Shown piece by piece: positions 1-64,000 of a stretch of 64,000 bases of DNA. How positions within the stretch are numbered: position 1 is the first letter of the stretch; each line of letters begins with the position of its first letter. The DNA comes from an uncultured Bacilli bacterium (GTDB taxonomy: Bacteria; Bacillota_I; Bacilli_A; RF39; UBA660): assembly GCA_910578855.1 (NCBI GenBank), contig CAJTRV010000001.1, positions 1,430 to 65,429 on the forward strand. The letters are read 5' to 3'. The translations under genes were made by a program, and so were the position numbers. The notes beneath the pieces were generated by a model, which did not search any database, was not told the origin of the DNA, and saw nothing but the letters and a program-made list of their open reading frames with translations.

Positions 1-116
1 TTAAATCAATATGGAGTAATGTAAATGGTAGGGTATTGAATAGTGGTAAAATAAAGTAAACACCCATCGCAGCAATTCCACGAATGATATTTTTTCTATT
101 ACTTTTTTGTTTCATG
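1..116 (-). CDS. Partial small membrane protein (N-terminal part; continues beyond window start)
   Basis: Minus-strand ATG at 114-116 reads MKQKSNRKNIIRGIAAMGVYFILPLF... with a hydrophobic stretch. Open to the window edge. No recognisable family. Confidence 0.25.
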
Positions 117-266
117 ATTGATCATCTCCATTCTCATTATACCAAAAAATATGCAAAAATCTTTAAAAAATGTTAAAAAAAGAAAGATTCTATGATATAA
201 TACAAATAGATTGACTTGAAGAGAAGAGTGGGCACCCCCACTCTTTCCTGTAGAAAGAAGGTATTT

Positions 267-521
267 ATGGAAATAGTCACAACGGTAAGGGCATTAATAG
301 AACCGACGATTGTCGAACATGGCTACCGTATTGATCATATTGAGTATGTCAAAGAGGGAGGCCTATATTTTCTTCGGGTAGTAATAGATAAAGAGGGGTT
401 TATTACAATTGATGATTGTGTTATTGTAAGTAAATTAATTAATCCAATCTTAGATTCGGAAGATCCGATTGCTGATAATTATATATTAGATGTATGTTCT
501 AAAGAGAAAGGTAGTGAATAA
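267..521 (+). CDS. rimP: Ribosome maturation factor RimP (short form, N-terminal domain only)
   Basis: Immediately upstream of nusA. RBS gaaagaagg precedes ATG 267. The sequence (MEIVTTVRALIEPTIVEHGYRIDHIEYVKEGGLYFLRVVIDKEG...) matches the RimP N-domain. Canonical rimP-nusA-ylxR-infB synteny. It is shorter than typical RimP. Confidence 0.55.
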   Translation: MEIVTTVRALIEPTIVEHGYRIDHIEYVKEGGLYFLRVVIDKEGFITIDDCVIVSKLINPILDSEDPIADNYILDVCSKEKGSE

Positions 522-522
522 A

Positions 523-1743
523 ATGGATACGAAGGCATTTAAAAAGGCAGTAGAAGTATTGAATAAAGAAAAGGGAATTGATATTGATTATATTTATGAT
601 GCGATGGAATTAGCCCTTAATTCAGCATATAAAAAGAATCATCATTTACCAAATAGTCGTGTTGAAGTTGACAAAGATACAGGTGATTTTCATGTATATT
701 CTTTTAAGACAGTAGTGAATGATCCAGATGAAATGGGAATTATTAACGGGCAGGAAATCGATGACTTTTATGATGAGTTTGGTGATGCACTAGATGCACA
801 ATTAGAACGGATCGAAGCAGGGGAAGAAATTGCTGATGAAGAAAAGCTTACAGAACCTAAGGAGATCAAGTTTGATTCGCGCATTCATTTGACATTAGAG
901 GAAGCTCGTAAAATTGTACCAGGAATTGAAATTGGTGAGACTATTGAGGAGGAAGTAACTCCTAAAGATTTTGGGCGGGTGGCCGCAGCCACTGCGAAAC
1001 AAGTTGTCGTTCAAAAAATTCGTGAAGCAGAACGAAATAATATTATGGAAGAATTTAGCGAAGCTGAAGGAGAAATGATGACAGGAATTGTCGCTATGGA
1101 AGATGTTCGAAATTATTATATCGATCTTGGAAAGACCCAGGGAATTCTACCAAAAAGTGAAACGATTCCAGGTGAGACAATTAAAATGGGATCGAGTATT
1201 AAAGTATATGTTAGTAAAGTGGATAACAATGGAAAAGGACCGTTAATTCTTTTATCACGAACGCATTATGGATTTGTAAAACGTCTCTTTGAATTAGAGA
1301 TTCCAGAAGTAAATGAGGGAATTATTTTAATCTATAGTGTTGCTAGAGATGCGGGAAATAGAACGAAGATTGCCGTATATTCAGAGAATCATAATGTTGA
1401 TCCAGTAGGATCATGTATCGGTCAAAATGGGTCGCGTATTAATATGATTATCAAAGAATTAAATGGAGAACGAATTGATGTTATTCCGTATGATCCAGTT
1501 GATACTAAGTTCATTGAAAATGCGTTAAGTCCAGCTAAAAATTTACATGTTCTAATCATGGATGAGGTGAAAAAAGAGGCAATGGTAATTATCGATCAGG
1601 AAAATTTATCAAAAGCAGTAGGAAAAAAAGGTTTAAATGTAAGATTAGCTTCACGACTAACGCACTATAGAATCGATGTAAAAACGTATGAACAGGCGAG
1701 TGAAATGGGAATTCATATCAAGCCTAGTAAGGATTATGAATAA
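523..1743 (+). CDS. nusA: Transcription termination/antitermination factor NusA
   Basis: N-terminal MDTKAFKKAVEVLNKEKGI, S1 and tandem KH domain pattern, and operon context before ylxR/infB. The ATG at 523 overlaps the rimP stop. Confidence 0.9.
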   Translation: MDTKAFKKAVEVLNKEKGIDIDYIYDAMELALNSAYKKNHHLPNSRVEVDKDTGDFHVYSFKTVVNDPDEMGIINGQEIDDFYDEFGDALDAQLERIEAGEEIADEEKLTEPKEIKFDSRIHLTLEEARKIVPGIEIGETIEEEVTPKDFGRVAAATAKQVVVQKIREAERNNIMEEFSEAEGEMMTGIVAMEDVRNYYIDLGKTQGILPKSETIPGETIKMGSSIKVYVSKVDNNGKGPLILLSRTHYGFVKRLFELEIPEVNEGIILIYSVARDAGNRTKIAVYSENHNVDPVGSCIGQNGSRINMIIKELNGERIDVIPYDPVDTKFIENALSPAKNLHVLIMDEVKKEAMVIIDQENLSKAVGKKGLNVRLASRLTHYRIDVKTYEQASEMGIHIKPSKDYE

Positions 1744-2003
1744 TGAAGCCTAAGAAGATACCGATGCGTAGTTGTGTTGTAACGAAAGAACGTTATCCTA
1801 AAGCAGAGTTAGTACGAGTAGTAAGAACGCCAGAAGGAGAAGTTGTGATTGATAGAGCTGGTCGCATGAATGGTCGCGGTGCTTATTTAAAAAGGGATCT
1901 TACAGTAATTGAGAAAGCGCAACAGACAGGTGTTTTAAAGCGACATTTAGAAGTTACCATACCTGATGCGATATATGATGAATTAAAAGAGTTAGTAAAG
2001 TAG
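1743..2003 (+). CDS. ylxR: YlxR/RnpM-family RNA-binding protein (DUF448)
   Basis: Small basic protein (CVVTKERYPKAELVRVV...GRGAYL) in the conserved position after nusA. Translationally coupled: TAATG at 1741-1745. Confidence 0.8.
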   Translation: MKPKKIPMRSCVVTKERYPKAELVRVVRTPEGEVVIDRAGRMNGRGAYLKRDLTVIEKAQQTGVLKRHLEVTIPDAIYDELKELVK

Positions 2004-2008
2004 GTGGT

Positions 2009-2455
2009 ATGATGGGTCAAAGAGTTAGTTTTGACGAGTACTTTATGCAGCTTGCACATTTGATAGCAAGTCGTTCTACTTGTCTATCACGGTCGGTCGG
2101 AGCAGTCATTGTGAGAGATAACCACATTATTGCAACTGGATATAATGGTGCACCTCGGGGAGTTTCTCACTGCCTCGATACTGGTTGTATTAGGCGAGAG
2201 CATGATATTCCTAGTGGGGAACGACTAGATATTTGCAAAGCAGTACATGCTGAGCAGAATGCGATTATTGAAGCTGCCTATAATGGGGTATCTACCAAGG
2301 GTGCTAGTATCTATGTGACGGTAACCCCATGTTTTACCTGTGCGAAAATGTTAGTCAATGCTGGCATAAAAGAGATTATTATTGATGGCGATTATCCATC
2401 ACCGAGTAGTAGATCACTCTTTGAAGAAGTTGGTATTAAGTTGAAGAAATTATAA
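2009..2455 (+). CDS. dCMP/cytidine deaminase-family zinc enzyme (ComEB-like)
   Basis: HAEQNAI (H-A-E zinc/catalytic motif) and PCFTCAKML (PCxxC zinc ligands). Typical size of deoxycytidylate deaminase. Confidence 0.75.
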   Translation: MMGQRVSFDEYFMQLAHLIASRSTCLSRSVGAVIVRDNHIIATGYNGAPRGVSHCLDTGCIRREHDIPSGERLDICKAVHAEQNAIIEAAYNGVSTKGASIYVTVTPCFTCAKMLVNAGIKEIIIDGDYPSPSSRSLFEEVGIKLKKL

Positions 2456-2473
2456 CAAAATAGAAAGAAAGAG

Positions 2474-4606
2474 GTGATGTTTATGATGAGTGTATTAGAG
2501 TATGCACAAGATGTCAATAAAACAGTAGAGGAAATTCTAGAAAAATGTAAGGAGCTAGGAATTGAGGTTAGTACAGAGGATGATTTATTAGATCAAGATG
2601 GAATTACGATTCTTGATAATGCTTTTCCTGTGGAAACAGAACGTGAAGCCGAAGAACAGTTAGAAGATTTGGTAGAAGAGATTATTGAGCAAGAAGAAAT
2701 CGAAGTCGATAATACAGTTAAGAAACAAAAACTAAAAAAGGCAACTAAGTCTACGGGGCCATCTAAAGGAAATAATTTGACAAAGAAGGAACTTGCGAAG
2801 AAGAAAAAACAGATGTACAAAAACAAGGAAAAGTTGCAGAGTAATGCTCCTACTATTAATGATGATGTGGTATTATATCGTGAAAATATGACCATTGGTG
2901 ACCTTGCCAAGGCACTTCATGTTGGGGCTGCTGATTTGGTAAAGAAATTGTTTTCACTAGGAATTATGTGTACGATTAACCACTCATTGAGCTTTGAAAA
3001 TGCTGAATTATTGGTTGTTGATTATGACAAAGAGTTAAAAAGGGAAGAGACTGCTGACGTAACCAATTTTGAGGAATTTGAGATCAATGATCGAACTGAA
3101 GATTTGCAATTAAGACCGCCTGTTGTTACGATTATGGGTCATGTCGATCACGGGAAGACAACTTTGTTAGATACTATCCGTAAAACAAGTGTTGCTGCCG
3201 GTGAAGCTGGAGGAATTACCCAGGCGATTAGTGCATATCAAGTGACACACCAAGGAAATAAAATTACCTTTATCGATACTCCTGGTCATGCCGCTTTTAC
3301 AGAAATGCGGGCCCGGGGAGCAAGTATAACGGATGTTATTATCATCATTGTTGCCGCTGATGATGGGGTTATGCCGCAAACGAAAGAAGCAGTTGATCAT
3401 GCAAAAGCAGCTGGAGTTCCTATTATTGTAGCAATTAATAAGATGGATAAACCAGGTGCTAATCCTGAGCGAATTATGACGGAGTTATCAGAGTATGGAT
3501 TGACTCCTGATGAATGGGGTGGTGATACCCTCTATAATAAGATTGTTGCTGCTGATGGAACGGGAATTGATGCGTTATTAGAAAATATTACGTTAATTGC
3601 CGAGATGCAGGAATATAAAGCCAATCCTAACCGATATGCGGTGGGAACTGTGGTTGAGTCAAGACTTGATAAACATCTAGGACCAGTAACGACGATTTTA
3701 ATTCAAAATGGGACGCTTCGCTTAGGGGATCCAATCGTGGTTGGAACAGCGTTTGGAAAGATTCGAACGATGAAAAATGATCTTGGAATGGAAATCACGG
3801 AAGCATTACCAAGTACACCAGTTGAGATCACCGGAATTAATGAGGTGCCAAGTGCTGGGGATAGATTTATGGCTTTTGAAACTGAAAAACAAGCTCGTAA
3901 TGTTGGAGAAACGCGAAAACAACAGGCTAAATTACGTGATAATAAAGCAACAGCTAGTGTGTCACTCGATGATTTGTTCTCAAAAATCAAAGAGGGGATC
4001 AAAGAAATTAATGTCATCATTAAAGCTGATGTTAATGGTAGTGCCGAAGCTGTTAAAAATTCACTTGAGAAGTTACAAGTGGAAGATGTTCGGATTAAAG
4101 TAATTCGTAGTAGCGTTGGATCAATTACCGAAAGTGATATTGTTCTTGCCAAAGCTAGTAATGCACTTATGATCGGATTTAATGTTCGACCAAATAATCA
4201 GATTAAAGATTATGCCAAAGAGAATGGTGTCGACATTCGACTTTATAACATTATTTATAAAGTTGTAGAAGAAATGGAAGCAGCGATGAAGGGAATGTTG
4301 GAACCAGTTTATGAAGAAAAGGTAATGGGAACAGCTGAGGTAAGACAATTATTCAAATTCTCAAAAGTAGGAATTATTGCCGGAAGTTATGTTGCTGATG
4401 GTATCATAAAACGGGATGCCAAAGCACGTATTATCCGCGATGGAATTGTGATCTATGATGGTAATATTAATTCTATTCAACGAGGAAAAGATGCCGCTAA
4501 AGAAGTGAAAAAGGGAATTGAATGTGGAATTACAATTGAAAATTATGCTGACATCAAAGAAGGCGATGTTATTGAGGCCTATGAAATGGTGGAAATAAAA
4601 CGTTAA
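2474..4606 (+). CDS. infB: Translation initiation factor IF-2
   Basis: G-domain motifs GHVDHGKTTLLD, DTPGH, NKMD. Long low-complexity N-terminus and C-terminal beta-barrel domains. Operon context. Confidence 0.95.
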   Translation: MMFMMSVLEYAQDVNKTVEEILEKCKELGIEVSTEDDLLDQDGITILDNAFPVETEREAEEQLEDLVEEIIEQEEIEVDNTVKKQKLKKATKSTGPSKGNNLTKKELAKKKKQMYKNKEKLQSNAPTINDDVVLYRENMTIGDLAKALHVGAADLVKKLFSLGIMCTINHSLSFENAELLVVDYDKELKREETADVTNFEEFEINDRTEDLQLRPPVVTIMGHVDHGKTTLLDTIRKTSVAAGEAGGITQAISAYQVTHQGNKITFIDTPGHAAFTEMRARGASITDVIIIIVAADDGVMPQTKEAVDHAKAAGVPIIVAINKMDKPGANPERIMTELSEYGLTPDEWGGDTLYNKIVAADGTGIDALLENITLIAEMQEYKANPNRYAVGTVVESRLDKHLGPVTTILIQNGTLRLGDPIVVGTAFGKIRTMKNDLGMEITEALPSTPVEITGINEVPSAGDRFMAFETEKQARNVGETRKQQAKLRDNKATASVSLDDLFSKIKEGIKEINVIIKADVNGSAEAVKNSLEKLQVEDVRIKVIRSSVGSITESDIVLAKASNALMIGFNVRPNNQIKDYAKENGVDIRLYNIIYKVVEEMEAAMKGMLEPVYEEKVMGTAEVRQLFKFSKVGIIAGSYVADGIIKRDAKARIIRDGIVIYDGNINSIQRGKDAAKEVKKGIECGITIENYADIKEGDVIEAYEMVEIKR

Positions 4607-4611
4607 AAAAA

Positions 4612-4649
4612 TAGACGTTCAACAATGATTGAATGTCTATTTTTCTTTG
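4612..4649. terminator. Bidirectional rho-independent terminator between infB and the convergent membrane-protein gene
   Basis: Hairpin tagacgttcaa-caatga-ttgaatgtcta (11-bp stem, one G-U) followed by a T-run (tttttcttt). Confidence 0.5.
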
Positions 4650-5581
4650 GTTAAAGTTTGGTTAATTTCAGAATCAGCAACAATTTTTTCTAATAAGTGA
4701 TAAGCGGTTACTAGTTTATGTTCTTGGGTTTGATCTGTCGCTTCTAAATGGTCCATTAGATCAAAAACAATCATATAGGGAATATAACGAGGCCATGATT
4801 TATCTGTTTGAATTTCGGCTCCTTCGATCATTTTATAATCTTGGAGATATTGTTTGAATCCGACAATCTCATTTCGTTGCTTCCAATACTTGGTTTTGAC
4901 AGTGGTAAACATTCCCGCATGGAAACTAATCATCCAAACAACAGTAAGAATAATTGAAAAGATGGGAATCATTAATAGTGTATTGTTGTGAATCATTGAA
5001 AACAAATAAAATTCAGCAACCGCAAAAATTAACGTAATAAAGATAATGGCATTATTGGTGTAATAGCTTTTTGATACTTTGGTAGAAATACTCGAAAGAA
5101 GACTTTTCAACCGAAGAACTTCATCGACATCTTTTGTTAGTTTTTTGATATAGTCATTTAATAAGATTTTATCTTCCCCTTTGAGAATAAAGTGGATAAT
5201 ACTCTGCTCCATAATATCTAAGTCTTGGATGTCTCGGATGGTGTTGTCACGAATTACAATATCGGTATTGGTATAATGCTTTGCAATTTCTAACCGAAGA
5301 TATTCGCGTGAAACTAAGTCCATGATAGTTGCAATTAAATCTTGATATCGGGCAGATCGTTCATTGGAGATACACCCGGCAATTAATGGCGATGTATTTT
5401 TTGGTAAAGCGTGATGATAGATAACTTTGGATGCTTGAATTTTTTTCTTTTGCTCAATCTTATATAAAATATAGGCAATTAAAAATAAGAGTTGTCCAAG
5501 AATGAAGTAAAAGCAAGTATTTGGTAGTAGAAGACAAGCACATAGTAATAGGCTGTTGATTAAAATAATAATAAAATTCAT
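4637..5581 (-). CDS. Predicted membrane protein (DUF2207-like: N-terminal TM helices, C-terminal WPRYIPYMIVFDL)
   Basis: Hydrophobic N-terminus and internal TM segments. No catalytic motif recognised. Confidence 0.45.
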   Translation of the reverse strand: MNFIIILINSLLLCACLLLPNTCFYFILGQLLFLIAYILYKIEQKKKIQASKVIYHHALPKNTSPLIAGCISNERSARYQDLIATIMDLVSREYLRLEIAKHYTNTDIVIRDNTIRDIQDLDIMEQSIIHFILKGEDKILLNDYIKKLTKDVDEVLRLKSLLSSISTKVSKSYYTNNAIIFITLIFAVAEFYLFSMIHNNTLLMIPIFSIILTVVWMISFHAGMFTTVKTKYWKQRNEIVGFKQYLQDYKMIEGAEIQTDKSWPRYIPYMIVFDLMDHLEATDQTQEHKLVTAYHLLEKIVADSEINQTLTKEK

Positions 5582-5710
5582 ATAAAATCCTCTATTCTAA
5601 GCATTATTTTATCATAAACGAGTAGTGGCCACAAGAGAAAAGATTGGATTCAATGAAGATAATGAATGAAAATGGAAGAATACGTGATATAATAATAGCG
5701 AGGTGATAGT

Positions 5711-6058
5711 ATGAGTATAAAAATTGATCGAATTGCAAGTATGTTAGAAAAAGAAATTAGTTATATTTTAATGATGGAAGTGAAAGATGCTGATATCAAA
5801 TTTGTAACAGTAACTGGTGTAAAATTAACGACGGATCTTTCTTATGCAAAAGTGTATGTTACGGTTTTAGATGATTGTAAAAAGGATGCGACGATGCGTG
5901 CTTTGAAGGATGCGAGTGGTTTTATTCGTCATGAGTTGTATGATCGAGTTGATATTCGTCATATTCCTGAGCTAGAATTTGTCTATGATGAATCGATTGA
6001 ATATGGTAAGAAAATTGAAACAATTATCGAAGAAATTCATGGAGAACAATCAGAATAA
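5711..6058 (+). CDS. rbfA: Ribosome-binding factor A
   Basis: About 115 aa. KH-like RbfA pattern (VTVTGVKLTTDLSYAKVYVTVL...IRHIPELEFVYD). Confidence 0.85.
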   Translation: MSIKIDRIASMLEKEISYILMMEVKDADIKFVTVTGVKLTTDLSYAKVYVTVLDDCKKDATMRALKDASGFIRHELYDRVDIRHIPELEFVYDESIEYGKKIETIIEEIHGEQSE

Positions 6059-6192
6059 AAAAATGATGTTAATAAATTTGATTAGTATAATAGTGAATTA
6101 AAGGGTATTCTTGCGTTTTTTTGTTTAGAATATTATTTGTTATTACTATTATTTAAAGTAGCAATTTTTTATGGTGAAAAAGAGGTGAGAAA

Positions 6193-7788
6193 TTGAAAGA
6201 TAAGAAAGATGAGAAACAAAAGACGAATTTTAAAGATTTCAAAATCATTGTTCAATATTTAAAAAAACGAAAATTAAAATTATTTATGTATTTATTACTA
6301 GTAGGCGTAACGATGTTACCAGACGCTTTTGGACCGTTGCTATGGGGATTGGGACTAGAAGCTTTGGTTGCTAAAGATATGGCAATGTTTTGTTGGTATC
6401 TGATTGGCTATCAGACCATTCATATATTAGCTTATTCTATTTTAATGTCTCCTCGTCAGCGATTATATAATGATTTAGAACTTGAATTTACGAAAAATAT
6501 AACCAAGGATTTATATATTAAGGTTGATCAATTACCAGCGCGCGCGTTTGAAGAAATAGGGGTTGGAGAATTTATCAATCGGCTATATAACGATCCTGAA
6601 CGAGTGATGAGTTTATTAAATAAGATTATTCAACTTACTTTACGAAGTATTGTTGCTATTTTTGCCGTTATCTTAGCATTTTCTATTTCCTTAGTTTTAG
6701 GAATTGAAGTGATTATTTTTGGATTTCTAATGGGCTTGATATCATATCGATATTTTCCTAGAATTAAAAAAATTCAAAGAGAAATAAAACAAGAGTCAGA
6801 TGCCTATGTAAAGAATGCAACCGAGAATATTACCGGAATTAGAGAAATAAAGTCTTTGGGAATTAAAAAGAATATTGAGAAATCGTTATTTCAGACAGTG
6901 GATCAATTATTCCATAATTCTAAGAAGAGTGCAAATAATGAAATGGATTATTATTCGATAAACAATGGACTATATTACCTATTACAATTTGTTATTATTT
7001 TAACATGTGGATACTATTTTATCGAGGGCCATATTGCTTATACGTTATTTATCATGATGCAAAGTTATATTTGGCGCATTGATTCCGTGGTAGAAAGTAT
7101 TAGTGATTTTGGTGTTAACTTTAATAAAGTAGCCGTGTCACTTAGCCGAATGAATGATATTTTACAAAATCGATTATATCCGGATGAGACTTTTGGTGAT
7201 GTTACTTTAACGGATCCAGTTGGTTATGTTAAGATGAAGAATGTAAAATTTCGCTATAGTGATGAAGAAGATTATACGTTGAAGGGATTAAATTTGGATG
7301 TGATGCCAAATAAAAAAATTGCTATCGTTGGACGTAGTGGTAATGGAAAGAGTACGATATTTAATTTATTGTTACGTTATTTCGATGCAACTAGTGGAGA
7401 GATAACGATTGATGATATTCCTATTCAAAATTTAACGGAAGAATCATTGCGTCATAATATTTCCATTATTCGCCAAACACCATTTTTATTTAATATGTCA
7501 ATTTTGGATAATTTTAGATTGGTAAATCCAAAAGTAACCTTAAAGGCTGTTAGAGAAATATGTAAGAAAGCATATATTGATGATTATATTATGGGTTTAC
7601 CAAAGAAATATCACACGATTATTGGAGAAGGTGGGGTCAATTTAAGTGGTGGTCAAAAGCAACGATTAGCCATTGCTAGAACTTTGTTATTGAATACAAA
7701 GATTATCCTATTTGATGAGGCAACAGGAGCATTGTTTAAATCCAAAAAATATAATAGTTGTAATTTAAGGCCTTTATATTCCTTATAA
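6193..7788 (+). CDS. ABC exporter (fused 6-TM permease + ATPase). The reading frame is interrupted at the Walker-B/D-loop by the integrated element. Codons after about 7724 are element-derived.
   Basis: TMD followed by NBD with Walker A GRSGNGKST, signature LSGGQKQRLAIAR and Walker B ILFDEAT. The ORF then reads GALFKSKKYNSCNL...stop instead of the canonical SALD D-loop. The missing 3' end is found at 57143..57368. Confidence 0.8.
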   Translation: MKDKKDEKQKTNFKDFKIIVQYLKKRKLKLFMYLLLVGVTMLPDAFGPLLWGLGLEALVAKDMAMFCWYLIGYQTIHILAYSILMSPRQRLYNDLELEFTKNITKDLYIKVDQLPARAFEEIGVGEFINRLYNDPERVMSLLNKIIQLTLRSIVAIFAVILAFSISLVLGIEVIIFGFLMGLISYRYFPRIKKIQREIKQESDAYVKNATENITGIREIKSLGIKKNIEKSLFQTVDQLFHNSKKSANNEMDYYSINNGLYYLLQFVIILTCGYYFIEGHIAYTLFIMMQSYIWRIDSVVESISDFGVNFNKVAVSLSRMNDILQNRLYPDETFGDVTLTDPVGYVKMKNVKFRYSDEEDYTLKGLNLDVMPNKKIAIVGRSGNGKSTIFNLLLRYFDATSGEITIDDIPIQNLTEESLRHNISIIRQTPFLFNMSILDNFRLVNPKVTLKAVREICKKAYIDDYIMGLPKKYHTIIGEGGVNLSGGQKQRLAIARTLLLNTKIILFDEATGALFKSKKYNSCNLRPLYSL

Positions 7789-7866
7789 TAATAAATAAAT
7801 TAATATCTATTGATATAGAAATAAATCTATATCTTTTTTTATTACAAAAATATTTGTCAAAAAATA

Positions 7867-8763
7867 ATGAAGGGGGTTGATAAAATGACAAATGAAATTA
7901 TAAAAGTAGGAACTTTTTTTAGTGGAATAGGATCACCAGAAAAAGCTTTAGAAAGATTAAAAAACGAAGGACATATAAAAGATTATAAAGTAGAATTTTT
8001 TTCAGAAATAGATAAAAATGCAATTAAAAGTTATTGTGCGATTCATAATGTAGATGAAAGTTTAAATCTTGGTAGTATAACTGATATTAAAGGTAAAAAT
8101 TTACCATACTGTGATTTATGGATTGGCGGCTTTCCATGTCAAGATATATCTTGTGCTGGTAAAATGAGAGGATTTGATTTTACAAGTTCTACAAGATCAT
8201 CACTTGGTTGGGAAATGATTAGATTACTTAAAGAAGTAAAGATAAAACCTAAATATGTTATATTTGAAAACGTAGCTATGATAACAAGCAAGAAATTTAA
8301 GGAAACATTAAACTTATTTAAAGAAGATTTAGTAAGTTTAGGATATACATTATATGACCAATTATTAAGTGCTACTGATTATGGAATACCTCAAACTAGA
8401 GCGAGGTATTTTTTAGTTGCAATACTAGATAATCAAAAACAATTTAAATTTCCAGACAAAATGGAAAGTGATGTTATATTAAAGAATTTTCTTGAAGAAT
8501 TTGTTGATGAAAAATATTATTTAACAAATTCTAATTATATAGAAAAGGGCAATAAAAGGATATTTAAACATAAAAATAGAAATGATATAGAGTATGAGAT
8601 TGATATGGATAAATATTTAATTGGTGGTGTATGTGGAATAGATAAACATACTAAATTTGCAATCTCATCAAGGTTATTTTCTATTTATGGGAATTCGCCA
8701 ACTTTAACAGCAAGTAATACATCTGATAATAGCAAAATTGTTGTAGAAAGTGAGGTAGAATAA
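7867..8763 (+). CDS. DNA (cytosine-5)-methyltransferase, N-terminal/large part (motifs I-VIII + start of TRD)
   Basis: FSGIGS (motif I), EIDKNAIKSY (II), GGFPCQDIS (IV), ENV (VI), QTRARYF (VIII). Confidence 0.8.
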   Translation: MKGVDKMTNEIIKVGTFFSGIGSPEKALERLKNEGHIKDYKVEFFSEIDKNAIKSYCAIHNVDESLNLGSITDIKGKNLPYCDLWIGGFPCQDISCAGKMRGFDFTSSTRSSLGWEMIRLLKEVKIKPKYVIFENVAMITSKKFKETLNLFKEDLVSLGYTLYDQLLSATDYGIPQTRARYFLVAILDNQKQFKFPDKMESDVILKNFLEEFVDEKYYLTNSNYIEKGNKRIFKHKNRNDIEYEIDMDKYLIGGVCGIDKHTKFAISSRLFSIYGNSPTLTASNTSDNSKIVVESEVE

Positions 8764-8933
8764 TGAGAATAAGAAAACTTACTCCAAGAGAAACTTGGAG
8801 ATTAATGGGATTTAGCGATATAGACTTTGATAGAGCAAGTAAAGTATGTACTGAAACGAATTTATATCATCAGGCTGGAAATTCTATTGTAGTTAATGTA
8901 ATGTATTCGATTTTAAAAGAATTATTAAAATAA
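8763..8933 (+). CDS. DNA (cytosine-5)-methyltransferase, C-terminal small part (motifs IX-X). Separate frame, overlaps the upstream stop as TAATGA.
   Basis: MRIRKLTPRETWRLMGFSDIDFD (motif IX) and GNSIVVNV (motif X). SD-like gaggtag 7 nt upstream of the ATG. Too short for the ORF track (57 codons). Confidence 0.7.
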   Translation: MRIRKLTPRETWRLMGFSDIDFDRASKVCTETNLYHQAGNSIVVNVMYSILKELLK

Positions 8934-8940
8934 AAAGATG

Positions 8941-9204
8941 CTATTTTGCATCCTTGTTATTCTCCATAAGTTTTTCATAACCATCAAAAAATTTTCTAAT
9001 GTCAAAATTATATTTTTGAGATAAAAAGAAAAGGGTATCTAGTGAAATTCCTGTATCTACATTAGGACTTTCAATGTGAGATATAAAACTTCTACTCATA
9101 TCTGTATCTTCTGCCATTTTTTCTTGAGACTTACCAATTATATCTTTTCTTATGGATTTCATATTTTGTCCTATAAGGGCGAAAAGTTCATAAGTATTTT
9201 TCAC
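8941..9204 (-). CDS. XRE-family helix-turn-helix transcriptional regulator
   Basis: SQEKMAEDTDMSRSFISHIE HTH motif. Small. Convergent/adjacent to the methyltransferase. Confidence 0.6.
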   Translation of the reverse strand: MKNTYELFALIGQNMKSIRKDIIGKSQEKMAEDTDMSRSFISHIESPNVDTGISLDTLFFLSQKYNFDIRKFFDGYEKLMENNKDAK

Positions 9205-9346
9205 AAAAATCCCTCCTATATATAATTTTATAGGAAATATTGATTTTATACTGCTCTCTTATAAGGAGCAATTTTATTGCTCGGTATTAACAGTTTTGTG
9301 TTATAATTAAGTTGGCACGAAAAAAGAATACTTTAAATTGTATTCT

Positions 9347-9610
9347 TTATCGCCTAGGAATACGACGATTTTCAATATTTTTCCTTTTCTCAAATAATTG
9401 GAAAAGTTCAACATTAAGTGTAGTCGCGATGTGATCAATATAGTCGATTCTAGTATTTCTTTTAGCATTTTCCAAATTAGATACGTAAGTAGGTGTAGTT
9501 CCAAGCTTATCTGCAAAATCTTCTTGGGACCAACCATTTTGCAATCTATAGTAAACAATATTATTTGCTAAAATATTACGAGCACTTGATTTTAATTTAA
9601 TTGTCATCAC
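9347..9610 (-). CDS. XRE-family helix-turn-helix transcriptional regulator
   Basis: WSQEDFADKLGTTPTYVSNLENAKRNTRID is a classic HTH_3 pattern. Confidence 0.65.
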   Translation of the reverse strand: MMTIKLKSSARNILANNIVYYRLQNGWSQEDFADKLGTTPTYVSNLENAKRNTRIDYIDHIATTLNVELFQLFEKRKNIENRRIPRR

Positions 9611-9771
9611 ATCCTTCCTCTTACTTACTACTATTGTAATAAGTTTATGAAAATTGAACCATACTAACTATGTAGTAAGTTATTTAAATTATAGTGAATT
9701 AAAAAGGGAAAAAATGTTGGATTTTGTGCTAAAACAAAAAGGTAGATATTTTATAAGAAAAGGAGCTAGAT

Positions 9772-10260
9772 ATGAACAAAGAAAATTTAAATAGATATGT
9801 TAAAGAAATATCTGATGTTTTAGACGACAAAATTAAAATTATTACTTCAATTGAATATTACTATGATTTAGAAAAACTAGCATCTTCACTAAAAGATTTA
9901 TCTGATACCGAAGCTGAAAATGTTTTAGAACAATTAATCAATGAAAAACTAGAACAAATTAAGACAAGTGGTAAAGCAGATAAATTTAGAGAAAATAATA
10001 GACTTGTGGATGATGTAACTGAATTCTTCTATGAAAATAAGGAAGAAGATGTTGCCATTGTTGAAGAGGGAAGTTGCGTAGCAACAGATTTAATTTTAAA
10101 AACAATAGGTATAAATGGTAGAAAAATTGAATTACCAGTAAAGATTTCATATATAAAGGAATATTGTATAAGTAATATCATTGAGGAAAAAGATATAAGG
10201 AAAACGTTGTTGTGGATAGTTTTAGAACTATCAGTTGTAAGTTATTTTTTAAATAATTAA
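9772..10260 (+). CDS. Hypothetical protein
   Basis: ORF with RBS aaaggagc. No recognisable motif. Confidence 0.35.
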   Translation: MNKENLNRYVKEISDVLDDKIKIITSIEYYYDLEKLASSLKDLSDTEAENVLEQLINEKLEQIKTSGKADKFRENNRLVDDVTEFFYENKEEDVAIVEEGSCVATDLILKTIGINGRKIELPVKISYIKEYCISNIIEEKDIRKTLLWIVLELSVVSYFLNN

Positions 10261-10386
10261 AAATAATATATATAAGTAGTAGTAATTAGCAGTACCTGAA
10301 TCTACCTTTTTCAAGACACTTCTAATTCTATGGAAGTGTTTTATATTGTTAGTAATTTAAATTTATATAGATAAGGTTGTGATTTT

Positions 10387-10974
10387 ATGTTACAAGTTAG
10401 TAGAGCAAATAATCTTAAAATTCCAAAAACAATAGAAAATATTAGTGGAAATTTAAATAGTGTTGATGATAAGGTTGCAGTAAAACAAGCAATAGCTACA
10501 GCAAACAATCAAAAATTTGATAAGAAAAAAGTAAAAGAAAATGAAGAAAAGGATATGGAATTAGAAAGAATAGAAAAAATTCCATTTAATGCAAATGATT
10601 TAATGGTTATCACTGTTGTAAAAAAGCTAGGTGCTTATATAATTGCTGTTACTGAAAAATCTCCAGCTAAATATAGAGGTGTATTTGTTAATCGTATGCA
10701 AAATCTATCTTTAGAAATACTAGAATTACTTCTTCAAGCTAACTTTGTAAGAATTGATAGTTTAGATAATAAGAAAAAGAGAGAAGAATATCAAAAAGAT
10801 GCAATAATAAAATTAAAAATGTTAGGATATATAGCTATGGTGGCAGAAAATTCTAAATGTATATTATCTAAACAGTTTAAACAAATTTCGATTCAAATTG
10901 GTGAATCTATTAATTTAATAGCTGCTTGGAAAAAAAGCGACGATAATAGATGGAGTAGTCGTACAAATAATTAA
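10387..10974 (+). CDS. avd: Avd-like four-helix-bundle accessory protein of the DGR (possible true start at internal Met near 10555)
   Basis: C-terminal region KDAIIKLKMLGYIAMVAENSKCILSKQFKQISIQIGESINLIAAWKK resembles the Avd / 'S23 ribosomal-protein-like' four-helix-bundle family (LxxLGYI...EIGKML pattern). Basic. Located immediately upstream of TR-RT. Confidence 0.45.
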   Translation: MLQVSRANNLKIPKTIENISGNLNSVDDKVAVKQAIATANNQKFDKKKVKENEEKDMELERIEKIPFNANDLMVITVVKKLGAYIIAVTEKSPAKYRGVFVNRMQNLSLEILELLLQANFVRIDSLDNKKKREEYQKDAIIKLKMLGYIAMVAENSKCILSKQFKQISIQIGESINLIAAWKKSDDNRWSSRTNN

Positions 10975-11065
10975 AGGATTTTAAACCGAAAGGTTTTTAA
11001 TTAAGTAAATAATTTATTCTAGCGGCTTTACTTGTGTTGCGCCTTTGGCGCAGGGCTTTGTATTT

Positions 11066-11144
11066 GTCCGCGCGGTCAATAAGAATGGTAATAGGAACAA
11101 CAAATATAGGTATAAACGCAATGGTGCTGTTCGCCCAGATTTGC
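11066..11144 (+). repeat. DGR template repeat (TR)
   Basis: 79-bp near-identity to 12682..12760. Differs at 12 positions, all adenines in this copy (AAT/AAG/AAC/AAA codons). Confidence 0.85.
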
Positions 11145-11353
11145 TTTTGAAGAGATTTAATAATCTAAAAAACAGGTCAGAGAAATATATTTTAAGTAAA
11201 ATATATCAGAACTTTAAAGCAAAGGAATTATTTACTTTTCTAACCGCTATAATAGTGCGGTGGATAAATTTTTAACACCCACACAAGCAACGATAAAAAT
11301 ATCTTTGCAAGTTATAAGGGGTGTTTTTTTATTATTTATGGGGAGGATTTTTT

Positions 11354-12382
11354 ATGAAATTAGAAGAGATATTTACATTTGAAAATATATATAATGCCCA
11401 TAAAAAATGTAGAAGATCAAAACAACATAAAGGAGAAGTAATAAGATTTGAAGTAAATATTTCTGAAAATATTTGCAAATTACAAAAGGAAATAATATCA
11501 AAGAAATATAAAGTAGGAAAATATAAGGAATTTATAATATATGAACCAAAAGAAAGATTAATACAAGCTCTTCCATATAGAGATAGAATTGTATTAAGAT
11601 GTTTTTGCGATAATGTTTTAATTCCAAAGATTGAAAAAAAACTAATAAATGATAATGTTGCTTGTAGAAAAGGTAAAGGAACAAAATATGGAATGGATAG
11701 ATTGAAATATTTTTTACAAAAAGAATATTTTAAGAATAACGATAATAAAGTTTATTATTTGAAATGTGATATTCGTAAATATTTTCCTAGTATTAACCAC
11801 AATATTTTAATAAATAATCTAAAAAGGATTGGCTTTTCAGATGATGAATTTTGGTTTATAAACAAAATTATAAATGAACAACCTGATAATTTAGAAAAGG
11901 GTTTAGCATTAGGAAATCAATCAAGTCAATGGTTTGCTTTATATTATCTTGATAAAATTGATAGATTAATCAAAGAAAAACTTAAAGTTAAATGTTATGT
12001 TAGATATATGGATGATTTTATTTTAATTCATCGTGATAAAAAATATCTACAATATTGTTTGAAAATAATTAATAAAGTTTGTAATGAAGAATTAAATTTA
12101 GAACTTAATCAAAAAACTCAAATTGGTGTTGCCTATAATGGAATTGATTTTCTAGGATTTAATCATATTTTGACTGATAGTGGTAAAGTTATTAGAAAAC
12201 TTAGATTTTCATCTAAACAAAGAATGAGAAAACATATTAAAACTATAAAAAAACTTAAAGATAAATCTATAATTGATGAAGAATATGTTGGTATGAGAAT
12301 AAATGCTTTCAAAGCACATCTAAAATATTCTAATGAAAAAAGTATGGATAAATTATTATCAAATTTAGATAAAAACCTATAA
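11354..12382 (+). CDS. Diversity-generating retroelement reverse transcriptase
   Basis: RT motifs LKCDIRKYFPSINH (motif 3) and YVRYMDDFILI (YxDD). DGR-specific LGNQSSQ (I/LGxxxSQ in place of the group II intron QGxxxSP). About 340 aa. No maturase or endonuclease domains. RBS ggggagg precedes ATG 11354. Confidence 0.85.
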   Translation: MKLEEIFTFENIYNAHKKCRRSKQHKGEVIRFEVNISENICKLQKEIISKKYKVGKYKEFIIYEPKERLIQALPYRDRIVLRCFCDNVLIPKIEKKLINDNVACRKGKGTKYGMDRLKYFLQKEYFKNNDNKVYYLKCDIRKYFPSINHNILINNLKRIGFSDDEFWFINKIINEQPDNLEKGLALGNQSSQWFALYYLDKIDRLIKEKLKVKCYVRYMDDFILIHRDKKYLQYCLKIINKVCNEELNLELNQKTQIGVAYNGIDFLGFNHILTDSGKVIRKLRFSSKQRMRKHIKTIKKLKDKSIIDEEYVGMRINAFKAHLKYSNEKSMDKLLSNLDKNL

Positions 12383-12447
12383 AATTCAAAAAATAGTAAT
12401 AAAAAAATGAATTTATATGGTAAAATATAACTGTGGTGATGATTTAA

Positions 12448-14373
12448 ATGTATAATAATCAAGATTTAACTTTATTGTCGGAAGGACAAATTTGGGGGAA
12501 TGGTAATGAAGCCCAATTAGAAGTAATTAGAAAATATGGAACTAAGGCAGCAATTACAGATTTATGTGTTTTGACTGGTAGCTATTTATGTGAAGATACG
12601 GATTATAATATAGATGAAGATAGTTCATTAAAAGGTAGAACTAGTTGGTTTTGGACTAGATCTGATGATAATGACAATGATGTCCGCGCGGTCGATCGGG
12701 ATGGTACTAGGGACCACGAATGTAGGTATGAACGCATTGGTGCTGTTCGCCCAGCTTTGCAATCTTCTGTAATCTTTTCTCAAATCTCCCCGAACAGAGT
12801 GAGGGGATACAACGGAACTGAAGAAGTAGAATATGGTGAATATCCACAATATGCTGCTGATTCAAGAATGCAAAGTATATTAGAATCAGAATATAATAGG
12901 GGAATGAATAAAACAGGAAGAAGTTATACTTTTGATTCAGTAAAATATGACGATTATGATACTGGCTTTAAACCAGTGACTTATGAAGAATATGAATATC
13001 AAGGAAAAAAATATATTCGCATAAGGGCAAATTCTGATTTTGGTGGAAATAAATTTAAACTTTCAAATGGTATTGAATATAGAGATGGTGATTATGTTTG
13101 GGTAGAAGTATCACCTGTAAAATGGTTAATTGATGATAGAACAGGAATATTAATTTCAAAAAGAGGATTAGTTTCTGGAATAAGATTTCTTGATAAAAGA
13201 ACTAATTATAAAGGTGATTTTAGTAGAACAGAAATGAAGGAATATCTTGATAGATATATGATACGCGATTTAACTCAGACAGCAACATTTACTCGTGTTC
13301 AAGATATGACACCAGAAGAAAAAGCTCAATTTGAAGAAGAAAGAAAGCAAGCTGAAAAAAGAAGAAATCCTTATGGTTTAAAATTTGGACAAGTTAGTGA
13401 AGAAGAAATTATTAAAGGTGCAATAGAAAGTGGTGTTGCAGTATTCTTACATGGGCCTTCATCAGAAGGTAAATCTGCAAGAGTAAAGCAAATAGATCCT
13501 ACTTGTGAAATAATATATCTTCGTAATGCTACACCAGAAAGTTTAAATGGTAAAAGTGTATATAATCAATCAACAGGTGAGATGATGGATGTTCCACCAA
13601 CTTGGTTAAAGAAATTACAAGAAAAATGTGAAAAGGAACCTGATAGACTTCATGTAGTATTCTTTGATGAAATAACAAATGCACTACCTAGCATTCAAGG
13701 TATAGCATTTAATATAGTATTAGATAGAGAAGTTAATGGTATATGGAAATTGCCAGATAATGCTAGAATCGTTGCAGCAGGAAATGATATGAAAGATTCA
13801 TTAGCTGCAAATCAATTAGCAGAACCATTATTTAATAGATTTGCCCATGTTTATATTAAAACAACTACTGAGGGTTGGTTAAAATGGGCAAGTGAACATA
13901 ATATACATCCTGCTATTTACTCATATATTGCTTATAAAAAGGGCGAAACATTAAGAAGTAAATATGATGGTGAAAAACCTAACGCAGATCCAAGAAAATG
14001 GGAAATGGCTTCAAAAATGTTATATGCAACAGGAAGCCCTGAAATGTTAAGGGCGTTAGTTGGAGAGGATATTACAAGAGAATTTGTAGAATTCTGTAAT
14101 CAACAAGTTATAACATTAGATGATGTTATAAATGGAAATTATACCGATAGAGATATACAGGCATTAAATACTGCTGAAAGATATGCAACAACTATGGGAT
14201 TATCACAAGTTGATGATAATAACTTAGAAAAAGTAAGGGGTTTTGTTGCAGGTTTAGGAGCAGAGTTTGGAGCAATTTTTGATGCTTTATGGACACATGG
14301 CGATGAAAGTAAATTGGAAAGACTTGCAGAAGCAAAACTTGCTGAAATGCCAGGAGGAGGTATAAGAAGATAA
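12448..14373 (+). CDS. DGR target protein: N-terminal C-type-lectin-like variable domain fused to a MoxR/AAA_5-class AAA+ ATPase
   Basis: VR-encoded SWFWTRS...VRAVDRDGTRDHECRYERIGAVRPAL matches the DGR CLec consensus (WW.RS ... GVRP). The C-terminal half has Walker A LHGPSSEGKS, Walker B HVVFFDEITNA, sensor-1 RIVAAGN and PLFNRFAHVYI (the MoxR 'ALLDRF' motif). No signal peptide. Confidence 0.8.
   Translation: MYNNQDLTLLSEGQIWGNGNEAQLEVIRKYGTKAAITDLCVLTGSYLCEDTDYNIDEDSSLKGRTSWFWTRSDDNDNDVRAVDRDGTRDHECRYERIGAVRPALQSSVIFSQISPNRVRGYNGTEEVEYGEYPQYAADSRMQSILESEYNRGMNKTGRSYTFDSVKYDDYDTGFKPVTYEEYEYQGKKYIRIRANSDFGGNKFKLSNGIEYRDGDYVWVEVSPVKWLIDDRTGILISKRGLVSGIRFLDKRTNYKGDFSRTEMKEYLDRYMIRDLTQTATFTRVQDMTPEEKAQFEEERKQAEKRRNPYGLKFGQVSEEEIIKGAIESGVAVFLHGPSSEGKSARVKQIDPTCEIIYLRNATPESLNGKSVYNQSTGEMMDVPPTWLKKLQEKCEKEPDRLHVVFFDEITNALPSIQGIAFNIVLDREVNGIWKLPDNARIVAAGNDMKDSLAANQLAEPLFNRFAHVYIKTTTEGWLKWASEHNIHPAIYSYIAYKKGETLRSKYDGEKPNADPRKWEMASKMLYATGSPEMLRALVGEDITREFVEFCNQQVITLDDVINGNYTDRDIQALNTAERYATTMGLSQVDDNNLEKVRGFVAGLGAEFGAIFDALWTHGDESKLERLAEAKLAEMPGGGIRR
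12682..12760 (+). repeat. DGR variable repeat (VR) inside the target gene (codons about 79-104)
   Basis: Matches TR 11066..11144. Substitutions occur only where TR has A (a->g/c/t). Confidence 0.85.
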
Positions 14374-14765
14374 TGGAAAATAAAAAGGAAATATTATTGT
14401 CATATATAAGGACAAATGTTGCACCAATATTAGTTGATTTTATATCTGGTAAAGATTTGAATGGTGCAGTAGTATTGCCTGCTAATGTTGATGTTAAAGA
14501 ATTAAATGGTCATTATGATGGAGCAGATTTTATGCCACCAAAATGGCTTAATGAGATATTAAGTACAAATGCTAGTAAAATATTAGTAATAGATAAAATT
14601 GATACTATTTCAAAAGAAGAACAATTAAAATTTTGTGAATTATTAGAACATAGAAAAATATCTACATTTGAATTACCAAAAAGTTGTGTGATAATTGTAA
14701 CAGCAAACGAAATAAATAAAGATAAGATAAACGAAGAAATATTCTCATTAGTTGCACGAATTTGA
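14373..14765 (+). CDS. AAA-like domain fragment protein (Walker-B/sensor-1-like motifs, no Walker A). Translationally coupled to the DGR target.
   Basis: TAATG overlap at 14371-14375. KILVIDKID (hhhhD), CVIIVTAN (sensor-1-like). No GxxGxGKS. Confidence 0.4.
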   Translation: MENKKEILLSYIRTNVAPILVDFISGKDLNGAVVLPANVDVKELNGHYDGADFMPPKWLNEILSTNASKILVIDKIDTISKEEQLKFCELLEHRKISTFELPKSCVIIVTANEINKDKINEEIFSLVARI

Positions 14766-14775
14766 GGTATAAATT

Positions 14776-16386
14776 ATGAAATATGATATTGCAGCGTTAA
14801 AAAGAAAAATGCTTGTTAAATATCCCTTTTTTGGGAGTGTGGTAGCAAGTGTAGGTTATAAAGAAAACAAAGATATACCAACCGCAGGTACAGATGGAGA
14901 AACAATTTACTATAATCCTGAATATTTGGAAAGTTTAAGTGTTGAAGAACAGACTTTTATATTTGCTCATGAAGTATGTCATATTGCATTTAATCATATA
15001 TTAAGAAGTGAAGATAAAGATCCAGATTTATGGAATATTGCTACTGATGGTGTTATTAATCAATTTTTGAAACGAGATGGATTAAAAATGGCGCCGGGTG
15101 GAGTTGATATGGCAGAAGCTATTAATTACGATGCTGAACAGTTATATGAAAAACTATTACAAGAAAAACAGCAAAGACAACAGCAACAACAAACTGGACA
15201 AGGTAATAGTCAAAATCAACAAGGTAATCAGCAACAAAATCAACAACAAAGCGGTGGTAGTAGTCAAGGCGAAAATAACCAACAACAACCCCAATCACAA
15301 CAACAGAGTGGCGATTCACAAAATCAAGAACAAAATCAAGAAAATCAACAACAAAGTAGTGGTGGGGGGCAAAGTGGTGATGACCAACAGCAATCTCAAT
15401 CACAACAACAAGGTAGTTCAGGTGATGAAAGTTCACAAGAGCAAGATAAGCAATCACAAGAACAAAGCAGTGGTGGAACTGGGAAAGATTCACAAGAGGA
15501 AGATAAATCAAAACAAGATGTTGGACATGATACTCACAGCATGTGGGAACAAGCAGTTAAAAAGCATAAAGAGCAGCAAGAAAAATCTGATAAAAAAGAG
15601 AGTTTATTAGATAAGTTGTTAGGGAAAGATAAAGATAAAAAAGATAAAGAAAAAACTGAGCTTGAAAAGAAACAAGAAGAACTTGCAGAAATGGGAGAAA
15701 AAGATGCTTTTAAGAAAAATCTTGAAGATAAGAAAAAGCAACTTGAAGAATTAAAAGAAGCAATTTCTAAACAAGCATCACAAGCAGGAACTTCAACAAA
15801 TAGAGATGTTAGAACAGTTAATGATATTGGTACTGCAAAACCAATAGTTGATTGGCGATATATTTTAAGAGAAGCAATTAAATATGATGTAGATTGGTCA
15901 TATAAAAATGCTACATTAGAAGATGGTGTTGTTACTGCTAATTTAGAAGAACAACCAATGCCAGAAACTGAAATTGTTCTTGATACAAGTGGCTCAATAA
16001 ATGAAGTATTATTAAAGAACTTTTTAAGAGAATGTAAAAATATATTACAACATACTAAATTAAAAGTAGGATGTTTTGATACAGAATTTTATGGATTTCA
16101 AGAGATTAGAGCAGAAGAAGATATAGAAAATATGCGATTTGAAGGTGGTGGCGGTACTGACTTTGATGTCGCTGTAGGTGCTTTCTCAAGGCGAGTTGAA
16201 AATAAAATAATATTTACTGATGGAGAAGCTTCAATGCCGGATATGCCACTTGATGCAATATGGATAGTATTTGGTGGTGAAAGAATTAATCCTAAAGGTG
16301 GTAAAGTAATTCACATTACACCAGAACAATTGGATAGATTATATTCATACGAAATTGGGAGTGAAACCAGAGGAAGATCAAGATAA
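14776..16386 (+). CDS. Metallopeptidase-like (DUF2201-type HExxH) + von Willebrand factor A domain protein with central Q/S/N-rich disordered linker
   Basis: HEVCHIAFNH (HExxH), long polyQ/S segment, C-terminal VWA with MIDAS DTSGS...T...D. This is the family that pairs with MoxR AAA+ ATPases. Confidence 0.7.
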   Translation: MKYDIAALKRKMLVKYPFFGSVVASVGYKENKDIPTAGTDGETIYYNPEYLESLSVEEQTFIFAHEVCHIAFNHILRSEDKDPDLWNIATDGVINQFLKRDGLKMAPGGVDMAEAINYDAEQLYEKLLQEKQQRQQQQQTGQGNSQNQQGNQQQNQQQSGGSSQGENNQQQPQSQQQSGDSQNQEQNQENQQQSSGGGQSGDDQQQSQSQQQGSSGDESSQEQDKQSQEQSSGGTGKDSQEEDKSKQDVGHDTHSMWEQAVKKHKEQQEKSDKKESLLDKLLGKDKDKKDKEKTELEKKQEELAEMGEKDAFKKNLEDKKKQLEELKEAISKQASQAGTSTNRDVRTVNDIGTAKPIVDWRYILREAIKYDVDWSYKNATLEDGVVTANLEEQPMPETEIVLDTSGSINEVLLKNFLRECKNILQHTKLKVGCFDTEFYGFQEIRAEEDIENMRFEGGGGTDFDVAVGAFSRRVENKIIFTDGEASMPDMPLDAIWIVFGGERINPKGGKVIHITPEQLDRLYSYEIGSETRGRSR

Positions 16387-16518
16387 TTAAGGTTTGGGAC
16401 AAATAGTTCTAAATCTTTTTAATTTTGTAATTCACCTTTATATATAGGGAAAATTAATATTTTGTGTTATAATTAAATTGTACGATTAGGGCTTATTAAT
16501 TATAGGTATATTAAAGGA

Positions 16519-17979
16519 TTGAGTGATAGTATGAGAATAGGTTTAGATATAGATAATGTTGTAACCAATTTTGATAAAAAAATGTTAGAAGAATTTTATA
16601 AAGAAGATAAAAACAAAAGAAATAAGGGAATAGTTAATCCAGAAGGAAATTGGATTAAAAATATGTTTGATTGGTCAAATGATGAAATAGAGACCTTTTT
16701 TAATGACAATATGCAAGAATTTGCTAAAGAGTTAGAACCTAGAGAAGATGCTAAATATTATATGGATAAATTATTGGATGATGGGCATAGTTTATATTTA
16801 ATTTCACATAGAGCTTATCCACATTATACTGAACCATATAAAATTACTGAAAACTGGTTAAAAAAAAATAATATAAATTATACAAAATTAATACTTTCTA
16901 AAACTACAAATAAAAGTAAAGAATGTAAGGAAAATAACATTGATGTAATGTTTGATGATGTTAGAACTAATTGTCATCAATTGCAAGAAAGTGGTATTAA
17001 ATGTTATTTAATGGGAACAAACTATAATCAAAAAAAATTAGATGGATTAAAAGTAGTGAAAAATTGGAAGGAACTATATGAGGTGGTTAATAAAATGGAA
17101 AAGAAAAAAGTAATATTAGATACAGATATGTATAATGAAATAGATGATCAATTTGCATTAACTTATTTAATTAAATCATTGAATATTTTTGATTTACAAG
17201 CAATCACAATAGCTCCATTTTCAAAAAGTGGTTATGCTAATACTATGACTATTGAAGATGGAACAGAAAAAAGTTATGAGACAACTTTAAAAATATTAGA
17301 TATGTTGGATAAATCTGAATATAAAGATTTAGTATATAAGGGTGCAATAAAATATATGAAAGATAGTGAAGAAGATAATGATGCTGTAAATAAAATAATT
17401 GAAATATCAAATAAAAATGAAAAAACAACTATTTTAGCTATTGGAGCAATAACAAATGTTGCATTAGCTATTAAGAAAGCACCTGAAATTATTAGCAAAA
17501 TAAATGTAGTATGGTTAGGTGGTAATACTTTCTTAACTAAAGATAATAGTGAATTTAATTTTAGACAAGATATAAAAGCAGTACAAACAGTATTTAATTC
17601 AGGCGTTGAATTAGTTGTTATTCCATGTAGAAATGTTGCTTCTAATTTATCAACTACAATTTATGAATTACAACATTATTTAAGTGAGAATACAGAATTA
17701 AATAAATATTTAATTGATATTTTTATTAAGTGCAAAAAATCATTTATGAAAGAACCTAAAGATGAAATAGGTTCTAGTAAAACATTATGGGATCTAAGTG
17801 CAATAGCTTATGAGATAAATGCAGATTGGTTTAAATCTGAAATGATAAGTTGTCCTAATGTTCTTGATAATGGTTTATATGAACAAACAGAAAACAGACA
17901 TAATGTAATATTTGTGAATGATTTATATCGCAATAAAATATATCAAGATTTCTTTATTAAAATGGGATATAAAATTTAG
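16519..17979 (+). CDS. Fusion protein: HAD-type 5'(3')-deoxyribonucleotidase-like domain + inosine-uridine-preferring nucleoside hydrolase domain
   Basis: N-terminal GLDIDNVV (DxDxV HAD motif I). C-terminal LDTDMYNEIDDQFAL matches the nucleoside hydrolase DxDxxxDD signature. Confidence 0.6.
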   Translation: MSDSMRIGLDIDNVVTNFDKKMLEEFYKEDKNKRNKGIVNPEGNWIKNMFDWSNDEIETFFNDNMQEFAKELEPREDAKYYMDKLLDDGHSLYLISHRAYPHYTEPYKITENWLKKNNINYTKLILSKTTNKSKECKENNIDVMFDDVRTNCHQLQESGIKCYLMGTNYNQKKLDGLKVVKNWKELYEVVNKMEKKKVILDTDMYNEIDDQFALTYLIKSLNIFDLQAITIAPFSKSGYANTMTIEDGTEKSYETTLKILDMLDKSEYKDLVYKGAIKYMKDSEEDNDAVNKIIEISNKNEKTTILAIGAITNVALAIKKAPEIISKINVVWLGGNTFLTKDNSEFNFRQDIKAVQTVFNSGVELVVIPCRNVASNLSTTIYELQHYLSENTELNKYLIDIFIKCKKSFMKEPKDEIGSSKTLWDLSAIAYEINADWFKSEMISCPNVLDNGLYEQTENRHNVIFVNDLYRNKIYQDFFIKMGYKI

Positions 17980-18016
17980 AATAACTAGATACTAATATTG
18001 TGTAGAGGGTGATTAG

Positions 18017-18541
18017 ATGAAAGTATATATAGTAAGACATGGTCAAGTTTCACATAATGCTTTGAATCAATATAATACGAGTGATGAAGATTTAACAGAT
18101 TTAGGAATAAAGCAAGCAGAAGAATTAAGAAGCAAAATTCAAAATATACATTTTGATATTGTTATATCATCGCCATTATTAAGAGCTACTCATACAGAAT
18201 ACATACTTACAAATTATGATAATAGTATAATTACTGATGAAAGGTTAAGAGAAAGAAGCTGTGGTACTTTAAGTGGACAACCACTTGAAGTTACGAATAG
18301 AGAAGAATATTGGAATTATTATAGTGATGTTCAATATGGTATAAATGAAAATATACAAGATTTCTTTAAAAGAGTTTATAATTTTTTAGATGATCTTAAA
18401 ACAAAAGATTATAAAAGTGTTTTAATAGTTGCTCATAGTGGAGTTTCAAAAGCTTTTAGTGGTTATTTTGAAGGGATAAAGGATGGCAAATTTTTAAACA
18501 GAGGATTAAAAAATTGTGAAATTAAGGAGTATGAATTATGA
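18017..18541 (+). CDS. Histidine phosphatase superfamily (phosphoglycerate mutase-like) protein
   Basis: VRHGQ (RHG catalytic motif) at the N-terminus. About 175 aa. Confidence 0.65.
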   Translation: MKVYIVRHGQVSHNALNQYNTSDEDLTDLGIKQAEELRSKIQNIHFDIVISSPLLRATHTEYILTNYDNSIITDERLRERSCGTLSGQPLEVTNREEYWNYYSDVQYGINENIQDFFKRVYNFLDDLKTKDYKSVLIVAHSGVSKAFSGYFEGIKDGKFLNRGLKNCEIKEYEL

Positions 18542-19158
18542 AATTAACCAGTAAAGAAGCAAGAGAATTTTTAGAAAATGAAAGAGCCAATTTTGAAAAT
18601 CAAAGATGGATAAATCATAGTGTTTGTGTAGGAGATACTGCTGGTAAAATTGCTGAAGCTTTGTATAAAAAAGATATTAATGTAGATATTGATAAAACAA
18701 TTGCATTAGGGTATATTCATGATATTGGCAAAAAATTTAATGAACATGGAGGAGTATTTCCACATGCAATAAATGGGTATAACTATATTAAAGAATTAGG
18801 ATATGATGAAGAATATGCAAGTATTTGTATTAAACATTCATTTCTAAACAATGATATAGATTGTATATCAAACGATAGAGATGAAACTGATAAATCTAAT
18901 CCTAATTATAATTTTGTAAAAGAATATATAAGCAAAGAATATAGTATTGAGGAAAAAATAATTAATTTATGTGATTTAATGTGTATAACTAAAACATTAA
19001 CTGTAGAAAAAAGAATGATAGATTTATTACTAAGGCATGGAGTATTTAAAAAGACACATTATCATATAGAAGAAACTATGAAATTAAAAGAATATTTTGA
19101 TGATTTATTAGGATATAATTTATATGATTTATTTCCAGAAATTAAAGATAATCTATAG
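18538..19158 (+). CDS. HD-domain phosphohydrolase
   Basis: H...YIHDIGK (HD motif). ATGA overlap with the upstream gene. Confidence 0.55.
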   Translation: MKLTSKEAREFLENERANFENQRWINHSVCVGDTAGKIAEALYKKDINVDIDKTIALGYIHDIGKKFNEHGGVFPHAINGYNYIKELGYDEEYASICIKHSFLNNDIDCISNDRDETDKSNPNYNFVKEYISKEYSIEEKIINLCDLMCITKTLTVEKRMIDLLLRHGVFKKTHYHIEETMKLKEYFDDLLGYNLYDLFPEIKDNL

Positions 19159-19169
19159 TTGGTGGTATT

Positions 19170-19772
19170 ATGACTATAAAAGATATGAAACAAGCTGTTA
19201 AGCTTTTAGAAAATGAATGGGATTTGGGAGAAAAGGAATCGGGAGCATCAAGGCATCTATGTGCATGGATTTACTTGATGGAAATATTAGAAGAAACCGA
19301 ACAATTTGTGTATTATAGAGAGAATGGTAATCTTTTAGGATTTGCTGGATATTCTAATGATAAATCAAAAAAGCATCTATTAAAAAAGAAATTTTATTCA
19401 TTTATAAAAAAACAATTGTATAAAAGCAAAGAAATAAAAGATATAAAAGCATTACATGAGTATGAAGATAATTACTACTATGTACCAGATGAATTGAAAA
19501 ATTACTTTGATGGAGAAGTATCTATGCTAATAATTGATGAAAAAATAAGAGGCAAAGGAATTGGAAAAAAATTACTTTTAGAAGTATTCGCTCTAGCTAA
19601 AAAAGATAATATGAAAAATCTTCAAATACTAACTGATGATTCTTGCAATTATTATATATATGAGTCATTAGGATGTAAGAAAGTATATGAAACAGTAATA
19701 GAAAATAAAGAATATGGTAAATTAGGTAATATTACAAAGGAAACTGCTTATATTTATGAAAAAGTATTATAA
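19170..19772 (+). CDS. GNAT-family N-acetyltransferase
   Basis: IRGKGIGKKLL (acetyl-CoA binding motif A). Confidence 0.55.
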   Translation: MTIKDMKQAVKLLENEWDLGEKESGASRHLCAWIYLMEILEETEQFVYYRENGNLLGFAGYSNDKSKKHLLKKKFYSFIKKQLYKSKEIKDIKALHEYEDNYYYVPDELKNYFDGEVSMLIIDEKIRGKGIGKKLLLEVFALAKKDNMKNLQILTDDSCNYYIYESLGCKKVYETVIENKEYGKLGNITKETAYIYEKVL

Positions 19773-19889
19773 ATTAGTGAAATAATATTCCCTATGAAAA
19801 AGGATATAGTAAAAAATTAGAAAATAATTAGTTCTATTGACTAATTTATACTAAACTATTATAATAATCTACCGAAATGAGGCGATTTT

Positions 19890-20531
19890 ATGTCAAGAGA
19901 ACAAAATGTAATAAATTATTATGTTATATGTAATAGATTAAAAAATGTTATCAGAACTGGTTGGAAAAATTGGAATGTGCAAAGAGAAAGAATTGAAAGT
20001 GTTGCGGAGCATATATTTGGTGTTCAAATGCTTGCAATTGCAATGAAGTCAGAGTATCAATATGATGTTGATATAATGAAAGTTATATTTATGCTAGCGA
20101 TACATGAACTTGGTGAAACAGTTATAGGCGACTTAACTCAATTTGAAATATCCAAAGAGGAAAAGGAAAAATTAGAGCATGAAGCAGTGCATAGAATATT
20201 AGGCGGTTTATTAGATGGTAACCAAATTGAAGCATTATTTTTAGAATTTGATTCCCATAGTACAAAAGAATCTATGTTTGCATATCAATGTGATAAGTTG
20301 GAATGTGATTTACAAAGTAAATTATATGATGAAGAAGGTTGTGTTGATTTAGATAAACAGGATGGTAATGAAACAATGAAAAATTCAAGAGTTCAAGAAT
20401 TGTTAAAAACAGGTGCTTCATGGTCAACTATGTGGCTTCAATTTGGACAACAAGTTTATCCATACGATGATAATTTTAGAGCAGTTTCTAATTATGCTAT
20501 AAATAATGAAATAGGTCCAAAAAGGAAATAA
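19890..20531 (+). CDS. HD-domain 5'-deoxynucleotidase (YfbR-like)
   Basis: SVAEHIF...AIHELGETVIGDLT: the H..HE/D..D metal-binding pattern of YfbR-type HD hydrolases. Confidence 0.6.
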   Translation: MSREQNVINYYVICNRLKNVIRTGWKNWNVQRERIESVAEHIFGVQMLAIAMKSEYQYDVDIMKVIFMLAIHELGETVIGDLTQFEISKEEKEKLEHEAVHRILGGLLDGNQIEALFLEFDSHSTKESMFAYQCDKLECDLQSKLYDEEGCVDLDKQDGNETMKNSRVQELLKTGASWSTMWLQFGQQVYPYDDNFRAVSNYAINNEIGPKRK

Positions 20532-20550
20532 AAAGTATTAAGTTTAAAAA

Positions 20551-20591
20551 TGCAAACTTGCACAAAAACCAAAAAAATATGCAAAATTGCA
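20551..20591. promoter_or_regulatory. Two copies of inverted-repeat operator TGCAA-N2-TTGCA (tgcaaacttgca, tgcaaaattgca) overlapping a TTGACA -35-like element
   Basis: Seen directly. Same motif recurs at 21576..21587 and 24500..24531. Confidence 0.5.
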
Positions 20592-20657
20592 TTTTTTATA
20601 TTGACAAAAAACTTAAATTGTTATAGTATATAAAACAATTCAAAAGGGGGAGATTCT

Positions 20658-21521
20658 ATGTTAAATACTCAATCTATGAATCTTGATTTAATTAGAACCT
20701 TTGTAATTGTTGGTCAATCTAGGGATTATAATGACGCTGCTTCAAAGTTAAATATGGATAGATCTAATGTATCAAGACATATTAAAACTCTTGAAGAATT
20801 AATGGGAACTAAATTAATAAATAAAAATGCTAAAAACTATATTGAATTAACAGAAGATGGTAAGGTGTTATTTGATGGATATGAAAAAGCATACAATTTA
20901 TTATTTATTACTGAAAAGACATATTTACAAAATAAAGACTTAAATAGTGGTAAAATATCAATTGGTATTTCTAGTGATATAGAATCTAAAATTTTAATTG
21001 ATAAAATAGTAGATTTTAAAAAGAAATATGCTGATACAGCATTTAAAACAATAAATTTACCTTCAAAAAGTTTAGTAGAAAAGTTATCACATTATACACT
21101 TGACTTTGTTATAGATGAAAAATCAGATAGTTATAAGAAAAGTAGTGGTGTTAAATCTATAGATTTATTTGATGAAGAATACTGTCTAGTATATTCAAAA
21201 AATAATTTTGCTATTTCAGATATTTCAGATTTAAAAGATCTTTCATTTATATTACCTGTTAGTACAAAACAAGAAAGAAAATTATTTGAAGAATATTTAA
21301 GTGATAATCAAATAACAAGAAGATTATCTATAGAAACATCTAATTATTTTTCTTCAATCGAATATGCTAAGAATGGATTAGGAGTAGCTTTAGTTCCTAA
21401 AAGTATGATAGTTGATGAATTAGAAGTTTTTGATATTGATTTAAAAAAGACTATCACATTAAGTTATGTTGAGAATAATTTATCACCATCATCAAAAGAG
21501 TTTTTGAAAGAATTTAAATAA
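20658..21521 (+). CDS. LysR-family transcriptional regulator
   Basis: N-terminal HTH (LIRTFVIVGQSRDYNDAASKLNMDRSNVSRHIKTLEE) plus substrate-binding-domain-sized C-terminus. Confidence 0.7.
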   Translation: MLNTQSMNLDLIRTFVIVGQSRDYNDAASKLNMDRSNVSRHIKTLEELMGTKLINKNAKNYIELTEDGKVLFDGYEKAYNLLFITEKTYLQNKDLNSGKISIGISSDIESKILIDKIVDFKKKYADTAFKTINLPSKSLVEKLSHYTLDFVIDEKSDSYKKSSGVKSIDLFDEEYCLVYSKNNFAISDISDLKDLSFILPVSTKQERKLFEEYLSDNQITRRLSIETSNYFSSIEYAKNGLGVALVPKSMIVDELEVFDIDLKKTITLSYVENNLSPSSKEFLKEFK

Positions 21522-21575
21522 TATACTAAAAATATTTATAATCTAATTTCAATTTTGAAGTTAGATTTTTTTTAA

Positions 21576-21587
21576 TGCAATTTTGCA
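21576..21587. promoter_or_regulatory. Operator copy TGCAA-TT-TTGCA upstream of the radical SAM gene
   Basis: tgcaattttgca, followed by a ttgact/-10-like region. Confidence 0.45.
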
Positions 21588-21666
21588 TATACAATTGTAA
21601 AATTGACTGGATATATTTGGCAATAAAGATGTTAGAATAATCACTAATTAAAAAAGAGGTGATTTT

Positions 21667-22791
21667 ATGTCTGTAATTGAAATGCACTCTAGTTGGCTTG
21701 CTATTAATTCAATCGTTGGATGTCCTAATGGATGTAAATATTGTTTATTACAAGCTACTAATGATAATAATTGTTTACCTAAAGAATTAGCGACACCAGA
21801 AGAAGCAGTTAAGCAATTATTAGAGTACAAATATTATGACAAAGATATTCCAGTATGTTTATTGCCTAATACAGATGTTTTTGTAAATCCAAAGAATGTT
21901 AAATACTTATTAAAATTACTAGATGAGATTGAAAAAAATAATATATTAAATGATTTAATTATTATTACAAAATGTAAAATAACAGATGAAGTTATAATGA
22001 AGGTAAAAGGCTTGAAATCAAAAGGTCAAAATGTTGTTTTCTATATTAGTTATTCTGGATTAGGAAAAGAAATAGAACCTAGAATATCAGAGGAAATATT
22101 AAGAGATAATTTTAAAAAACTAAGTGAAAATGGTATTGATGTAATTCACTATTATAGACCATTTCTACCACAAAATTCAGATCCGGAAAAAATTAAAGAA
22201 ATTCTTGATTATGTTAATCAATATACTGATATTTCAGTAACAACTGGATTAGCTCTTATTGAAACATTCATAAATAAAATTGATTGTTGGGATGAAATAA
22301 AAGAAAATAAAGAAGCTAGTTTAAAAGCAAATTGTGTATGGCCTGAAAGTGCTTGGAATTATTTTAATAATAATTATTCTCATCCACAACAAATATTTCA
22401 AACTAATACTTGTGGATTAAATACTAAATTAAAAAGGCCTTCAACACAATACTATGGAACAGAAGAATGCTTAAAATATAATCATTGTAGCAAAGAGCAA
22501 AGAGAACGTTGTAGATTAGCTCATCAAAAGATAAGTGAAGATTTAATAAAGATGAGATGTTCATTACTATTAAATAAATTAGGATTTGATTCTAATAATG
22601 TTGAATATATTTTTGATAAATATGGAAGTTTGGAACTTAAAAATATAGATTTAAAGATTAGTGATGCTTCTTATTTATCATATAAATTGGGAACAAAAGT
22701 ATATGTCTCTACTAATAATATTGTTAAAGATACTTATAATTCAACTTTAAATGGTGCTAAGCCACTTGTTTTAAAGGCAGGTGTTAAATAA
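21667..22791 (+). CDS. Radical SAM enzyme (CxxxCxxC at residues 19-26); subclass unassigned
   Basis: CPNGCKYC near the N-terminus. About 375 aa. Coupled (TAATG overlap) to the downstream MazG-Nudix gene. Confidence 0.6.
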   Translation: MSVIEMHSSWLAINSIVGCPNGCKYCLLQATNDNNCLPKELATPEEAVKQLLEYKYYDKDIPVCLLPNTDVFVNPKNVKYLLKLLDEIEKNNILNDLIIITKCKITDEVIMKVKGLKSKGQNVVFYISYSGLGKEIEPRISEEILRDNFKKLSENGIDVIHYYRPFLPQNSDPEKIKEILDYVNQYTDISVTTGLALIETFINKIDCWDEIKENKEASLKANCVWPESAWNYFNNNYSHPQQIFQTNTCGLNTKLKRPSTQYYGTEECLKYNHCSKEQRERCRLAHQKISEDLIKMRCSLLLNKLGFDSNNVEYIFDKYGSLELKNIDLKISDASYLSYKLGTKVYVSTNNIVKDTYNSTLNGAKPLVLKAGVK

Positions 22792-24344
22792 TGAATGATA
22801 TTATTAAATTCTTAGATGTTCATTATGATGCTGCTTTAAAATTAGTGAGTGATTTTGATATAACAAAAAATAAAGAGTGGGATCCACAAATATATTTAAA
22901 TGAGTTATATGTACAATTAGGTCATGTTTATAATGTTTTATTTGCTAATGAAAATGTTAATGAAAATAAAAGAAAAATAGATAATTTAGGTGATGAATTA
23001 TCTGATGTATTACTACAATTAATTAATTTAGCAAGAGTGTTAAATATAGATATGTATGAAATAAAAGAATATAAAGATTATAAGTATGATGATTTAAATG
23101 GATTAACAATTCTTTTAGGACAACTTACAGAAGCAGTTATGGAAATATATGAATGTCGTTTTAAAAAGAATAGAGCAGATTTTGATACAAGTTATGACTT
23201 TGTAAAAGATAGATTGTATAAATTATTTATTATTACATACAAAATATCTAAAAAATATAAATTAAATATGATTAAAGAATTTGATGATATGTTAAAAGAT
23301 GCAAATGGATTCTTAGATAGATTTAGAAAAGGTAGTAAAAATAAAGTAGAATTTATAGATATATTTGATAAAGATGGTAATTTACTTGGTTATTGTGAAA
23401 AAAATAATGCTCATAAATTAGGATATTATCATAAGGTATTTGGTTGTTTAATATATAACAATAAAAAGAATAAAGTGTTTTTACAATTAAAGAATCCAAA
23501 TCATAATAAAGTAAATAAGAAACCACTTCTTGAAATAACAGCTGGTGGACACTTGATGTCAGGAGAAACAGTTAGAAATGGTGTAAGAGAAATAAAAGAA
23601 GAAACAGGATTAGATGTTGAGTATGAAAAATTAACATTTATAGAAGAAAGAACTTGTAATAAAACAATCACAAAAGATTATAAAATACATGAATTTCAAT
23701 ATTATTATGCAGTAGATTTAAAAATAAATGTTGAAGATTTTAAAAATTATGATCCAGAAGAAGTTATGGGGTTTGTTGAATTAGATATACATGATTTATT
23801 AAGGTTACTAAATAACAAGGTTAAAAGAATAAAAGGAAAAAGAGAAAATGGTAAAATAGTAAATGTTACTAAAGATGATTTAGATAAAGCATATATTAAG
23901 AATGGTTTATATCTATCTTTATTAACAAAATTAAATATTAAGAAGGGGGAAAAAGTCATGAATAATAAGCTTAAAAAATTATATAAATATACTAATAAAC
24001 AAATAAAGAAAAATCCAAATATGTATTATTTTGATGATGGTACAGTTTGTCAAAACCAAGACTATGAAAAAGATAATGTGAAATATTCGGTTATGAAAGT
24101 TAATACAGATATTAATACAAATAATTATTTAGTATATTTACTTATAATAAGTGGTAAAAAATCCATACCACAAATGTTAGTCAGAAGTTTCAAAACTGAT
24201 AGAGGAACAACAACATATTTTAATAAGTTATGTTCTTTAGTTGAGAAAAATACTAATCAAGATATTATTTCAAAATGTTATGATAAACTAATTGAAAGCA
24301 ATCCAAAACCAACTCCATTATTTAGTAGAATATTTAACCTGTAA
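22791..24344 (+). CDS. Fusion of MazG-like NTP pyrophosphohydrolase domain and Nudix hydrolase domain
   Basis: N-terminal LGDELSDVLLQLINLA (MazG EExxE-type helix). Central Nudix box GGHLMSGETVRNGVREIKEETGL (Gx5Ex7REUxEExGU). Confidence 0.65.
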   Translation: MNDIIKFLDVHYDAALKLVSDFDITKNKEWDPQIYLNELYVQLGHVYNVLFANENVNENKRKIDNLGDELSDVLLQLINLARVLNIDMYEIKEYKDYKYDDLNGLTILLGQLTEAVMEIYECRFKKNRADFDTSYDFVKDRLYKLFIITYKISKKYKLNMIKEFDDMLKDANGFLDRFRKGSKNKVEFIDIFDKDGNLLGYCEKNNAHKLGYYHKVFGCLIYNNKKNKVFLQLKNPNHNKVNKKPLLEITAGGHLMSGETVRNGVREIKEETGLDVEYEKLTFIEERTCNKTITKDYKIHEFQYYYAVDLKINVEDFKNYDPEEVMGFVELDIHDLLRLLNNKVKRIKGKRENGKIVNVTKDDLDKAYIKNGLYLSLLTKLNIKKGEKVMNNKLKKLYKYTNKQIKKNPNMYYFDDGTVCQNQDYEKDNVKYSVMKVNTDINTNNYLVYLLIISGKKSIPQMLVRSFKTDRGTTTYFNKLCSLVEKNTNQDIISKCYDKLIESNPKPTPLFSRIFNL

Positions 24345-24499
24345 GACCAAGTATCAGATTTACTATCAGATGAAGTATCAAATCAAGTATCAATTTTGGT
24401 ATTAGATTTTTGGGGGTAACAAATACCAGACATTCATGTTATACTTGTTATAAATAGGACGAACTTTGAAAAAAAGTCCTATTTTTTTGCCTTTTCGAG

Positions 24500-24531
24500 T
24501 GCAAATTTGCAATTTTATGTGCAAAATTGCA
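24500..24531. promoter_or_regulatory. Two operator copies TGCAA-N2-TTGCA (tgcaaatttgca, tgcaaaattgca) upstream of the first ArpU-like gene
   Basis: Seen directly. Followed by a ttgact ... taagat promoter-like pair. Confidence 0.45.
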
Positions 24532-24702
24532 AATAAACTCTTGACTTTTTCCAAAAAAGTTGTAAGATAAATGGCAATTATTTACATTAATTTGTAAGTA
24601 ACTATTGGGGTTTCTGGTGATTGTGGCGCATTTTAAAAGTTGTATTTTTCAAAGAGAGATTACTAGGACTTCATGTGATTTCTCTTTTTTGTTAAGTAGG
24701 GG

Positions 24703-25188
24703 GTGGATTTGCTCATGCAAGTAGAATTTAAAAAGAAGTACCTTGATGAATATGATCTAAAAGCAATTGTTAAAGCTGTATATAATTTGTTTGATGATTA
24801 TAATTACAAGAAAGCTATTGCACAAGAGTATTTAGATTCAATATATCAACATAGATTAACAGATAAACCTGAATATTCTAAATATCATAAGAAAATAGAT
24901 TCAACATACAATACAGTTGAAAAAAGGGACAAAGTAGTAAATTACCTTAATGAATTTGATAGAAAATTAGAATTTTTATTATCAACATTCACAGCAGAAG
25001 AAATGAAAATCTATAACCATAGTGTAATAGGGAGAGAACAAGATAAACAAATCAGGGATAGAATATGCAAAACTGATAGAACATATTATCCAATTAAAAA
25101 GAGCTGTTATGTTAAAATAGCACTTAGATTTGGATTGGTAGATGGTTTTACGAAGGATGTATTCGCGACTATTAGTCTATTTGACTAA
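24703..25188 (+). CDS. ArpU/RinA-like (sigma-70 region-4-like) small transcriptional regulator
   Basis: About 160 aa. C-terminal ...KKSCYVKIALRFG. Paralog of 25511..25960. Confidence 0.45.
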   Translation: MDLLMQVEFKKKYLDEYDLKAIVKAVYNLFDDYNYKKAIAQEYLDSIYQHRLTDKPEYSKYHKKIDSTYNTVEKRDKVVNYLNEFDRKLEFLLSTFTAEEMKIYNHSVIGREQDKQIRDRICKTDRTYYPIKKSCYVKIALRFGLVDGFTKDVFATISLFD

Positions 25189-25510
25189 TGGCCGTCCTTT
25201 TTTTTTGCCATTTTTTTGAAAAAAGTTTTAAAAAATTATTTGAGAAAATTTCTAATAAACGAATTTATTTAATAGTTTATTTTTTGATTTAGCCCTTATA
25301 AAATAAGACTTTTAATTAAAAATCATCCAACTAAAAATTCAACTAAATATTCAATTAAATTCGCTACTGACATTCCAAGAGCAAGATGCTAAAATGTAGT
25401 AAAATGGGATAAGTTTAAAGAAAGGAACTATTCCATTTTTATTTTCACTATTTTTTTGAAGGACAAATTTATTTTGTTCTTTTTTTGTACTTTCAGAGGG
25501 AGATGGTTTT

Positions 25511-25960
25511 ATGCCAAAAATTAAAGAACCAAAATTATATGATAAGGAAGTTTTAGAGGAATACAATTATCCTGAAACAAGGGAAATGGTATTACATTAT
25601 TTTTCAAAGTATAGAGCTTATAGTGTTAAGGTTGAAGAAATATGTGATTCTTATCAATCTCCATTGTCAAATGATTCAATGGGGATTTTTTCATCCAATA
25701 TAAGTGATCCAACTTCCAAGCGTGCTTTAAAAATAATAGAGTATAAGGAATATATTGATTATATGAATAAGCAATTTAAAGGTTTAAGATTAAGACTTAC
25801 ATCAGATGAAAAGATAATATTTAATTATTCAATATTATCAAAACATACTGATGAAGAATTGGCTGAAAAATTATCTATGGAAAAAAGTAGTATTTATCAT
25901 AGAAAGAAAAGCTGTTATATTAAAGTAGCTAAGTATTTTCATATAGAAGTCTTTAATTAA
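25511..25960 (+). CDS. ArpU/RinA-like small transcriptional regulator (paralog)
   Basis: C-terminal ELAEKLSMEKSSIYHRKKSCYIKVAKYF, paralogous to the upstream gene. Confidence 0.45.
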   Translation: MPKIKEPKLYDKEVLEEYNYPETREMVLHYFSKYRAYSVKVEEICDSYQSPLSNDSMGIFSSNISDPTSKRALKIIEYKEYIDYMNKQFKGLRLRLTSDEKIIFNYSILSKHTDEELAEKLSMEKSSIYHRKKSCYIKVAKYFHIEVFN

Positions 25961-26038
25961 AATTGAAAGTTAAAATAATAGTGAATTTTTGAGTTATTAC
26001 TCTCGTTAAAAGTAAGAATTAATAAGGAGGTGTAAATT

Positions 26039-26284
26039 TTGAGGGAGATTAGAGTTTATATGCCTGAATATTTAATCAATAATATTGATGAACGTTGCGC
26101 AGAACTTAATATCAACAGATCTGAATATCTTAGAACATTAGCTAATTTAGATATTTCTGTTCAAAGATACCAGCAACTTACAAGATATGCAAATCAAATG
26201 TTTAACAATATTAATAATATTCATGCAGAACTTGGTGTTTTTGTAACACCATTACAAGAAGTTCCAATGATTTGTATGGATTAG
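26039..26284 (+). CDS. Ribbon-helix-helix (CopG/MobC-like) small DNA-binding protein
   Basis: INRSEYLRTLANL is an RHH helix pattern. 81 aa. Confidence 0.4.
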   Translation: MREIRVYMPEYLINNIDERCAELNINRSEYLRTLANLDISVQRYQQLTRYANQMFNNINNIHAELGVFVTPLQEVPMICMD

Positions 26285-26344
26285 GGGCTGACATTTTAAG
26301 AAAACTGCTGTATAATAATAGTAATAAATGAGGAGGAGTTTTCT

Positions 26345-27019
26345 ATGAAAAAAAGAAAGAAAATGCCTCTTGTAATTTTAACTTTAATGGTATTAGTTTT
26401 AATTGCTAGTATTAGTATATTTACCTTTAACGCAAGAGAAACAAAAAATAAAGACAGTGTTTTATTAGAAGAGAAGAAAGCAAATGTAGTTAAGGATAAA
26501 AAAATAGATGAAAAATCAAATGACAAAGTTGATGAAATTGAATCTGTAGATAAAACTAAAGAAGAAAGTAAGAAGAAAGAAAATACACTTACTTCGTCAA
26601 ATAGTAAAAAAGAATCTACTGTTTCAAATCAAAAATCAACGCAATCATACAATAATTCGAGTGCTACTAATAATTCTAAAAAACAAGAAGAGTCAGTAGT
26701 TAATAAAGCTCAAACTCAAACTAATAATACACAACCAAATAATAATCAATCATCAAACAATGTTACAACAGATCCTTATAATTATATTACAGGTGGAGTA
26801 ATAGATGCACCAACAAAAGATGCTTGCTTAGCAAAAGGAGATGCTATCTTAAATAGGCATTTAGATGAATTGATGAATTATAATAGTATGCACATGGATA
26901 ATCAAAGAAGTCAGGATATTACTAACTTAGAATGTTATCCGGTACATAAACCAGATCAAGATGGTTGGTTTTTAAACATCTTGTGCAATTCTGGAAATTG
27001 TAATAGTAAATATAAATAG
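26345..27019 (+). CDS. Membrane-anchored S/N/Q/K-rich protein with Cys-containing C-terminal domain
   Basis: N-terminal TM (LVILTLMVLVLIASISIF), low-complexity middle, 4 Cys in the last 60 aa. Confidence 0.45.
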   Translation: MKKRKKMPLVILTLMVLVLIASISIFTFNARETKNKDSVLLEEKKANVVKDKKIDEKSNDKVDEIESVDKTKEESKKKENTLTSSNSKKESTVSNQKSTQSYNNSSATNNSKKQEESVVNKAQTQTNNTQPNNNQSSNNVTTDPYNYITGGVIDAPTKDACLAKGDAILNRHLDELMNYNSMHMDNQRSQDITNLECYPVHKPDQDGWFLNILCNSGNCNSKYK

Positions 27020-27081
27020 AACAGTGATGTTCTTTTTATTTTTGACTATAAAAATATTTCATAGGTACTAATTAGATATTA

Positions 27082-29865
27082 GTGCTTTTTATTTGTCTAT
27101 TATTTAGACAGAAATTAAAGAAGGGGGAAAAATTTTTGAAAAAATTAACGAAATATTTATTAGTTGCTGTTGGATTACTTATAGGTGCAACAGTTAATGC
27201 ACAATCAGTGTCTGCTGCAACTTTAAACTATGATTTTTCTGGTTATTGGTATGAACGTCAAAATGGTGATGGTTCAGATCATTCATCATGGAAACTAGAA
27301 AATTATTATGTAGATGGTCAAACTGCATATTGTATAGAACCGGGAGTACCAGAAGGAAATCCAATGTATCCAGCTGATTGGAATGCAACTGGTCTTAGCC
27401 CATCAATTAAAGATAGATTAACTTTAGTTGCTTATTATGGATATACTTATCCAGGACATCAAACTGTTAAATATCATGCTGCTACACAAGCAATGATTTG
27501 GGAATCAATTTTAGGAAATGGTTCTTGGGTTAGATTTTCAACAGCAAGATGGAATGGAGGTACTCCTTTAGATGTATCAGCAGAACGTGCTGAAATTGAA
27601 AACTTAATTGCTCATCATAGGGATTTACCAAGTTTTAGTGGGCAAGTACATAGATTACAAGTTGGAGAAACATTAGTATTAACTGATACAAATAATGTTT
27701 TATCTAATTATGATGTAAGTGTTAGTAATGCTAGTGTTAGTGTGAATGGAAATCAATTAACAATCGTTCCTACAGAAAGTGGAACAATTGATTTAAATTT
27801 AACTAAAAAACAAGTTTATTCTAGCGGATATAAATTATTTGTTGGAGATAAAATTCAAAATATGATTGTACCGGGAGCAGTTGATCCAGTACGAACAAAA
27901 GTAAGAATTAATTCTTATAAAAGTGTAGTAAAAGGACATAAGTATGATACAGAAACTGGTGTAGCTCAAGGACAAGCTACATTAAAAGGTGCAACTTATG
28001 GCGTTTATGAAGAATCAACTGGCAAATTAGTTACAACTGTAACAACAGATGAAAATGGATATTTTCAAAGTGCAGCAGTTTTAACATATAAAAAATATTA
28101 TTTACAAGAAATTAGTTCAAGTAATGGATATTTACTAGATGCAACAAAGTATTATTTTGATATAAGAAATAAAGATAGTATAGAAGTAGATGTAAAAGAA
28201 GATGTTGTAAAAAACTACATTAGTATTTTAAAACAATACGATTATGTAGATGGTAATACAACATTTTTAAATGCAGAAAAAGGTATTACTTTTGAAATTT
28301 ACTATCCAAATGGAGATAAATGGGGTGAAGTAACTACAGATAAAAATGGTTATGCAACTATTGAAATTCCTTATGGAGTATGGAAATTTCATCAAGTAAA
28401 CACAAATACTGGATTTGAAAAAATCTATGATTTCTTCATTACTGTTGATTATGATAGTTCAAAAGAACAATACTATAACATTTTAAATAATAAATTATCA
28501 GCATATTTACAAGTGTTTAAAACTGATTCTGAAACAGGAGAAACAATTGCTATAGCTGACACTACATTTAAAATTTATAATATGGATACAAAACAATATG
28601 TATCACAATATGTTGCTGGAAAAGTATATGATACTTTTAAAACTGATGAAAATGGTAAATTCATTACATATTTAAAATTAGAGGCAGGAAATTATAAGTT
28701 AGTTGAGATTTCAAGCCCACATAATTACTTATTAGATAGTGAAGGAATGACATTTACCATAGGAAATGATACTCATTACAATTACACTACTTATGGTGCT
28801 TTTGTAACTGTATATTTCAAAGATAAGGTAATTAAAGGCCAAGTAGAAATTAATAAAACTGGTGAAGTTCCTGTAATTAAAGATGGAACATATACTTATG
28901 AAGTAAAATCATTAGAAGGTGTAACTTTTGAAATTTATGCGAATGAAGATATTTTATCTGCTGATGGTAATCATTTATATTATAGTAAAGGTGAATTAGT
29001 TGATACAATTACTACTAATAGTGAAGGTTATGCAATAAGTAAAGAACTTTATTTAGGTTCTTATTATTTAGTTGAGGTAAAAACTTTAGATAAAATGGTT
29101 TTAAATGATGAAAAATACTATTTTACGTTAGAAGAAATCGATAATAAAACAAGTATTGTTTATGAAAGTTATAGTGCTTTAAATTATTACAAAAAAGGTG
29201 AATTAGAATTTAGTAAAACAGATCTTACAACTGGTAAGGGAGTAGCAGATACTAAGGTTGAAATTTTCCATATCAATGAAGATACTGATGAAAGAGAACT
29301 TGTATTTACCGGTGTTACAGATAAGGAAGGTAAGATAAAAATTACTGATTTATTTGTAGGCAAATTTGTAATCATTGAAACTGAGGCAGCAACTGGTTAT
29401 AAACTAAGTGATGAAGAGGTTTCATTTGAAATTAAAGAAAACGGTGAAATAGTTAAAGCTAATATGACTAATGAAAAAATTACATCTACTGTTGGAATTC
29501 ATAAAGTAGATGAAGATGGTAAACCAATTAAAGGGGTTACAATAGGTGTTTATGATTTAGATGGTAACTTAATTTATTCTGGTGTAACTGATGAAAATGG
29601 GGATATTGAATTTGTTGTTGAATATGGCTCATATTATTTTCAAGAAATTGCTACATTAGACGAATTTGAATTATCAGATGAAAAAGTATATTTTGATGTA
29701 ACAGAGGATGGAGAATATATCCAAAAAACATTAGTTAATGAATTAAAAGAAATTGAAGTACCAAATACATCATCAAATACTTATATTGATATTATTGCTG
29801 GTGCTATTGTTTTATTAGGTACTGGTTTAATAATTGTTTCAAGCAAAAGAAAAAATAAAAAATAA
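27082..29865 (+). CDS. Surface adhesin with repeated Cna-B/SpaA-type (isopeptide-bond Ig-like) domains and C-terminal cell-wall sorting signal (start probably TTG/ATG near 27136)
   Basis: Signal peptide LLVAVGLLIGATVNAQSVSA. Repeated blocks of about 90 aa with G(Y/F)...E...AP.GY motifs. C-terminal EVPNTSS + hydrophobic helix + KRKNKK tail. Confidence 0.7.
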   Translation: MLFICLLFRQKLKKGEKFLKKLTKYLLVAVGLLIGATVNAQSVSAATLNYDFSGYWYERQNGDGSDHSSWKLENYYVDGQTAYCIEPGVPEGNPMYPADWNATGLSPSIKDRLTLVAYYGYTYPGHQTVKYHAATQAMIWESILGNGSWVRFSTARWNGGTPLDVSAERAEIENLIAHHRDLPSFSGQVHRLQVGETLVLTDTNNVLSNYDVSVSNASVSVNGNQLTIVPTESGTIDLNLTKKQVYSSGYKLFVGDKIQNMIVPGAVDPVRTKVRINSYKSVVKGHKYDTETGVAQGQATLKGATYGVYEESTGKLVTTVTTDENGYFQSAAVLTYKKYYLQEISSSNGYLLDATKYYFDIRNKDSIEVDVKEDVVKNYISILKQYDYVDGNTTFLNAEKGITFEIYYPNGDKWGEVTTDKNGYATIEIPYGVWKFHQVNTNTGFEKIYDFFITVDYDSSKEQYYNILNNKLSAYLQVFKTDSETGETIAIADTTFKIYNMDTKQYVSQYVAGKVYDTFKTDENGKFITYLKLEAGNYKLVEISSPHNYLLDSEGMTFTIGNDTHYNYTTYGAFVTVYFKDKVIKGQVEINKTGEVPVIKDGTYTYEVKSLEGVTFEIYANEDILSADGNHLYYSKGELVDTITTNSEGYAISKELYLGSYYLVEVKTLDKMVLNDEKYYFTLEEIDNKTSIVYESYSALNYYKKGELEFSKTDLTTGKGVADTKVEIFHINEDTDERELVFTGVTDKEGKIKITDLFVGKFVIIETEAATGYKLSDEEVSFEIKENGEIVKANMTNEKITSTVGIHKVDEDGKPIKGVTIGVYDLDGNLIYSGVTDENGDIEFVVEYGSYYFQEIATLDEFELSDEKVYFDVTEDGEYIQKTLVNELKEIEVPNTSSNTYIDIIAGAIVLLGTGLIIVSSKRKNKK

Positions 29866-29943
29866 GATATAAAAGAATAAAGGGGTTTTGGTTTTTATAT
29901 AGATTAAGTTATTACTATGAAATAAAAGAAGGGGGAATGTAAA

Positions 29944-30321
29944 ATGAATAGTATTAATAAGTTTTGTGTTATGGGTAGATTAGTTAGAGATCCAGAATTA
30001 AAAGAATTAGAAAATGGAAGTAAAGTAGCTAATGTTACTCTTGCTGTTGATAGAGATTATAAAGATAAGGAAGGCAATAAAATTACTGATTTCCTTAATT
30101 ATTCTCTATGGAATAAAGATGCTGAAAGAATTACTGATTTTAGTAAAAAAGGTGCAATTGTTTGTTTAGAAGGTTCATTTAATGATAGAGAGATTGAAAT
30201 AGGTGATGGTAAAAAAATTCATACATTTAATCCAGTTGTTGAAGTTTATAGACATATTGCTAATGCTAAAAATATGGATTCTGAAGTCGTAAATACTAAT
30301 GAAGAAGAGATGGCAAAATAA
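29944..30321 (+). CDS. ssb: Single-stranded DNA-binding protein (short OB-fold SSB)
   Basis: VMGRLVRDPELKEL.NGSKVANVTLAVDR....DFLNYSLWNKDAERI.DFSKKG parallels the SSB OB-fold consensus. Confidence 0.65.
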   Translation: MNSINKFCVMGRLVRDPELKELENGSKVANVTLAVDRDYKDKEGNKITDFLNYSLWNKDAERITDFSKKGAIVCLEGSFNDREIEIGDGKKIHTFNPVVEVYRHIANAKNMDSEVVNTNEEEMAK

Positions 30322-30323
30322 TT

Positions 30324-30911
30324 ATGATTGATACAAATAAAACATATAGTTTGGCTGAATTATTAAACCTATACAATATGTATAATTTAGAATTTAAATT
30401 TTATGGTAATAACAAAAATGGAAAGTTAGAAGTTTACATGAAAACAGATGTTGATAAAATATCTGTTTTTTCTTCTATCAATCCTAATATGACTAAAAAT
30501 GATTATATAAATCTTAGTGAAAATGAAGCTAAAAAAGTTGAATTTAAATTTGATAGGGAGGTATTAGATGTGGAATTAGATATAGTTGCTGTTGTTTTAA
30601 AAACAAGTGATGTAAATATACCATCTACTAAATATTCTTTAGAAACTTTAGATAGACTTACTAAAGAACAAGATCAAGAAGATAGAGAAGTTAAAGATGG
30701 TGAACAAGATGGTATTTGCTATTTCATAGTAGATCATAATACCGGTTGTAATCTTTATGATGGTGTTTATACATTTGATAAAAACAATAAAGGTTTAATT
30801 GAAGATTTAAAAGATAAATACGAAGAAGAAGATAATCAATTATTAAAAGATAATTTAAAGTTGATTTTAGATTATTGCAAAGAGTTAGGAAATAAAGAAA
30901 TAACTAGATAA
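30324..30911 (+). CDS. Hypothetical acidic protein
   Basis: ORF only. Confidence 0.35.
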   Translation: MIDTNKTYSLAELLNLYNMYNLEFKFYGNNKNGKLEVYMKTDVDKISVFSSINPNMTKNDYINLSENEAKKVEFKFDREVLDVELDIVAVVLKTSDVNIPSTKYSLETLDRLTKEQDQEDREVKDGEQDGICYFIVDHNTGCNLYDGVYTFDKNNKGLIEDLKDKYEEEDNQLLKDNLKLILDYCKELGNKEITR

Positions 30912-30914
30912 TAT

Positions 30915-31301
30915 TTGATAAGAAAAAAGGGGGAATTTATTTTGATAGAAAAATTAAAAAAAATAAAAGATAAAATAGATTTAACTATGGTTGGAATATT
31001 TACTTTTGCTCTTAGTATTATAGGTAATATTCAATCAGTATATGCAGTTGATAAAATTGAAGGCGGAAATATAACTATTGATTCGCTTGGTACAATAATT
31101 AAAAACTTAGCTACAAAAATTCAAGTTTTTGGTATTGTTGTTTCTTTCATAGCACTTGTTGTTTTTGTTATTCAATTTATTATTGGTGATGATGAAACTA
31201 AGCAAAGAAGAAAGAAAACAATTCTTTATACGCTAGGTGGTGTAGCATTACTTATTTTAGTTCCTAGTATAATCAATTTTGTTATTGATACACTAAAGTA
31301 G
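30915..31301 (+). CDS. Small membrane protein, possible T4SS pilin-like/VirB2-like component
   Basis: Signal-like N-terminus ending ...VYA plus two TM helices. Located at the start of the T4SS block. Confidence 0.35.
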   Translation: MIRKKGEFILIEKLKKIKDKIDLTMVGIFTFALSIIGNIQSVYAVDKIEGGNITIDSLGTIIKNLATKIQVFGIVVSFIALVVFVIQFIIGDDETKQRRKKTILYTLGGVALLILVPSIINFVIDTLK

Positions 31302-31308
31302 GGATAAT

Positions 31309-32973
31309 ATGTTTTATACATTAAGTATTGCTAGTGATATTAAATATAGTGTACTTGATATATTAAGGGGTTTAGGAATGGGAATTGTCAATATCATCTT
31401 TAAAACAATAGATGTTTTATATGATGTTGCACATAGTATAAATAGTTTAAATTTTATAGAAATGCTTAAAAATGTTGATAATTCTCCATTTACTAAAATA
31501 TTTAATGCTTTTTTTATACTGGCATTTGCACTTTTATTTTTATTTTCAGTTTGGAAATTAACATTTAGAATATTAGATGCAGATAGTAATGAACAACCAT
31601 TATTTGATTTAGTAAAAGAAATAGTCAAATGTGGTTTCTTAATATTTTCAGTATATTTAATATTTAATACGACTATTAATTTAGGAATAAATTTATCAAA
31701 TGCTATCTATAATAATTTTAATGCAAATAATTCTACAATAGGAGATAAGATGAAAACAGCTTATTTGTCTATTAATGAGTCATGTTACAAAGTTGATGGT
31801 GGAGATAAAGTTGACTCTAAGAACGTTAAAGATTTAAAAGATAAATTAAGTGGATATTCAAATACTTCATCAGCAACTACAATGAAAGACTTTGAAAAAT
31901 TAATAAGAAATAATACGATAACTGCAAGTGATGTCTCGGATAGTGGGGCTTTCTCTTTTAGGTGTAACATTTATAAACCGGGTATTTGGAATGATAGTGA
32001 AGATTATGCTTTTAATTATAATTTCTTATTTGGAATCGTAATTGGTGCAATTTTTTTATTTGCTGTTGGCTTTTCTGTCCTGATGCTTGGTAGAAGGCAA
32101 TTAGAACTTGCTTTTTTAATGGTTATATCTCCACTAGTTATTGCAACTAGTGTTGGAAGAAAAGAACAAAGATCCGCGTTATATCAACAACTTGCTTCTC
32201 TGGTGTTACAAGCTGGTGCAATAATGTTATTAATAGGTTTAACTTCTATTATGTTCAATGCTATTCAAAATAGTGCTGATATTAATAAGTTAAATTACTT
32301 TACAAAAATAGTAGCTCAATCGGTTCTATATTTAGGTTGTGCAATGATGCTTATGACAGGTTGTACTTCTTTAAATAGATTTATTGGTGAAAATGTATCT
32401 GCAAATAGTGGTCGTGATATGATGATGGCTATGCGTGGATTAGGTGGAGGAATTGCAGCAGCAACTGGAGTTGGAATTGGTGCAGCTGGGGCAGCAGTAG
32501 GAATTGCTAAAGGTGGAGTAAAGGCTGGTAAAGGAATTGGTCAACTTGCTAAAGGTGGAGTTCAAACTGCTAAAGGAATGTATCATGGAATTGCAAGCGT
32601 TCATCCAAAAATGAATGCTGGTATATCAAAACGAATGAATGACAAAGTTGGTAAAGGCATAGGACAAATGATGAAGGGATCTGATTTACAACAAAGCAGT
32701 AATCCATTTGCTCGTGCTTATGGACGAATGCTTGAATCACGTGGAGAAGGTAATGTTAAAGATGCTGCAAGTAAATGGGATTTCACAAATGATAAATATA
32801 ATGTAGATTATGTTCGCGGTGGAGTTTCACTAGCTAGAGAAGGTATTGATAATATTAAAAGTGGTTTTGGTGGTGCATTTAATGGCATTAGAAATATAGG
32901 TAATCCACATAGTAGTAGATACCATTCAAGGCCAAGAATAAGCGATTATGAAAGTGAATCAGATAGATTATAA
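31309..32973 (+). CDS. Polytopic membrane protein, VirB6/TcpH-like conjugation channel component
   Basis: Multiple TM helices, Gly-rich C-terminal segment. Position between the pilin-like gene and VirB4. Confidence 0.5.
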   Translation: MFYTLSIASDIKYSVLDILRGLGMGIVNIIFKTIDVLYDVAHSINSLNFIEMLKNVDNSPFTKIFNAFFILAFALLFLFSVWKLTFRILDADSNEQPLFDLVKEIVKCGFLIFSVYLIFNTTINLGINLSNAIYNNFNANNSTIGDKMKTAYLSINESCYKVDGGDKVDSKNVKDLKDKLSGYSNTSSATTMKDFEKLIRNNTITASDVSDSGAFSFRCNIYKPGIWNDSEDYAFNYNFLFGIVIGAIFLFAVGFSVLMLGRRQLELAFLMVISPLVIATSVGRKEQRSALYQQLASLVLQAGAIMLLIGLTSIMFNAIQNSADINKLNYFTKIVAQSVLYLGCAMMLMTGCTSLNRFIGENVSANSGRDMMMAMRGLGGGIAAATGVGIGAAGAAVGIAKGGVKAGKGIGQLAKGGVQTAKGMYHGIASVHPKMNAGISKRMNDKVGKGIGQMMKGSDLQQSSNPFARAYGRMLESRGEGNVKDAASKWDFTNDKYNVDYVRGGVSLAREGIDNIKSGFGGAFNGIRNIGNPHSSRYHSRPRISDYESESDRL

Positions 32974-32981
32974 AGGAGAGG

Positions 32982-33254
32982 ATGGATAAGATGTATATAA
33001 CATTAAAAAGTATAAAAAGAAATTTAGGTTTATTTAATTTAGAGTTTGAAGATTTAATTATAGGTGGGATTTTTATTTTAATTTTCACTATATTATTTCT
33101 ACTTAAAATTTATACTTTATCAATAGTGATTATCTCTCTTGGTATTTTATCATTAGTTCCTATGGATTTTAGTAAATGCAATAGAATGTATAAGTTGTTT
33201 ATTTTATTTGCAAAGTATTTATTTAAGAATAAAAATTATTACTATTTTAAATGA
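32982..33254 (+). CDS. Small membrane protein (VirB3/PrgI-like position)
   Basis: Two hydrophobic helices. Immediately upstream of VirB4. Confidence 0.35.
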   Translation: MDKMYITLKSIKRNLGLFNLEFEDLIIGGIFILIFTILFLLKIYTLSIVIISLGILSLVPMDFSKCNRMYKLFILFAKYLFKNKNYYYFK

Positions 33255-33280
33255 TAATATAAATAAAAGGGGGTATATAT

Positions 33281-35758
33281 TTGATTATAAAAAGTAAGGA
33301 TGAAAGAAAAAAATTAAAAGAAGAAAAGAAAAAGAAAAGAGAAGAAAAAAATGTATTAAAAGCTAAGACTAAAAAGAAAGATACTTATCTTAGTAAAAAT
33401 ATGTTAAAGAAAAAAATACAAAATGCTCAAATGTTTTGTAATGTAAAGGAAATAACTGATAATGGTCTAATAAAATTAAAATCAGATCAAGTTGCTATCT
33501 TTTACAAGGTAAGTCCTATTGACTTATCTCTTACAAATGATAATGAGCAAAAATTATTTTTTCATACATTATCAAAACTTTATAGATTACCTTTTGTAAT
33601 TAAAGCATATAAGTTTGATGAAAAAATAAATTTAAATATAAATAAAGAAAATTATGAAAAATTAATTGAAGAAAATTCAGATAATAAGACAAGAGCTAAT
33701 TTACTTATTAATAATCATAACTTTATTGAAATGATAGAGGCAGAGAATATGACTTCTGCTTCTTCTTATTATTTTGCACTTATTTGCAAAAATAAAGAGG
33801 CATTAGATAAAGCTAAAGAGGATTTTGAAAGAACTTGTGATGCAATAGTTCCTAAGTTAGATATAGAACTTGTTGATAATAAAAAATGGCTTATTAAAGT
33901 ATTTACAAATTTATATTATTCTAATACTAATTTAGATCAAATTATGTATTATGATTTTATGGATTTATTATCACCACTTAGAATATCAGAATTACCATCA
34001 TATTTAAAAGTAGATAATGAAGAAATACAAATGGTTAGTATTAAAAATTATCCACTTTTTATTGAGCATGGCTTTTTAGATAGAATAATTAATTTACCAA
34101 ATGTAAAAGCTAGTGTAACTATTAAAGATACAATTGAACAATCCAAACTATTAAATGTATTAAATAGTAGTTTTAAAGCAGTATTAGCTGATTATAATTC
34201 ATCTAAAAATTTAAGTGATGTAACAGAGATGCAATCACTTATGAATAACTATAAACTTTTAATTGAACAAATCTCTGCAAATGATGAAAAGGTCAAAGAA
34301 GTATCAATTATTTTAGCTATAAGTGGTACTAAAAAGCAAAGAGAAGAAATATTAAAAGAGATTAAAACTAATGCTGAATTATATCAAATTAAAGTTGATG
34401 TTCCTAATTTAAGACAAATGTCTGCATGGCAAGGTTTTGAACTTACTGATAAGGGATTATCTGATTATGCAATGTATTTACCAACATCCACTTTAGCATC
34501 AGCATTTTTCTTTACTGAAAATTATCATAATGATTCTACAGGTTGGCTTATTGGTGAAGATTGTAATTATGGACTTCCAACTTTCTTTGATCAGTTTACT
34601 TTAACTAAAAATAGAACTGGGCATAATATGAGTGTAATTGGTACAACTGGAAGTGGTAAAAGTTTTCTTTTAAAATTGCTTATTACTAATGAATTTGCTA
34701 GAGGTACAAAATTATTTTTATTTGATATAGAAAATGAGCTTGAAAAATTAACTAATAGATGTGGAGGAGAATATATAGATTTATCTAGTAAGAGTTTAAT
34801 TAATCCATTACAGATTAGATATGTTTCTACTGATGATGATGGTGAAACATCTATATTAGGTAAACATTTGGGATTCTTAGAAAATTTCTTTATTACAGCA
34901 TTTGAAGATATATCAGAGAAAGAACTTGTTGTTCTTCTTGATATAGTAGAAAAATTTTATAATTCAAGAGGAATAACTAAAAAAACTACATTAGAAGAAT
35001 TTGAAAATATGACAGCTAAAGACTATCCAATATTTTCAGATTTATATGCTTTTCTCTTAGAACAACAAAGAAATACTAAAACAAAAGAGTTAGAAAGAAT
35101 TTTAGTTAATATTGAAGTTCTATTAAAAAGAATGGTTACAGGCCAAGATGGTAATTTATATAATGGTATAACGACTATTGATTTAAGTAATAATCTAGTC
35201 GTTTTTAATTTACAAGAATTATTATTTAATTCTTCTCGTAGATTAATAAATACTCAAATGATTAATTTACTTACATATTTAAGTAATGAAATTGTTGATA
35301 ATAAAAAGAAGAATGATAAGAAAAATAAAAAGCAAAATATGCTTATAGTTGTAGATGAATTTCATTATTTTATAGATGAAGATAATCCAACATTATTAAA
35401 ATATTTTGGTCAAATGGCAAGGCGTCTAAGAAAGTATAACAGTGGTATAGTCGTTGCGACACAACAACCTTCTGATCTAACCAGTTCAGCAGGAGTTTTA
35501 AGACATGCTTCAAGTTTATTTGGAAATTGTCAGTATCAAATAACAGGTATGTTAAAGGATAATGATCTACAAGCTATTGAAAAGATATATGCTAATACAC
35601 CACTTACTGAAACTCAAAAGAGCTTTTTAAGTAAATGTGGTCAAGGTCAATTTCTAGTTAATATAACTAATAAGAATAGACTTAGAATTAATGTTTTTGC
35701 AACACCACTTCAACTTTACTATATGGGTGAATCTGATGAATTTCCTAGTGGAGCATAA
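33281..35758 (+). CDS. Conjugal transfer ATPase VirB4/TcpF/TrsE family
   Basis: Walker A GTTGSGKSF, Walker B VVDEFHYF, about 825 aa. Confidence 0.8.
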   Translation: MIIKSKDERKKLKEEKKKKREEKNVLKAKTKKKDTYLSKNMLKKKIQNAQMFCNVKEITDNGLIKLKSDQVAIFYKVSPIDLSLTNDNEQKLFFHTLSKLYRLPFVIKAYKFDEKINLNINKENYEKLIEENSDNKTRANLLINNHNFIEMIEAENMTSASSYYFALICKNKEALDKAKEDFERTCDAIVPKLDIELVDNKKWLIKVFTNLYYSNTNLDQIMYYDFMDLLSPLRISELPSYLKVDNEEIQMVSIKNYPLFIEHGFLDRIINLPNVKASVTIKDTIEQSKLLNVLNSSFKAVLADYNSSKNLSDVTEMQSLMNNYKLLIEQISANDEKVKEVSIILAISGTKKQREEILKEIKTNAELYQIKVDVPNLRQMSAWQGFELTDKGLSDYAMYLPTSTLASAFFFTENYHNDSTGWLIGEDCNYGLPTFFDQFTLTKNRTGHNMSVIGTTGSGKSFLLKLLITNEFARGTKLFLFDIENELEKLTNRCGGEYIDLSSKSLINPLQIRYVSTDDDGETSILGKHLGFLENFFITAFEDISEKELVVLLDIVEKFYNSRGITKKTTLEEFENMTAKDYPIFSDLYAFLLEQQRNTKTKELERILVNIEVLLKRMVTGQDGNLYNGITTIDLSNNLVVFNLQELLFNSSRRLINTQMINLLTYLSNEIVDNKKKNDKKNKKQNMLIVVDEFHYFIDEDNPTLLKYFGQMARRLRKYNSGIVVATQQPSDLTSSAGVLRHASSLFGNCQYQITGMLKDNDLQAIEKIYANTPLTETQKSFLSKCGQGQFLVNITNKNRLRINVFATPLQLYYMGESDEFPSGA

Positions 35759-36765
35759 TGGGTAAGCTTTTAAAAGTAAAGGTTTTTCTAATAACAATTT
35801 GTGCAGGATTTTTAATCGCTCTTATTTTGATTGTAGTTATGGCTGTTTGTGGATATAAAGTCGGAGAAGCTTATGTAAATGAACAAGTAAATCAAATGAG
35901 AGCTAATTCTGTTGTAATTAATAGTCAGTTATATGCTGAAAGATATAGATCCATATTAAATAAATATTTGGCTTCAAAAGGATATGTATCATTAGAAAGA
36001 ATGGTATTTTATCTTCAAAAAACAAATAATGTCTTAGATACATCTACATTAAGCTATGATGTTTGGGAAAAAGCATATTTGGATAATTTAAATGAACAAG
36101 AAAAACAAATGATACCAATTAAAACAATGTGTAAAAAATTAAATGCTGATACATCTATTCCTGCTTTCACAGTTGAAAATGGTTTAAATGCAGATGGAGT
36201 TGCAATAGATGTAATTGATTTGTGTACAGTTGATGGAGTGGATATAACACAAAGTGATGAGTATAATGAGGTTTATTATCCATTACCTTATACATTTCCA
36301 TTAAGAACAAATTTTACTGTTACATCTATTGCATTTGAACATAGAAGTGTAGATTTAGGAAATATATCAGCAGAACAACAAGCTAGTACAAATTTTCATT
36401 CTGGTTGGGATTTAGCAGTACCAATAGGAACAAATTTTTATAGTATTTGTGATGGAACAGTATCTAATATAACTAATACACAGGCAAATGATTTACCATT
36501 TAAAAAATCTGGAAATTCAACAGGTAATTATATGATGGTTACTTGTAGTAATGGTTTTACAGCTATGTATTGGCATCTCCAATATAAAAGTCAACCATTT
36601 ACAATAAGAAAAGGAACACTTGTTAGAAAAGGTGAATTACTTGGTAGGACATCCACAACTGGTACATCAACTGGGCCACATCTTCACATGGGTTTAAAAG
36701 ATCCAGAAGGTAATTTGTTGGATGTAATGTCTTATATAGATTTTTCAGAGTATGAGGGAAACTAG
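35758..36765 (+). CDS. M23-family peptidoglycan endopeptidase with N-terminal membrane anchor (conjugation-associated cell-wall hydrolase, TcpG-like role)
   Basis: HSGWDLAVPIGTNFYSICDGTV (HxxxD) and GPHLHMG (HxH). Confidence 0.7.
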   Translation: MGKLLKVKVFLITICAGFLIALILIVVMAVCGYKVGEAYVNEQVNQMRANSVVINSQLYAERYRSILNKYLASKGYVSLERMVFYLQKTNNVLDTSTLSYDVWEKAYLDNLNEQEKQMIPIKTMCKKLNADTSIPAFTVENGLNADGVAIDVIDLCTVDGVDITQSDEYNEVYYPLPYTFPLRTNFTVTSIAFEHRSVDLGNISAEQQASTNFHSGWDLAVPIGTNFYSICDGTVSNITNTQANDLPFKKSGNSTGNYMMVTCSNGFTAMYWHLQYKSQPFTIRKGTLVRKGELLGRTSTTGTSTGPHLHMGLKDPEGNLLDVMSYIDFSEYEGN

Positions 36766-36801
36766 ATTTTTAGTTTCCTTTTTACTTTATCAAAAGGGGG
36801 T

Positions 36802-37047
36802 ATGAAAATGGAATGGATAAAAAATTTTGGGAAAATGATTAAAGGCGAAAGATTATCTTGGGGTATGTCAAGAGGACGACTTCAAAGATTATCACATGTT
36901 GATAGAGAAACAATTACAGATATAGAAAATGGTAAAATATTAAATCCTGATTTTTATGAAATGCTAAATATTTGTGAAGCATTAGATACATCTGTTTATT
37001 TTTACTTAAAAGATATAGATAAAGAAAAGAAGGATAAATATGATTAA
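36802..37047 (+). CDS. Small HTH (XRE-like) protein
   Basis: LSWGMSRGRLQRLSHVDRETITDIENGK. Confidence 0.4.
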   Translation: MKMEWIKNFGKMIKGERLSWGMSRGRLQRLSHVDRETITDIENGKILNPDFYEMLNICEALDTSVYFYLKDIDKEKKDKYD

Positions 37048-37465
37048 AGATTTTTTAGAAAACTTAAAGGGGAGTAATAGACTTACTAATCATGTACTTG
37101 ATTATTATATAGATGAAAGTGTTGATTATGAATCTACTGATGATTTATTAAGGAGTATGGAAGATTTACAACAATATGGTTGCGTATCTGGAATGATTGG
37201 AGAATTAATTTATTATGATGATACTATTAAATTTTTTGATGAATATAAAGAAGAAATTAATGAAATGTTATCCAATGTAATAGAAGGAACTGGTTGTTCT
37301 ATGGAAGAATTATTTGGAGATAAATTTGATAAGGAAGATCCACTTGTAATAGATTATTCAAATAAAAACCTACTTGCTTGGTTTGGCTTTGAGGAGACAG
37401 TTAATAATTTGTATGAAAACATATATGAAAAATTAAAAAATAATAATTTAGATTATGAATATTAG
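37040..37465 (+). CDS. Hypothetical acidic protein
   Basis: ORF, ATGA-type coupling. D/E/Y rich. Confidence 0.35.
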   Translation: MIKDFLENLKGSNRLTNHVLDYYIDESVDYESTDDLLRSMEDLQQYGCVSGMIGELIYYDDTIKFFDEYKEEINEMLSNVIEGTGCSMEELFGDKFDKEDPLVIDYSNKNLLAWFGFEETVNNLYENIYEKLKNNNLDYEY

Positions 37466-37474
37466 GAGTGATTT

Positions 37475-38014
37475 ATGATAACAAAAACTTGTTATTTTTA
37501 TAATGTTGGAACAACATTTGATAGAAATAATTTAGAATATTTAAAAGATGTTTGGAATTGTAATGGTAATTGCTGCAAATCTGATTTATGTAATGGACTT
37601 AATTGTGAAGAATATGGAATTGACTTTAATAAAGATGATGTACTTAGATATGTAGAAGATTACGTAAAAAAAGGTGTAATTGATACTTATGGCTATATTA
37701 AAAGCGTTGATATAACTTTATCAGAAGATGAATGGAATGATATATATAAATATTTATTAAAAAACTATAATTTTAATTCGATTGAAGATGCCTCTAAAAG
37801 AGGTTTTATTAGTTTTAATTATGGTGATTTAATAGAGGATTATTCTTCTTATTGGGAAGAACCAGATGAATCTTTTTTAAAAACTGGCTTACATACTGTT
37901 GAAAAAAATAAAATTCATATTTTAAGTGAGAATAAATTAAATAAAAAAACTATTAATTGGATTAATAAAAATCTTTATGGAACAGTAAAAGATTTAGAAA
38001 CTATGGAAATTTAG
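37475..38014 (+). CDS. Hypothetical Cys-containing acidic protein (ends ...ETMEI)
   Basis: ORF with RBS. CNGNCCKSDLCNGLNCEEYG Cys cluster. Confidence 0.35.
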   Translation: MITKTCYFYNVGTTFDRNNLEYLKDVWNCNGNCCKSDLCNGLNCEEYGIDFNKDDVLRYVEDYVKKGVIDTYGYIKSVDITLSEDEWNDIYKYLLKNYNFNSIEDASKRGFISFNYGDLIEDYSSYWEEPDESFLKTGLHTVEKNKIHILSENKLNKKTINWINKNLYGTVKDLETMEI

Positions 38015-38137
38015 GAGGAATGATTATGATATGGATTATATTAGGGATTATTGGAAGTATTCTTATGACATTTTTGTATTGTTGTCTAGTAATATCTAGT
38101 AGATGTTCAAGAGAAGAAGAAAAAAGGGAAGAGTTAA

Positions 38138-38839
38138 ATGAATTACGATAAAAAATTTATTTCTGATTCTATAAAAAAAATAGGAAATAGGTATGGAGTT
38201 CATGAATCATTTAGAGATGTAGTAACTTGTTGTGCTTATTCATTTGCTAATAGTGTTGATTTTAGGGAAGATAGGGAAAAAGAATATTTGAGAATAATAA
38301 ATAAATATTCTGATGAAGAAAAAGAACTTTTTCCTAAAATACTTGTTGCATTAGTTAATGAATATGAAAAGTCAGAAGAACCTATTGATATACTAGGTGA
38401 TATTTATGAAAAATTAAATCTAACTAAGAAAGGTGCAGCTCAATTCTTTACTCCATTAGATCTCTGTAAAGTAATGGCAAAAGTTACAATTGATAAAAAA
38501 GAAAGTGAAAATACTATTAAAGATAAAGGTTATATAAATGTTTCAGATCCGGCTTGTGGAAGTGGAAGAAATTTATATGCTGCATATAGTGAATTATTAA
38601 ATAATGGTATTGATAATAATAAAATTCTTTTAGTAGGTGATGATATAGATTTAACTTGTTGTTGTATGACATATATTCAACTTTCTTTGATGGGAGCAAA
38701 TGCAATTGTTCATCATCAAGATAGTTTAACTATGAATAGATATGATACTTTTTATACTGTTTCTTATGCAACAAATAAAGAGTTGCAAGAAAAAATATCT
38801 AGTAAAGAAAAAAACATAGAGGAGGAAATAGAAGTATGA
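38138..38839 (+). CDS. N6-adenine DNA methyltransferase-like protein (HsdM/gamma-class N-terminal motifs only; no NPPY/F)
   Basis: AQFFTP (motif X) and DPACGSGRNL (motif I, SAM binding) are present. The catalytic (D/N)PP(Y/F) is absent and the ORF ends about 100 aa after motif I. Confidence 0.45.
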   Translation: MNYDKKFISDSIKKIGNRYGVHESFRDVVTCCAYSFANSVDFREDREKEYLRIINKYSDEEKELFPKILVALVNEYEKSEEPIDILGDIYEKLNLTKKGAAQFFTPLDLCKVMAKVTIDKKESENTIKDKGYINVSDPACGSGRNLYAAYSELLNNGIDNNKILLVGDDIDLTCCCMTYIQLSLMGANAIVHHQDSLTMNRYDTFYTVSYATNKELQEKISSKEKNIEEEIEV

Positions 38840-39570
38840 ATTATAGAGATTTGATTGGAGTTAGTAATCCTGAATTTCATATATTAGCTTATATTAATCA
38901 TTTTGTAGAATTACCAAAAAATGTTTATATGCGTGATGATTATAGAATTCTAAATATTTATGGGATTATTAATGATGATAAAAATGGTGATAAGGCGATT
39001 TGTTCTATTGGAAGAGAGGGCACGAAAGAGTTATATGATATTAAAACTATTGATGGTGAAGATTTTATTGTTTCTGAAAAACAAGAAGGTACAATTAAAC
39101 ATACTCCATTGAAGAACGCTATTTTATTATTAGAAATAGTTGGTAAACTTGAAGATAATAAAATATATTCTGAATACTTTAGACAAGGACATATTTATAA
39201 AAATGAACTTGTTTACTTAAAAACAAAAGATCTACCTAAAGAAGAATTAGATAAATTACCTATAAAAGATAAAATTTGTTATATTCCAGAAAGTTCCTTT
39301 GAAGGAAAAGAATATATAAATTTATCTGATGGATTAGAAGAAGGTAGTGATTACTATACAGTTCAATCTATTAGAGAAGATATTAAATCATATTTTGGTA
39401 ATGATGTTATGAATAAGCTAGAAGAAAAGAATATTAGATCAATGATTGATGATGTTTTTTATTGCGTTGATTGGCAACATCCCTCCTCATTATTAGATGC
39501 AGATCAATATCTTGATGACTACGTTGAAGAATTAGGAATCAATTTAGATGAAAGTGAGATGGAAATATAA
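38836..39570 (+). CDS. Hypothetical acidic protein (ends ...ESEMEI)
   Basis: ORF coupled by ATGA overlap. Confidence 0.35.
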   Translation: MNYRDLIGVSNPEFHILAYINHFVELPKNVYMRDDYRILNIYGIINDDKNGDKAICSIGREGTKELYDIKTIDGEDFIVSEKQEGTIKHTPLKNAILLLEIVGKLEDNKIYSEYFRQGHIYKNELVYLKTKDLPKEELDKLPIKDKICYIPESSFEGKEYINLSDGLEEGSDYYTVQSIREDIKSYFGNDVMNKLEEKNIRSMIDDVFYCVDWQHPSSLLDADQYLDDYVEELGINLDESEMEI

Positions 39571-39884
39571 TGCAAACAAATTCTAGTTTTTATGAATTTG
39601 AAGATATATATAATGAATTAAAAGATAAAAAAATAGGTGAATTAACTACTAGGGATATTGCAAAATATTTGTTAGTTGCAGAAGAACTTGATTGGGTGGA
39701 TGAAAATATAGGTGATGATAAAGTGTTTTATAATTATGATAAAAATTTATTAGAGAAATTATCTTATACATTTGCTGATTCTATTTTTCGTCTAATTAAT
39801 GAAGAATTATTATATGATTATAATTTACATACAAAACCAAAAGAATTAGAAAATATGAAAGAAGAGGATGATTATGAATTTTGA
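39570..39884 (+). CDS. Hypothetical acidic protein
   Basis: ORF, TAATG coupling. Confidence 0.3.
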   Translation: MQTNSSFYEFEDIYNELKDKKIGELTTRDIAKYLLVAEELDWVDENIGDDKVFYNYDKNLLEKLSYTFADSIFRLINEELLYDYNLHTKPKELENMKEEDDYEF

Positions 39885-40101
39885 TAAAGTAATAAATAAT
39901 ATGCAAGAACTTCAAAGTAAAATTGAAGTCTATGAAGAGAAAAATAAAAAAATAGAGGATTCGATTACATCTATCAATAAAGAAATTTTAAAATTAGAAA
40001 AGAAAAAATCTAATTTAAAAAGTGAAATAGATAAACATATTTTAGATATTAGAATTTTAATTATGAAAGATGTGGTTAATAAGTTTAATATTAAAAATTA
40101 A
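39868..40101 (+). CDS. Small coiled-coil protein
   Basis: Heptad-like K/E/L pattern. Confidence 0.3.
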   Translation: MIMNFDKVINNMQELQSKIEVYEEKNKKIEDSITSINKEILKLEKKKSNLKSEIDKHILDIRILIMKDVVNKFNIKN

Positions 40102-40128
40102 AAGGATAAAAATTAAGGGGGTATTAAT

Positions 40129-41085
40129 TTGAAACAAGAGTTTTTAGAATTTTTAAGAAGTGGAAGTATTATTAAAACATTTAATTATGGAGATAAATCT
40201 AAGGTAATTGTGAATAAAATTAGATATAATGATAAATTGGATATTATATATGCTTTAGATAGTTATAATGGTAATGTATTTGATTTACATACTCCATTTA
40301 AATATAGTGGTATATATAATAAAGAAAATGATAAATTATATGATGTAGAATATTCATTAAGGTATCATATTTTAAGTTGGGATTATAGTGATGAAAAATA
40401 TGTAAGTGCAGGTAATTTATATAATCTAATTAATAAAGATATGAATGATAGAATAACAGAATTAATTAAAGAAATAAAAACGAAAATATTTGATATTAGT
40501 GAAGTTGAAATTGGTGAAGAAATAGAAGATAGAGATGTTTTAACAGAATTTATTAATGGTGCAACATCTGAAACATTAGAAGATTCTCATAAAGAGTTTA
40601 CAACAGAAAAACCACAAGATTTACTTGATTACTTAACTGATAAAGAAACATTTATAGAGGAAGAAGCAAGATGGTTCATTCTTGAAAATACAACAAGTAT
40701 TTTAAGAAGTCTAGCTATTGCCGAAAAGAAAAAAGAAGTTTTAAAAGGTATAGAGGATAATGAAGAACATCCATATCACAAAATTAAAAAAATTATAGAT
40801 GCCATCAAAGATCACAATTGCGTTACTGTTAATTTAACAATTAATAAGAATGGTATTGAGCAAACATTTAAATATAATGCTGATGCACTTAAAAGAGATT
40901 ACAATTCATCATATCTATCAACATGGAATTTTGAAAAAGCTCAAGAAAGAAATCTTTTTGAAGAAACATTTGGTAGAAATGCAGATTTATATTATGAGGA
41001 AATTGTTAAAATAACTTATGGAAAAAATACTATATATGAGGATGAAAATTTTAAAGTAAAAGAGGAAGAAACATGTCTTTCATAG
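40129..41085 (+). CDS. Hypothetical protein
   Basis: ORF with RBS aagggggt. Confidence 0.35.
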   Translation: MKQEFLEFLRSGSIIKTFNYGDKSKVIVNKIRYNDKLDIIYALDSYNGNVFDLHTPFKYSGIYNKENDKLYDVEYSLRYHILSWDYSDEKYVSAGNLYNLINKDMNDRITELIKEIKTKIFDISEVEIGEEIEDRDVLTEFINGATSETLEDSHKEFTTEKPQDLLDYLTDKETFIEEEARWFILENTTSILRSLAIAEKKKEVLKGIEDNEEHPYHKIKKIIDAIKDHNCVTVNLTINKNGIEQTFKYNADALKRDYNSSYLSTWNFEKAQERNLFEETFGRNADLYYEEIVKITYGKNTIYEDENFKVKEEETCLS

Positions 41086-42041
41086 ACAGAACTAGTATTG
41101 ATAATTTTAAGCCAATGTTAGCTGATTATTTAATAAAAAAACATGGATTAAATATTAATAGACCATTTACTTGTTTAAATCCAAACCATGAAGATAATCA
41201 CCCAAGTATGAGTTATTCACCTAAATATAATATTTGCAAATGCTTTGCTTGTGGTACAACTTATGATATTTTTGATATGGTAGGATTAGATTATGGTGTA
41301 GAATCATTTAAAGAAAAATTGGAGATAGTTGATAAATTATATCCAAATATTTCTAATATAGTTTTTAAAAAGTTTGATGTAGTAGAATCAGAAAATACAG
41401 TAATAGATTTTACTAATTATTTTAGAAAATGTGTCAGCAAAATTAATGAAACTAACTATTTAAATGATAGAAAAATAAATCCAGATTTATTAAAAAAATA
41501 TAATGTAGGATTTGATGATAAAAGAGAAATGGTAGTCTTTCCAATTAATAAAAATTGTTATTTTGCAAGAAGTGTTACTGGAGATAGTAAAATAAAATCT
41601 AAAGGTACAAGTTATTTGTGGAATGAAAAATTATTAGATGATTCTGATGATAAATCATTAATATATGTAACAGAAAGTATTATAGATTCTTTATCATTAG
41701 AAACTATAGATCCTGATGTAAAAACTATTGCATTAAATGGATTACCTAACTATAAAAGATTATTAAAAGTTTTAGAAAGTAAAGGTTATAAAGGTACTCT
41801 AGTTTTAGCATTTGATAATGATAAATCTGGTAAAATGTATCAAGATATTGTAAAAGAGGAATTAGCAAAATTAAATGTTAATTCCTTTTCTACTTCATTA
41901 ATCTCTAGTTTAGATGTTAAAGATTTGAATGAAGCATTGATAAATAACAAAGAATCTTTAATTAAAAATTATAACTATTTTAATGATAATTTTAAGAAAA
42001 TAATTGATAAAAGAATTGAAAGTGAGGGATATGAAATATGA
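41073..42041 (+). CDS. DNA primase (CHC2 zinc finger + Toprim)
   Basis: CLNPNHEDNHPS...CKCFACG (CHC2 zinc finger). Toprim E in YVTESIID and DxD in LAFDNDKSGK. Confidence 0.7.
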   Translation: MSFIDRTSIDNFKPMLADYLIKKHGLNINRPFTCLNPNHEDNHPSMSYSPKYNICKCFACGTTYDIFDMVGLDYGVESFKEKLEIVDKLYPNISNIVFKKFDVVESENTVIDFTNYFRKCVSKINETNYLNDRKINPDLLKKYNVGFDDKREMVVFPINKNCYFARSVTGDSKIKSKGTSYLWNEKLLDDSDDKSLIYVTESIIDSLSLETIDPDVKTIALNGLPNYKRLLKVLESKGYKGTLVLAFDNDKSGKMYQDIVKEELAKLNVNSFSTSLISSLDVKDLNEALINNKESLIKNYNYFNDNFKKIIDKRIESEGYEI

Positions 42042-42253
42042 GTAATAGGAAAAAAATAAAAAAAGTAGAAGTAACAATAGAGTTTGATTTAGAAAAACAA
42101 TTTTTCAAAGTTGTTGACTATGACTATAATCATTCAGGTGGAGCTATGTCAGGAGGTTATAGAAATAAACAACATTTTCTTGATATGTTTAATGACTATT
42201 TTGAGAAATATATTTGTATAGAATTGCCAAAATATGAGGAAGAACATGAATAA
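42038..42253 (+). CDS. Hypothetical small protein
   Basis: ORF, ATGA coupling. Confidence 0.3.
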   Translation: MSNRKKIKKVEVTIEFDLEKQFFKVVDYDYNHSGGAMSGGYRNKQHFLDMFNDYFEKYICIELPKYEEEHE

Positions 42254-42713
42254 AGATATTAAAATTTCAAACGAAATTATCAAAGAAAAAATAGTAGAAA
42301 AGGATAAAGCAAAATTAAAATATAAACAAAAATTAGAGTTGGTAAAACAGCATTATGGAGTAGAATTTGATGTTTATTATTTTAAAAATGAGAATATTGA
42401 TAAGATAAAATTTACTAATTTAGAATTTAAAACATCTGCAAAAAATGTATCACTTGTTTATGATAATAAGATAGGAAAATTTAATTATATTTTTTATGAT
42501 TATGATAGTGAACAAGCTATAAGAAATTATGATGAAAAGAAAATTATAAGTGGATTAAATCGTGAAAAAAAATTAAAATTAGTTATTGCAGAAGTTAAAA
42601 GATTAAATGAAGAATATCAAAAAGAATTAGTAGAAATTGATGAAAAATTTAGTGAAAATAATCAAGAAATTGCTACTGAACTTGAATATAGAAAAAAAGA
42701 AGAAAATAACTAA
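42234..42713 (+). CDS. Hypothetical K/E-rich protein
   Basis: ORF. Confidence 0.3.
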   Translation: MRKNMNKDIKISNEIIKEKIVEKDKAKLKYKQKLELVKQHYGVEFDVYYFKNENIDKIKFTNLEFKTSAKNVSLVYDNKIGKFNYIFYDYDSEQAIRNYDEKKIISGLNREKKLKLVIAEVKRLNEEYQKELVEIDEKFSENNQEIATELEYRKKEENN

Positions 42714-42807
42714 ATAGTTGAAAAATAGTTGACTAAAAATTCTTATAAAACAAGGGTTTAAAGGACATTTTATAAAATAATCAACTATAAAAAGGTGTAA
42801 AATAGTT

Positions 42808-42878
42808 GTTTTCGCAAGTGCGAAAACGGTTGTTGGTGCAACAAAGAAGTTGAAAAATCCTTTATTTTAAAGGATTTT
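42808..42878. promoter_or_regulatory. Candidate origin of transfer (oriT): three adjacent inverted repeats upstream of the RHH-relaxase operon
   Basis: Perfect IR gttttcgca-ag-tgcgaaaac (42808..42827). IR ttgttg-gtg-caacaa (42830..42844). IR aaaatccttta-ttt-taaaggatttt (42854..42878). Lies in the non-coding gap before the RHH/relaxase genes. Confidence 0.4.
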
Positions 42879-42956
42879 GAAATTTCGTGGTGCATTCCCA
42901 TATCCTGTTGTCTTTAATATTTTAACTATTTTTGTGAAAGGGGGATTTTTATTATA

Positions 42957-43277
42957 ATGGAATTTAGTGTATTACTATATGAAAAAGAAGCTTTATTATT
43001 AAATGATTTTATGAAAAAAAATAAATGCAAAAGTAAAGCAGAAGCAGTAAGAAAATGTATTGATATTGCTGTTAATTTACAATCAAGAGAAGATTTATTA
43101 TTGGATATAAATAATAAATTAAATAGAATAATTTATAGAGAGAATATTCAAAAAAAATTATTAGAACAATTTTATGCTAATATGGAATTTCCAGTTGATC
43201 AAGATGTAAAAACAGAAGCAGGTTTAAAAAGATTTTATGAAAATAATAATTTTTATTTGAATAAAATTATGGATTAG
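42957..43277 (+). CDS. Ribbon-helix-helix relaxosome accessory protein (putative)
   Basis: KSKAEAVRKCIDIAV RHH pattern. Position upstream of the relaxase. Confidence 0.4.
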   Translation: MEFSVLLYEKEALLLNDFMKKNKCKSKAEAVRKCIDIAVNLQSREDLLLDINNKLNRIIYRENIQKKLLEQFYANMEFPVDQDVKTEAGLKRFYENNNFYLNKIMD

Positions 43278-43280
43278 TTT

Positions 43281-43508
43281 ATGAGTGAAAGAATAAAAAA
43301 TTTTAAAAGGAGAAGTATAAGTTTACCTGTTGAACTTGATGAAATAATTTCTATAAAATTTAAAAATACTAATTATAGTTTTATAAATGATTTTTTAGTT
43401 GAACTTTTAGAATTAGGTTTAATAAAATTAGATGAAGATTTAGAAATAAAAGATAGACAAATTGAAATTTTAAATAAGATAGATAAACTCATATCATTTA
43501 AAGAATAA
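43281..43508 (+). CDS. Small relaxosome accessory protein (putative)
   Basis: 75 aa. Coupled (TAATG) to the relaxase. Confidence 0.3.
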   Translation: MSERIKNFKRRSISLPVELDEIISIKFKNTNYSFINDFLVELLELGLIKLDEDLEIKDRQIEILNKIDKLISFKE

Positions 43509-44956
43509 TGGATTCTAAAGTTGTGTTTATAGATCATCCATATTATGCAGTAAATAATCCATCTAATAATTTAAGAATTTATAAAAAAAATAAAAAAGGT
43601 GAATGGTATTATATTCAATGTAAAGATATAGAACATTACAGAAAAGAATTAAAAAAATATATTTTAGGATTTTATGATTATAGTAGAGATGAATCTAAAG
43701 CTAAGTCATCAATGTTTGATTATTATATGGGCGGCAAGAAAGATGAAGATGTCATGAAAAGAAATAAAATGCGTAGAGAAGAAATGGCTATGTTAAAAGA
43801 TGGTACATTTATTAAAGATGATATGGTTGATGATATGAAAGATAATTGGTCTGAATATTTAGAAAATAGTAATGTTAATCTTGCAGTATTATCTTTATAT
43901 CAAGATTATGTAGATGAGAATATTGATATTTCAGATTTACAAAAAGAAGTTGCTACAAAAATAATGCCTAAATTTTTAAAATATTGTGGTTATCAAGATC
44001 CAGAAAAAAATTTAGAATGGATTGTATCACTTCATTGTGATAGAGAGAATAATTATCACTTTCATATAGCTTGGCTTGAAAAGAATAAATGTTTTAAATT
44101 AAAAAATAATAAGTTAGGTCATAGATATAAATTAAAGTTAGATGAGAATGAAAATAATTTTATAAAAAGACAAGTTTCATTGTCAATAGAAAGAAGTAAA
44201 TTATATAGGCCTGCCTTAATAAAAATAAATGAAGATTTAGAACATTTACAAAGTTATTTTAATCCTAAAGATAGAAATTTTACTTTAAAAAATATTTCAG
44301 ATTTATATTTAGAAGAGGATATTATTAGATTAGGATATTTATTAACACAAGTAAGAGATACTGATAAGAAATATATTAAATATGGTTCTTTACCAAGAAA
44401 TGAAAGAGGTAAAGAAATAAGAATTTTAACTAATAAAATAAAAGATAAATTATTTGATTCTAAAAATGAATTAAGATTATCTAAAAATGAAGTTGATGAA
44501 GCTATAGAAAAATTAAATGATATATTTTTAGATATAGATAAAAGAAATAATATTTCAAATGCTGGTTTTGAAAGTGCTTTTGATAATAAAATGATAAGAG
44601 ATAAATTAGAAAAATCTGATAATTATATTTTAAATGCAATAGTAAATCATGCTTTATATAATTATGATTATAATAAAGGGAATACTAATAAGAAATCCAG
44701 TAAAATATCTTTTGAAGATATTATTGGAGAAATTGCTATTATTATTTATAAAGATAAGAATAATAAAATTTATCTAAATAATAGAAAGAAATTTAGATTA
44801 AAAGTATTAGAAAATTATTTTATATATGGTGGTTATAAGAATCACGATAAAATGTCTAATGCTTTAAGAAGATTATCAAAAGATTCTGATAATGCTGCTA
44901 AACAATTTTATGAGATGTTATCAGATAATGAATATACTAATAATATATATTTTTAA
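43508..44956 (+). CDS. Conjugative relaxase, MobA/MobL (HUH) family
   Basis: HCDRENNYHFHIAW is the relaxase 3-His motif (HxDE...HxH). N-terminal domain size fits. Location after the oriT-like repeats. Confidence 0.65.
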   Translation: MDSKVVFIDHPYYAVNNPSNNLRIYKKNKKGEWYYIQCKDIEHYRKELKKYILGFYDYSRDESKAKSSMFDYYMGGKKDEDVMKRNKMRREEMAMLKDGTFIKDDMVDDMKDNWSEYLENSNVNLAVLSLYQDYVDENIDISDLQKEVATKIMPKFLKYCGYQDPEKNLEWIVSLHCDRENNYHFHIAWLEKNKCFKLKNNKLGHRYKLKLDENENNFIKRQVSLSIERSKLYRPALIKINEDLEHLQSYFNPKDRNFTLKNISDLYLEEDIIRLGYLLTQVRDTDKKYIKYGSLPRNERGKEIRILTNKIKDKLFDSKNELRLSKNEVDEAIEKLNDIFLDIDKRNNISNAGFESAFDNKMIRDKLEKSDNYILNAIVNHALYNYDYNKGNTNKKSSKISFEDIIGEIAIIIYKDKNNKIYLNNRKKFRLKVLENYFIYGGYKNHDKMSNALRRLSKDSDNAAKQFYEMLSDNEYTNNIYF

Positions 44957-45346
44957 CTATTTATCCTATAAAAAATTGAAAACGTATAATTTACGACATA
45001 TTTTGACATTTTTCCTATAATTTTTATGTTAATATAGCCATTATAATTTTATTTAAGGGGGAAAAATATAATGAAAAATGAAATTATTAATAACATTGAA
45101 AAAGAGTTGTCTATTTTATTGGACAAGCTAGGAGAAGAAAAGTATATTGAATTCATAAAAGAAAATGAGTTATTATCAATATATGATCAAATTGATAATG
45201 AATTATATAGTTCATATATTTTGAAAAAGACTTTTTAGTGAATATCTATCAAATTGTAAAATTTAAAAATGAAATTATAGTTTAATATATTTTTATATGG
45301 TAAAATATTATTGAAAGCTTAAAGCTTAGGACAGGAGGTGTAATCA

Positions 45347-45622
45347 ATGAAGAAGTCTGAAATGATTGAAACAATTGCAAAAAATGCTGATGTAACAAAA
45401 GCAGATGCTGAAAAAGTATTTAATGCTACTTTTGATTTATTCAAAGATGAATTAGCAAAAGGAGAAAAAGTTTCAGTAGCTGGATTTGGAGTTTTCAAAA
45501 TTTCTGAAAGAGCTGCAAGAGAAGGTCGTAATCCAGCAACTGGAGAACCAATGAAGATTGCTGCTAGTAAAGGTGTTAGTTTCAAAGCTGGTACTGCTTT
45601 AAAAGAAGTTGTTAATAAATAA
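45347..45622 (+). CDS. HU/IHF-family DNA-binding protein
   Basis: MKKSEMIETIAKNADVTKADAEKV...GFGVFKISERAAREGRNPATGEPMKIAASK is the classic HU sequence. Confidence 0.85.
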   Translation: MKKSEMIETIAKNADVTKADAEKVFNATFDLFKDELAKGEKVSVAGFGVFKISERAAREGRNPATGEPMKIAASKGVSFKAGTALKEVVNK

Positions 45623-45671
45623 CTTAATTTTTTATTAAAGATTATCAAAATTGATGATCTTTTTATTTTGA

Positions 45672-46382
45672 TTGAAAAGGGGGAAAATAAATTTGTTAAG
45701 TTTAGAAAAAAAATTAAAAGTATTTGAGGTTATATGTGGTGATTGGGATTATAGAAATATAGATATGACTGAACCACATTTACAAGGAATTCAGGTAATA
45801 GATAATCATCATATAGGAATTAGTTGTGAATTATTTTCACCTGATTTAGATGAATATGTATCTTGTGATGGTGGGATAGTTGAGGATAAAAAGTTAGTAA
45901 AAAAATTTAAAAAGTTAAACTTTGATAAACAGGATGAAGTGCTTAATTTTATATCTGATATAAATTCTTTAATAGATTGGGACAAGATTAATAATGACTT
46001 ATTTGATCAAGTTAATTTAGAAAAAGAAAAATTGAAACTTGAAGAAGAGTCAGATGAAGAATATGAAGAATTTGCTGATTATGAGGAAGATGACATTACT
46101 ATTGTACCAGCAAAAAAACTGGGTGATGGTTGGAATTGGTATAAATATGATGATGGTTCTGGTTATTTGCAATCTCCAGATGGTAAAGAATATATGTCTT
46201 ATGATTTACAAACAAATGAGTATCAAGTAACTAGAAATTCTCAATATGATTTATTTCCATTAAGTTATTATTATGGAGATGGAATTGATCCAAGTGAATT
46301 CAAGCCATTTGAATATATGGAAGAGGAAATGATTGAAAGAATTTTACCACGAGAAAAGGAAAAAGAAGAAATGAGTTTATAA
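45672..46382 (+). CDS. Hypothetical highly acidic protein
   Basis: ORF, E/D-rich (EEESDEEYEEFADYEEDD). Confidence 0.35.
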   Translation: MKRGKINLLSLEKKLKVFEVICGDWDYRNIDMTEPHLQGIQVIDNHHIGISCELFSPDLDEYVSCDGGIVEDKKLVKKFKKLNFDKQDEVLNFISDINSLIDWDKINNDLFDQVNLEKEKLKLEEESDEEYEEFADYEEDDITIVPAKKLGDGWNWYKYDDGSGYLQSPDGKEYMSYDLQTNEYQVTRNSQYDLFPLSYYYGDGIDPSEFKPFEYMEEEMIERILPREKEKEEMSL

Positions 46383-46391
46383 GGGGGTAGT

Positions 46392-47183
46392 ATGAGTATA
46401 TTTCAAGATTTTGAAGAAATTAGAGAGAAAATTGGTCATGAAAAATATGATATGATAGAAAATTATTTAGAAACAAATTGTTCACAAGGTAATATTGATA
46501 AATATTTTAAAGAAATGAATAAAATATGGAAATTACCACCTGATAAGTGGAATGAGACAGCAAATGAATTAAAAGAAAAATATGGAGTAATTTTATTAGA
46601 TGATGTTTTACATAAGCAAGATGAATGGGTAAAGTATGAAGAATGGTACAATAAAAATTATTTACATAGAGATATTAAAATATTAGGTACTTGGAATACT
46701 GATTATGATGATATACGTTGCAATGCTATTTTATATCAGGATGGAAAAGAGGTTGCTAATATAATTGCTAGCTATGATGAATCTGATATTAGATATTCAA
46801 TTGGAAATAAAGATTCTGAATTAAGTGAAGATTTTGTTAATAGGGCTTTTAAAAATCTAATATCTTATGCTTTTGATTCTTATTTAGAATTACCAAAAAT
46901 ATCGGAGTGTTCAAAACTATTACAAAGCATTTATGATGATGTATGTTCTTCTGATGCTGCTATGTGTCATATATCAGATGAAGATTGGGATAATTATTAT
47001 ATTGATGATTATTCTGATAATGATGTAAAAACATTGGAAGAAGAGATAAAAAAATATGGTTTAGAAGAAGTAATTGGTATAGGTGATGATGGTTATAAAA
47101 TTGTTGGATATGGTGATTTAGAAACTAGATTTAATGATGATAGAAATTTAGAAAAAAATAAAGAAAGTGAGATGGAATTATAA
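46392..47183 (+). CDS. Hypothetical acidic protein (ends ...ESEMEL)
   Basis: ORF with RBS. Confidence 0.35.
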   Translation: MSIFQDFEEIREKIGHEKYDMIENYLETNCSQGNIDKYFKEMNKIWKLPPDKWNETANELKEKYGVILLDDVLHKQDEWVKYEEWYNKNYLHRDIKILGTWNTDYDDIRCNAILYQDGKEVANIIASYDESDIRYSIGNKDSELSEDFVNRAFKNLISYAFDSYLELPKISECSKLLQSIYDDVCSSDAAMCHISDEDWDNYYIDDYSDNDVKTLEEEIKKYGLEEVIGIGDDGYKIVGYGDLETRFNDDRNLEKNKESEMEL

Positions 47184-47306
47184 TGAGTAATAAAATCTTA
47201 CTTGAAATTTCAAATTTTTGTGAAACATGTTCTTCTCATGAAAATTGTCCTGAAGAAGAATGTGTTTTATATCGAATTGAAAAAATAATATTAAAGGGGG
47301 AGAAAG

Positions 47307-48167
47307 ATGAAAAATAAATTATGTTATTTGGTTGATATAATTGAAAATAATGAAGAGTGTGTTATTTTAAAGGTAAAAGATAATAAGACATTAGATTTAA
47401 TTAAACTTGGTTGTTTTGATGGTAATGAAGAATTAATAAGATTAACAAAAGGGAAAGATCATACATGTACTATATTTAGAACCAATGATAAACCATTTTC
47501 TTGGGATTGGGGAAGAAGTGGATATACTTTAGTTTCAGATAACGTTTCTACTATGGGAAAATTAATAGAAGCATGTATAACAGAAGATTTTGATATTTAT
47601 ATAGGAGAGGACAAAAATAAAATAAGAGAAACAATGAGTATTATGTCCTTAGATGATTCAAGTAATAGTAGTCATTTTATTGAAATGATGTATTGGAAAA
47701 ATGGAAACGATGTTTCAGTTCATAAAGATAATTCATTCTATAAATTTTTTAAAAATACCACTGAGGCAAAAAAACATTTTGAAGATTTAAATTATGACAT
47801 TAATTTTAAAAATAAATACATTGCAGGTACAGGTTGTATTGTTGAAGAATATGATATATCTAAAAACAAAGAATTAAAAGATTGGAAAGAAGAGCCATAT
47901 TTTGATATGTTAGTTGATGATATTAAATCAATGGAAGATGATCAATCATATACTGTTGCTAGAGTGATAAATGGTATAAATTGTGTTGAGTTACATTATG
48001 TTGATGGGGAAGCAACTCTTGAATATGGAAATAGAGTTAGTGAAAATGAATGGAAATCAGATATAGAAGAGATTGATTGGTTTAATAAAGACTTATCGGA
48101 AGAGGAGATAGCAGATAAATTATGGGATTTATTTAATTATTATTATGGAGAAGAGTATGAAATATAA
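47307..48167 (+). CDS. Hypothetical acidic protein (ends ...EEYEI)
   Basis: ORF with RBS aaagggggagaaag. Confidence 0.35.
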   Translation: MKNKLCYLVDIIENNEECVILKVKDNKTLDLIKLGCFDGNEELIRLTKGKDHTCTIFRTNDKPFSWDWGRSGYTLVSDNVSTMGKLIEACITEDFDIYIGEDKNKIRETMSIMSLDDSSNSSHFIEMMYWKNGNDVSVHKDNSFYKFFKNTTEAKKHFEDLNYDINFKNKYIAGTGCIVEEYDISKNKELKDWKEEPYFDMLVDDIKSMEDDQSYTVARVINGINCVELHYVDGEATLEYGNRVSENEWKSDIEEIDWFNKDLSEEEIADKLWDLFNYYYGEEYEI

Positions 48168-48774
48168 TGATAAAATATATACTGTCTGTTATGATACTTT
48201 AGATGTGTTTAATTCAAAAGAAGATGCAAAAAGATTTTATAGTGAATGTTATTATATGAGTGAAGGAGCAGAACATGAGCGTTATGCTTCTATTTTAGTT
48301 GATTTGAATTTTAGTAATTTAGGGAAGGATAATGTAAGTATAGATTGTAGAGAAATAAAAATAAAAAATAATGACAATGAAAGCAAGTTTTTAAGTGTTC
48401 AACTTAAAGAGAGATTATCTATTGAGGATACTATTAAATATTATGAAGAAAAAATACAACCTATATTAGAAGTATCAGATGAATATGGAATTTATTTTAC
48501 TGGTAGAAATCCTTTTGAAGATTTTGGATCTGATGCAGAAGGTAATACAAATTTCAGTTTTTCAAATTACTATAAAGAACTATTAGAAAAATTTGGAATA
48601 GATGTTGATAATATATATACTGATGATTGGTCTGATGGAAAATATAAATTGGTTGTTAATAATGAGGAGTTTAAAATTACTGCATGGGATGATTTAGAAG
48701 GAGTTATTGATAATGTAGATTCAATGATTGAATTATTTAAATCAAAAGAATTAAAGGGGGAATTAGAAATATGA
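48145..48774 (+). CDS. Hypothetical acidic protein (ends ...GELEI)
   Basis: ORF. Confidence 0.35.
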   Translation: MEKSMKYNDKIYTVCYDTLDVFNSKEDAKRFYSECYYMSEGAEHERYASILVDLNFSNLGKDNVSIDCREIKIKNNDNESKFLSVQLKERLSIEDTIKYYEEKIQPILEVSDEYGIYFTGRNPFEDFGSDAEGNTNFSFSNYYKELLEKFGIDVDNIYTDDWSDGKYKLVVNNEEFKITAWDDLEGVIDNVDSMIELFKSKELKGELEI

Positions 48775-49568
48775 AAACATTAGATGATATTGTAGATGAA
48801 TATTATAATGCGATTTTACAATATGAATCATATCTAAAAGAACATGAATTAAAAGAAGAACCAAAAAAACAAGAATTATCTAAATTAAAGAAAATGGAGA
48901 TGGATATTAGGAATTCAATGCAAGAATATTATGAAAGAAATTGTATGCCATGGCGACAGCTTAAAGGAGATATTAAAGAAGGCATAAAAAAAGATCTATC
49001 AAAGAGGGATAAACTAATTTCTTATTTGAGAGCAGAAGATGCAATAGGAGATAGTTTATCCTCTGTTGTGGAAGAAGAATTAGCAGAATATTATTTGAAA
49101 AATGGTTTTGATTTAAATGATGATGATATTAAAATTAAAATAGAAGAAGAAGTATGCGACTGTTATGCTGTTTCTTCTTTAGATTCAAAAAAGTATTCAA
49201 AAGATACTTTAAAATTAAAAGAAATTGCAATTGCATTTCATAAAGCTTGCACAGACATATATAAAATATATACTGGTGAATATAAATTTGAAATGGATGC
49301 TCCAAATAAAATTGATATTGAAATAAATAATGGTAGAATTATGAGAATTAGTCAGACAGAATCAGATAAAATAAGATGTGGTATAGGAGTTGAAACTTTA
49401 GATGAAAAAGGTAATTTAGAAGAAAAAGAGTTAATAAGCGAAGGGGATTTTGTTATGCTTATAAATTATTATCATTATATTAAAGAAAATGATATTAAAG
49501 ATGATTTTATAAACACAACTGGTTTAAATGATAGAAAAGATTTTGAATCAGAAAACATTGAAATATAA
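48771..49568 (+). CDS. Hypothetical acidic protein (ends ...ENIEI)
   Basis: ORF, ATGA coupling. Confidence 0.35.
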   Translation: MKTLDDIVDEYYNAILQYESYLKEHELKEEPKKQELSKLKKMEMDIRNSMQEYYERNCMPWRQLKGDIKEGIKKDLSKRDKLISYLRAEDAIGDSLSSVVEEELAEYYLKNGFDLNDDDIKIKIEEEVCDCYAVSSLDSKKYSKDTLKLKEIAIAFHKACTDIYKIYTGEYKFEMDAPNKIDIEINNGRIMRISQTESDKIRCGIGVETLDEKGNLEEKELISEGDFVMLINYYHYIKENDIKDDFINTTGLNDRKDFESENIEI

Positions 49569-50226
49569 TAAAACTGAGGGTTTTGGTATGAGTATATTAG
49601 TTATAGATAGAAAAACAGTTGATGAAAGTATAAGTAATCGTGAAACTTTAAGAGAAGCTAAAGTTGCTTATGAATATATTAATAGTATCTTAAAATATTC
49701 AGATGTTAGAATGGATAAAGAAACTGTAAAAGAACTAGAAAATGCTACTGACATTTTAAAAGATTTATATGAGTGTACATATTCTACTACTTATGATAAC
49801 GAAGATAAAAAAGAACAACTATTAACTGATTGTAGTTGCCCTGATTGTCATAATCAACTTAGTGTAAGTGATTTAATAGATTATTCATATACTTGCAATA
49901 ATTGTGATAAGAATTTATATGATTTTGAAGTTGATTCAGAAAAGGTTTGGTATTTAGAGGAGACAAGAGAATTAATATCTCCTCTTTTTGTTGGCGAAAG
50001 TAAGATCAGAGTTGTTCCAGAACCAATATTAAATAAATATATAGATTGTTGGTCTAAACATGAGGAATTACCAATTAAAGATGATTTATTGTATTGTAAA
50101 ACTGATAATAAAATAATAGCTTTAGATAACAGCAGTGGTGATTGTTGGGTAGAAGAATTTGATAATGAAATAGATGCTAAAAAATGGCTTCTAGGAATAG
50201 AAGAGTGTAGTGAAATGGAAATATAA
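49528..50226 (+). CDS. Hypothetical Cys-containing acidic protein (likely start at Met 49588; ends ...CSEMEI)
   Basis: ORF. CSCPDCHNQ...CNNCDKN zinc-ribbon-like Cys pairs. Confidence 0.35.
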   Translation: MIEKILNQKTLKYNKTEGFGMSILVIDRKTVDESISNRETLREAKVAYEYINSILKYSDVRMDKETVKELENATDILKDLYECTYSTTYDNEDKKEQLLTDCSCPDCHNQLSVSDLIDYSYTCNNCDKNLYDFEVDSEKVWYLEETRELISPLFVGESKIRVVPEPILNKYIDCWSKHEELPIKDDLLYCKTDNKIIALDNSSGDCWVEEFDNEIDAKKWLLGIEECSEMEI

Positions 50227-50244
50227 ATAAAAGGGGAGTTAGAA

Positions 50245-51267
50245 ATGAAGTTTAAGGGGAAAATTAAAAAATTAAATCATATTGTTTTATCAGATCCAAG
50301 TTATGAAAAAGGTATCTGGTGTAGATATGAAAAAGATAATTTAAATGAAAAAGATTGGCTAGTAAATATTGACATATATACAGTTGAAACTGATATAGGT
50401 GATTATAAAGTAAAAGGTACAGAATTCTTTTTGCTTTTACAAAAAGATAAAGATGATTGTGAATTGGATGATGAAGGTACTTTAAATTATCTAAAAAGTA
50501 TTGAACTAAAAGATTTTACAATTGGAGTTGATACAGCATGTGTAGCACTTGGAATTAATGATTATGCTAAAAAAATAATAAATTCTAAAGATGAATGGCA
50601 ACCTTCTTGTGCTATTAGAACAGGCGCAGATGGTACATTTGGAGAAGTATCAGAAGGAACTAAAAATGGAGAATTAAGATTTTTACTAATTACTGGTTAT
50701 TTTAGTGAAGATATATGTAATGAAAATGAACTTTTTGAATATTTAAAAAAACAATTTGAAATAACTGATTTGATAAAGGAAGATATAACATTAGATGGTG
50801 ATGATAGAAAATTAAATAAAGGTGATAAAGTTGAAGTATCATCTTGTGCAATTACTAATGATGTTGGTGGAACTACTGTGATAAGAAATTTTAATTATGC
50901 TAGTGAAATTGATGATATGAATTTAACTATTGAAAATCCAGATGGTACAATTGAACATACTACTGTAGAATCACATGACAAATTAGTCGGTTCTCCAATA
51001 GAAATTGAAGTTATTGATGGATTCTATGATTATGAAACAGGTTATAATTATAAAGGTAAAATTAATGATGAAAAGTTAATTGGAGAATTTAAAAAAATTG
51101 GTACAACTGGATTTACACCAGATGATTATAAAAAATATGAAAATAAATCTCTTTATGAAGATGCTTTAAAAGCTAGTAAAGATTATGATCCATCAATTGT
51201 ACATTTTTCAGAGTTTGATGTTATTAAATTACTAGAAAAAGGTACAGATAAAGAAATGGAGATGTAA
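50245..51267 (+). CDS. Hypothetical acidic protein (ends ...KEMEM)
   Basis: ORF with RBS aaaggggag. Confidence 0.35.
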   Translation: MKFKGKIKKLNHIVLSDPSYEKGIWCRYEKDNLNEKDWLVNIDIYTVETDIGDYKVKGTEFFLLLQKDKDDCELDDEGTLNYLKSIELKDFTIGVDTACVALGINDYAKKIINSKDEWQPSCAIRTGADGTFGEVSEGTKNGELRFLLITGYFSEDICNENELFEYLKKQFEITDLIKEDITLDGDDRKLNKGDKVEVSSCAITNDVGGTTVIRNFNYASEIDDMNLTIENPDGTIEHTTVESHDKLVGSPIEIEVIDGFYDYETGYNYKGKINDEKLIGEFKKIGTTGFTPDDYKKYENKSLYEDALKASKDYDPSIVHFSEFDVIKLLEKGTDKEMEM

Positions 51268-51269
51268 TT

Positions 51270-51896
51270 ATGAGCTATGAAATTGTAAAGAGTATTAGTC
51301 AGAGAAAAAAAGATAATAAAATATTTATAACCAGTGCATCTAATAATGTATGGCCTAAAAGTTATTCGAGATGGGAATATATGCCTGATAAGTCATATAG
51401 TGAAGATGAAACTAAGAATAGAGAATTATATTTGTTTCATGGAATCATAGGTGGAAGTTATCAATTAAGTGGAAGTGTTAGTGAAAATTGGAAATATGCA
51501 GAAAACAAATTTAATGAATACTGCAGAGATAATAATATAAGTTTCTCTGATTTGTGGGAATTACCCTATGAAAATGGTGAAAGAAATATAGAATTATTAA
51601 AACCATATTATGAGATATTCAAAGGTTTTTTGGAAGAGAAAAAAGAAGGAAAATATTATCTAGATTGTGATTTAGGAATTATTACAAAAGTAAATAGCAA
51701 AAGCTTTGATTATATACCTTATAATGTTCCAGCAGAAAGATATTGTAAAAGTTTTAAGAAAACCTTTAATGATTATTGCAATATTTCAGAACAAAATAGA
51801 AAAAATCTAAATATTCAAATTAGGGAATATGTTTTAGAAAAAAGTATAGATGATTCAACTGAAACATTCAAAGATAATATGGAGCTAGTAATATAA
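51270..51896 (+). CDS. Hypothetical protein
   Basis: ORF, coupled to VirD4 (TAAATG). Confidence 0.35.
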   Translation: MSYEIVKSISQRKKDNKIFITSASNNVWPKSYSRWEYMPDKSYSEDETKNRELYLFHGIIGGSYQLSGSVSENWKYAENKFNEYCRDNNISFSDLWELPYENGERNIELLKPYYEIFKGFLEEKKEGKYYLDCDLGIITKVNSKSFDYIPYNVPAERYCKSFKKTFNDYCNISEQNRKNLNIQIREYVLEKSIDDSTETFKDNMELVI

Positions 51897-54200
51897 ATGG
51901 ATAGTATTAGGTTTGATTCAATAAATTCTATTGAGATGTTTATATTAGTATTAGTTCTTTTTGCTATATTCTTTATTTTATTTTTAGAACCTAGATTGAA
52001 TAAAAGAAAATTAGAAAACAAAAATGAGCATGGTTCTAGTAAATTTGCTGATATGAAAGAGATAGAGAAAACTTTTGTTAAGGAAGATATAAATAATATT
52101 AATAGTGTAGGTTTTCCTGTATGGTATGAAAAGAAAAATGGAAAATTTGAAAGTGTGTATTTTGATGATAAAAGTCCACACTATTTACTTATAGGTTCTA
52201 CTGGAAGTGGCAAATCTGCAACGGTTGTTATCCCTGAATGTTTTATGTTTGCAACAGCAAAGGAAAAACATAGTGTAGTAGTAACAGATCCAAAAGCTGA
52301 AATTTTTAATGCAACTAGTAAGGTATTTAAAGATAATGGTTATGATGTTATTACAATAGATTTTAGAAGTCCAAATAAATCTAATAAAATAAATATAATG
52401 CAACCAATTATAAATGAGTGGAAAGAGTATTGTCGTTATAATGAGATAATGCTTTTTCTTTTTGCTCATTTTATAAAAAATAATAGGATTAAGTTAGACA
52501 ACTGTAATGATAAAAAATATTTAAATAAGATAAAGGAAAAGTATAACTTAGAAGATTATTTGATAGATATTATAAATAATAATAAAGATGATATTAATGA
52601 ATTTATAAGTGATAAAAAAATATATGAAAAGGATTTTTTTAAAGAAAATATTGAAAATAATGTTTCGTTAAAAGAATATCTATTATCTAAATCAAATGAA
52701 GAGATAATATTGATGATAAGAGAATATCAAAATTTAAGTTCAAAACATCAGGCTGAATCTAATAGATTAGTTATATCTTTGGCAGATTTAATATTTGTAG
52801 ATAACGATACCAACGATAAATTTTGGATTAATAGTGCAAAGCAATTATTCATAGGAATATGTGGTATATTTTTAGAAGATTATCAAAAAGGATTAATTTC
52901 AGAAAACAAAATTAATATATCTAGTGTTAAAAAGTTTCAAAATTCATCTCTTATAAAAGAAAATCAAACATTTCTACAAAGGAATGTTAATAATCGTAAA
53001 TATGGTAGTTTATCTAAAGATTATTTAACTTCTATACTTTCAGCTGCTGAGAACACTTATAAATCAATAACTGCTGTTTTTGGAGAAAAAATGGCTATAT
53101 TTGATGATTTAAATGTAGAAAATGTTACTAGTTCAAATGAATTTAATTTTACTGATTTAGGTAGCAAACCGACAGCATTATATATAATTGTTCCTGATGA
53201 AGATCGTGCATATTTCCAATTAGTAACAATTATTATTGGTATGCTTACAAAAGATTTAACTAGATTTGCAAATTTACCAGAAAATAAGGGAAAATTGCCA
53301 ATAATGGTGGAGTGGATTTTAGATGAATTTGCGAATTGTCCTCAACTAAATTCTATCCAGACCTTAGTCTCAGTGGCCAGAAGTAGGCGGATGAGATTTC
53401 AATTTTTCATACAGTCCTATGGGCAGCTTTCACAAGTTTATGGTAAAGATGTAGCTAGTATTATTCAAGATAACTGTGCGTTAGTGTATCTAAAAACTAA
53501 TACGGTTGAGACTGCTGAAATAATTGCAAAAAAACTCGGACGAGCTACTGTAGAAACTAATTCAATGAGTAAAAGTACAGATCCAATGAAGGTTGGCGCA
53601 AATAAAACTATTTCATTAATGGGTAAAGAATTATTAACTGCAACTGAAATAATCGCTTTAAAGTATAAAACAATTATATTTCCAACTATAAGTAATCCAA
53701 TATTTAGAGATACTTATATTTATAGTGATTTATTTCCACAATTTAAAAAATTGGAAGGTATAGAACGTGAAACAAAGGTATTAAAGAGAGTAACTAGTAA
53801 TTATTATACAGTTGAAGAATTAAAGAAAAGTTCTGAAATAAAAAATGAAAGAGTTTTAAAACAAACAACAAAGAATATACAAGATAAGTTTAAACAAGAT
53901 ATTCAAAAAGAAATTAATAGGGCTACAAAAAAAATTGAACCAACTTCTGCTGATGAAGAAATTATTGATAATGATATTATGAATGATTTAAAAAATAAAT
54001 TATTTGTTAAATATGATGTTTCAATAAATAAAGGTACTGATTCTTATAGTTTATTAATCGATAAAGTTATAAATAAAATGGAAATAAAAGAAATAGAAGA
54101 TTATGCAAAAACAAATTATAGTTTTGGAGTGTCAAGAAATTTAAGTAAAGGTACTACTAAAATTACAATTTGGGAAAATTCAAAGGAGAAAAAGATATGA
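51897..54200 (+). CDS. Type IV coupling protein (VirD4/TraG/TcpA-like ATPase) with N-terminal TM anchor
   Basis: N-terminal hydrophobic helix, Walker A LLIGSTGSGKSATV. About 770 aa. Confidence 0.7.
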   Translation: MDSIRFDSINSIEMFILVLVLFAIFFILFLEPRLNKRKLENKNEHGSSKFADMKEIEKTFVKEDINNINSVGFPVWYEKKNGKFESVYFDDKSPHYLLIGSTGSGKSATVVIPECFMFATAKEKHSVVVTDPKAEIFNATSKVFKDNGYDVITIDFRSPNKSNKINIMQPIINEWKEYCRYNEIMLFLFAHFIKNNRIKLDNCNDKKYLNKIKEKYNLEDYLIDIINNNKDDINEFISDKKIYEKDFFKENIENNVSLKEYLLSKSNEEIILMIREYQNLSSKHQAESNRLVISLADLIFVDNDTNDKFWINSAKQLFIGICGIFLEDYQKGLISENKINISSVKKFQNSSLIKENQTFLQRNVNNRKYGSLSKDYLTSILSAAENTYKSITAVFGEKMAIFDDLNVENVTSSNEFNFTDLGSKPTALYIIVPDEDRAYFQLVTIIIGMLTKDLTRFANLPENKGKLPIMVEWILDEFANCPQLNSIQTLVSVARSRRMRFQFFIQSYGQLSQVYGKDVASIIQDNCALVYLKTNTVETAEIIAKKLGRATVETNSMSKSTDPMKVGANKTISLMGKELLTATEIIALKYKTIIFPTISNPIFRDTYIYSDLFPQFKKLEGIERETKVLKRVTSNYYTVEELKKSSEIKNERVLKQTTKNIQDKFKQDIQKEINRATKKIEPTSADEEIIDNDIMNDLKNKLFVKYDVSINKGTDSYSLLIDKVINKMEIKEIEDYAKTNYSFGVSRNLSKGTTKITIWENSKEKKI

Positions 54201-54805
54201 AGAAAATAGGAATATGTTTAATAACAATTGGTATTACAATTTTAGGATTTTATTTTATATATAATAATGCTATAAATAAAAGGAATAATGAAAATGTTGA
54301 AGATTATATTAATGATACTTCAATAGTTAATGAAGTTGAAACAGAAGAAACAATTAATGAAGAAAAAGAAACATCTAATACTCAAAACAGCAATAACATT
54401 GCTTATACAGCTGTTTTAGAAATACCTAAAATTAATTTAAAAAGGGGAGTAGTGGATAGTACAGAAAACTTTAAATCAATTAATTATGCTATTAGTGTTG
54501 ATAAAAATAGTAATTATCCTAATGAAAAGGGTAATTTTATTTTGTATGCACATTCAGGAAATAGTTATATTTCATATTTTAGAAAATTAAATCAAGTAGA
54601 TATAAATGATGAAGTCTATGTTTACTACAATGGAGTCAAATACCATTATATCATAGAAAATAAATATGATATTGAAAAAACCGGAAAAGCTAAAGTCATC
54701 AATTTAAAGGATAATAGATATATAACATTAATTACTTGCAATCAAGATAGAAAAGGTTATCAAATAGTTGTAGAAGGTAAGTTAATAGATTCTACAACAT
54801 ATTAA
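54197..54805 (+). CDS. Sortase-family transpeptidase (element-encoded; likely partner of the adhesin 27082..29865)
   Basis: N-terminal TM anchor. Catalytic His in ILYAHSG. TLITC (TLxTC cysteine motif). Confidence 0.65.
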   Translation: MKKIGICLITIGITILGFYFIYNNAINKRNNENVEDYINDTSIVNEVETEETINEEKETSNTQNSNNIAYTAVLEIPKINLKRGVVDSTENFKSINYAISVDKNSNYPNEKGNFILYAHSGNSYISYFRKLNQVDINDEVYVYYNGVKYHYIIENKYDIEKTGKAKVINLKDNRYITLITCNQDRKGYQIVVEGKLIDSTTY

Positions 54806-55073
54806 TATGAAAGGATAAAAAGGGGGATAAAATTATGGAAAGGAATAAAATAGAAAAAAAGATAAATAAAATTACTTATAACTGTGAATATGAATTAAAA
54901 ACAGACAAGCCAGATTTAACAAAAGATGATTTAATCAAAATTTTCAATCAAAAATATTACAATTATATAAAAAGAAAAGAAAATCGCCTTTTTATATGCT
55001 GTAATTTTGATTAAAATACGTTATAATTTATATAGGCCTTATATTACGACTAAAAATGAGGAGACGATTTTTT

Positions 55074-57113
55074 ATGAGTAATAAAGGAAATGAAATTGTA
55101 AGGGCGGTGTTATATCTAAGATTATCAAATGAAGATGAAGGAAAATTAACAAAAGAAGAAAAATCAGAGAGTATCAAAAATCAAGAAATGATGCTTAAAG
55201 ATTATGCTAAAGAGCAAGGTTATGAAATTGTAGGTATCTATAATGATGAAGATTGGTCTGGTGCAGATAGTACAAGACCAGAATTTAATAAAATGATAAA
55301 AGAATGTGAATCTGGAAATGTAGATGTAGTAATTGCTAAAACACAAGCAAGATTTGCAAGAGATATGGAATTAATTGAAAGATACATTCATGATAAATTT
55401 ATTGAATGGAATGTGCAATTTAAAACAGTTGTTGATCGTATAGATAATACCAAGAGAGAAACAAAAAAGACAAGTCAAATACTTGGTTTAACAGATGAAT
55501 GGTATTTAGAAGATACTTCTTATAATATTAGACAAACTTTTAAAACCAAAAGAGAAAATGGAGAATTTACTGGTAGTTTTGCACCTTATGGATATGCAAA
55601 AGATCCTGAAAATAAAAACCATTTAGTAATTGATCCTGTTGCAGCTGAAGTTATTAAAAGAATATTTAATGATTTTATAGGTGGTATGGGAATAAAAACT
55701 GTAGCAACTGCATTAAATGAAGATTTTGTTTTAAGTCCATTAGAATATAAATATATGAATGGATATAATTTACAAGTTCCATTTATAAATGATTATATGT
55801 TTTTTGAATCCATAAAAAAAGCAGGAATGTATAAGGTAAATGTTAATTATAAAAATGAAGAACGAAAAGTTTTACATAATTTAATTTCTTATAATATTTT
55901 ATCTGAAGATAGGAAAACATTTGATAATAAATGCAAAATTTATTTGAGACAATTTTCAGAAGATAGAATGAAGATTTATTATACAAAAGAAAAAGAAATT
56001 GATTATAATAATTTTAAAATTGAATTATGGAATGAATTAAAGTTAAATGAGCAATTACCTAATGATACAACTTGTATAGCAACATTGACTGAAACTTTAG
56101 ATCGTACACATTCAATTAACTATCAATTTGAAATTTTGTTAGAAGAGAATGTCAATCATAAGGAGTATTTTTTTGATATATTGCATGTTTCAAATGATGA
56201 AAAATCAGCTATTGATTATAATGTCATAATACGAAAAAAATATAAATGGTGTCAGCAAATGATTAAAAAAATATTGACTGATGAAGTTTATATAGGTAAT
56301 TTAGTACAATCTAAAACAACTAGTGTAAGCTATAAAAACAAGAAGAAAATTAAGAAAGATCCAAGTGATTGGATTCGTGTTGAGAATACTCATGATGCTA
56401 TAATTACTGAGGATTTATGGATAAAAGCACAAGAAAGATTAAAGGAAAGGTCAAGATGTGATAAAAATGGAAATTATAATCCATTTCTTCACAAGTTATA
56501 TTGCAAAGAATGTGGAAGAGTATTTACTAGGTCTGGAGATTGTGAACATATATATTATAGATGCAAAGATTTAATTGAAAAATATCATACTTGCGATAAT
56601 AGAAGTAGTATAAATAATAATGACCTTCATAGTTTAGTAATTGATGGTATAAATGAATTGCTTGATAATTTTTATAAAGATAAAGAGATAAATAATTTCA
56701 AAGAAAATGATATTGATAATGATTTATTTAAAGAAAAATTAGATTCTCTAAATAAAGAGTTAATTAGTATTGATAAGGAATTACAAACTAAAAAAACATA
56801 CTTTCAACGTTTATATGAAGATAGAGCAAATGGTCTCTTAGATACAGAAGAATATATGATGTTAAAAACAAAGTATAAGGATGATAGTGAAAGACTAGAG
56901 GATAGAGCTAAAAAAATACATGAAGAAATAGAATTATATAATACTAAAAAGAAAGTATTAAAAGGTAAGCAAAATATATTTAATAAATATAAACACGTTG
57001 AAAAATTAGATGTGGATATTGTTAGTGATTTTGTTGATAAAATTTTAATTGGAAAATTAGATAAAGTTAACAAGACTAGAGATATTAAGATTGTATGGAA
57101 TTTTAGTGTATAA
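55074..57113 (+). CDS. Large serine recombinase (integrase of the element)
   Basis: N-terminal resolvase domain with the catalytic serine in AVLYLRLSNEDEG. Recombinase + zinc-ribbon region (CKECGRVF...YYRCKD) and long coiled-coil C-terminus. Lies 28 nt from the deduced crossover site. Confidence 0.85.
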   Translation: MSNKGNEIVRAVLYLRLSNEDEGKLTKEEKSESIKNQEMMLKDYAKEQGYEIVGIYNDEDWSGADSTRPEFNKMIKECESGNVDVVIAKTQARFARDMELIERYIHDKFIEWNVQFKTVVDRIDNTKRETKKTSQILGLTDEWYLEDTSYNIRQTFKTKRENGEFTGSFAPYGYAKDPENKNHLVIDPVAAEVIKRIFNDFIGGMGIKTVATALNEDFVLSPLEYKYMNGYNLQVPFINDYMFFESIKKAGMYKVNVNYKNEERKVLHNLISYNILSEDRKTFDNKCKIYLRQFSEDRMKIYYTKEKEIDYNNFKIELWNELKLNEQLPNDTTCIATLTETLDRTHSINYQFEILLEENVNHKEYFFDILHVSNDEKSAIDYNVIIRKKYKWCQQMIKKILTDEVYIGNLVQSKTTSVSYKNKKKIKKDPSDWIRVENTHDAIITEDLWIKAQERLKERSRCDKNGNYNPFLHKLYCKECGRVFTRSGDCEHIYYRCKDLIEKYHTCDNRSSINNNDLHSLVIDGINELLDNFYKDKEINNFKENDIDNDLFKEKLDSLNKELISIDKELQTKKTYFQRLYEDRANGLLDTEEYMMLKTKYKDDSERLEDRAKKIHEEIELYNTKKKVLKGKQNIFNKYKHVEKLDVDIVSDFVDKILIGKLDKVNKTRDIKIVWNFSV

Positions 57114-57142
57114 GTAAAATTTGATATAAACAAAGCACCAAC

Positions 57143-57368
57143 GAGTGCTTTAGATAATGAATCACAAGAGTATATTAAAAAAACGATTGATGATTTAGTA
57201 AAAGATCATACGATAATTATCGTGGCCCATCGTTTATCGACGATTGTTGATGCTGACGAGATTAATATTATTAAGAATGGAAAATTAGAAGCAAAGGGAA
57301 CCCATCAAGAATTGTTACAGAATTGTAAAACGTACCAGAATTTATATATGACTGAATCTAACAATTAA
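57143..57368 (+). pseudogene. 3' fragment of the interrupted ABC exporter gene (D-loop/H-loop and C-terminus)
   Basis: Reads (T)SALDNESQEYIKKTIDDLVKDHTIIIVAHRLSTIVDADEINIIKNGKLEAKGTHQELL.... This contains the SALD D-loop and the H-loop (AHRLST) that the 5' part lacks. Confidence 0.8.
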
Positions 57369-57467
57369 AATGAAATTGGATATTTCAATTTCATTTTTTC
57401 TTGACAAAATTATTAAATTTTGTTAGGATAGACAGCGTCTTAAGAAGTATATGAAAAGGATGGTAAT

Positions 57468-58553
57468 ATGGAAAAGTTAGATAACGATATCACTAAAATA
57501 TTTGATGGAAGGATAGAAAAGGTTGATATTGAAACTTTGTTAAAGAAGGTGGAAGAAAAATATTTTACACAGTTAGTATATATTGAACCAAGTTCATCAC
57601 ATAATTTGGAAGATCATTTATCTTGCTATGTTGAAAAATATAATTCTTTTCAAAAAGAGTTTGATGCGATGCATCGTATTTATAATATTTTTAAAAAGTT
57701 TAAATTTTCAAATTGTGATTGGGAAAAAATGATTCACCAATATTTATCATTAAAGTTTGACGTTAAGAAAATGCTGCTTTGTTTAGCAGATGGTCCAGAT
57801 ATTGATGATAAAACGGTTATTAAAATAAATAGTTTATTAAAAATGTCAAAGGATTTATTATCGATTGGGGATATGGAGTTAATTTTTCGTATCTTTTCAA
57901 AACTTATGTTCATAGATGAAGATGTTTGCAAATATTTTGCAGTATTTAAACAAATAAAGAGTAAATTTTTCTCTAATGCCCCAAAGATTGTGGAGTTATA
58001 TAGTGACTTACAACAAGGAAGGATGCGCTATATTGATAAAGGACTCGCTGAAATGTTAATTCAGATGTTTAGTTCTTCGGAAGAAATGACTAAGGATTTT
58101 CAAACATTTATTTCTAACAATAATCTTATATATCAGAAATGGCAAGCACAGCGTACTGTAGAAAAAAAGCCAAACGATGGATTGGATGAAACAAAGATAG
58201 ACCAAGGGGAAGAGGATTGTACTATTCTAGATGTTGATAACAGGTCCTTGTTAGAAGAACAAAAAAAAGTGACTCATTATTATAACCTGTTAATGGGATG
58301 TGAGAATAGTGAACAATTAATGCATTGTTTTCCTAAGTGTGGTAGTAACTTATATTATAGTATACCTAAGAAGGTATTTACTCGTTTACAGTTGGAACTA
58401 GAAGAATGTAATCAATTATTAACACAATGCCAAACAATGGAGGAACAGCAATTTTTAGAGGATGCAATAAATGAATTATCGGTGAAGCAAGTCTTATTAT
58501 CTGAATATTTGAAGTCATTAGGAATTGCTAAATGTAAAATAAAAGCGAAATAG
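57468..58553 (+). CDS. Hypothetical protein
   Basis: ORF in host-composition DNA. No motif recognised. Confidence 0.4.
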   Translation: MEKLDNDITKIFDGRIEKVDIETLLKKVEEKYFTQLVYIEPSSSHNLEDHLSCYVEKYNSFQKEFDAMHRIYNIFKKFKFSNCDWEKMIHQYLSLKFDVKKMLLCLADGPDIDDKTVIKINSLLKMSKDLLSIGDMELIFRIFSKLMFIDEDVCKYFAVFKQIKSKFFSNAPKIVELYSDLQQGRMRYIDKGLAEMLIQMFSSSEEMTKDFQTFISNNNLIYQKWQAQRTVEKKPNDGLDETKIDQGEEDCTILDVDNRSLLEEQKKVTHYYNLLMGCENSEQLMHCFPKCGSNLYYSIPKKVFTRLQLELEECNQLLTQCQTMEEQQFLEDAINELSVKQVLLSEYLKSLGIAKCKIKAK

Positions 58554-58555
58554 TT

Positions 58556-58584
58556 TTGACTTTTTATATGAAATAACATATAAT
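58556..58584 (+). promoter_or_regulatory. Sigma-A-type promoter TTGACT-17-TATAAT
   Basis: ttgact at 58556, 17-nt spacer, tataat at 58579. Confidence 0.5.
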
Positions 58585-58589
58585 GGTAT

Positions 58590-58790
58590 TATATTTGATG
58601 GAGAAAAATATAAAGTAATAGGATTATTGGTAATTAGAAAGTTAACGGTTGCTGAAAGTTAGCCTAAATAATCGTATGAATTACATATTTGGAGTCAAAC
58701 CGTGGATTCGCGTTAAGAATGAAGCTGCATAAGTATTTATGAAATAAGGTGGTACCGCGGGGAAGCTCGTCCTTATAACATAAGTACTTT
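58590..58790 (+). ncRNA. Candidate T-box leader upstream of deoC-tyrS
   Basis: aataaggtggtaccgcgg (58743..58760) closely matches the T-box consensus AAUUAGGGUGGUACCGCG. A U-run follows. A UAC (Tyr) triplet lies in the upstream leader (gaattacat). tyrS lies downstream. Secondary structure not verified. Confidence 0.4.
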
Positions 58791-58809
58791 TTTTATGGAA
58801 AGGATTATT

Positions 58810-59505
58810 ATGAATCATTATATTGATAGTACAAATTTAAAGATGGATGCGACGATGAAGGAGATTGAGGCCTTGTGTCATGAGGCAATTCACTACCATT
58901 TTGAAACTGTATGTGTGCACCCTTATTATGTCCCATTTGCCAAAAAATTACTAGAAGGAAGTCCTGTTCAGATATGTACAGTAATTGGTTTTCCGTTGGG
59001 AATGAATACCAAACAAGTGAAGGTATATGAGGCAATTGAGGCTATCAATGAAGGGGCCGATGAGATAGATATGGTGATTAATGTTGGAGCACTCAAAGAT
59101 CGAGATTATGACTATATCAAAGATGAAATTGAAGAAGTAAGAGATGCGATCGATGGAAAAACACTAAAAGTGATTGTTGAAACAAGTTTACTTACAACTG
59201 ATGAATTAGCTAAAATGACCGAGATTTGTAATGAAACATTTGTTAACTTTATTAAAACATCGACAGGATTTGGAAGTCGTGGGGCCTCAGTAGCTGATAT
59301 CAAGACGATTATGGAGTATCGAAGTGATGTCTTAGAAGTAAAGGCGAGTGGGGGAATTAGAACGGATGAACAAGCACAAACTTTGATTGATATGGGGGTT
59401 ACGAGAATTGGTACGAGCCATGGGAAAGAATTGATGGCTATGGAACCTTATCACGATAGATGCCATATCTGTACAGGTACTTGTGAACATGAGGAGGGAG
59501 AATAG
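58810..59505 (+). CDS. deoC: Deoxyribose-phosphate aldolase with Cys/His-rich C-terminal tail
   Basis: DeoC core (ICTVIGFPLG...Schiff-base region VKASGGIRT). RBS ggaaagga before ATG 58810. Tail HDRCHICTGTCEHEEGE. Confidence 0.8.
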   Translation: MNHYIDSTNLKMDATMKEIEALCHEAIHYHFETVCVHPYYVPFAKKLLEGSPVQICTVIGFPLGMNTKQVKVYEAIEAINEGADEIDMVINVGALKDRDYDYIKDEIEEVRDAIDGKTLKVIVETSLLTTDELAKMTEICNETFVNFIKTSTGFGSRGASVADIKTIMEYRSDVLEVKASGGIRTDEQAQTLIDMGVTRIGTSHGKELMAMEPYHDRCHICTGTCEHEEGE

Positions 59506-59510
59506 GTATT

Positions 59511-60743
59511 ATGACATTATTTGAAGAATTAACATGGCGGGGACTCATTAAAGATATTAGTAGTCCTGAGCTAGAAGAAAAATTAAATAACGGTGGATTG
59601 ACTTTTTATATTGGGACTGATCCGACAGGTGATAGCCTTCATATTGGGCATTATTCATCATTTCTAATATCAAAACGGTTAAAACAGGCAGGGCACAATC
59701 CAATTCTCTTGGTTGGTGGTGCAACTGGTTTGATTGGAGATCCTAGGCCAAGTGCGGAACGGGCGATGATAACGAAGGAAGAAGTTGCTCATAACTTTGC
59801 CTGTTTAAAAAAACAAGCTGAAGAGATTTTTGGATTTGAAGTAGTAAATAATTTTGATTGGTGTAAAGATATTAATTTTATTGATTTTTTAAGAGATTAT
59901 GGAAAACATTTTAATGTGAATTATATGCTTGGAAAAGATATCGTCGCAAGACGGTTAGAGCAAGGGATTACGTATACTGAATTTTCTTATATGATTATGC
60001 AAGCACTTGACTTTTTATATTTATATCAACACCGAGATTGTACGTTACAAGTAGCCGGGCAGGATCAATGGGGAAATATTACCGCTGGAATTGAGTTAAT
60101 CCGTAAGAAGATAGGAAAAGAAGCATATGGATTTACCATGCCATTGGTAACAAAGTCAGATGGTACAAAGTTTGGGAAAAGCGAAGGAAAAGCTATCTGG
60201 TTAGATAAACATAAGACATCATCTTATGAATTATATCAATTTTTAATTAATAGTGAAGATAGTAAAGTCATTGATTATTTGAAAACATTAACATTTCTTT
60301 CACCTGATGAGATTATGAAACTAGAAAAAGCAAACCAAGAAGCACCTCATTTAAGACAGGCACATCTTGCCCTTGCCAAAGCTGTGATTACTGATCTACA
60401 TGGGGAAGCAGAATATGAAAATGCAGTTCGGATTAGTGAGTCATTATTTAGTGGAAATGTTTCTGCGTTGTCGTTAGAAGAAATTAAAATCGCATTTCAG
60501 GATGTCCCTACATTTCATCCAGTGATTAATGTCTCGGTTGTTGAGATGATCGTTGCCGGTGGTATTGCTAGTTCAAAGCGCGAAGCTCGTGAGTTTGTAA
60601 CAGCTGGGTCTATTTCTATTAATGGGAAGAAAGTTACCGATGTTGATCAAATAATTACTAAAGACGATGCGATTTGTGAAGTTGCCTTTATCATTCGTCG
60701 AGGAAAAAAGAAATATTATGTTGGAATGTTAGAAAGTGCTTAA
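59511..60743 (+). CDS. tyrS: Tyrosyl-tRNA synthetase
   Basis: HIGH motif (SLHIGHY), KMSKS-equivalent KFGKS, C-terminal S4 domain. Confidence 0.9.
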   Translation: MTLFEELTWRGLIKDISSPELEEKLNNGGLTFYIGTDPTGDSLHIGHYSSFLISKRLKQAGHNPILLVGGATGLIGDPRPSAERAMITKEEVAHNFACLKKQAEEIFGFEVVNNFDWCKDINFIDFLRDYGKHFNVNYMLGKDIVARRLEQGITYTEFSYMIMQALDFLYLYQHRDCTLQVAGQDQWGNITAGIELIRKKIGKEAYGFTMPLVTKSDGTKFGKSEGKAIWLDKHKTSSYELYQFLINSEDSKVIDYLKTLTFLSPDEIMKLEKANQEAPHLRQAHLALAKAVITDLHGEAEYENAVRISESLFSGNVSALSLEEIKIAFQDVPTFHPVINVSVVEMIVAGGIASSKREAREFVTAGSISINGKKVTDVDQIITKDDAICEVAFIIRRGKKKYYVGMLESA

Positions 60744-60797
60744 TATTCTTTCTTTTTTTGTGAAAAATGTGTGAAATTTATGATATACTTATAACAG

Positions 60798-61829
60798 TTG
60801 AAGGTAGAAAGTAGTGATATGATGGGAAAAATTAATTATTTAGTAAAACGAATTCGGCATATGAATTATCAAAACATGTTTGATACTGCCCACCACGTTG
60901 CTGAAAAAACAGGACGATCTTATATTACTGTTTTATGTGATATAATCTCTTGTGGACTAAAATATCAAGCGGGATATAATGATTATCTTGAGTTTGAATT
61001 TTATCTTTTAAACAAGGAAGAACGTAAAACCTATTTAACTAGAGGAATCAATAATACGATTATAAAGAAATATAACCGCAAAGATTTTTATTATAAGTTT
61101 GATGATAAAATTGTTTTTAATAAATTATTTAATTCTTATTTAAAGAGGGAATGGATCTATTTACGAGAGGTGAAAGGGGATCAGTTTGTCGAATTTTTAA
61201 AAGGGAAAAAAGCAATTATTGTAAAACCAATTGATGGTGATGGTGGAATGGGAATTGAGAAGATTAATATTAATTCTAAAACCAATGGTAAAAAATTGTA
61301 TCGCCAACTTCGTAAATCAGGTCAAGTATTGGTGGAAGAATTTGTTCGACAGCACCCTGATATGAACCAGTTATATAAAAATTCTGTTAATACATTACGA
61401 ATGTTTACGTTTATTCAAAATGGGAAAGTAACCTTTTTAAATGGGATATTAAAGATTGGAAACGGTGGCGTTGTTGACAATTTTTCTAGTGGTGGGATGT
61501 ATACGTTTGTGAATCAAAATGGAAAAGTAATTGCTCCTGCGATTGATAAACAAGATCTTGTTTATGAAGTTCATCCTAAAACCAAAACTAAAATTGTTGG
61601 CTTTCAAGTACCAATGTTTAAAGAAGCAGTGAAGATGGTCAAGAAAGCAGCGAAAGAAGTGCCGGAAATTGGTTATGTCGGTTGGGATGTTGCGATTAGT
61701 GAAACTGGGCCAATCATTATCGAAGGAAATTGTTTCCCGGGTGTCTTCCAAATTCGACCAAGTTTTTCTAAGAAAAAAGAAGGAATCTTACCAAAATATT
61801 TAAAGGTTATGGATCTCAAAGTAAAATAA
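60798..61829 (+). CDS. ATP-grasp domain protein (sugar-transfer-associated ATP-grasp-like)
   Basis: VKPIDGDGGMGI and EEFVRQHPDMNQ...LRMFTF ATP-grasp pattern. Confidence 0.55.
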   Translation: MKVESSDMMGKINYLVKRIRHMNYQNMFDTAHHVAEKTGRSYITVLCDIISCGLKYQAGYNDYLEFEFYLLNKEERKTYLTRGINNTIIKKYNRKDFYYKFDDKIVFNKLFNSYLKREWIYLREVKGDQFVEFLKGKKAIIVKPIDGDGGMGIEKININSKTNGKKLYRQLRKSGQVLVEEFVRQHPDMNQLYKNSVNTLRMFTFIQNGKVTFLNGILKIGNGGVVDNFSSGGMYTFVNQNGKVIAPAIDKQDLVYEVHPKTKTKIVGFQVPMFKEAVKMVKKAAKEVPEIGYVGWDVAISETGPIIIEGNCFPGVFQIRPSFSKKKEGILPKYLKVMDLKVK

Positions 61830-61905
61830 TGAAAGAAAATATTATCAAGTGATTGAGCTATATAAAAAATTCTAGCAGTGATTAGAATTTTTTTTGTTTA
61901 ATAAG

Positions 61906-61935
61906 GAACAAAAAAACCCTTCCTTGGAAGAGTTC
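61906..61935 (-). terminator. Rho-independent terminator of rpsD (minus strand)
   Basis: Minus-strand hairpin ctcttcc-aa-ggaaggg followed by tttttttg. Confidence 0.45.
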
Positions 61936-61940
61936 TTTTC

Positions 61941-62543
61941 TTATCGGTTGTAGAATTCAACTACTAATGCTTCATCAATTTCGCTATTTAATTCGCTTCT
62001 TTCAGGGTATCTTACATAAGTACCACTCATTTTTGCTTCATCATAAGTAACAAATTCTACACGATTGTGAACATTTTCTAATGCTTCTTTAACAGCTTTG
62101 TGATCTTTACTATTTTCTTTGATCGCAATTACGTCACCAGGTGTACAACGATATGATGGAATATCTACTTTTTTTCCATTTACGGTAATATGACCATGGT
62201 TAACAAGTTGTCTAGCACCATTTCTTGTACTAGCAAATCCTAAACGGTAAACTAAATTGTCTAAACGACTTTCTAGAAGTTTCATGAAGTCTTCTCCGTG
62301 AACTCCTTTTAATTTTCCAGCTTCGACAAATGTTTTCTTGAATTGTTTTTCATTCAATCCATACATAAATCTTAATTTTTGTTTTTCTTGTAATTGGGTT
62401 CCGTAATTTGATAATTTCTTTTTACGTCCCTGACCATGTTGACCTGGTGCATAAGGTCTCTTAGCAATGTCTTTTCCATTTTCTAATGTAGAGAATCCTA
62501 AACGACGTGATCTTCTGTTTACTGGTCCAGTATACTTTGACAT
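61941..62543 (-). CDS. rpsD: 30S ribosomal protein S4
   Basis: [16 protein letters not shown]...S4 domain. Start at the MSKYTG Met rather than the longer ORF-track start. Confidence 0.9.
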
Positions 62544-62804
62544 AAATTTCCTCCTTCTTTTCACGATGTGATTACGAAGGTTATCTCGCCAAATGATAGG
62601 GTGTTTATCTTAATATCTTCGCTTTGCAGCTAAAGTTACTAGTATACCAATCTTGGGGATAAACACGTTACCAATTTCGAAATAACGCTGCAAGTAACAC
62701 ATGCATATACAATTATAGTATTTATCTTATCATATGTCAATATTTTTCCCTTATTTCTCTTGATAATTAGTTATTTCAAGGGTTAGTTCATATTATGTGT
62801 TTTA

Positions 62805-63443
62805 TTATCGTTTATGCGTATTCTCTTCTGGAGATCGTTCACTTTGGGGATCATAAAATGCTCTTGTTTCTAACAAGGTTGCAATAACCTGATCAAAGTT
62901 TCCTAATTTATTAGTATCGTAATTATCTACTGCTATTTTGTCATAAAAATAGACAGGAAGATTTCGGTAGATTATTTTATTTGGAATTGGTCTAATCTGG
63001 CCAGCTGTTTGAACGATTTCAATTTGACTTGCCAATTGTATTAATGCTTTTTGTTGTGCTTCTATCAGGTATTCTAAATCAGCTGGAAGATAGATTGATC
63101 CTTGTCTTACTTTTCCAATCGCGTGAGCATAACGATGATCAATCTGATCCATGAATACAATATGATCATTTTTATTTAACATTACAGTTAAGTTAAAAAG
63201 ATTGGTTTCTGTACTAATATTTCCCCCCCCCGATTTTTGAACAATTTCTTTTCTTTTCCTATCTGCCAATTGTAGATCATACTTTAAAGAAAAATGAATG
63301 GATTTGTTTTGTATATAATCCCGGATTGCTACATAATGATTTTGCATAGTTTTAGAAAAATAATATGGAACTATTTTCTCTTGGGGATCTATAATTGTAA
63401 TCATTATATAACAAATCGGACTATGGCACAATTCCTTTTTCAA
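62805..63443 (-). CDS. Hypothetical protein containing an in-frame G9 homopolymer (encodes GGG)
   Basis: ORF. C9 run on the plus strand at 63223..63231. Confidence 0.4.
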   Translation of the reverse strand: MKKELCHSPICYIMITIIDPQEKIVPYYFSKTMQNHYVAIRDYIQNKSIHFSLKYDLQLADRKRKEIVQKSGGGNISTETNLFNLTVMLNKNDHIVFMDQIDHRYAHAIGKVRQGSIYLPADLEYLIEAQQKALIQLASQIEIVQTAGQIRPIPNKIIYRNLPVYFYDKIAVDNYDTNKLGNFDQVIATLLETRAFYDPQSERSPEENTHKR

Positions 63444-63546
63444 AATTAAATTGTTTCTTGTTTTTGTTCTAACAACACAAAAAAGCGAAAAAAGAGTGCA
63501 AAAAAAGTCGGAATTGTGGTAGAATTATAATAGCGAGGTGATAGAA

Positions 63547-64000
63547 TGGACAACATCATTTTAATAATACTTATTATCTACACAGTTGCCGTAATATCTA
63601 TTGTTCTTATTTTATCATTTTTACAGAAATCAAAAAACAAGAAGTATAAGAAACTTTTAGAGGAATTAGAGTTTGAGAAAAATACCATTGATAGTGCGCC
63701 AATTATGCCAGAACTGTCAAAGATTGAATCATATTTAAAAAATGACAAATTGGAGGCGATGTATCAAGAGTGGTGTGCACGACTTGATGATATTAAGGAA
63801 AAACAAATTCCTGAAGTTACCGATATGCTATTAGAAGCGGATTATTCGTTATCAAAGATGGATTATAAGGGGACATTATATAAAATTGCTAAATTAGAGA
63901 TGCAATTATATAAAGTAAAGGCGAATAGTGAATTTTTATTAAGTGAGATAAAAGAGATCACCACTAGTGAGGAACGAAACCGGGCAATTATTACCAAATT
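63547..64000 (+). CDS. ezrA: Septation ring formation regulator EzrA (N-terminal part; continues beyond window)
   Basis: N-terminal TM helix followed by a coiled-coil with the W...W...P.V..LL.AE pattern of EzrA. Conserved rpsD neighbourhood. Confidence 0.6.

Follow-up and report, generated by a model that had tools for sequence, protein, structure and literature searches.

Positions 16519-20531 of the window (the whole 64,000-nt stretch of an uncultured Bacilli bacterium that was analysed) hold a mosaic run of ICE cargo genes and not a fixed five-gene system. The functional core is a gene encoding a nucleotidase fused to a nucleoside hydrolase (NH), together with the HD gene directly downstream; a histidine phosphatase (HisPhos) and a specific GNAT acetyltransferase are recurrent optional partners. 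Judging from sequence, we put at about even the chance that this is an accessory nucleotide-disposal cassette of small-genome gut Bacilli, traded horizontally, whose core would degrade nucleotides to base and sugar. A preliminary description of this DNA had reported five co-directional nucleotide-dephosphorylating or -cleaving enzymes that could act together. Its observation is partly confirmed and its interpretation partly supported.

The gene block and its carrier element

Five successive + strand ORFs were found at these positions, and the superfamilies originally named hold for all five under Pfam profile annotation. Their common direction is real but carries no information, since nearly the entire ICE lies on the + strand. 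The enzymatic theme stands as a family-level inference for the fusion and for the last gene (HD_3); for HisPhos and HD it is unproven, and the GNAT falls outside it. The first four genes are closely spaced (gaps of 38, -4 and 11 nt). A terminator-like hairpin with a T-run (16389..16417, + strand) directly 3' of a DUF2201 gene marks the end of the upstream unit, and TGTTATAAT, an extended -10-like element (16465..16473, + strand) within the 130-nt gap 5' of the fusion gene, is a possible candidate for the cassette promoter.

Placement on an ICE was borne out by type IV secretion system and serine recombinase genes in the window: VirB4-like (33281-35758), coupling protein (51897-54200) and large serine recombinase (55056-57113). 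A pilin, an SSB and a TED/SpaA adhesin are further markers, and the GC content of the ICE is below that of its flanks. Neither oriT nor relaxase was located on it. An orphan C5 methylase is also encoded on the ICE, and a LysR regulator gene downstream of the block is part of the ICE backbone, outside the cassette. As described, a DGR module is close by, with Avd (10387-10974) and RT (11321-12382) upstream of the block and three genes (12448-16386) in between. The host deoC is also present (58795-59505), but outside the ICE and 38 kb from the block.

That the block is cargo on this ICE also proved correct. Homology of the window to a sister ICE (L060/L137) stops at 16426 ahead of the block, and homology to the backbone of the sister starts at 20547, right after the HD_3 stop; the sister keeps the fusion (90% identity) and HD (85%) and lacks HisPhos, GNAT and HD_3. 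A backbone-only ICE (L148-150) has none of the block; it too is homologous to the window from 20547 onwards. The five genes do not form one unit, as the complete set was found only in copies of the same element and fusion plus HD alone are conserved. Independent sequencing runs contain the 13.4-kb stretch again at 99.7% identity, including all eight genes from the fusion through to NUDIX.

The fusion gene

The fusion (16531..17979, + strand) had been started at a TTG at 16519. However, the ATG at 16531 (482 aa) is the likelier start, because homologues begin MRIG and a gene caller chose it too on the identical contig. Its AlphaFold2 model has a pLDDT of 88.7. The N-terminal HAD domain, of NT5C 5'(3')-nucleotidase type (16537..17088, + strand; residues 7-190 of the 486-aa ORF), exceeds the Pfam NT5C cut-off with 54.5 bits and has invariant D10 and D12 (DIDNV, motif I), K132 and D147 (motif IV). 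Motifs I, III and IV are conserved as in the mitochondrial and cytosolic 5'(3')-deoxyribonucleotidases and their bacterial and phage homologues (NT5C, PF06941), from which this domain differs in being fused to an NH domain.

The C-terminal NH-fold domain (17110..17979, + strand; residues 198-486; Pfam IU_nuc_hydro, 97.1 bits) matches RihA, YeiK and IU-NH with TM 0.70-0.76 and E 6e-17. Its invariant residues are D201, D203, N206, E207, D209, D210, N313, E345, N347 and D425, and W424, before D425, occupies the position of the IU-NH His. The motif previously read as DxDxxxDD is in fact DTDMYNEIDD (DxDx5DD), with invariant N206 and E207 in the insert. With this atypical motif and the Trp in place of His, the true substrate may differ from an ordinary ribonucleoside. 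The catalytic residues of both domains are invariant over 16 fusions with identities down to 28%, and together with the NH fold match they support, at family level, the proposed route from NMP to base and sugar.

The same two chemistries, likewise leading from NMP through nucleoside to base and ribose, are separate nucleotidase and nucleoside-hydrolase steps in Escherichia coli (YjjG/SurE with RihA/B/C) and yeast (Sdt1/Phm8 with Urh1), and the NH domain superposes on RihA/YeiK/Urh1 structures with TM 0.66-0.76. Here, in contrast, a single polypeptide combines both activities, its HAD domain belongs to the NT5C (deoxyribonucleotidase) type and its NH motif is DxDx5DD with Trp for His; the gene also has an HD-enzyme partner and moves on mobile elements.

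The fusion had been called unusual, yet it is not rare, forming more than 100 clusters at 90% identity; metagenomes gave over 455 relatives, either of the fusion or of its domains as separate proteins. The family is abundant within a single gut lineage, whose records are named "Bacilli bacterium" MAGs and Acholeplasma sp. CAG:878. In three loci (L014, L015, L017) the two domains are separate adjacent genes. As a stand-alone gene, the DTDxYNExDD subfamily is spread widely through marine and soil metagenomes, and the loci compared showed no conserved neighbours. IMG/VR phage contigs carry the NT5C part alone, and the fusion in only two cases.

The HD gene and the optional partners

The HD/HDIG metal hydrolase (206 aa; 18538..19158, + strand; Pfam HD, 36.9 bits) overlaps the HisPhos stop by 4 nt. 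Its H27, H61-D62, H76, H100 and D146 are invariant and form an H..HD..H..H..D pattern, a six-residue set that is diagnostic of dinuclear sites (PMC8177086). The protein looks like a dinuclear phosphodiesterase or diphosphatase, unlike a nucleotidase. It is more similar to the dinuclear HD enzymes PgpH (c-di-AMP phosphodiesterase) and YqeK (Ap4A hydrolase) than to nucleotidases, at only 17-21% identity, and no NCBIfam equivalog was reached. The nearest structures are the cyclic-dinucleotide phosphodiesterases PgpH and HD-GYP, at general fold level only (Foldseek E of at least 0.016, not significant; TM about 0.5).

HisPhos (branch 1, 174 aa; 18017..18541, + strand) scores 118.2 bits to His_Phos_1, with RHG (residues 7-9) and AHSG motifs. 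Its top matches, CobC alpha-ribazole phosphatase, PspA and PGM, are all sub-threshold, and it is a generic phosphatase; relative to the sister ICE it is an indel between the fusion and HD genes. The GNAT (200 aa; 19170..19772, + strand) scores 36.2 bits to Acetyltransf_1.

The final cargo gene, HD_3 (213 aa; 19890..20531, + strand), encodes an HDDC2-like putative 5'-nucleotidase and is a loosely associated extra nucleotidase; conserved ICE backbone begins at about 20547. It probably has its own promoter, with a promoter-like site at 19837-19865 within the 118-nt gap 5' of it. Previously described as YfbR-like, it matches HD_3 strongly, like the HDDC2/YGK1/YfbR 5'-nucleotidases (98.1 bits; YfbR-like, 28.7 bits), but it has H-E for the expected H-D in the second motif, conserved within its small clade, and scores only 17 against the NCBIfam 5'-deoxynucleotidase equivalog (cut-off 122). 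Among solved relatives, human HDDC2 is the closest (E 7.5e-15).

Linkage and genomic context

HD lies on the same strand, at most 2 kb downstream of the fusion, in 27 of 35 dereplicated loci. This linkage spans 28-93% identity and several genomic contexts, the two genes often overlap by 4-14 nt, and their association is more than chance. The same is moderately true of HisPhos, which recurs in 11/55 loci, and of the GNAT, of which the same family adjoins the fusion in four other loci (5 loci counted) in a different gene order; it does not hold for all five genes taken together. HD_3 is rare among the loci.

The core was found on at least three mobile element types: this ICE family, Tn4451-like units and integrase islands. 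Pairs also occur on large contigs, among them one of 638 kb and a 1.2-Mb circular genome, where BLAST showed no mobile marker up to 10 kb away; this is weak evidence of absence because of the limited query set and the 10-kb flanks. The preliminary description had taken orthologues in core nucleoside-salvage settings away from mobile elements to count against it; orthologous pairs with no mobile marker inside those flanks do exist, but their settings are not classical nucleoside-salvage operons.

In L140 and L141 a NUDIX gene lies directly upstream of the fusion, translationally coupled to it in L140, and a Cof-type HAD and a second NT5C-like gene are also present. A PHP neighbour occurs in L013 and L095, an ITPase-like NTPase_I-T stands beside a lone HD in L139, and nucleotidase and NH genes form tandem paralogues in L077 and L083. 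MFS and ABC transporters, GNAT, GNAT_C and APH are other recurrent neighbours, and MGMT/Tag is a neighbour too. The NUDIX, PHP, ITPase-like and extra HAD proteins belong to enzyme families whose characterised members yield nucleoside monophosphates, and taken together the recurrent neighbours suit a funnel that leads into NMPs, combined with export or modification.

Proposed function and alternatives

On family membership and conserved catalytic residues, from which every step is drawn, the dinuclear HD enzyme would cut a phosphodiester or pyrophosphate bond of a larger nucleotide (which could be a dinucleoside polyphosphate, a dinucleotide of linear or cyclic form, or a nucleoside polyphosphate) to give a mononucleotide, with HisPhos and HD_3 perhaps taking off other phosphates. 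The NT5C domain would dephosphorylate the resulting (d)NMP and the NH domain would split the N-glycosidic bond, releasing free base and sugar; the two-domain fusion would favour hand-over of the nucleoside. Such a cassette would dispose of or detoxify nucleotides that are unwanted, non-canonical or analogues, or catabolise a surplus. However, nucleotide destruction seems costly in a lineage suspected to be auxotrophic, and an anti-defence role would account equally well for the frequent carriage on mobile elements.

It is distinctly unlikely that five unrelated cargo genes merely came together by chance in a variable ICE region. The demonstrable mosaicism, the probable separate promoter of HD_3 and a co-directionality that extends over the whole ICE would suit this, but the fusion-HD linkage across divergent loci and contexts, the recurrence of HisPhos and the same GNAT family alongside the core in shuffled order, and the tight packing of four genes argue otherwise. 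Nothing directly supports the suggested defence or anti-defence role: PADLOC models gave no meaningful match to the block genes beyond marginal Cas3 HD similarity (E 0.005, 15 bits), and on the proposed reading the cassette is not a defence system. Such enzyme classes do occur in depletion-based defence, and a LysR regulator lies downstream. Nevertheless, draining of (d)NMP pools to starve an infecting phage is very improbable, given the PADLOC result, the lack of a sensor, trigger or toxin-control domain, the backbone position of LysR, fusion substrates that are monophosphates and not dNTPs, and the self-toxicity of constitutive depletion. Anti-defence cargo is unlikely, though less so. Here HD would linearise or cleave a nucleotide that signals in immunity (for example a cyclic di- or oligonucleotide, or a signal derived from ADPR), and the fusion and NUDIX-type partners would destroy the products, protecting the ICE or transposon on entry into a new host. 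Carriage of the core by all three element types, the cyclic-dinucleotide phosphodiesterases nearest to HD, an NH motif that could mean a non-nucleoside substrate, the NUDIX coupling in L140, a weak Tad4-like match 5 kb off in L035, and an orphan C5 methylase and SSB, as in leading regions, are consistent with it. There is also a precedent within PF01156, as XopQ cleaves 2'cADPR and blocks type VI Thoeris (bioRxiv 10.64898/2026.06.15.732069). XopQ/HopQ1, a 2'cADPR O-glycosidase that likewise has a non-canonical aspartate motif, shows that divergent members of the family can act on larger, immune-related substrates. However, its motif type differs, its structures do not appear among the nearest matches to the NH domain in sequence or fold, and it is a secreted plant-pathogen effector as opposed to a cytosolic fusion in gut Firmicutes. 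Moreover, the pair is found as well on large contigs where no mobile marker is in view, tandem paralogue arrays and transporter linkage look metabolic, the stand-alone DTDxYNExDD genes are widespread with no conserved neighbours, the ICE yielded neither oriT nor relaxase, and a search run with no dedicated anti-defence library detected no sponge or nuclease anti-defence family.

Nutritional salvage or catabolism alone, in which surplus or imported nucleotides would supply bases for phosphoribosyltransferases and ribose or deoxyribose for energy, is a possible but doubtful reading. It suits a small-genome, host-dependent gut bacterium in which host deoC would take up deoxyribose use, and purine-auxotrophic protozoa similarly depend on multiple NH enzymes. 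Abundance of the family in one gut lineage, chromosomal copies, paralogue expansions beside MFS and ABC transporters, and deoC in the window all point the same way. However, NH yields free sugar and not sugar-1-phosphate, deoC is distant and outside the ICE, and a purely nutritional role is undocumented because the cassette is without ribokinase, deoxyribokinase, phosphorylase, phosphopentomutase or a recognised nucleoside transporter. The GNAT, APH, MGMT/Tag and NUDIX/ITPase-like neighbours fit salvage poorly, and the pair fills the cargo slot of Tn4451-like transposons, which usually holds resistance genes.

The conserved unit within the cassette

ORF listing and Pfam searches confirmed five consecutive + strand genes with the domain calls first made from the sequence. 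The fusion ORF (16519-17979, +) combines an N-terminal NT5C nucleotidase domain (54.5 bits) with a C-terminal nucleoside hydrolase (NH) domain (IU_nuc_hydro, 97.1 bits), and is followed on the same strand by HisPhos at 18017-18541 (His_Phos_1, 118.2 bits), HD at 18538-19158 (Pfam HD, 36.9 bits; 206 aa), a member of a 200-aa GNAT family at 19170-19772 (GNAT, 36.2 bits) and HD_3 at 19890-20531 (HD_3, 98.1 bits; YfbR-like, 28.7 bits). The intergenic gaps in the ORF listing are 38, -4, 11 and 118 nt. A terminator-like hairpin at 16389-16417 ends the unit upstream of the cassette, and the TGTTATAAT element lies in the gap 5′ of the fusion gene. Co-directionality was dropped as evidence for a joint system, because the whole ICE runs one way.

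Linkage was surveyed in 150 loci gathered from genomes, metagenomes, viral contigs and exact-protein look-ups. ORFs were called and proteins clustered for the first 136 loci and the window, with the remaining loci taken as annotated. A full-length fusion was present in 55 loci, which collapsed at 95% identity into 40 groups, of which 35 were informative. HD was found ≤2 kb downstream on the same strand in 27/35 informative groups, nearby in two more and was absent in six; the fusion and HD genes frequently overlap by 4-14 nt. The other genes are variable among the fusion loci: HisPhos joins the pair in 11 of the 55, the same GNAT family occurs in five with another gene order (e.g. fusion-GNAT-...-HD in the human-gut loci L062 and L078), and HD_3 is present in three groups. 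The preliminary description grouped the five genes as one cluster, but the sole conserved unit is the fusion with HD (hereafter the core), and annotation should be limited to this pair as the unit rather than extended to the five-gene block. Directly 3′ of the core there is often a ~394-aa multi-pass membrane protein that matches no Pfam profile (15 members in 10 loci, including L011, L012, L035, L060, L068, L073 and L074). It is absent from the window and could be a transporter of the substrate or products.

The cassette lies at the end of a mosaic cargo arm

The location of the cluster on an ICE was borne out by a type IV secretion ATPase, a coupling protein and a serine recombinase in one co-linear, compositionally distinct block. 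Chromosomal nusA, infB and rbfA occupy 0.5-6.1 kb of the window and, from the rbfA side inward, a low-GC block with nearly all genes on the + strand begins with an ABC protein, a C5 methylase, the DGR genes Avd and RT and a conserved trio, and then the five genes. These are followed by LysR, a radical SAM gene and a MazG-like/NUDIX gene, then by a TED/SpaA adhesin, SSB, pilin, VirB4, an M23 peptidase, an N6 methylase, a primase and the coupling protein. The large serine recombinase lies at 55-57 kb, with deoC and tyrS after it. Among the window ORFs scanned, none had a Pfam match to a relaxase. No convincing flanking repeat was found at the ICE ends, each of which was searched by itself. The plasmid and phage collections gave no megablast match to the 8-kb region.

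Presence of the block in related ICEs differs from gene to gene. The sister ICE (L060/L137) shares DNA homology with the window up to 16426, then carries 5 kb of different cargo, after which homology resumes at the fusion (90% identity) and HD (85%) genes; it therefore retains the core, and HisPhos, GNAT and HD_3 are missing. A very common ICE relative (L148-150), whose radical SAM protein has index entries in 168 collection blocks, shares the backbone of the window ICE (LysR, radical SAM, NUDIX, adhesin, SSB, pilin, VirB4) and has neither DGR nor cassette; its homology to the window starts at 20547, just past the HD_3 stop. These DNA comparisons place the five genes as the last part of a variable cargo arm and LysR, radical SAM and NUDIX in the backbone.

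An eight-gene nucleotide module that would include the last three was consequently rejected, as they occur without the cassette and the radical SAM and MazG/NUDIX genes are found in none of the other fusion loci. An HD plus radical SAM biosynthetic pair, suggested by the PDB name "oxetanocin-like", was also discarded: the radical SAM gene is backbone and has no match to a B12-binding domain. The three backbone genes (20658-24344) encode LysR, a 374-aa radical SAM protein with CxxxCxxC at residues 19-26 and a 517-aa MazG-like/NUDIX protein, with the radical SAM stop overlapping the NUDIX start, and in L148-150 they lie 5′ of the module of adhesin, SSB, pilin and VirB4 genes. With 277 proteins, the radical SAM family is small; JGI calls it 'DNA repair photolyase', and its matches to the NCBIfam models for 'radical SAM mobile pair protein B' and PA0069 are weak. 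PDB sequence searches with the radical SAM and MazG/NUDIX proteins gave no useful match.

The fusion protein

Homologues of the fusion open with MRIG and a gene caller gives 482 aa on a 99.7%-identical contig, so that translation probably starts at the ATG at 16531. An exact-sequence look-up of the window ORF returned no record because that ORF used a TTG start. The NT5C match (PF06941) is above the curated cut-off of 24.8 bits, with residues 7-190 covering profile positions 4-174 of 180. The HAD catalytic motifs (a DxDx[TV] nucleophile motif, a conserved Lys and two acidic residues of motif IV) are represented in the fusion by D10-I-D12-N-V, K132 and D146-D147, and D10, D12, K132 and D147 are invariant across 16 fusions with identity down to 28%. 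By family membership, this domain would dephosphorylate 5′- or 3′-(deoxy)nucleoside monophosphates.

The NH domain (PF01156) likewise exceeds its cut-off of 34.2 bits. In an AlphaFold2 model of the fusion (pLDDT 88.7), it matches the structures of RihA, YeiK, IU-NH and Urh1 by Foldseek (target TM 0.66-0.76; RihA, E 6e-17, TM 0.76). The N-terminal calcium- and ribose-binding fingerprint of PF01156 is DxDxxxDD, which had been ascribed to this protein. The protein reads DTDMYNEIDD; the spacer between its Asp pairs is five residues long instead of three, and N206 and E207 within it are invariant. In the same 16 fusions D201, D203, D209, D210, N313, E345, N347 and D425 are also invariant. In IU-NH and CU-NH enzymes a C-terminal His-Asp provides the leaving-group His and the calcium-binding Asp. 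D425 is preceded by W424 among close relatives and by F, Y or W among the more distant; W424/D425 may be the counterpart of His241/Asp242, judging by position alone. The named equivalogs RihA, RihB, RihC and UriH were not reached by the NH domain (best 64 bits, against 382 for RihC), and none of the eight window proteins searched reached any NCBIfam equivalog. Given the invariant catalytic residues and the NH fold match, both active sites look intact, the NH site being non-canonical.

The fusion had been called unusual; it is uncharacterised yet common. More than 100 clusters at 90% identity, nearly all two-domain, share 61-88% identity with the window fusion, and the source databases label them merely "nucleoside hydrolase". 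In a library clustered at 50% identity ~10 clusters are full fusions, and many stand-alone NH (~300 aa) and NT5C (~190 aa) proteins match too. Fusion relatives come from MAGs of uncultured gut bacteria labelled "Bacilli bacterium" and from Acholeplasma sp. CAG:878. The motif DTDxYNE[IV]DD marks a broad NH subfamily that marine, soil and gut metagenomes also carry as a stand-alone gene. Moreover, the two domains are adjacent separate genes in three loci, which independently supports a functional link between them.

HD, HisPhos and HD_3

In HD, residues H27, H61, D62, H76, H100 and D146 are invariant among 28 homologues. This six-residue H..HD..H..H..D set diagnoses a dinuclear HD site, e.g. that of YqeK, whilst mononucleotidases such as YfbR have H..HD..D (superfamily review, PMC8177086). 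The dinuclear ligand set suggests that HD is a phosphodiesterase- or diphosphatase-type enzyme. Its structure matches have weak Foldseek E-values and a PDB sequence search gave no useful match. The locus L001 carries a fusion, HisPhos and GNAT that are 93%, 95% and 88% identical to those of the window, but its HD (2055-2660, compared with window 18538-19158) is only 61% identical, which suggests allele replacement of HD in an otherwise conserved cassette.

HisPhos shows only a generic likeness to CobC, PspA and PGM-type phosphatases. HD_3 aligned best to human HDDC2 (E 7.5e-15). Its earlier naming as YfbR-like stands in so far as both Pfam scores are above cut-off; the H..HD..D motif, however, is broken, with the second motif reading AIHELGE opposite vHDmaE of HDDC2. 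The score against the NCBIfam 5′-deoxynucleotidase equivalog is 17 bits (cut-off 122). The H-E substitution is kept in all five members of the clade (the window and L004, L028, L029 and L074), with Glu for Asp in the HD dyad (HELGE/HETEE), and the remaining metal ligands appear to be retained.

Settings and neighbours of the core

The core was found in several kinds of mobile element. Six loci (L002, L011, L012, L060, L137, L145) belong to the same DGR-bearing ICE family; in L004/L028 the core sits in an adhesin-bearing ICE-like region, preceded by HD_3 and followed by APH; in L037, L061, L062, L075 and L078 it is part of Tn4451-like units that encode TnpV and a large serine recombinase; and in L035 and L140/L141 it lies on tyrosine-integrase islands. 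Human-gut relatives of ~48% identity (L037 2666-12550, L061, L062, L069, L075, L078) have the core between the TnpV and recombinase genes, where Tn4451-like mobilisable transposons carry their cargo. L037 is from the IMG/VR viral collection, and its seen portion resembles nested transposon units, not phage. A limited BLAST marker search, which is weak evidence, found no mobile marker ≤10 kb of the core on a 638-kb contig, on a 105-kb contig where the core lies beside GNATs, an ABC-F protein and arginase, in a 1.2-Mb circular genome or on several large human-gut contigs.

Recurrent neighbours include a NUDIX gene directly 5′ of the fusion, together with a Cof-type HAD and a further NT5C-like gene, as well as a PHP phosphoesterase, MFS and ABC transporters, a peptidase C26 protein, GNAT_C, MGMT and Tag. 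Some fusion loci bear further copies of the nucleotidase and NH genes in tandem. HD also occurs without the fusion, beside an ITPase-like NTPase_I-T in a recombinase island (L139 10001-11229) and adjoining an ASCH-domain gene in a chromosomal setting (L143 10001-11045). The L139 locus also has a Phd/ParE pair and a split serine recombinase.

Putative function of the cassette

As a set, the neighbouring genes resemble a funnel that channels nucleotides to NMPs for irreversible disposal, accompanied by transporters and acetyltransferases. HD would convert larger nucleotides to monophosphates, a step that NUDIX, PHP, ITPase-like and MazG-type enzymes may perform at other loci; HisPhos and HD_3 would strip other phosphates; and the NT5C domain would yield a nucleoside that the fused NH domain splits to base and sugar. 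Similar chemistry is known from nucleotide catabolism, in which the nucleotidase and Rih/Urh1 steps are separate. Because of the funnel-like neighbours, we favour a house-cleaning, detoxifying or catabolic role towards unwanted nucleotides over a sensor-effector immune system; we hold this reading, drawn from sequence, at about an even balance of probability. Pure salvage would be consistent with the lineage and the transporters, but leaves the company of GNAT, APH and NUDIX and the transposon cargo slot unexplained, and we regard it as rather unlikely. Mere juxtaposition of five genes by chance is improbable, being contradicted by the linkage statistics for four of the five.

The preliminary description also raised defence or anti-defence. 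Defence by nucleotide depletion is highly improbable: no sensor is present, the LysR gene is ICE backbone, and PADLOC-DB v2 gave no match for the fusion, HisPhos, GNAT or HD_3 and only marginal Cas3 HD similarity for HD (E 0.005, 15 bits). Anti-defence cargo is more in keeping with carriage of the core by mobile elements, the PgpH/HD-GYP-like HD and the atypical NH motif, and has a precedent in XopQ, a PF01156 member recently demonstrated to cleave 2′cADPR and disable type VI Thoeris (bioRxiv 10.64898/2026.06.15.732069). However, some core copies have no mobile marker in view, paralogue arrays occur, and neither oriT nor relaxase was located. XopQ is moreover not among the closest matches of the NH domain, with no XopQ/HopQ1 entry in 23 PDB sequence matches or in the top 50 fold matches. 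We therefore consider anti-defence cargo unlikely. It is similarly doubtful, and slightly more so, that the fusion and HD form a mobile-element counter-defence or counter-toxin device that fully erases a nucleotide-based signal or poison. In such a device, the PgpH/YqeK-like HD would open a cyclic or dinucleotide, ADPR-derived or polyphosphate messenger, the DxDx5DD NH domain would act on the released nucleoside or, XopQ-like, directly on a larger ribosyl-linked signal, and the NT5C domain would take off the phosphate such that the messenger could not be rebuilt.

Every domain belongs to a known hydrolase superfamily and it is the combination that is new. In the literature we found no account of a nucleotidase-nucleosidase fusion, nor of the DxDx5DD NH subfamily, the H-E HD_3 variant, an obligate-looking dinuclear HD partner or repeated mobile carriage, nor relevant work on nucleoside metabolism in this gut lineage. 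What is new is one polypeptide that should carry a nucleotide to the free base, an atypical NH motif that defines a large uncharacterised subfamily, a conserved dinuclear-type HD partner, and the recurrence of these genes as cargo on different mobile elements among gut bacteria of an abundant, uncultured group. If the substrates are damaged, modified or analogue nucleotides, the house-cleaning reading would make this a transferable nucleotide-sanitising or drug- or toxin-inactivating gut trait that bears on nucleoside-analogue drugs. If they are ordinary nucleotides, genome-reduced gut bacteria would be shown to trade salvage capacity horizontally. If they are immune messengers, the counter-defence reading would give anti-defence biology a new and widespread signal-destroying enzyme class in mobile elements of gut Firmicutes.

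Other genes of the ICE family

The conserved trio (window 12448-16386) is found 3′ of the DGR RT in every ICE-family member seen (L002, L011, L012, L060, L137, L145). One of its proteins (641 aa) lacks a Pfam match and bears Walker A/B-like motifs in the C-terminal half, another has 130 aa, and the remaining one is a DUF2201 metallopeptidase/VWA protein whose long Q/S/G-rich low-complexity linker accounts for a GC bump and spurious overlapping ORFs at 15.1-15.6 kb. Almost the sole minus-strand genes of the ICE are two 87-aa ORFs (8941-9204 and 9347-9610); homologues in L035/L036, annotated as HTH_3/HTH_31 (Xre-type) regulators, likewise lie 5′ of a fusion cassette, beside a C5 methylase. The sister ICE carries genes for an AAA_15/AAA_21 ATPase and an RVT_1 reverse transcriptase of 311 aa (L060 13299-15316; L137 11854-13871) 3′ of its fusion, HD and 394-aa membrane protein genes, and the two resemble a defence-type ATPase and RT pair; upstream are a Flavoprotein (CoaC-like), a DFP (CoaB-like), an aldolase_II-like gene and a WYL regulator. 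Outside the element, a cytidine/dCMP deaminase-family gene that also matches MafB19-like deaminase lies at 2009-2455 between nusA and infB, where ylxR/ylxQ are the usual occupants in Firmicutes.

Follow-up and report, generated by a model that had tools for sequence, protein, structure and literature searches.

A compact radical SAM family paired with a MazG-like domain in a conjugative element of gut Bacilli: a possible nucleotide-processing module

The window analysed here, a stretch of 64,000 nucleotides from an uncultured Bacilli bacterium, contains two overlapping genes, both on the + strand. The first one (21667..22791), defined by ORF analysis, Pfam and an AF2 model, encodes a 374-aa radical SAM enzyme belonging to an unnamed family; the second one (22791..24344) encodes a 517-aa partner protein, composed of a MazG-like, a Nudix and a C-terminal domain. 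The stop and start codons overlap in the sequence TAATG, with one base (22791) common to both ORFs. The initial annotation of this DNA had reported this overlap, the length of the downstream protein and a CPNGCKYC motif at residues 19-26 of the 374-aa protein; all of these were confirmed from the ORFs and the sequence, and its domain calls (radical SAM, MazG-like and Nudix) stand, in agreement with Pfam, profile and structure matches. The overlap is kept in related loci, where it measures 1, 4 or 17 nt (L001, L012, L004 and L011), and the two genes can be regarded as an overlapping, co-transcribed pair.

Pfam recognizes a Radical_SAM domain (PF04055) in the 374-aa protein (score 38.3 bits, cut-off 29.5 bits, E 2e-9), and neither SPASM nor any further domain besides it; a partial TIM-barrel fold is present in the AF2 model (pLDDT 95.5). 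The cluster motif is C19-x3-C23-x2-C26, whose three cysteines are invariant in 96/96 full-length representatives; E137 and R164-P165 are invariant as well. A second invariant set is formed by C249, C274 and C282, with C268 alongside, and is uniform over the 96 full-length representatives; these three or four cysteines probably hold an auxiliary Fe-S cluster or a metal. The family is small, with 365 representatives found in 1.84 billion proteins.

The radical SAM subfamily had been left undecided, and HMM classification gave a partial answer: matches to the SplB/COG1533-like clade were obtained, but they are weak and exceed the cut-off of no named family. When 40 members were compared with the COG1533 models, PA0069 was matched by 26/40, Rv2578c by 15/40 and SplB by 1-2/40, the best E-value being 1e-8; weak matches to radical SAM mobile pair B were also present. 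The window protein reaches 16.7 and 20 bits with the COG1533 named families, whose cut-offs are 360-410 bits. Each of the SplB models TIGR04070 and TIGR03886 is matched by 1/40 members (E ~3e-4 to 3e-3) and neither by the window protein, and PDB searches with the single sequence and with a profile returned nothing significant for the radical SAM protein beyond the SplB cluster loop. This N-terminal loop, GCxxxCxYC(F/L)LQ, is common to the family and SplB, and SplB, PA0069, Rv2578c and mobile pair B, all of the SplB/COG1533 clade, are the only named families matched by sequence. Judging from these weak matches, the family lies in the SplB/COG1533-like clade, outside every named family. It differs from that clade in its extra Cys set and in its obligate MazG-like partner, and its identity to the solved structures is at most 15%; we know of no SplB counterpart of the second Cys set. 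As a separate observation, which goes against the main reading proposed below, the nearest named relatives, SplB and Rv2578c, suggest DNA rather than free nucleotides; SplB is the spore photoproduct lyase, an enzyme for thymine dimers in DNA that has a catalytic Cys/Tyr relay.

The MazG-like domain is an all-alpha domain that occupies residues 1-184 of the 517-aa protein (22791..23342, +), as delimited by Pfam, profile and model. The initial annotation had described an N-terminal MazG-like helix; this assignment holds at the level of profiles, since a domain profile matches solely MazG-type all-alpha NTP pyrophosphatases in the PDB (4qgp, E 0.003, 5ie9, YpjD, iMazG and DCTPP1), but it does not reach the Pfam cut-offs (MazG, 17.8 bits vs 22; MazG-like, 16.7 vs 27) and the first motif is altered. 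Also, a precomputed PF12643 match is found in just 1/63 relatives. The model shows seven helices, and what the domain has in common with MazG, YpjD, iMazG and DCTPP1 is a helical bundle with a conserved (D)ExxD helix. E38, Q42 and D68-E69-x-x-D72 are invariant, H45 and E114 nearly so; thus the second MazG motif, E69xxD72, is kept, while the first one, ExxE, is replaced by Q42xxH45. Two canonical acidic metal ligands are therefore missing, and hydrolysis by this domain is not assured. Other differences from MazG proteins are its length, about 184 aa instead of about 100 aa, and its constant link to a radical SAM enzyme. Indeed, the domain adjoins the radical SAM gene in 46/48 species-level loci and is near it in the remaining two; moreover, the two are fused in single proteins in both orders, MazG-rSAM (P0215, P0216 and P0229) and rSAM-MazG (P0222, P0253, P0261, P0273, P0267, P0265 and P0251). 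The pairing is obligate, and the two proteins probably form a complex. No description of it was found in the literature on radical SAM/MazG pairing, on COG1533 family functions and on pFRL6, a Streptomyces plasmid discussed below.

The Nudix domain follows at residues ~185-385 (23343..23945, +), as seen by Pfam, Foldseek and profile; Pfam NUDIX covers residues 213-339 with 40.2 bits against 21.1 (E 4e-10), which, like the Radical_SAM score, is well outside what chance would give. Its box, GGHLMSGE-TVRNGV-REIKEETGL, contains all the signature residues, with six residues between the first Glu and RE (GX5EX6REUXEEXGU). Accordingly, the box that had been called canonical is better described as near-canonical, the spacing being X6 and not X7; a one-residue gap is needed here in every alignment to solved Nudix proteins, and X6 is found in 27/28 homologues. 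Some members, P0208 and P0194, have degenerate catalytic residues, and about a fifth of the loci lack the domain; otherwise it is usually encoded downstream of the pair. Foldseek gives a probability of 1.0 to many Nudix structures, the top matches being IDI-like proteins (type-I IPP isomerase, YfcD, DR0079 and AtNUDX1; E 8e-9 to 3e-7). The profile match to Escherichia coli YfcD covers the N-terminal strand and the His motif, and the REx2EE catalytic residues are present; the domain is a member of the IDI/YfcD-like structural clade, from which it differs in the X6 spacing and in its fusion between the MazG-like and orphan domains. The resemblance to type-I IPP isomerase is in fold only, as this identity was rejected by NF002995 (23.4 bits vs 127), and where IDI has its catalytic Cys the present domain appears, as judged by eye and not from an alignment, to have Gly/Ala.

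The third domain, absent from the initial annotation, is an orphan C-terminal domain of four beta strands and two helices (residues 386-517; 23946..24344, +), which in some elements is encoded by its own gene. A DUF1851/Tdi1-like identity was considered and rejected, having an E-value of 0.13 with one PDB chain and no consistent Pfam support in 16 members. The MazG-like, Nudix and C-terminal domains are found elsewhere as separate genes, which indicates modularity; as a part of the main reading, and with a little less than even confidence, the Nudix and orphan domains are taken as accessory parts that this lineage has joined to the MazG-like domain.

A gene for a LysR-type regulator of 287 aa (20658..21521, +; Pfam HTH_1 and LysR_substrate) lies upstream of the pair, and a same-strand LysR gene occupies this position in 38/42 species-level loci. 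It is preceded, on the same strand, by two TGCAA-N2-TTGCA palindromes detected by motif scan (20551-20562 and 20580-20591, within 20551..20592), kept as a pair in related elements, and by a promoter-like TTGACA-17-TAGTAT (20601-20629, +). A putative terminator, a hairpin with a T-run that was read by eye and missed by the consensus scan, is located 3' of lysR (21540..21573, +). The operon control region comes next (21575..21661, +), with a layout kept in the spacer alignment of related elements. It comprises, all on the + strand, the palindrome ATGCAATTTTGCAT (21575-21588), a second box TTGTAAAATTGAC (21595-21607), an extended -10-like element TGTTAGAAT (21630-21638) and the Shine-Dalgarno sequence AGAGGTG of the radical SAM gene (21655-21661). 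At the other end of the operon, five AGTATCA-type repeats with 12-bp spacing start just past the stop codon (24348..24407, +); they are followed by a terminator-like 9-bp hairpin, AAATAGGAC/GTCCTATTT, then T7 (24452..24491, +; z -1.95, marginal). Two further palindromes (24500-24511 and 24520-24531, +), whose position is kept in relatives, and a promoter-like TTGACT-16-TAAGAT (24541-24568, +) make up the region 24500..24568 ahead of an ArpU-like transcriptional activator gene (24703..25188, +; PHROG 248 and synteny), which is the first gene past the operon and stands ahead of the conjugation genes.

The motif TGCA-W4-TGCA has 4 matches in the window, against 0.22 expected, and every one is located at the three promoters of lysR, of the radical SAM operon and of the ArpU-like activator, no other promoter in the window having it. 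The same three positions account for about 110 of 118 matches in related loci (958 kb); in most loci of conjugative elements the motif stands ahead of the radical SAM gene, and its exact form is missing in some of their sub-clades. Shared operator motifs had been claimed to connect the pair with a nearby nucleotide-hydrolase cluster: the motifs are indeed common to lysR, the operon and the ArpU-like gene, but no copy is found at the cluster, and an operator common to it was ruled out. Nor does the cluster itself accompany the pair, as it is present on the window's own contig only and in 0/49 species-level loci. The LysR protein, or possibly another regulator, would bind the TGCAA-N2-TTGCA palindrome. 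The overlapping pair may represent a bicistronic operon under LysR control and devoted to nucleotide processing, a view held at somewhat less than even odds.

The window encodes an SSB, a VirB4-like protein, an M23 peptidase, a primase, a VirD4-like protein and a serine recombinase, and the same backbone is found with differing left flanks in L004, L009, L011 and L012. The window is an (integrative) conjugative element of uncultured gut Bacilli. The radical SAM module holds a fixed position in it and its divergence tracks that of the element backbone. Searches of the region by megablast against plasmid and phage records gave no match, and neither did tblastn against phages, the module being absent from phage records. 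In PHROGs the pair corresponds to one family of unknown function and one generic Nudix family.

Relatives of the enzyme have nucleotide-centred neighbourhoods, in which P-loop kinase-like genes are also found. Locus L010 contains genes for a methyltransferase, CYTH, a P-loop protein, the MazG-rSAM fusion, NTP_transferase and Nudix, and L017 those for LysR, the rSAM-MazG fusion, a P-loop HprK-like protein and Nudix; NTP_transferase-rSAM fusions also exist. The Streptomyces plasmid pFRL6 carries MazG, dCTP deaminase (two copies), cytidine deaminase and methyltransferase genes, together with UDP-glucose pyrophosphorylase, rSAM, glycosyltransferase and HAD genes, beside Tra genes. Other Streptomyces plasmids carry GT4, aldolase, MurA-like and rSAM genes, and one of them a Nudix gene as well; the Streptomyces family proteins keep 23/23 signature residues. 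The broad likeness to modified-nucleotide pathways that was suggested in the initial annotation agrees with these neighbourhoods and with the constant or fused MazG-like partner.

The reading that we prefer, with a probability of roughly 0.45, is that of a LysR-controlled, conjugation-timed radical SAM and MazG-type module that processes nucleotides, the substrate class being deduced from the partners and the contexts. The ligand of the MazG-like domain would probably be a pyrimidine compound, either a (d)NTP or some other molecule linked to a nucleoside diphosphate; the radical SAM enzyme would take a hydrogen from the bound nucleotide and transform it, and the MazG-like and Nudix domains would strip pyrophosphate, or cleave the diphosphate, to leave a modified nucleoside monophosphate. 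The module is a fixed backbone part of the conjugative element and, as the operator is common to lysR, the ArpU-like activator and the module, it would be expressed once transfer has been switched on.

Viperin and the prokaryotic pVips turn NTPs into ddhNTPs by radical SAM chemistry, and a comparison with them had been suggested. This did not hold: PADLOC gave no pVip match, no viperin HMM was matched among the NCBIfam results, and the fold match of viperin to the radical SAM protein is no better than that of unrelated radical SAM enzymes. Moreover, the C-terminal domain differs from that of viperin, and the partners here are MazG-like and Nudix domains. A likeness is found with the nucleoside-antibiotic systems OxsB/OxsA, for oxetanocin, and PolH/PolJ with PolA, for octosyl acid, where a nucleotide-acting radical SAM enzyme is teamed with a phosphohydrolase; OxsB is B12-dependent. 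The Streptomyces members lie directly after a MurA-like enolpyruvyl transferase, as PolH follows PolA/NikO (PMC5365060). PolH has the motif C225/C229/C232 and a single [4Fe-4S] cluster (PMC5365060); membership of the PolH/NikJ group was ruled out on this described architecture, the motif here being at C19-C26 and an extra Cys set being present.

An unlikely alternative to nucleotide processing is damage control, where an SplB-like enzyme would repair a lesion in DNA (the single strand that is transferred, for example), damaged (d)NTPs would be sanitised by the MazG-like and Nudix domains and LysR would sense the stress. At sequence level the family has affinity only to COG1533, the "DNA repair photolyase" clade, including the SplB loop motif, and house-cleaning is a classic role of the MazG and Nudix folds. 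Furthermore, Rv2578c is reported to be a member of the Mycobacterium tuberculosis LexA regulon (PMC3381160). Chromosomal copies of the family lie beside the suf operon, near an AlkD-like DNA-alkylation repair gene and a thioredoxin gene; the suf location also indicates a function that extends beyond conjugation. However, the fusion in both orders to an NTP-binding domain argues for a common small-molecule substrate, and the relatives are fused to, or lie beside, NTP_transferase, glycosyltransferases, MurA-like genes, dCTP deaminases and TIR domains, none of which is a repair function. Against this reading are also the COG1533-family scores, 10-20 times under the cut-offs, and the second Cys set.

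Somewhat less probable still is a role in conflict, as a cargo producing a viperin-like toxic or chain-terminating nucleotide, with MazG and Nudix for self-protection, or as an anti-defence system that destroys a nucleotide immune signal of the recipient. The carriers are mobile elements in two phyla, and in a sister group the fusion partners are TIR, a deoxyribosyltransferase-like domain and TCAD9+APH domains, with a TIR-WD40 gene adjoining the member of this group in L016. The ssb gene, a hallmark of leading regions, is located 5.6 kb downstream of the module, and the logic may be likened to that of pVip systems and OxsB/OxsA. Nevertheless, the identity of the TIR-fused proteins does not exceed 24-32%, and their partner domain is a different one, not MazG; the possibility that the N-terminal domain common to these fusions is a diverged MazG was ruled out by HMM. 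PADLOC recognized only the TIR parts of the sister-group fusions and matched neither the pair nor the hydrolase cluster nor the MazG/NTP_transferase fusions. The fixed position and backbone-like divergence are also unlike those of variable cargo, and the absence from phage records and the stable chromosomal copies next to suf genes speak against this role.

A signal circuit, in which the enzymes make or destroy a putative nucleotide-derived co-inducer of LysR that gates the ArpU-like activator and, through it, conjugation, was given a similarly low weight. LysR-type regulators usually sense a metabolite from the pathway under their control, and here a LysR accompanies the enzymes in both conjugative and chromosomal settings; one operator stands at lysR, the enzyme operon and the arpU-like gene, and this arrangement is kept across the element family. 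Conversely, the chromosomal versions have no obvious target beyond their own operon. LysR-type control of transfer is known for conjugative elements, e.g. TciR/BisR of ICEclc, which resembles the present case in having a LysR regulator whose gene heads the transfer region and, here, a presumed operator that precedes the transfer activator; it differs in host phylum, in the ArpU-like nature of the activator and in that the enzyme operon is also found without a conjugative element. Lastly, activity on a non-nucleotide substrate, as a RiPP peptide maturase or glycyl-radical-enzyme activase with the MazG-Nudix gene as an unrelated housekeeping neighbour, has a negligible probability, as the MazG-like partner is universal and its repeated fusions to the enzyme already contradict it, Pfam sees no domain other than Radical_SAM, SPASM included, and neither a conserved glycyl-radical enzyme nor a precursor peptide gene was present in any neighbourhood examined.

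With each of the nucleotide-acting radical SAM enzymes (viperin, QueE, MoaA, OxsB and PolH) new chemistry came to light, and in many cases also new biology, e.g. antiviral nucleotides, cofactors and antibiotics. The family delineated here is compact and has no name; it is marked by its obligate MazG-like partner, its second Cys site and its nucleotide-centred neighbourhoods, and these three features make the search for its substrate tractable, and the culturable carriers (Streptomyces plasmids, e.g. pFRL6) make experiments possible even though the host of the window is uncultured. The three-promoter operator links the enzyme operon to the conjugation activator in a mobile-element family that is widespread in the gut, which points to metabolite-linked control, or to preparation at the nucleotide level, of horizontal gene transfer within the gut microbiome. 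A bolder form of the preferred nucleotide-processing reading, for which the chances appear slim, is that of a novel radical SAM chemistry on pyrimidine (deoxy)nucleotides during transfer, in gut Bacilli elements and Streptomyces plasmids alike. If true, it could provide, for example, hypermodification of the transferred DNA, or of its precursor pool, against recipient restriction; the MazG-like domain would then be a nucleotide-presenting subunit, and the LysR switch would couple this chemistry to the conjugation activator.

As minor observations on the element, a second ArpU-like copy was found at 25511-25960, and the 531-aa ORF at 6193-7788, considered as a candidate element-boundary recombinase, proved to encode an ABC exporter.

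Both ORFs proposed by the initial annotation are found in the AT-rich window (G+C about 25%); a human-gut-style metagenome scaffold of 118 kb (ERZ28667134 scaffold_35) matches the window. The radical SAM gene (21667..22791, + strand) is preceded by a strong Shine-Dalgarno sequence, AGAGGTG, and encodes 374 aa; its partner (22791..24344, + strand) encodes 517 aa, and the two overlap in the expected TAATG, base 22791 being common to stop and start. The proposed CxxxCxxC motif is present as C19-x3-C23-x2-C26 in a protein that passes Pfam Radical_SAM (38.3 bits, cut-off 29.5), and the partner passes Pfam NUDIX at residues 213-339 (40.2 bits, cut-off 21.1). Since ORFs, overlap, cysteine motif and Pfam matches are all present, the observation is confirmed.

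An AlphaFold model of the 517-aa protein (28 homologues, pLDDT 89) divides it into a helical part (1-184), a Nudix part (about 185-385) and a small beta/alpha domain (CTD, 386-517). The first is a bundle of seven helices, where MazG matches at residues 52-93 stay below the Pfam threshold. A profile of this domain, which included copies from fusion proteins, retrieved from PDB only MazG-type all-alpha NTP pyrophosphatases (4qgp, E 0.003; 5ie9; YpjD; iMazG; DCTPP1); with E-values this marginal, it is the consistency of the matches that carries the superfamily assignment. Of the two MazG motifs, the second, D68-E69-x-x-D72, is intact and invariant among members; the first is an invariant or near-invariant Q42xxH45 in place of the usual ExxE. 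For the Nudix fold, type-I IPP isomerases, E. coli YfcD and DR0079 rank as the best-matching solved structures, and the family profile also matches YfcD by sequence; going by the fold match and the IDI sequence, the domain presumably corresponds to IDI at the metal ligands. Assignment of the domain as a type-I IPP isomerase was rejected by score (23 bits vs 127). The Nudix box, previously called canonical, is one residue under consensus (GX5EX6REUXEEXGU); the X6 spacing is common to 27/28 homologues, and alignments to solved Nudix proteins all require a gap at the box. In a few members (P0208, P0194) the Nudix catalytic residues are lost. By fold, the MazG-like and Nudix domains both belong to their superfamilies, each departing from its defining motif. 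Searches with the CTD detected no relatives; at one related locus (L011) it is a 132-aa gene of its own (39% identity), and partner variants of about 390 aa are devoid of it.

The association between the two proteins was evaluated at 49 genome loci, counted at species level, in which the enzyme gene is nearly full, the denominators being loci with enough flank. A MazG-like domain is encoded directly downstream in 46/48 loci and nearby in the remaining two; a LysR gene lies upstream on the same strand in 38/42, a Nudix domain within 3.5 kb in 35/44 and an ArpU-like gene downstream in 22/37. Related elements retain the stop/start overlap, with a length of 1, 4 or 17 nt. Moreover, a local HMM search of representatives revealed fusions in both orders, three MazG-radical SAM and seven or eight radical SAM-MazG; neither Nudix nor CTD was fused to the enzyme in that way in the same search. 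The 517-aa protein, used as query, also retrieved two MazG-like::radical SAM fusions, P0215 and P0216, each part showing 37% identity. Locus counts, fusions and kept overlap thus identify the radical SAM enzyme and the MazG-like domain as the core of the module; LysR and Nudix are frequent components, and the CTD follows the conjugative-element clade.

In the spacer between lysR (20658..21521, + strand) and the enzyme gene, a hairpin with T-run comes first, then ATGCAATTTTGCAT, a perfect palindrome; after it come another box, TTGTAAAATTGAC, and TGTTAGAAT, which resembles an extended -10. Spacers of related elements keep this layout. The core TGCA-W4-TGCA occurs 4 times in the 64 kb (0.22 expected; 0 in 100 shuffles); relaxing the centre to N2 gives five perfect copies, two 5' of lysR (20551, 20580), one 5' of the enzyme gene (21576) and two ahead of the ArpU-like gene (24500, 24520). 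Of 118 motif matches across 958 kb of related loci, about 110 fall at the same three positions, and the pattern persists in elements whose enzyme identity is as low as 56-63%; the same scan found no copy in the chromosomal clade. Beyond the partner gene, five AGTATCA-type repeats at exact 12-bp spacing (24348-24407) are followed by a hairpin and T7 run. Given the operator copies at three promoters and the hairpin/T7 end, the pair is a discrete bicistronic operon whose operator is common to lysR and the first gene of the transfer region. LysR, the only regulator always present, is predicted by parsimony to bind the dyad. The AGTATCA array, directly 3' of the 517-aa stop codon, could itself bind protein. 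A one-mismatch palindrome copy, ATGCTATTTTGCAT, lies at 8938-8951, just 3' of a C5 cytosine DNA methylase gene (7867-8763). The window has two paralogous ArpU-like activator genes in tandem (24703-25188 and 25511-25960; PHROG 248), many related elements only one.

All close relatives were found in MAGs of uncultured gut bacteria, which carry the labels Bacilli, 'Tenericutes', Candidatus Coprovivens or Erysipelotrichaceae and come from rabbit, goat, mouse and human samples. Five kinds of context were observed, the fifth being the more distant sister group described below; all of them are nucleotide- or nucleotide-sugar-centred. In conjugative elements the order is LysR, enzyme, partner, ArpU-like activator(s), small ORFs, SpaA-type adhesin (one lineage adds a sortase), SSB, pilin-like protein and VirB4, and the left flank varies among genomes; the window element continues with M23 peptidase, primase, VirD4 coupling protein and a large serine recombinase (55056-57113). 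In the chromosomal clade (42-53% identity) the MazG-like (about 181 aa) and Nudix (about 212 aa) parts are separate genes, and the module is flanked at one end by AlkD-like, cyclophilin and thioredoxin genes and at the other by SufC-SufBD-SufS-SufU. A third kind is operons with additional nucleotide enzymes: locus L010 comprises a methyltransferase-like gene, CYTH, a P-loop protein, a MazG-radical SAM fusion, NTP_transferase and Nudix; L017 comprises LysR, a radical SAM-MazG fusion, a P-loop HprK-like protein and Nudix. Full-length members on Streptomyces plasmids have 30-35% identity, score about 400 bits with the family HMM and keep 23/23 signature residues. On pFRL6 of Streptomyces sp. F12 (L080; NC_023286, 65366-82466), a culturable genus, the run is two dCTP deaminases, cytidine deaminase, methyltransferase, UTP-glucose-1-phosphate uridylyltransferase, the enzyme, glycosyltransferase and HAD hydrolase, with a MazG gene just upstream and Tra genes just downstream; it resembles phage base-hypermodification or cytosine-nucleoside pathways. 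On other Streptomyces plasmids the enzyme gene follows GT4 glycosyltransferase, class II aldolase and MurA-like enolpyruvyl transferase genes, in one case with a Nudix gene after it. The (deoxy)nucleotide-catabolic cluster 5' of lysR (16519-20531; NT5C+IU_nuc_hydro fusion, His_Phos_1, HD, GNAT, HD_3/YfbR-like) is found, among related loci, only on the window's own contig. The initial annotation had tied it to the pair through a common operator; this tie does not hold, as NT5C-IUNH, HD and HD_3 genes occur in 0/49 loci and a window scan found no TGCAA-N2-TTGCA ahead of the cluster, which is local cargo outside the module.

Fusion of the enzyme and the MazG-like domain in either order, their universal adjacency, neighbourhoods centred on nucleotides in three phyla and a conserved operator point to a nucleotide-processing radical SAM/MazG-like two-component enzyme, which would be controlled by LysR and expressed together with the transfer activator; we give this reading a probability of roughly 45%. 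The product could be a modified nucleotide for the element DNA or precursor pool, a LysR ligand or a toxic analogue. In its working the module resembles nucleotide-acting radical SAM enzymes paired with phosphohydrolases, such as viperin with kinases, OxsB/OxsA, and PolH/PolJ after PolA.

The radical SAM family is small: of 1.84 billion cluster representatives scanned exhaustively with HMMER, 365 reach E <= 1e-3 and 69 reach E <= 1e-30. Over 96 full-length representatives there is little or no variation at C19, C23, Y25, C26, K102, E137, H161, R164, P165 and N170, nor at a second cysteine set of C249 (96/96), C274 and C282 (95/96 each), which C268 joins in 65. In the model this set lies in the helical subdomain beyond the barrel; auxiliary clusters of other radical SAM enzymes occupy the same position, so it is a candidate auxiliary Fe-S or metal site. 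Viperin membership was rejected, with no model match and no specific fold match, and so was PolH membership, since the PolH motif lies in mid-protein and its cluster is single (PMC5365060), whereas the module enzyme has its motif at C19-C26 and the second cysteine set. The subfamily question raised earlier is answered in part: weak matches fall only in the COG1533 clade (PA0069 26/40 members, Rv2578c 15/40, mobile pair B 11/40, SplB 1-2/40), and SplB and the other named families are not reached, all scores being far under cut-offs. The literature searched contained no description of a radical SAM/MazG pairing; with the failed membership tests, this makes family and architecture an uncharacterised part of the broad class of radical-SAM nucleotide pathways. 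SplB has a similar cluster loop (GCMGHCHYCFLQ, compared with GCPNGCKYCLLQ in the module enzyme). These SplB/COG1533 affinities, together with the DNA-damage links of that clade, would suit a module for DNA and nucleotide-pool repair, which we regard as unlikely.

A more distant sister group (24-32% identity; P0281, P0289, P0291, P0295, P0298, P0301, P0302, P0306, P0312, P0319, P0327, P0331, P0333, P0340) carries an unannotated domain of about 200 aa that abuts the radical SAM core on its N-terminal side; TIR, deoxyribosyltransferase-like or TCAD9+APH domains often come before it, and one member (L016) adjoins a TIR-WD40 gene. PADLOC recognised the TIR parts of these fusions and nothing else, and the sister family is a candidate uncatalogued conflict system. 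The TIR fusions would favour a defence or anti-defence device also for the module; however, its lack of PADLOC hits, fixed backbone position and chromosomal copies make this still less probable than repair. A role as a signal circuit seems about equally improbable. NTP_transferase is also fused directly to the enzyme. A non-nucleotide role, contradicted by the fusions with the MazG-like domain, is hardly credible.

Elsewhere in the window, 10387-16386 looks like a diversity-generating retroelement or RT-based system, with a bAvd-like gene (10387-10974) and after it a reverse transcriptase (11321-12382), ORFs of 641 and 130 aa and a DUF2201 metallopeptidase/VWA-like protein. Interrupted module copies occur in some MAGs (L072-L075, L049): the radical SAM gene of L073 is cut after about residue 118 and the MazG-like part of L049 after about residue 49, each with a serine recombinase C-terminal-like (DUF4368) segment after it; in L074, radical SAM residues 1-58 run on into MazG residues 74-180, and two N-terminal fragments are present in L072. 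These copies may mark the module as an insertion target, or may simply be decaying. Finally, three IMG/VR contigs catalogued as viral (L085-L087) have the LysR-radical SAM-MazG/Nudix-ArpU layout, which means either a misclassification of these elements or an element family that is partly phage-like.
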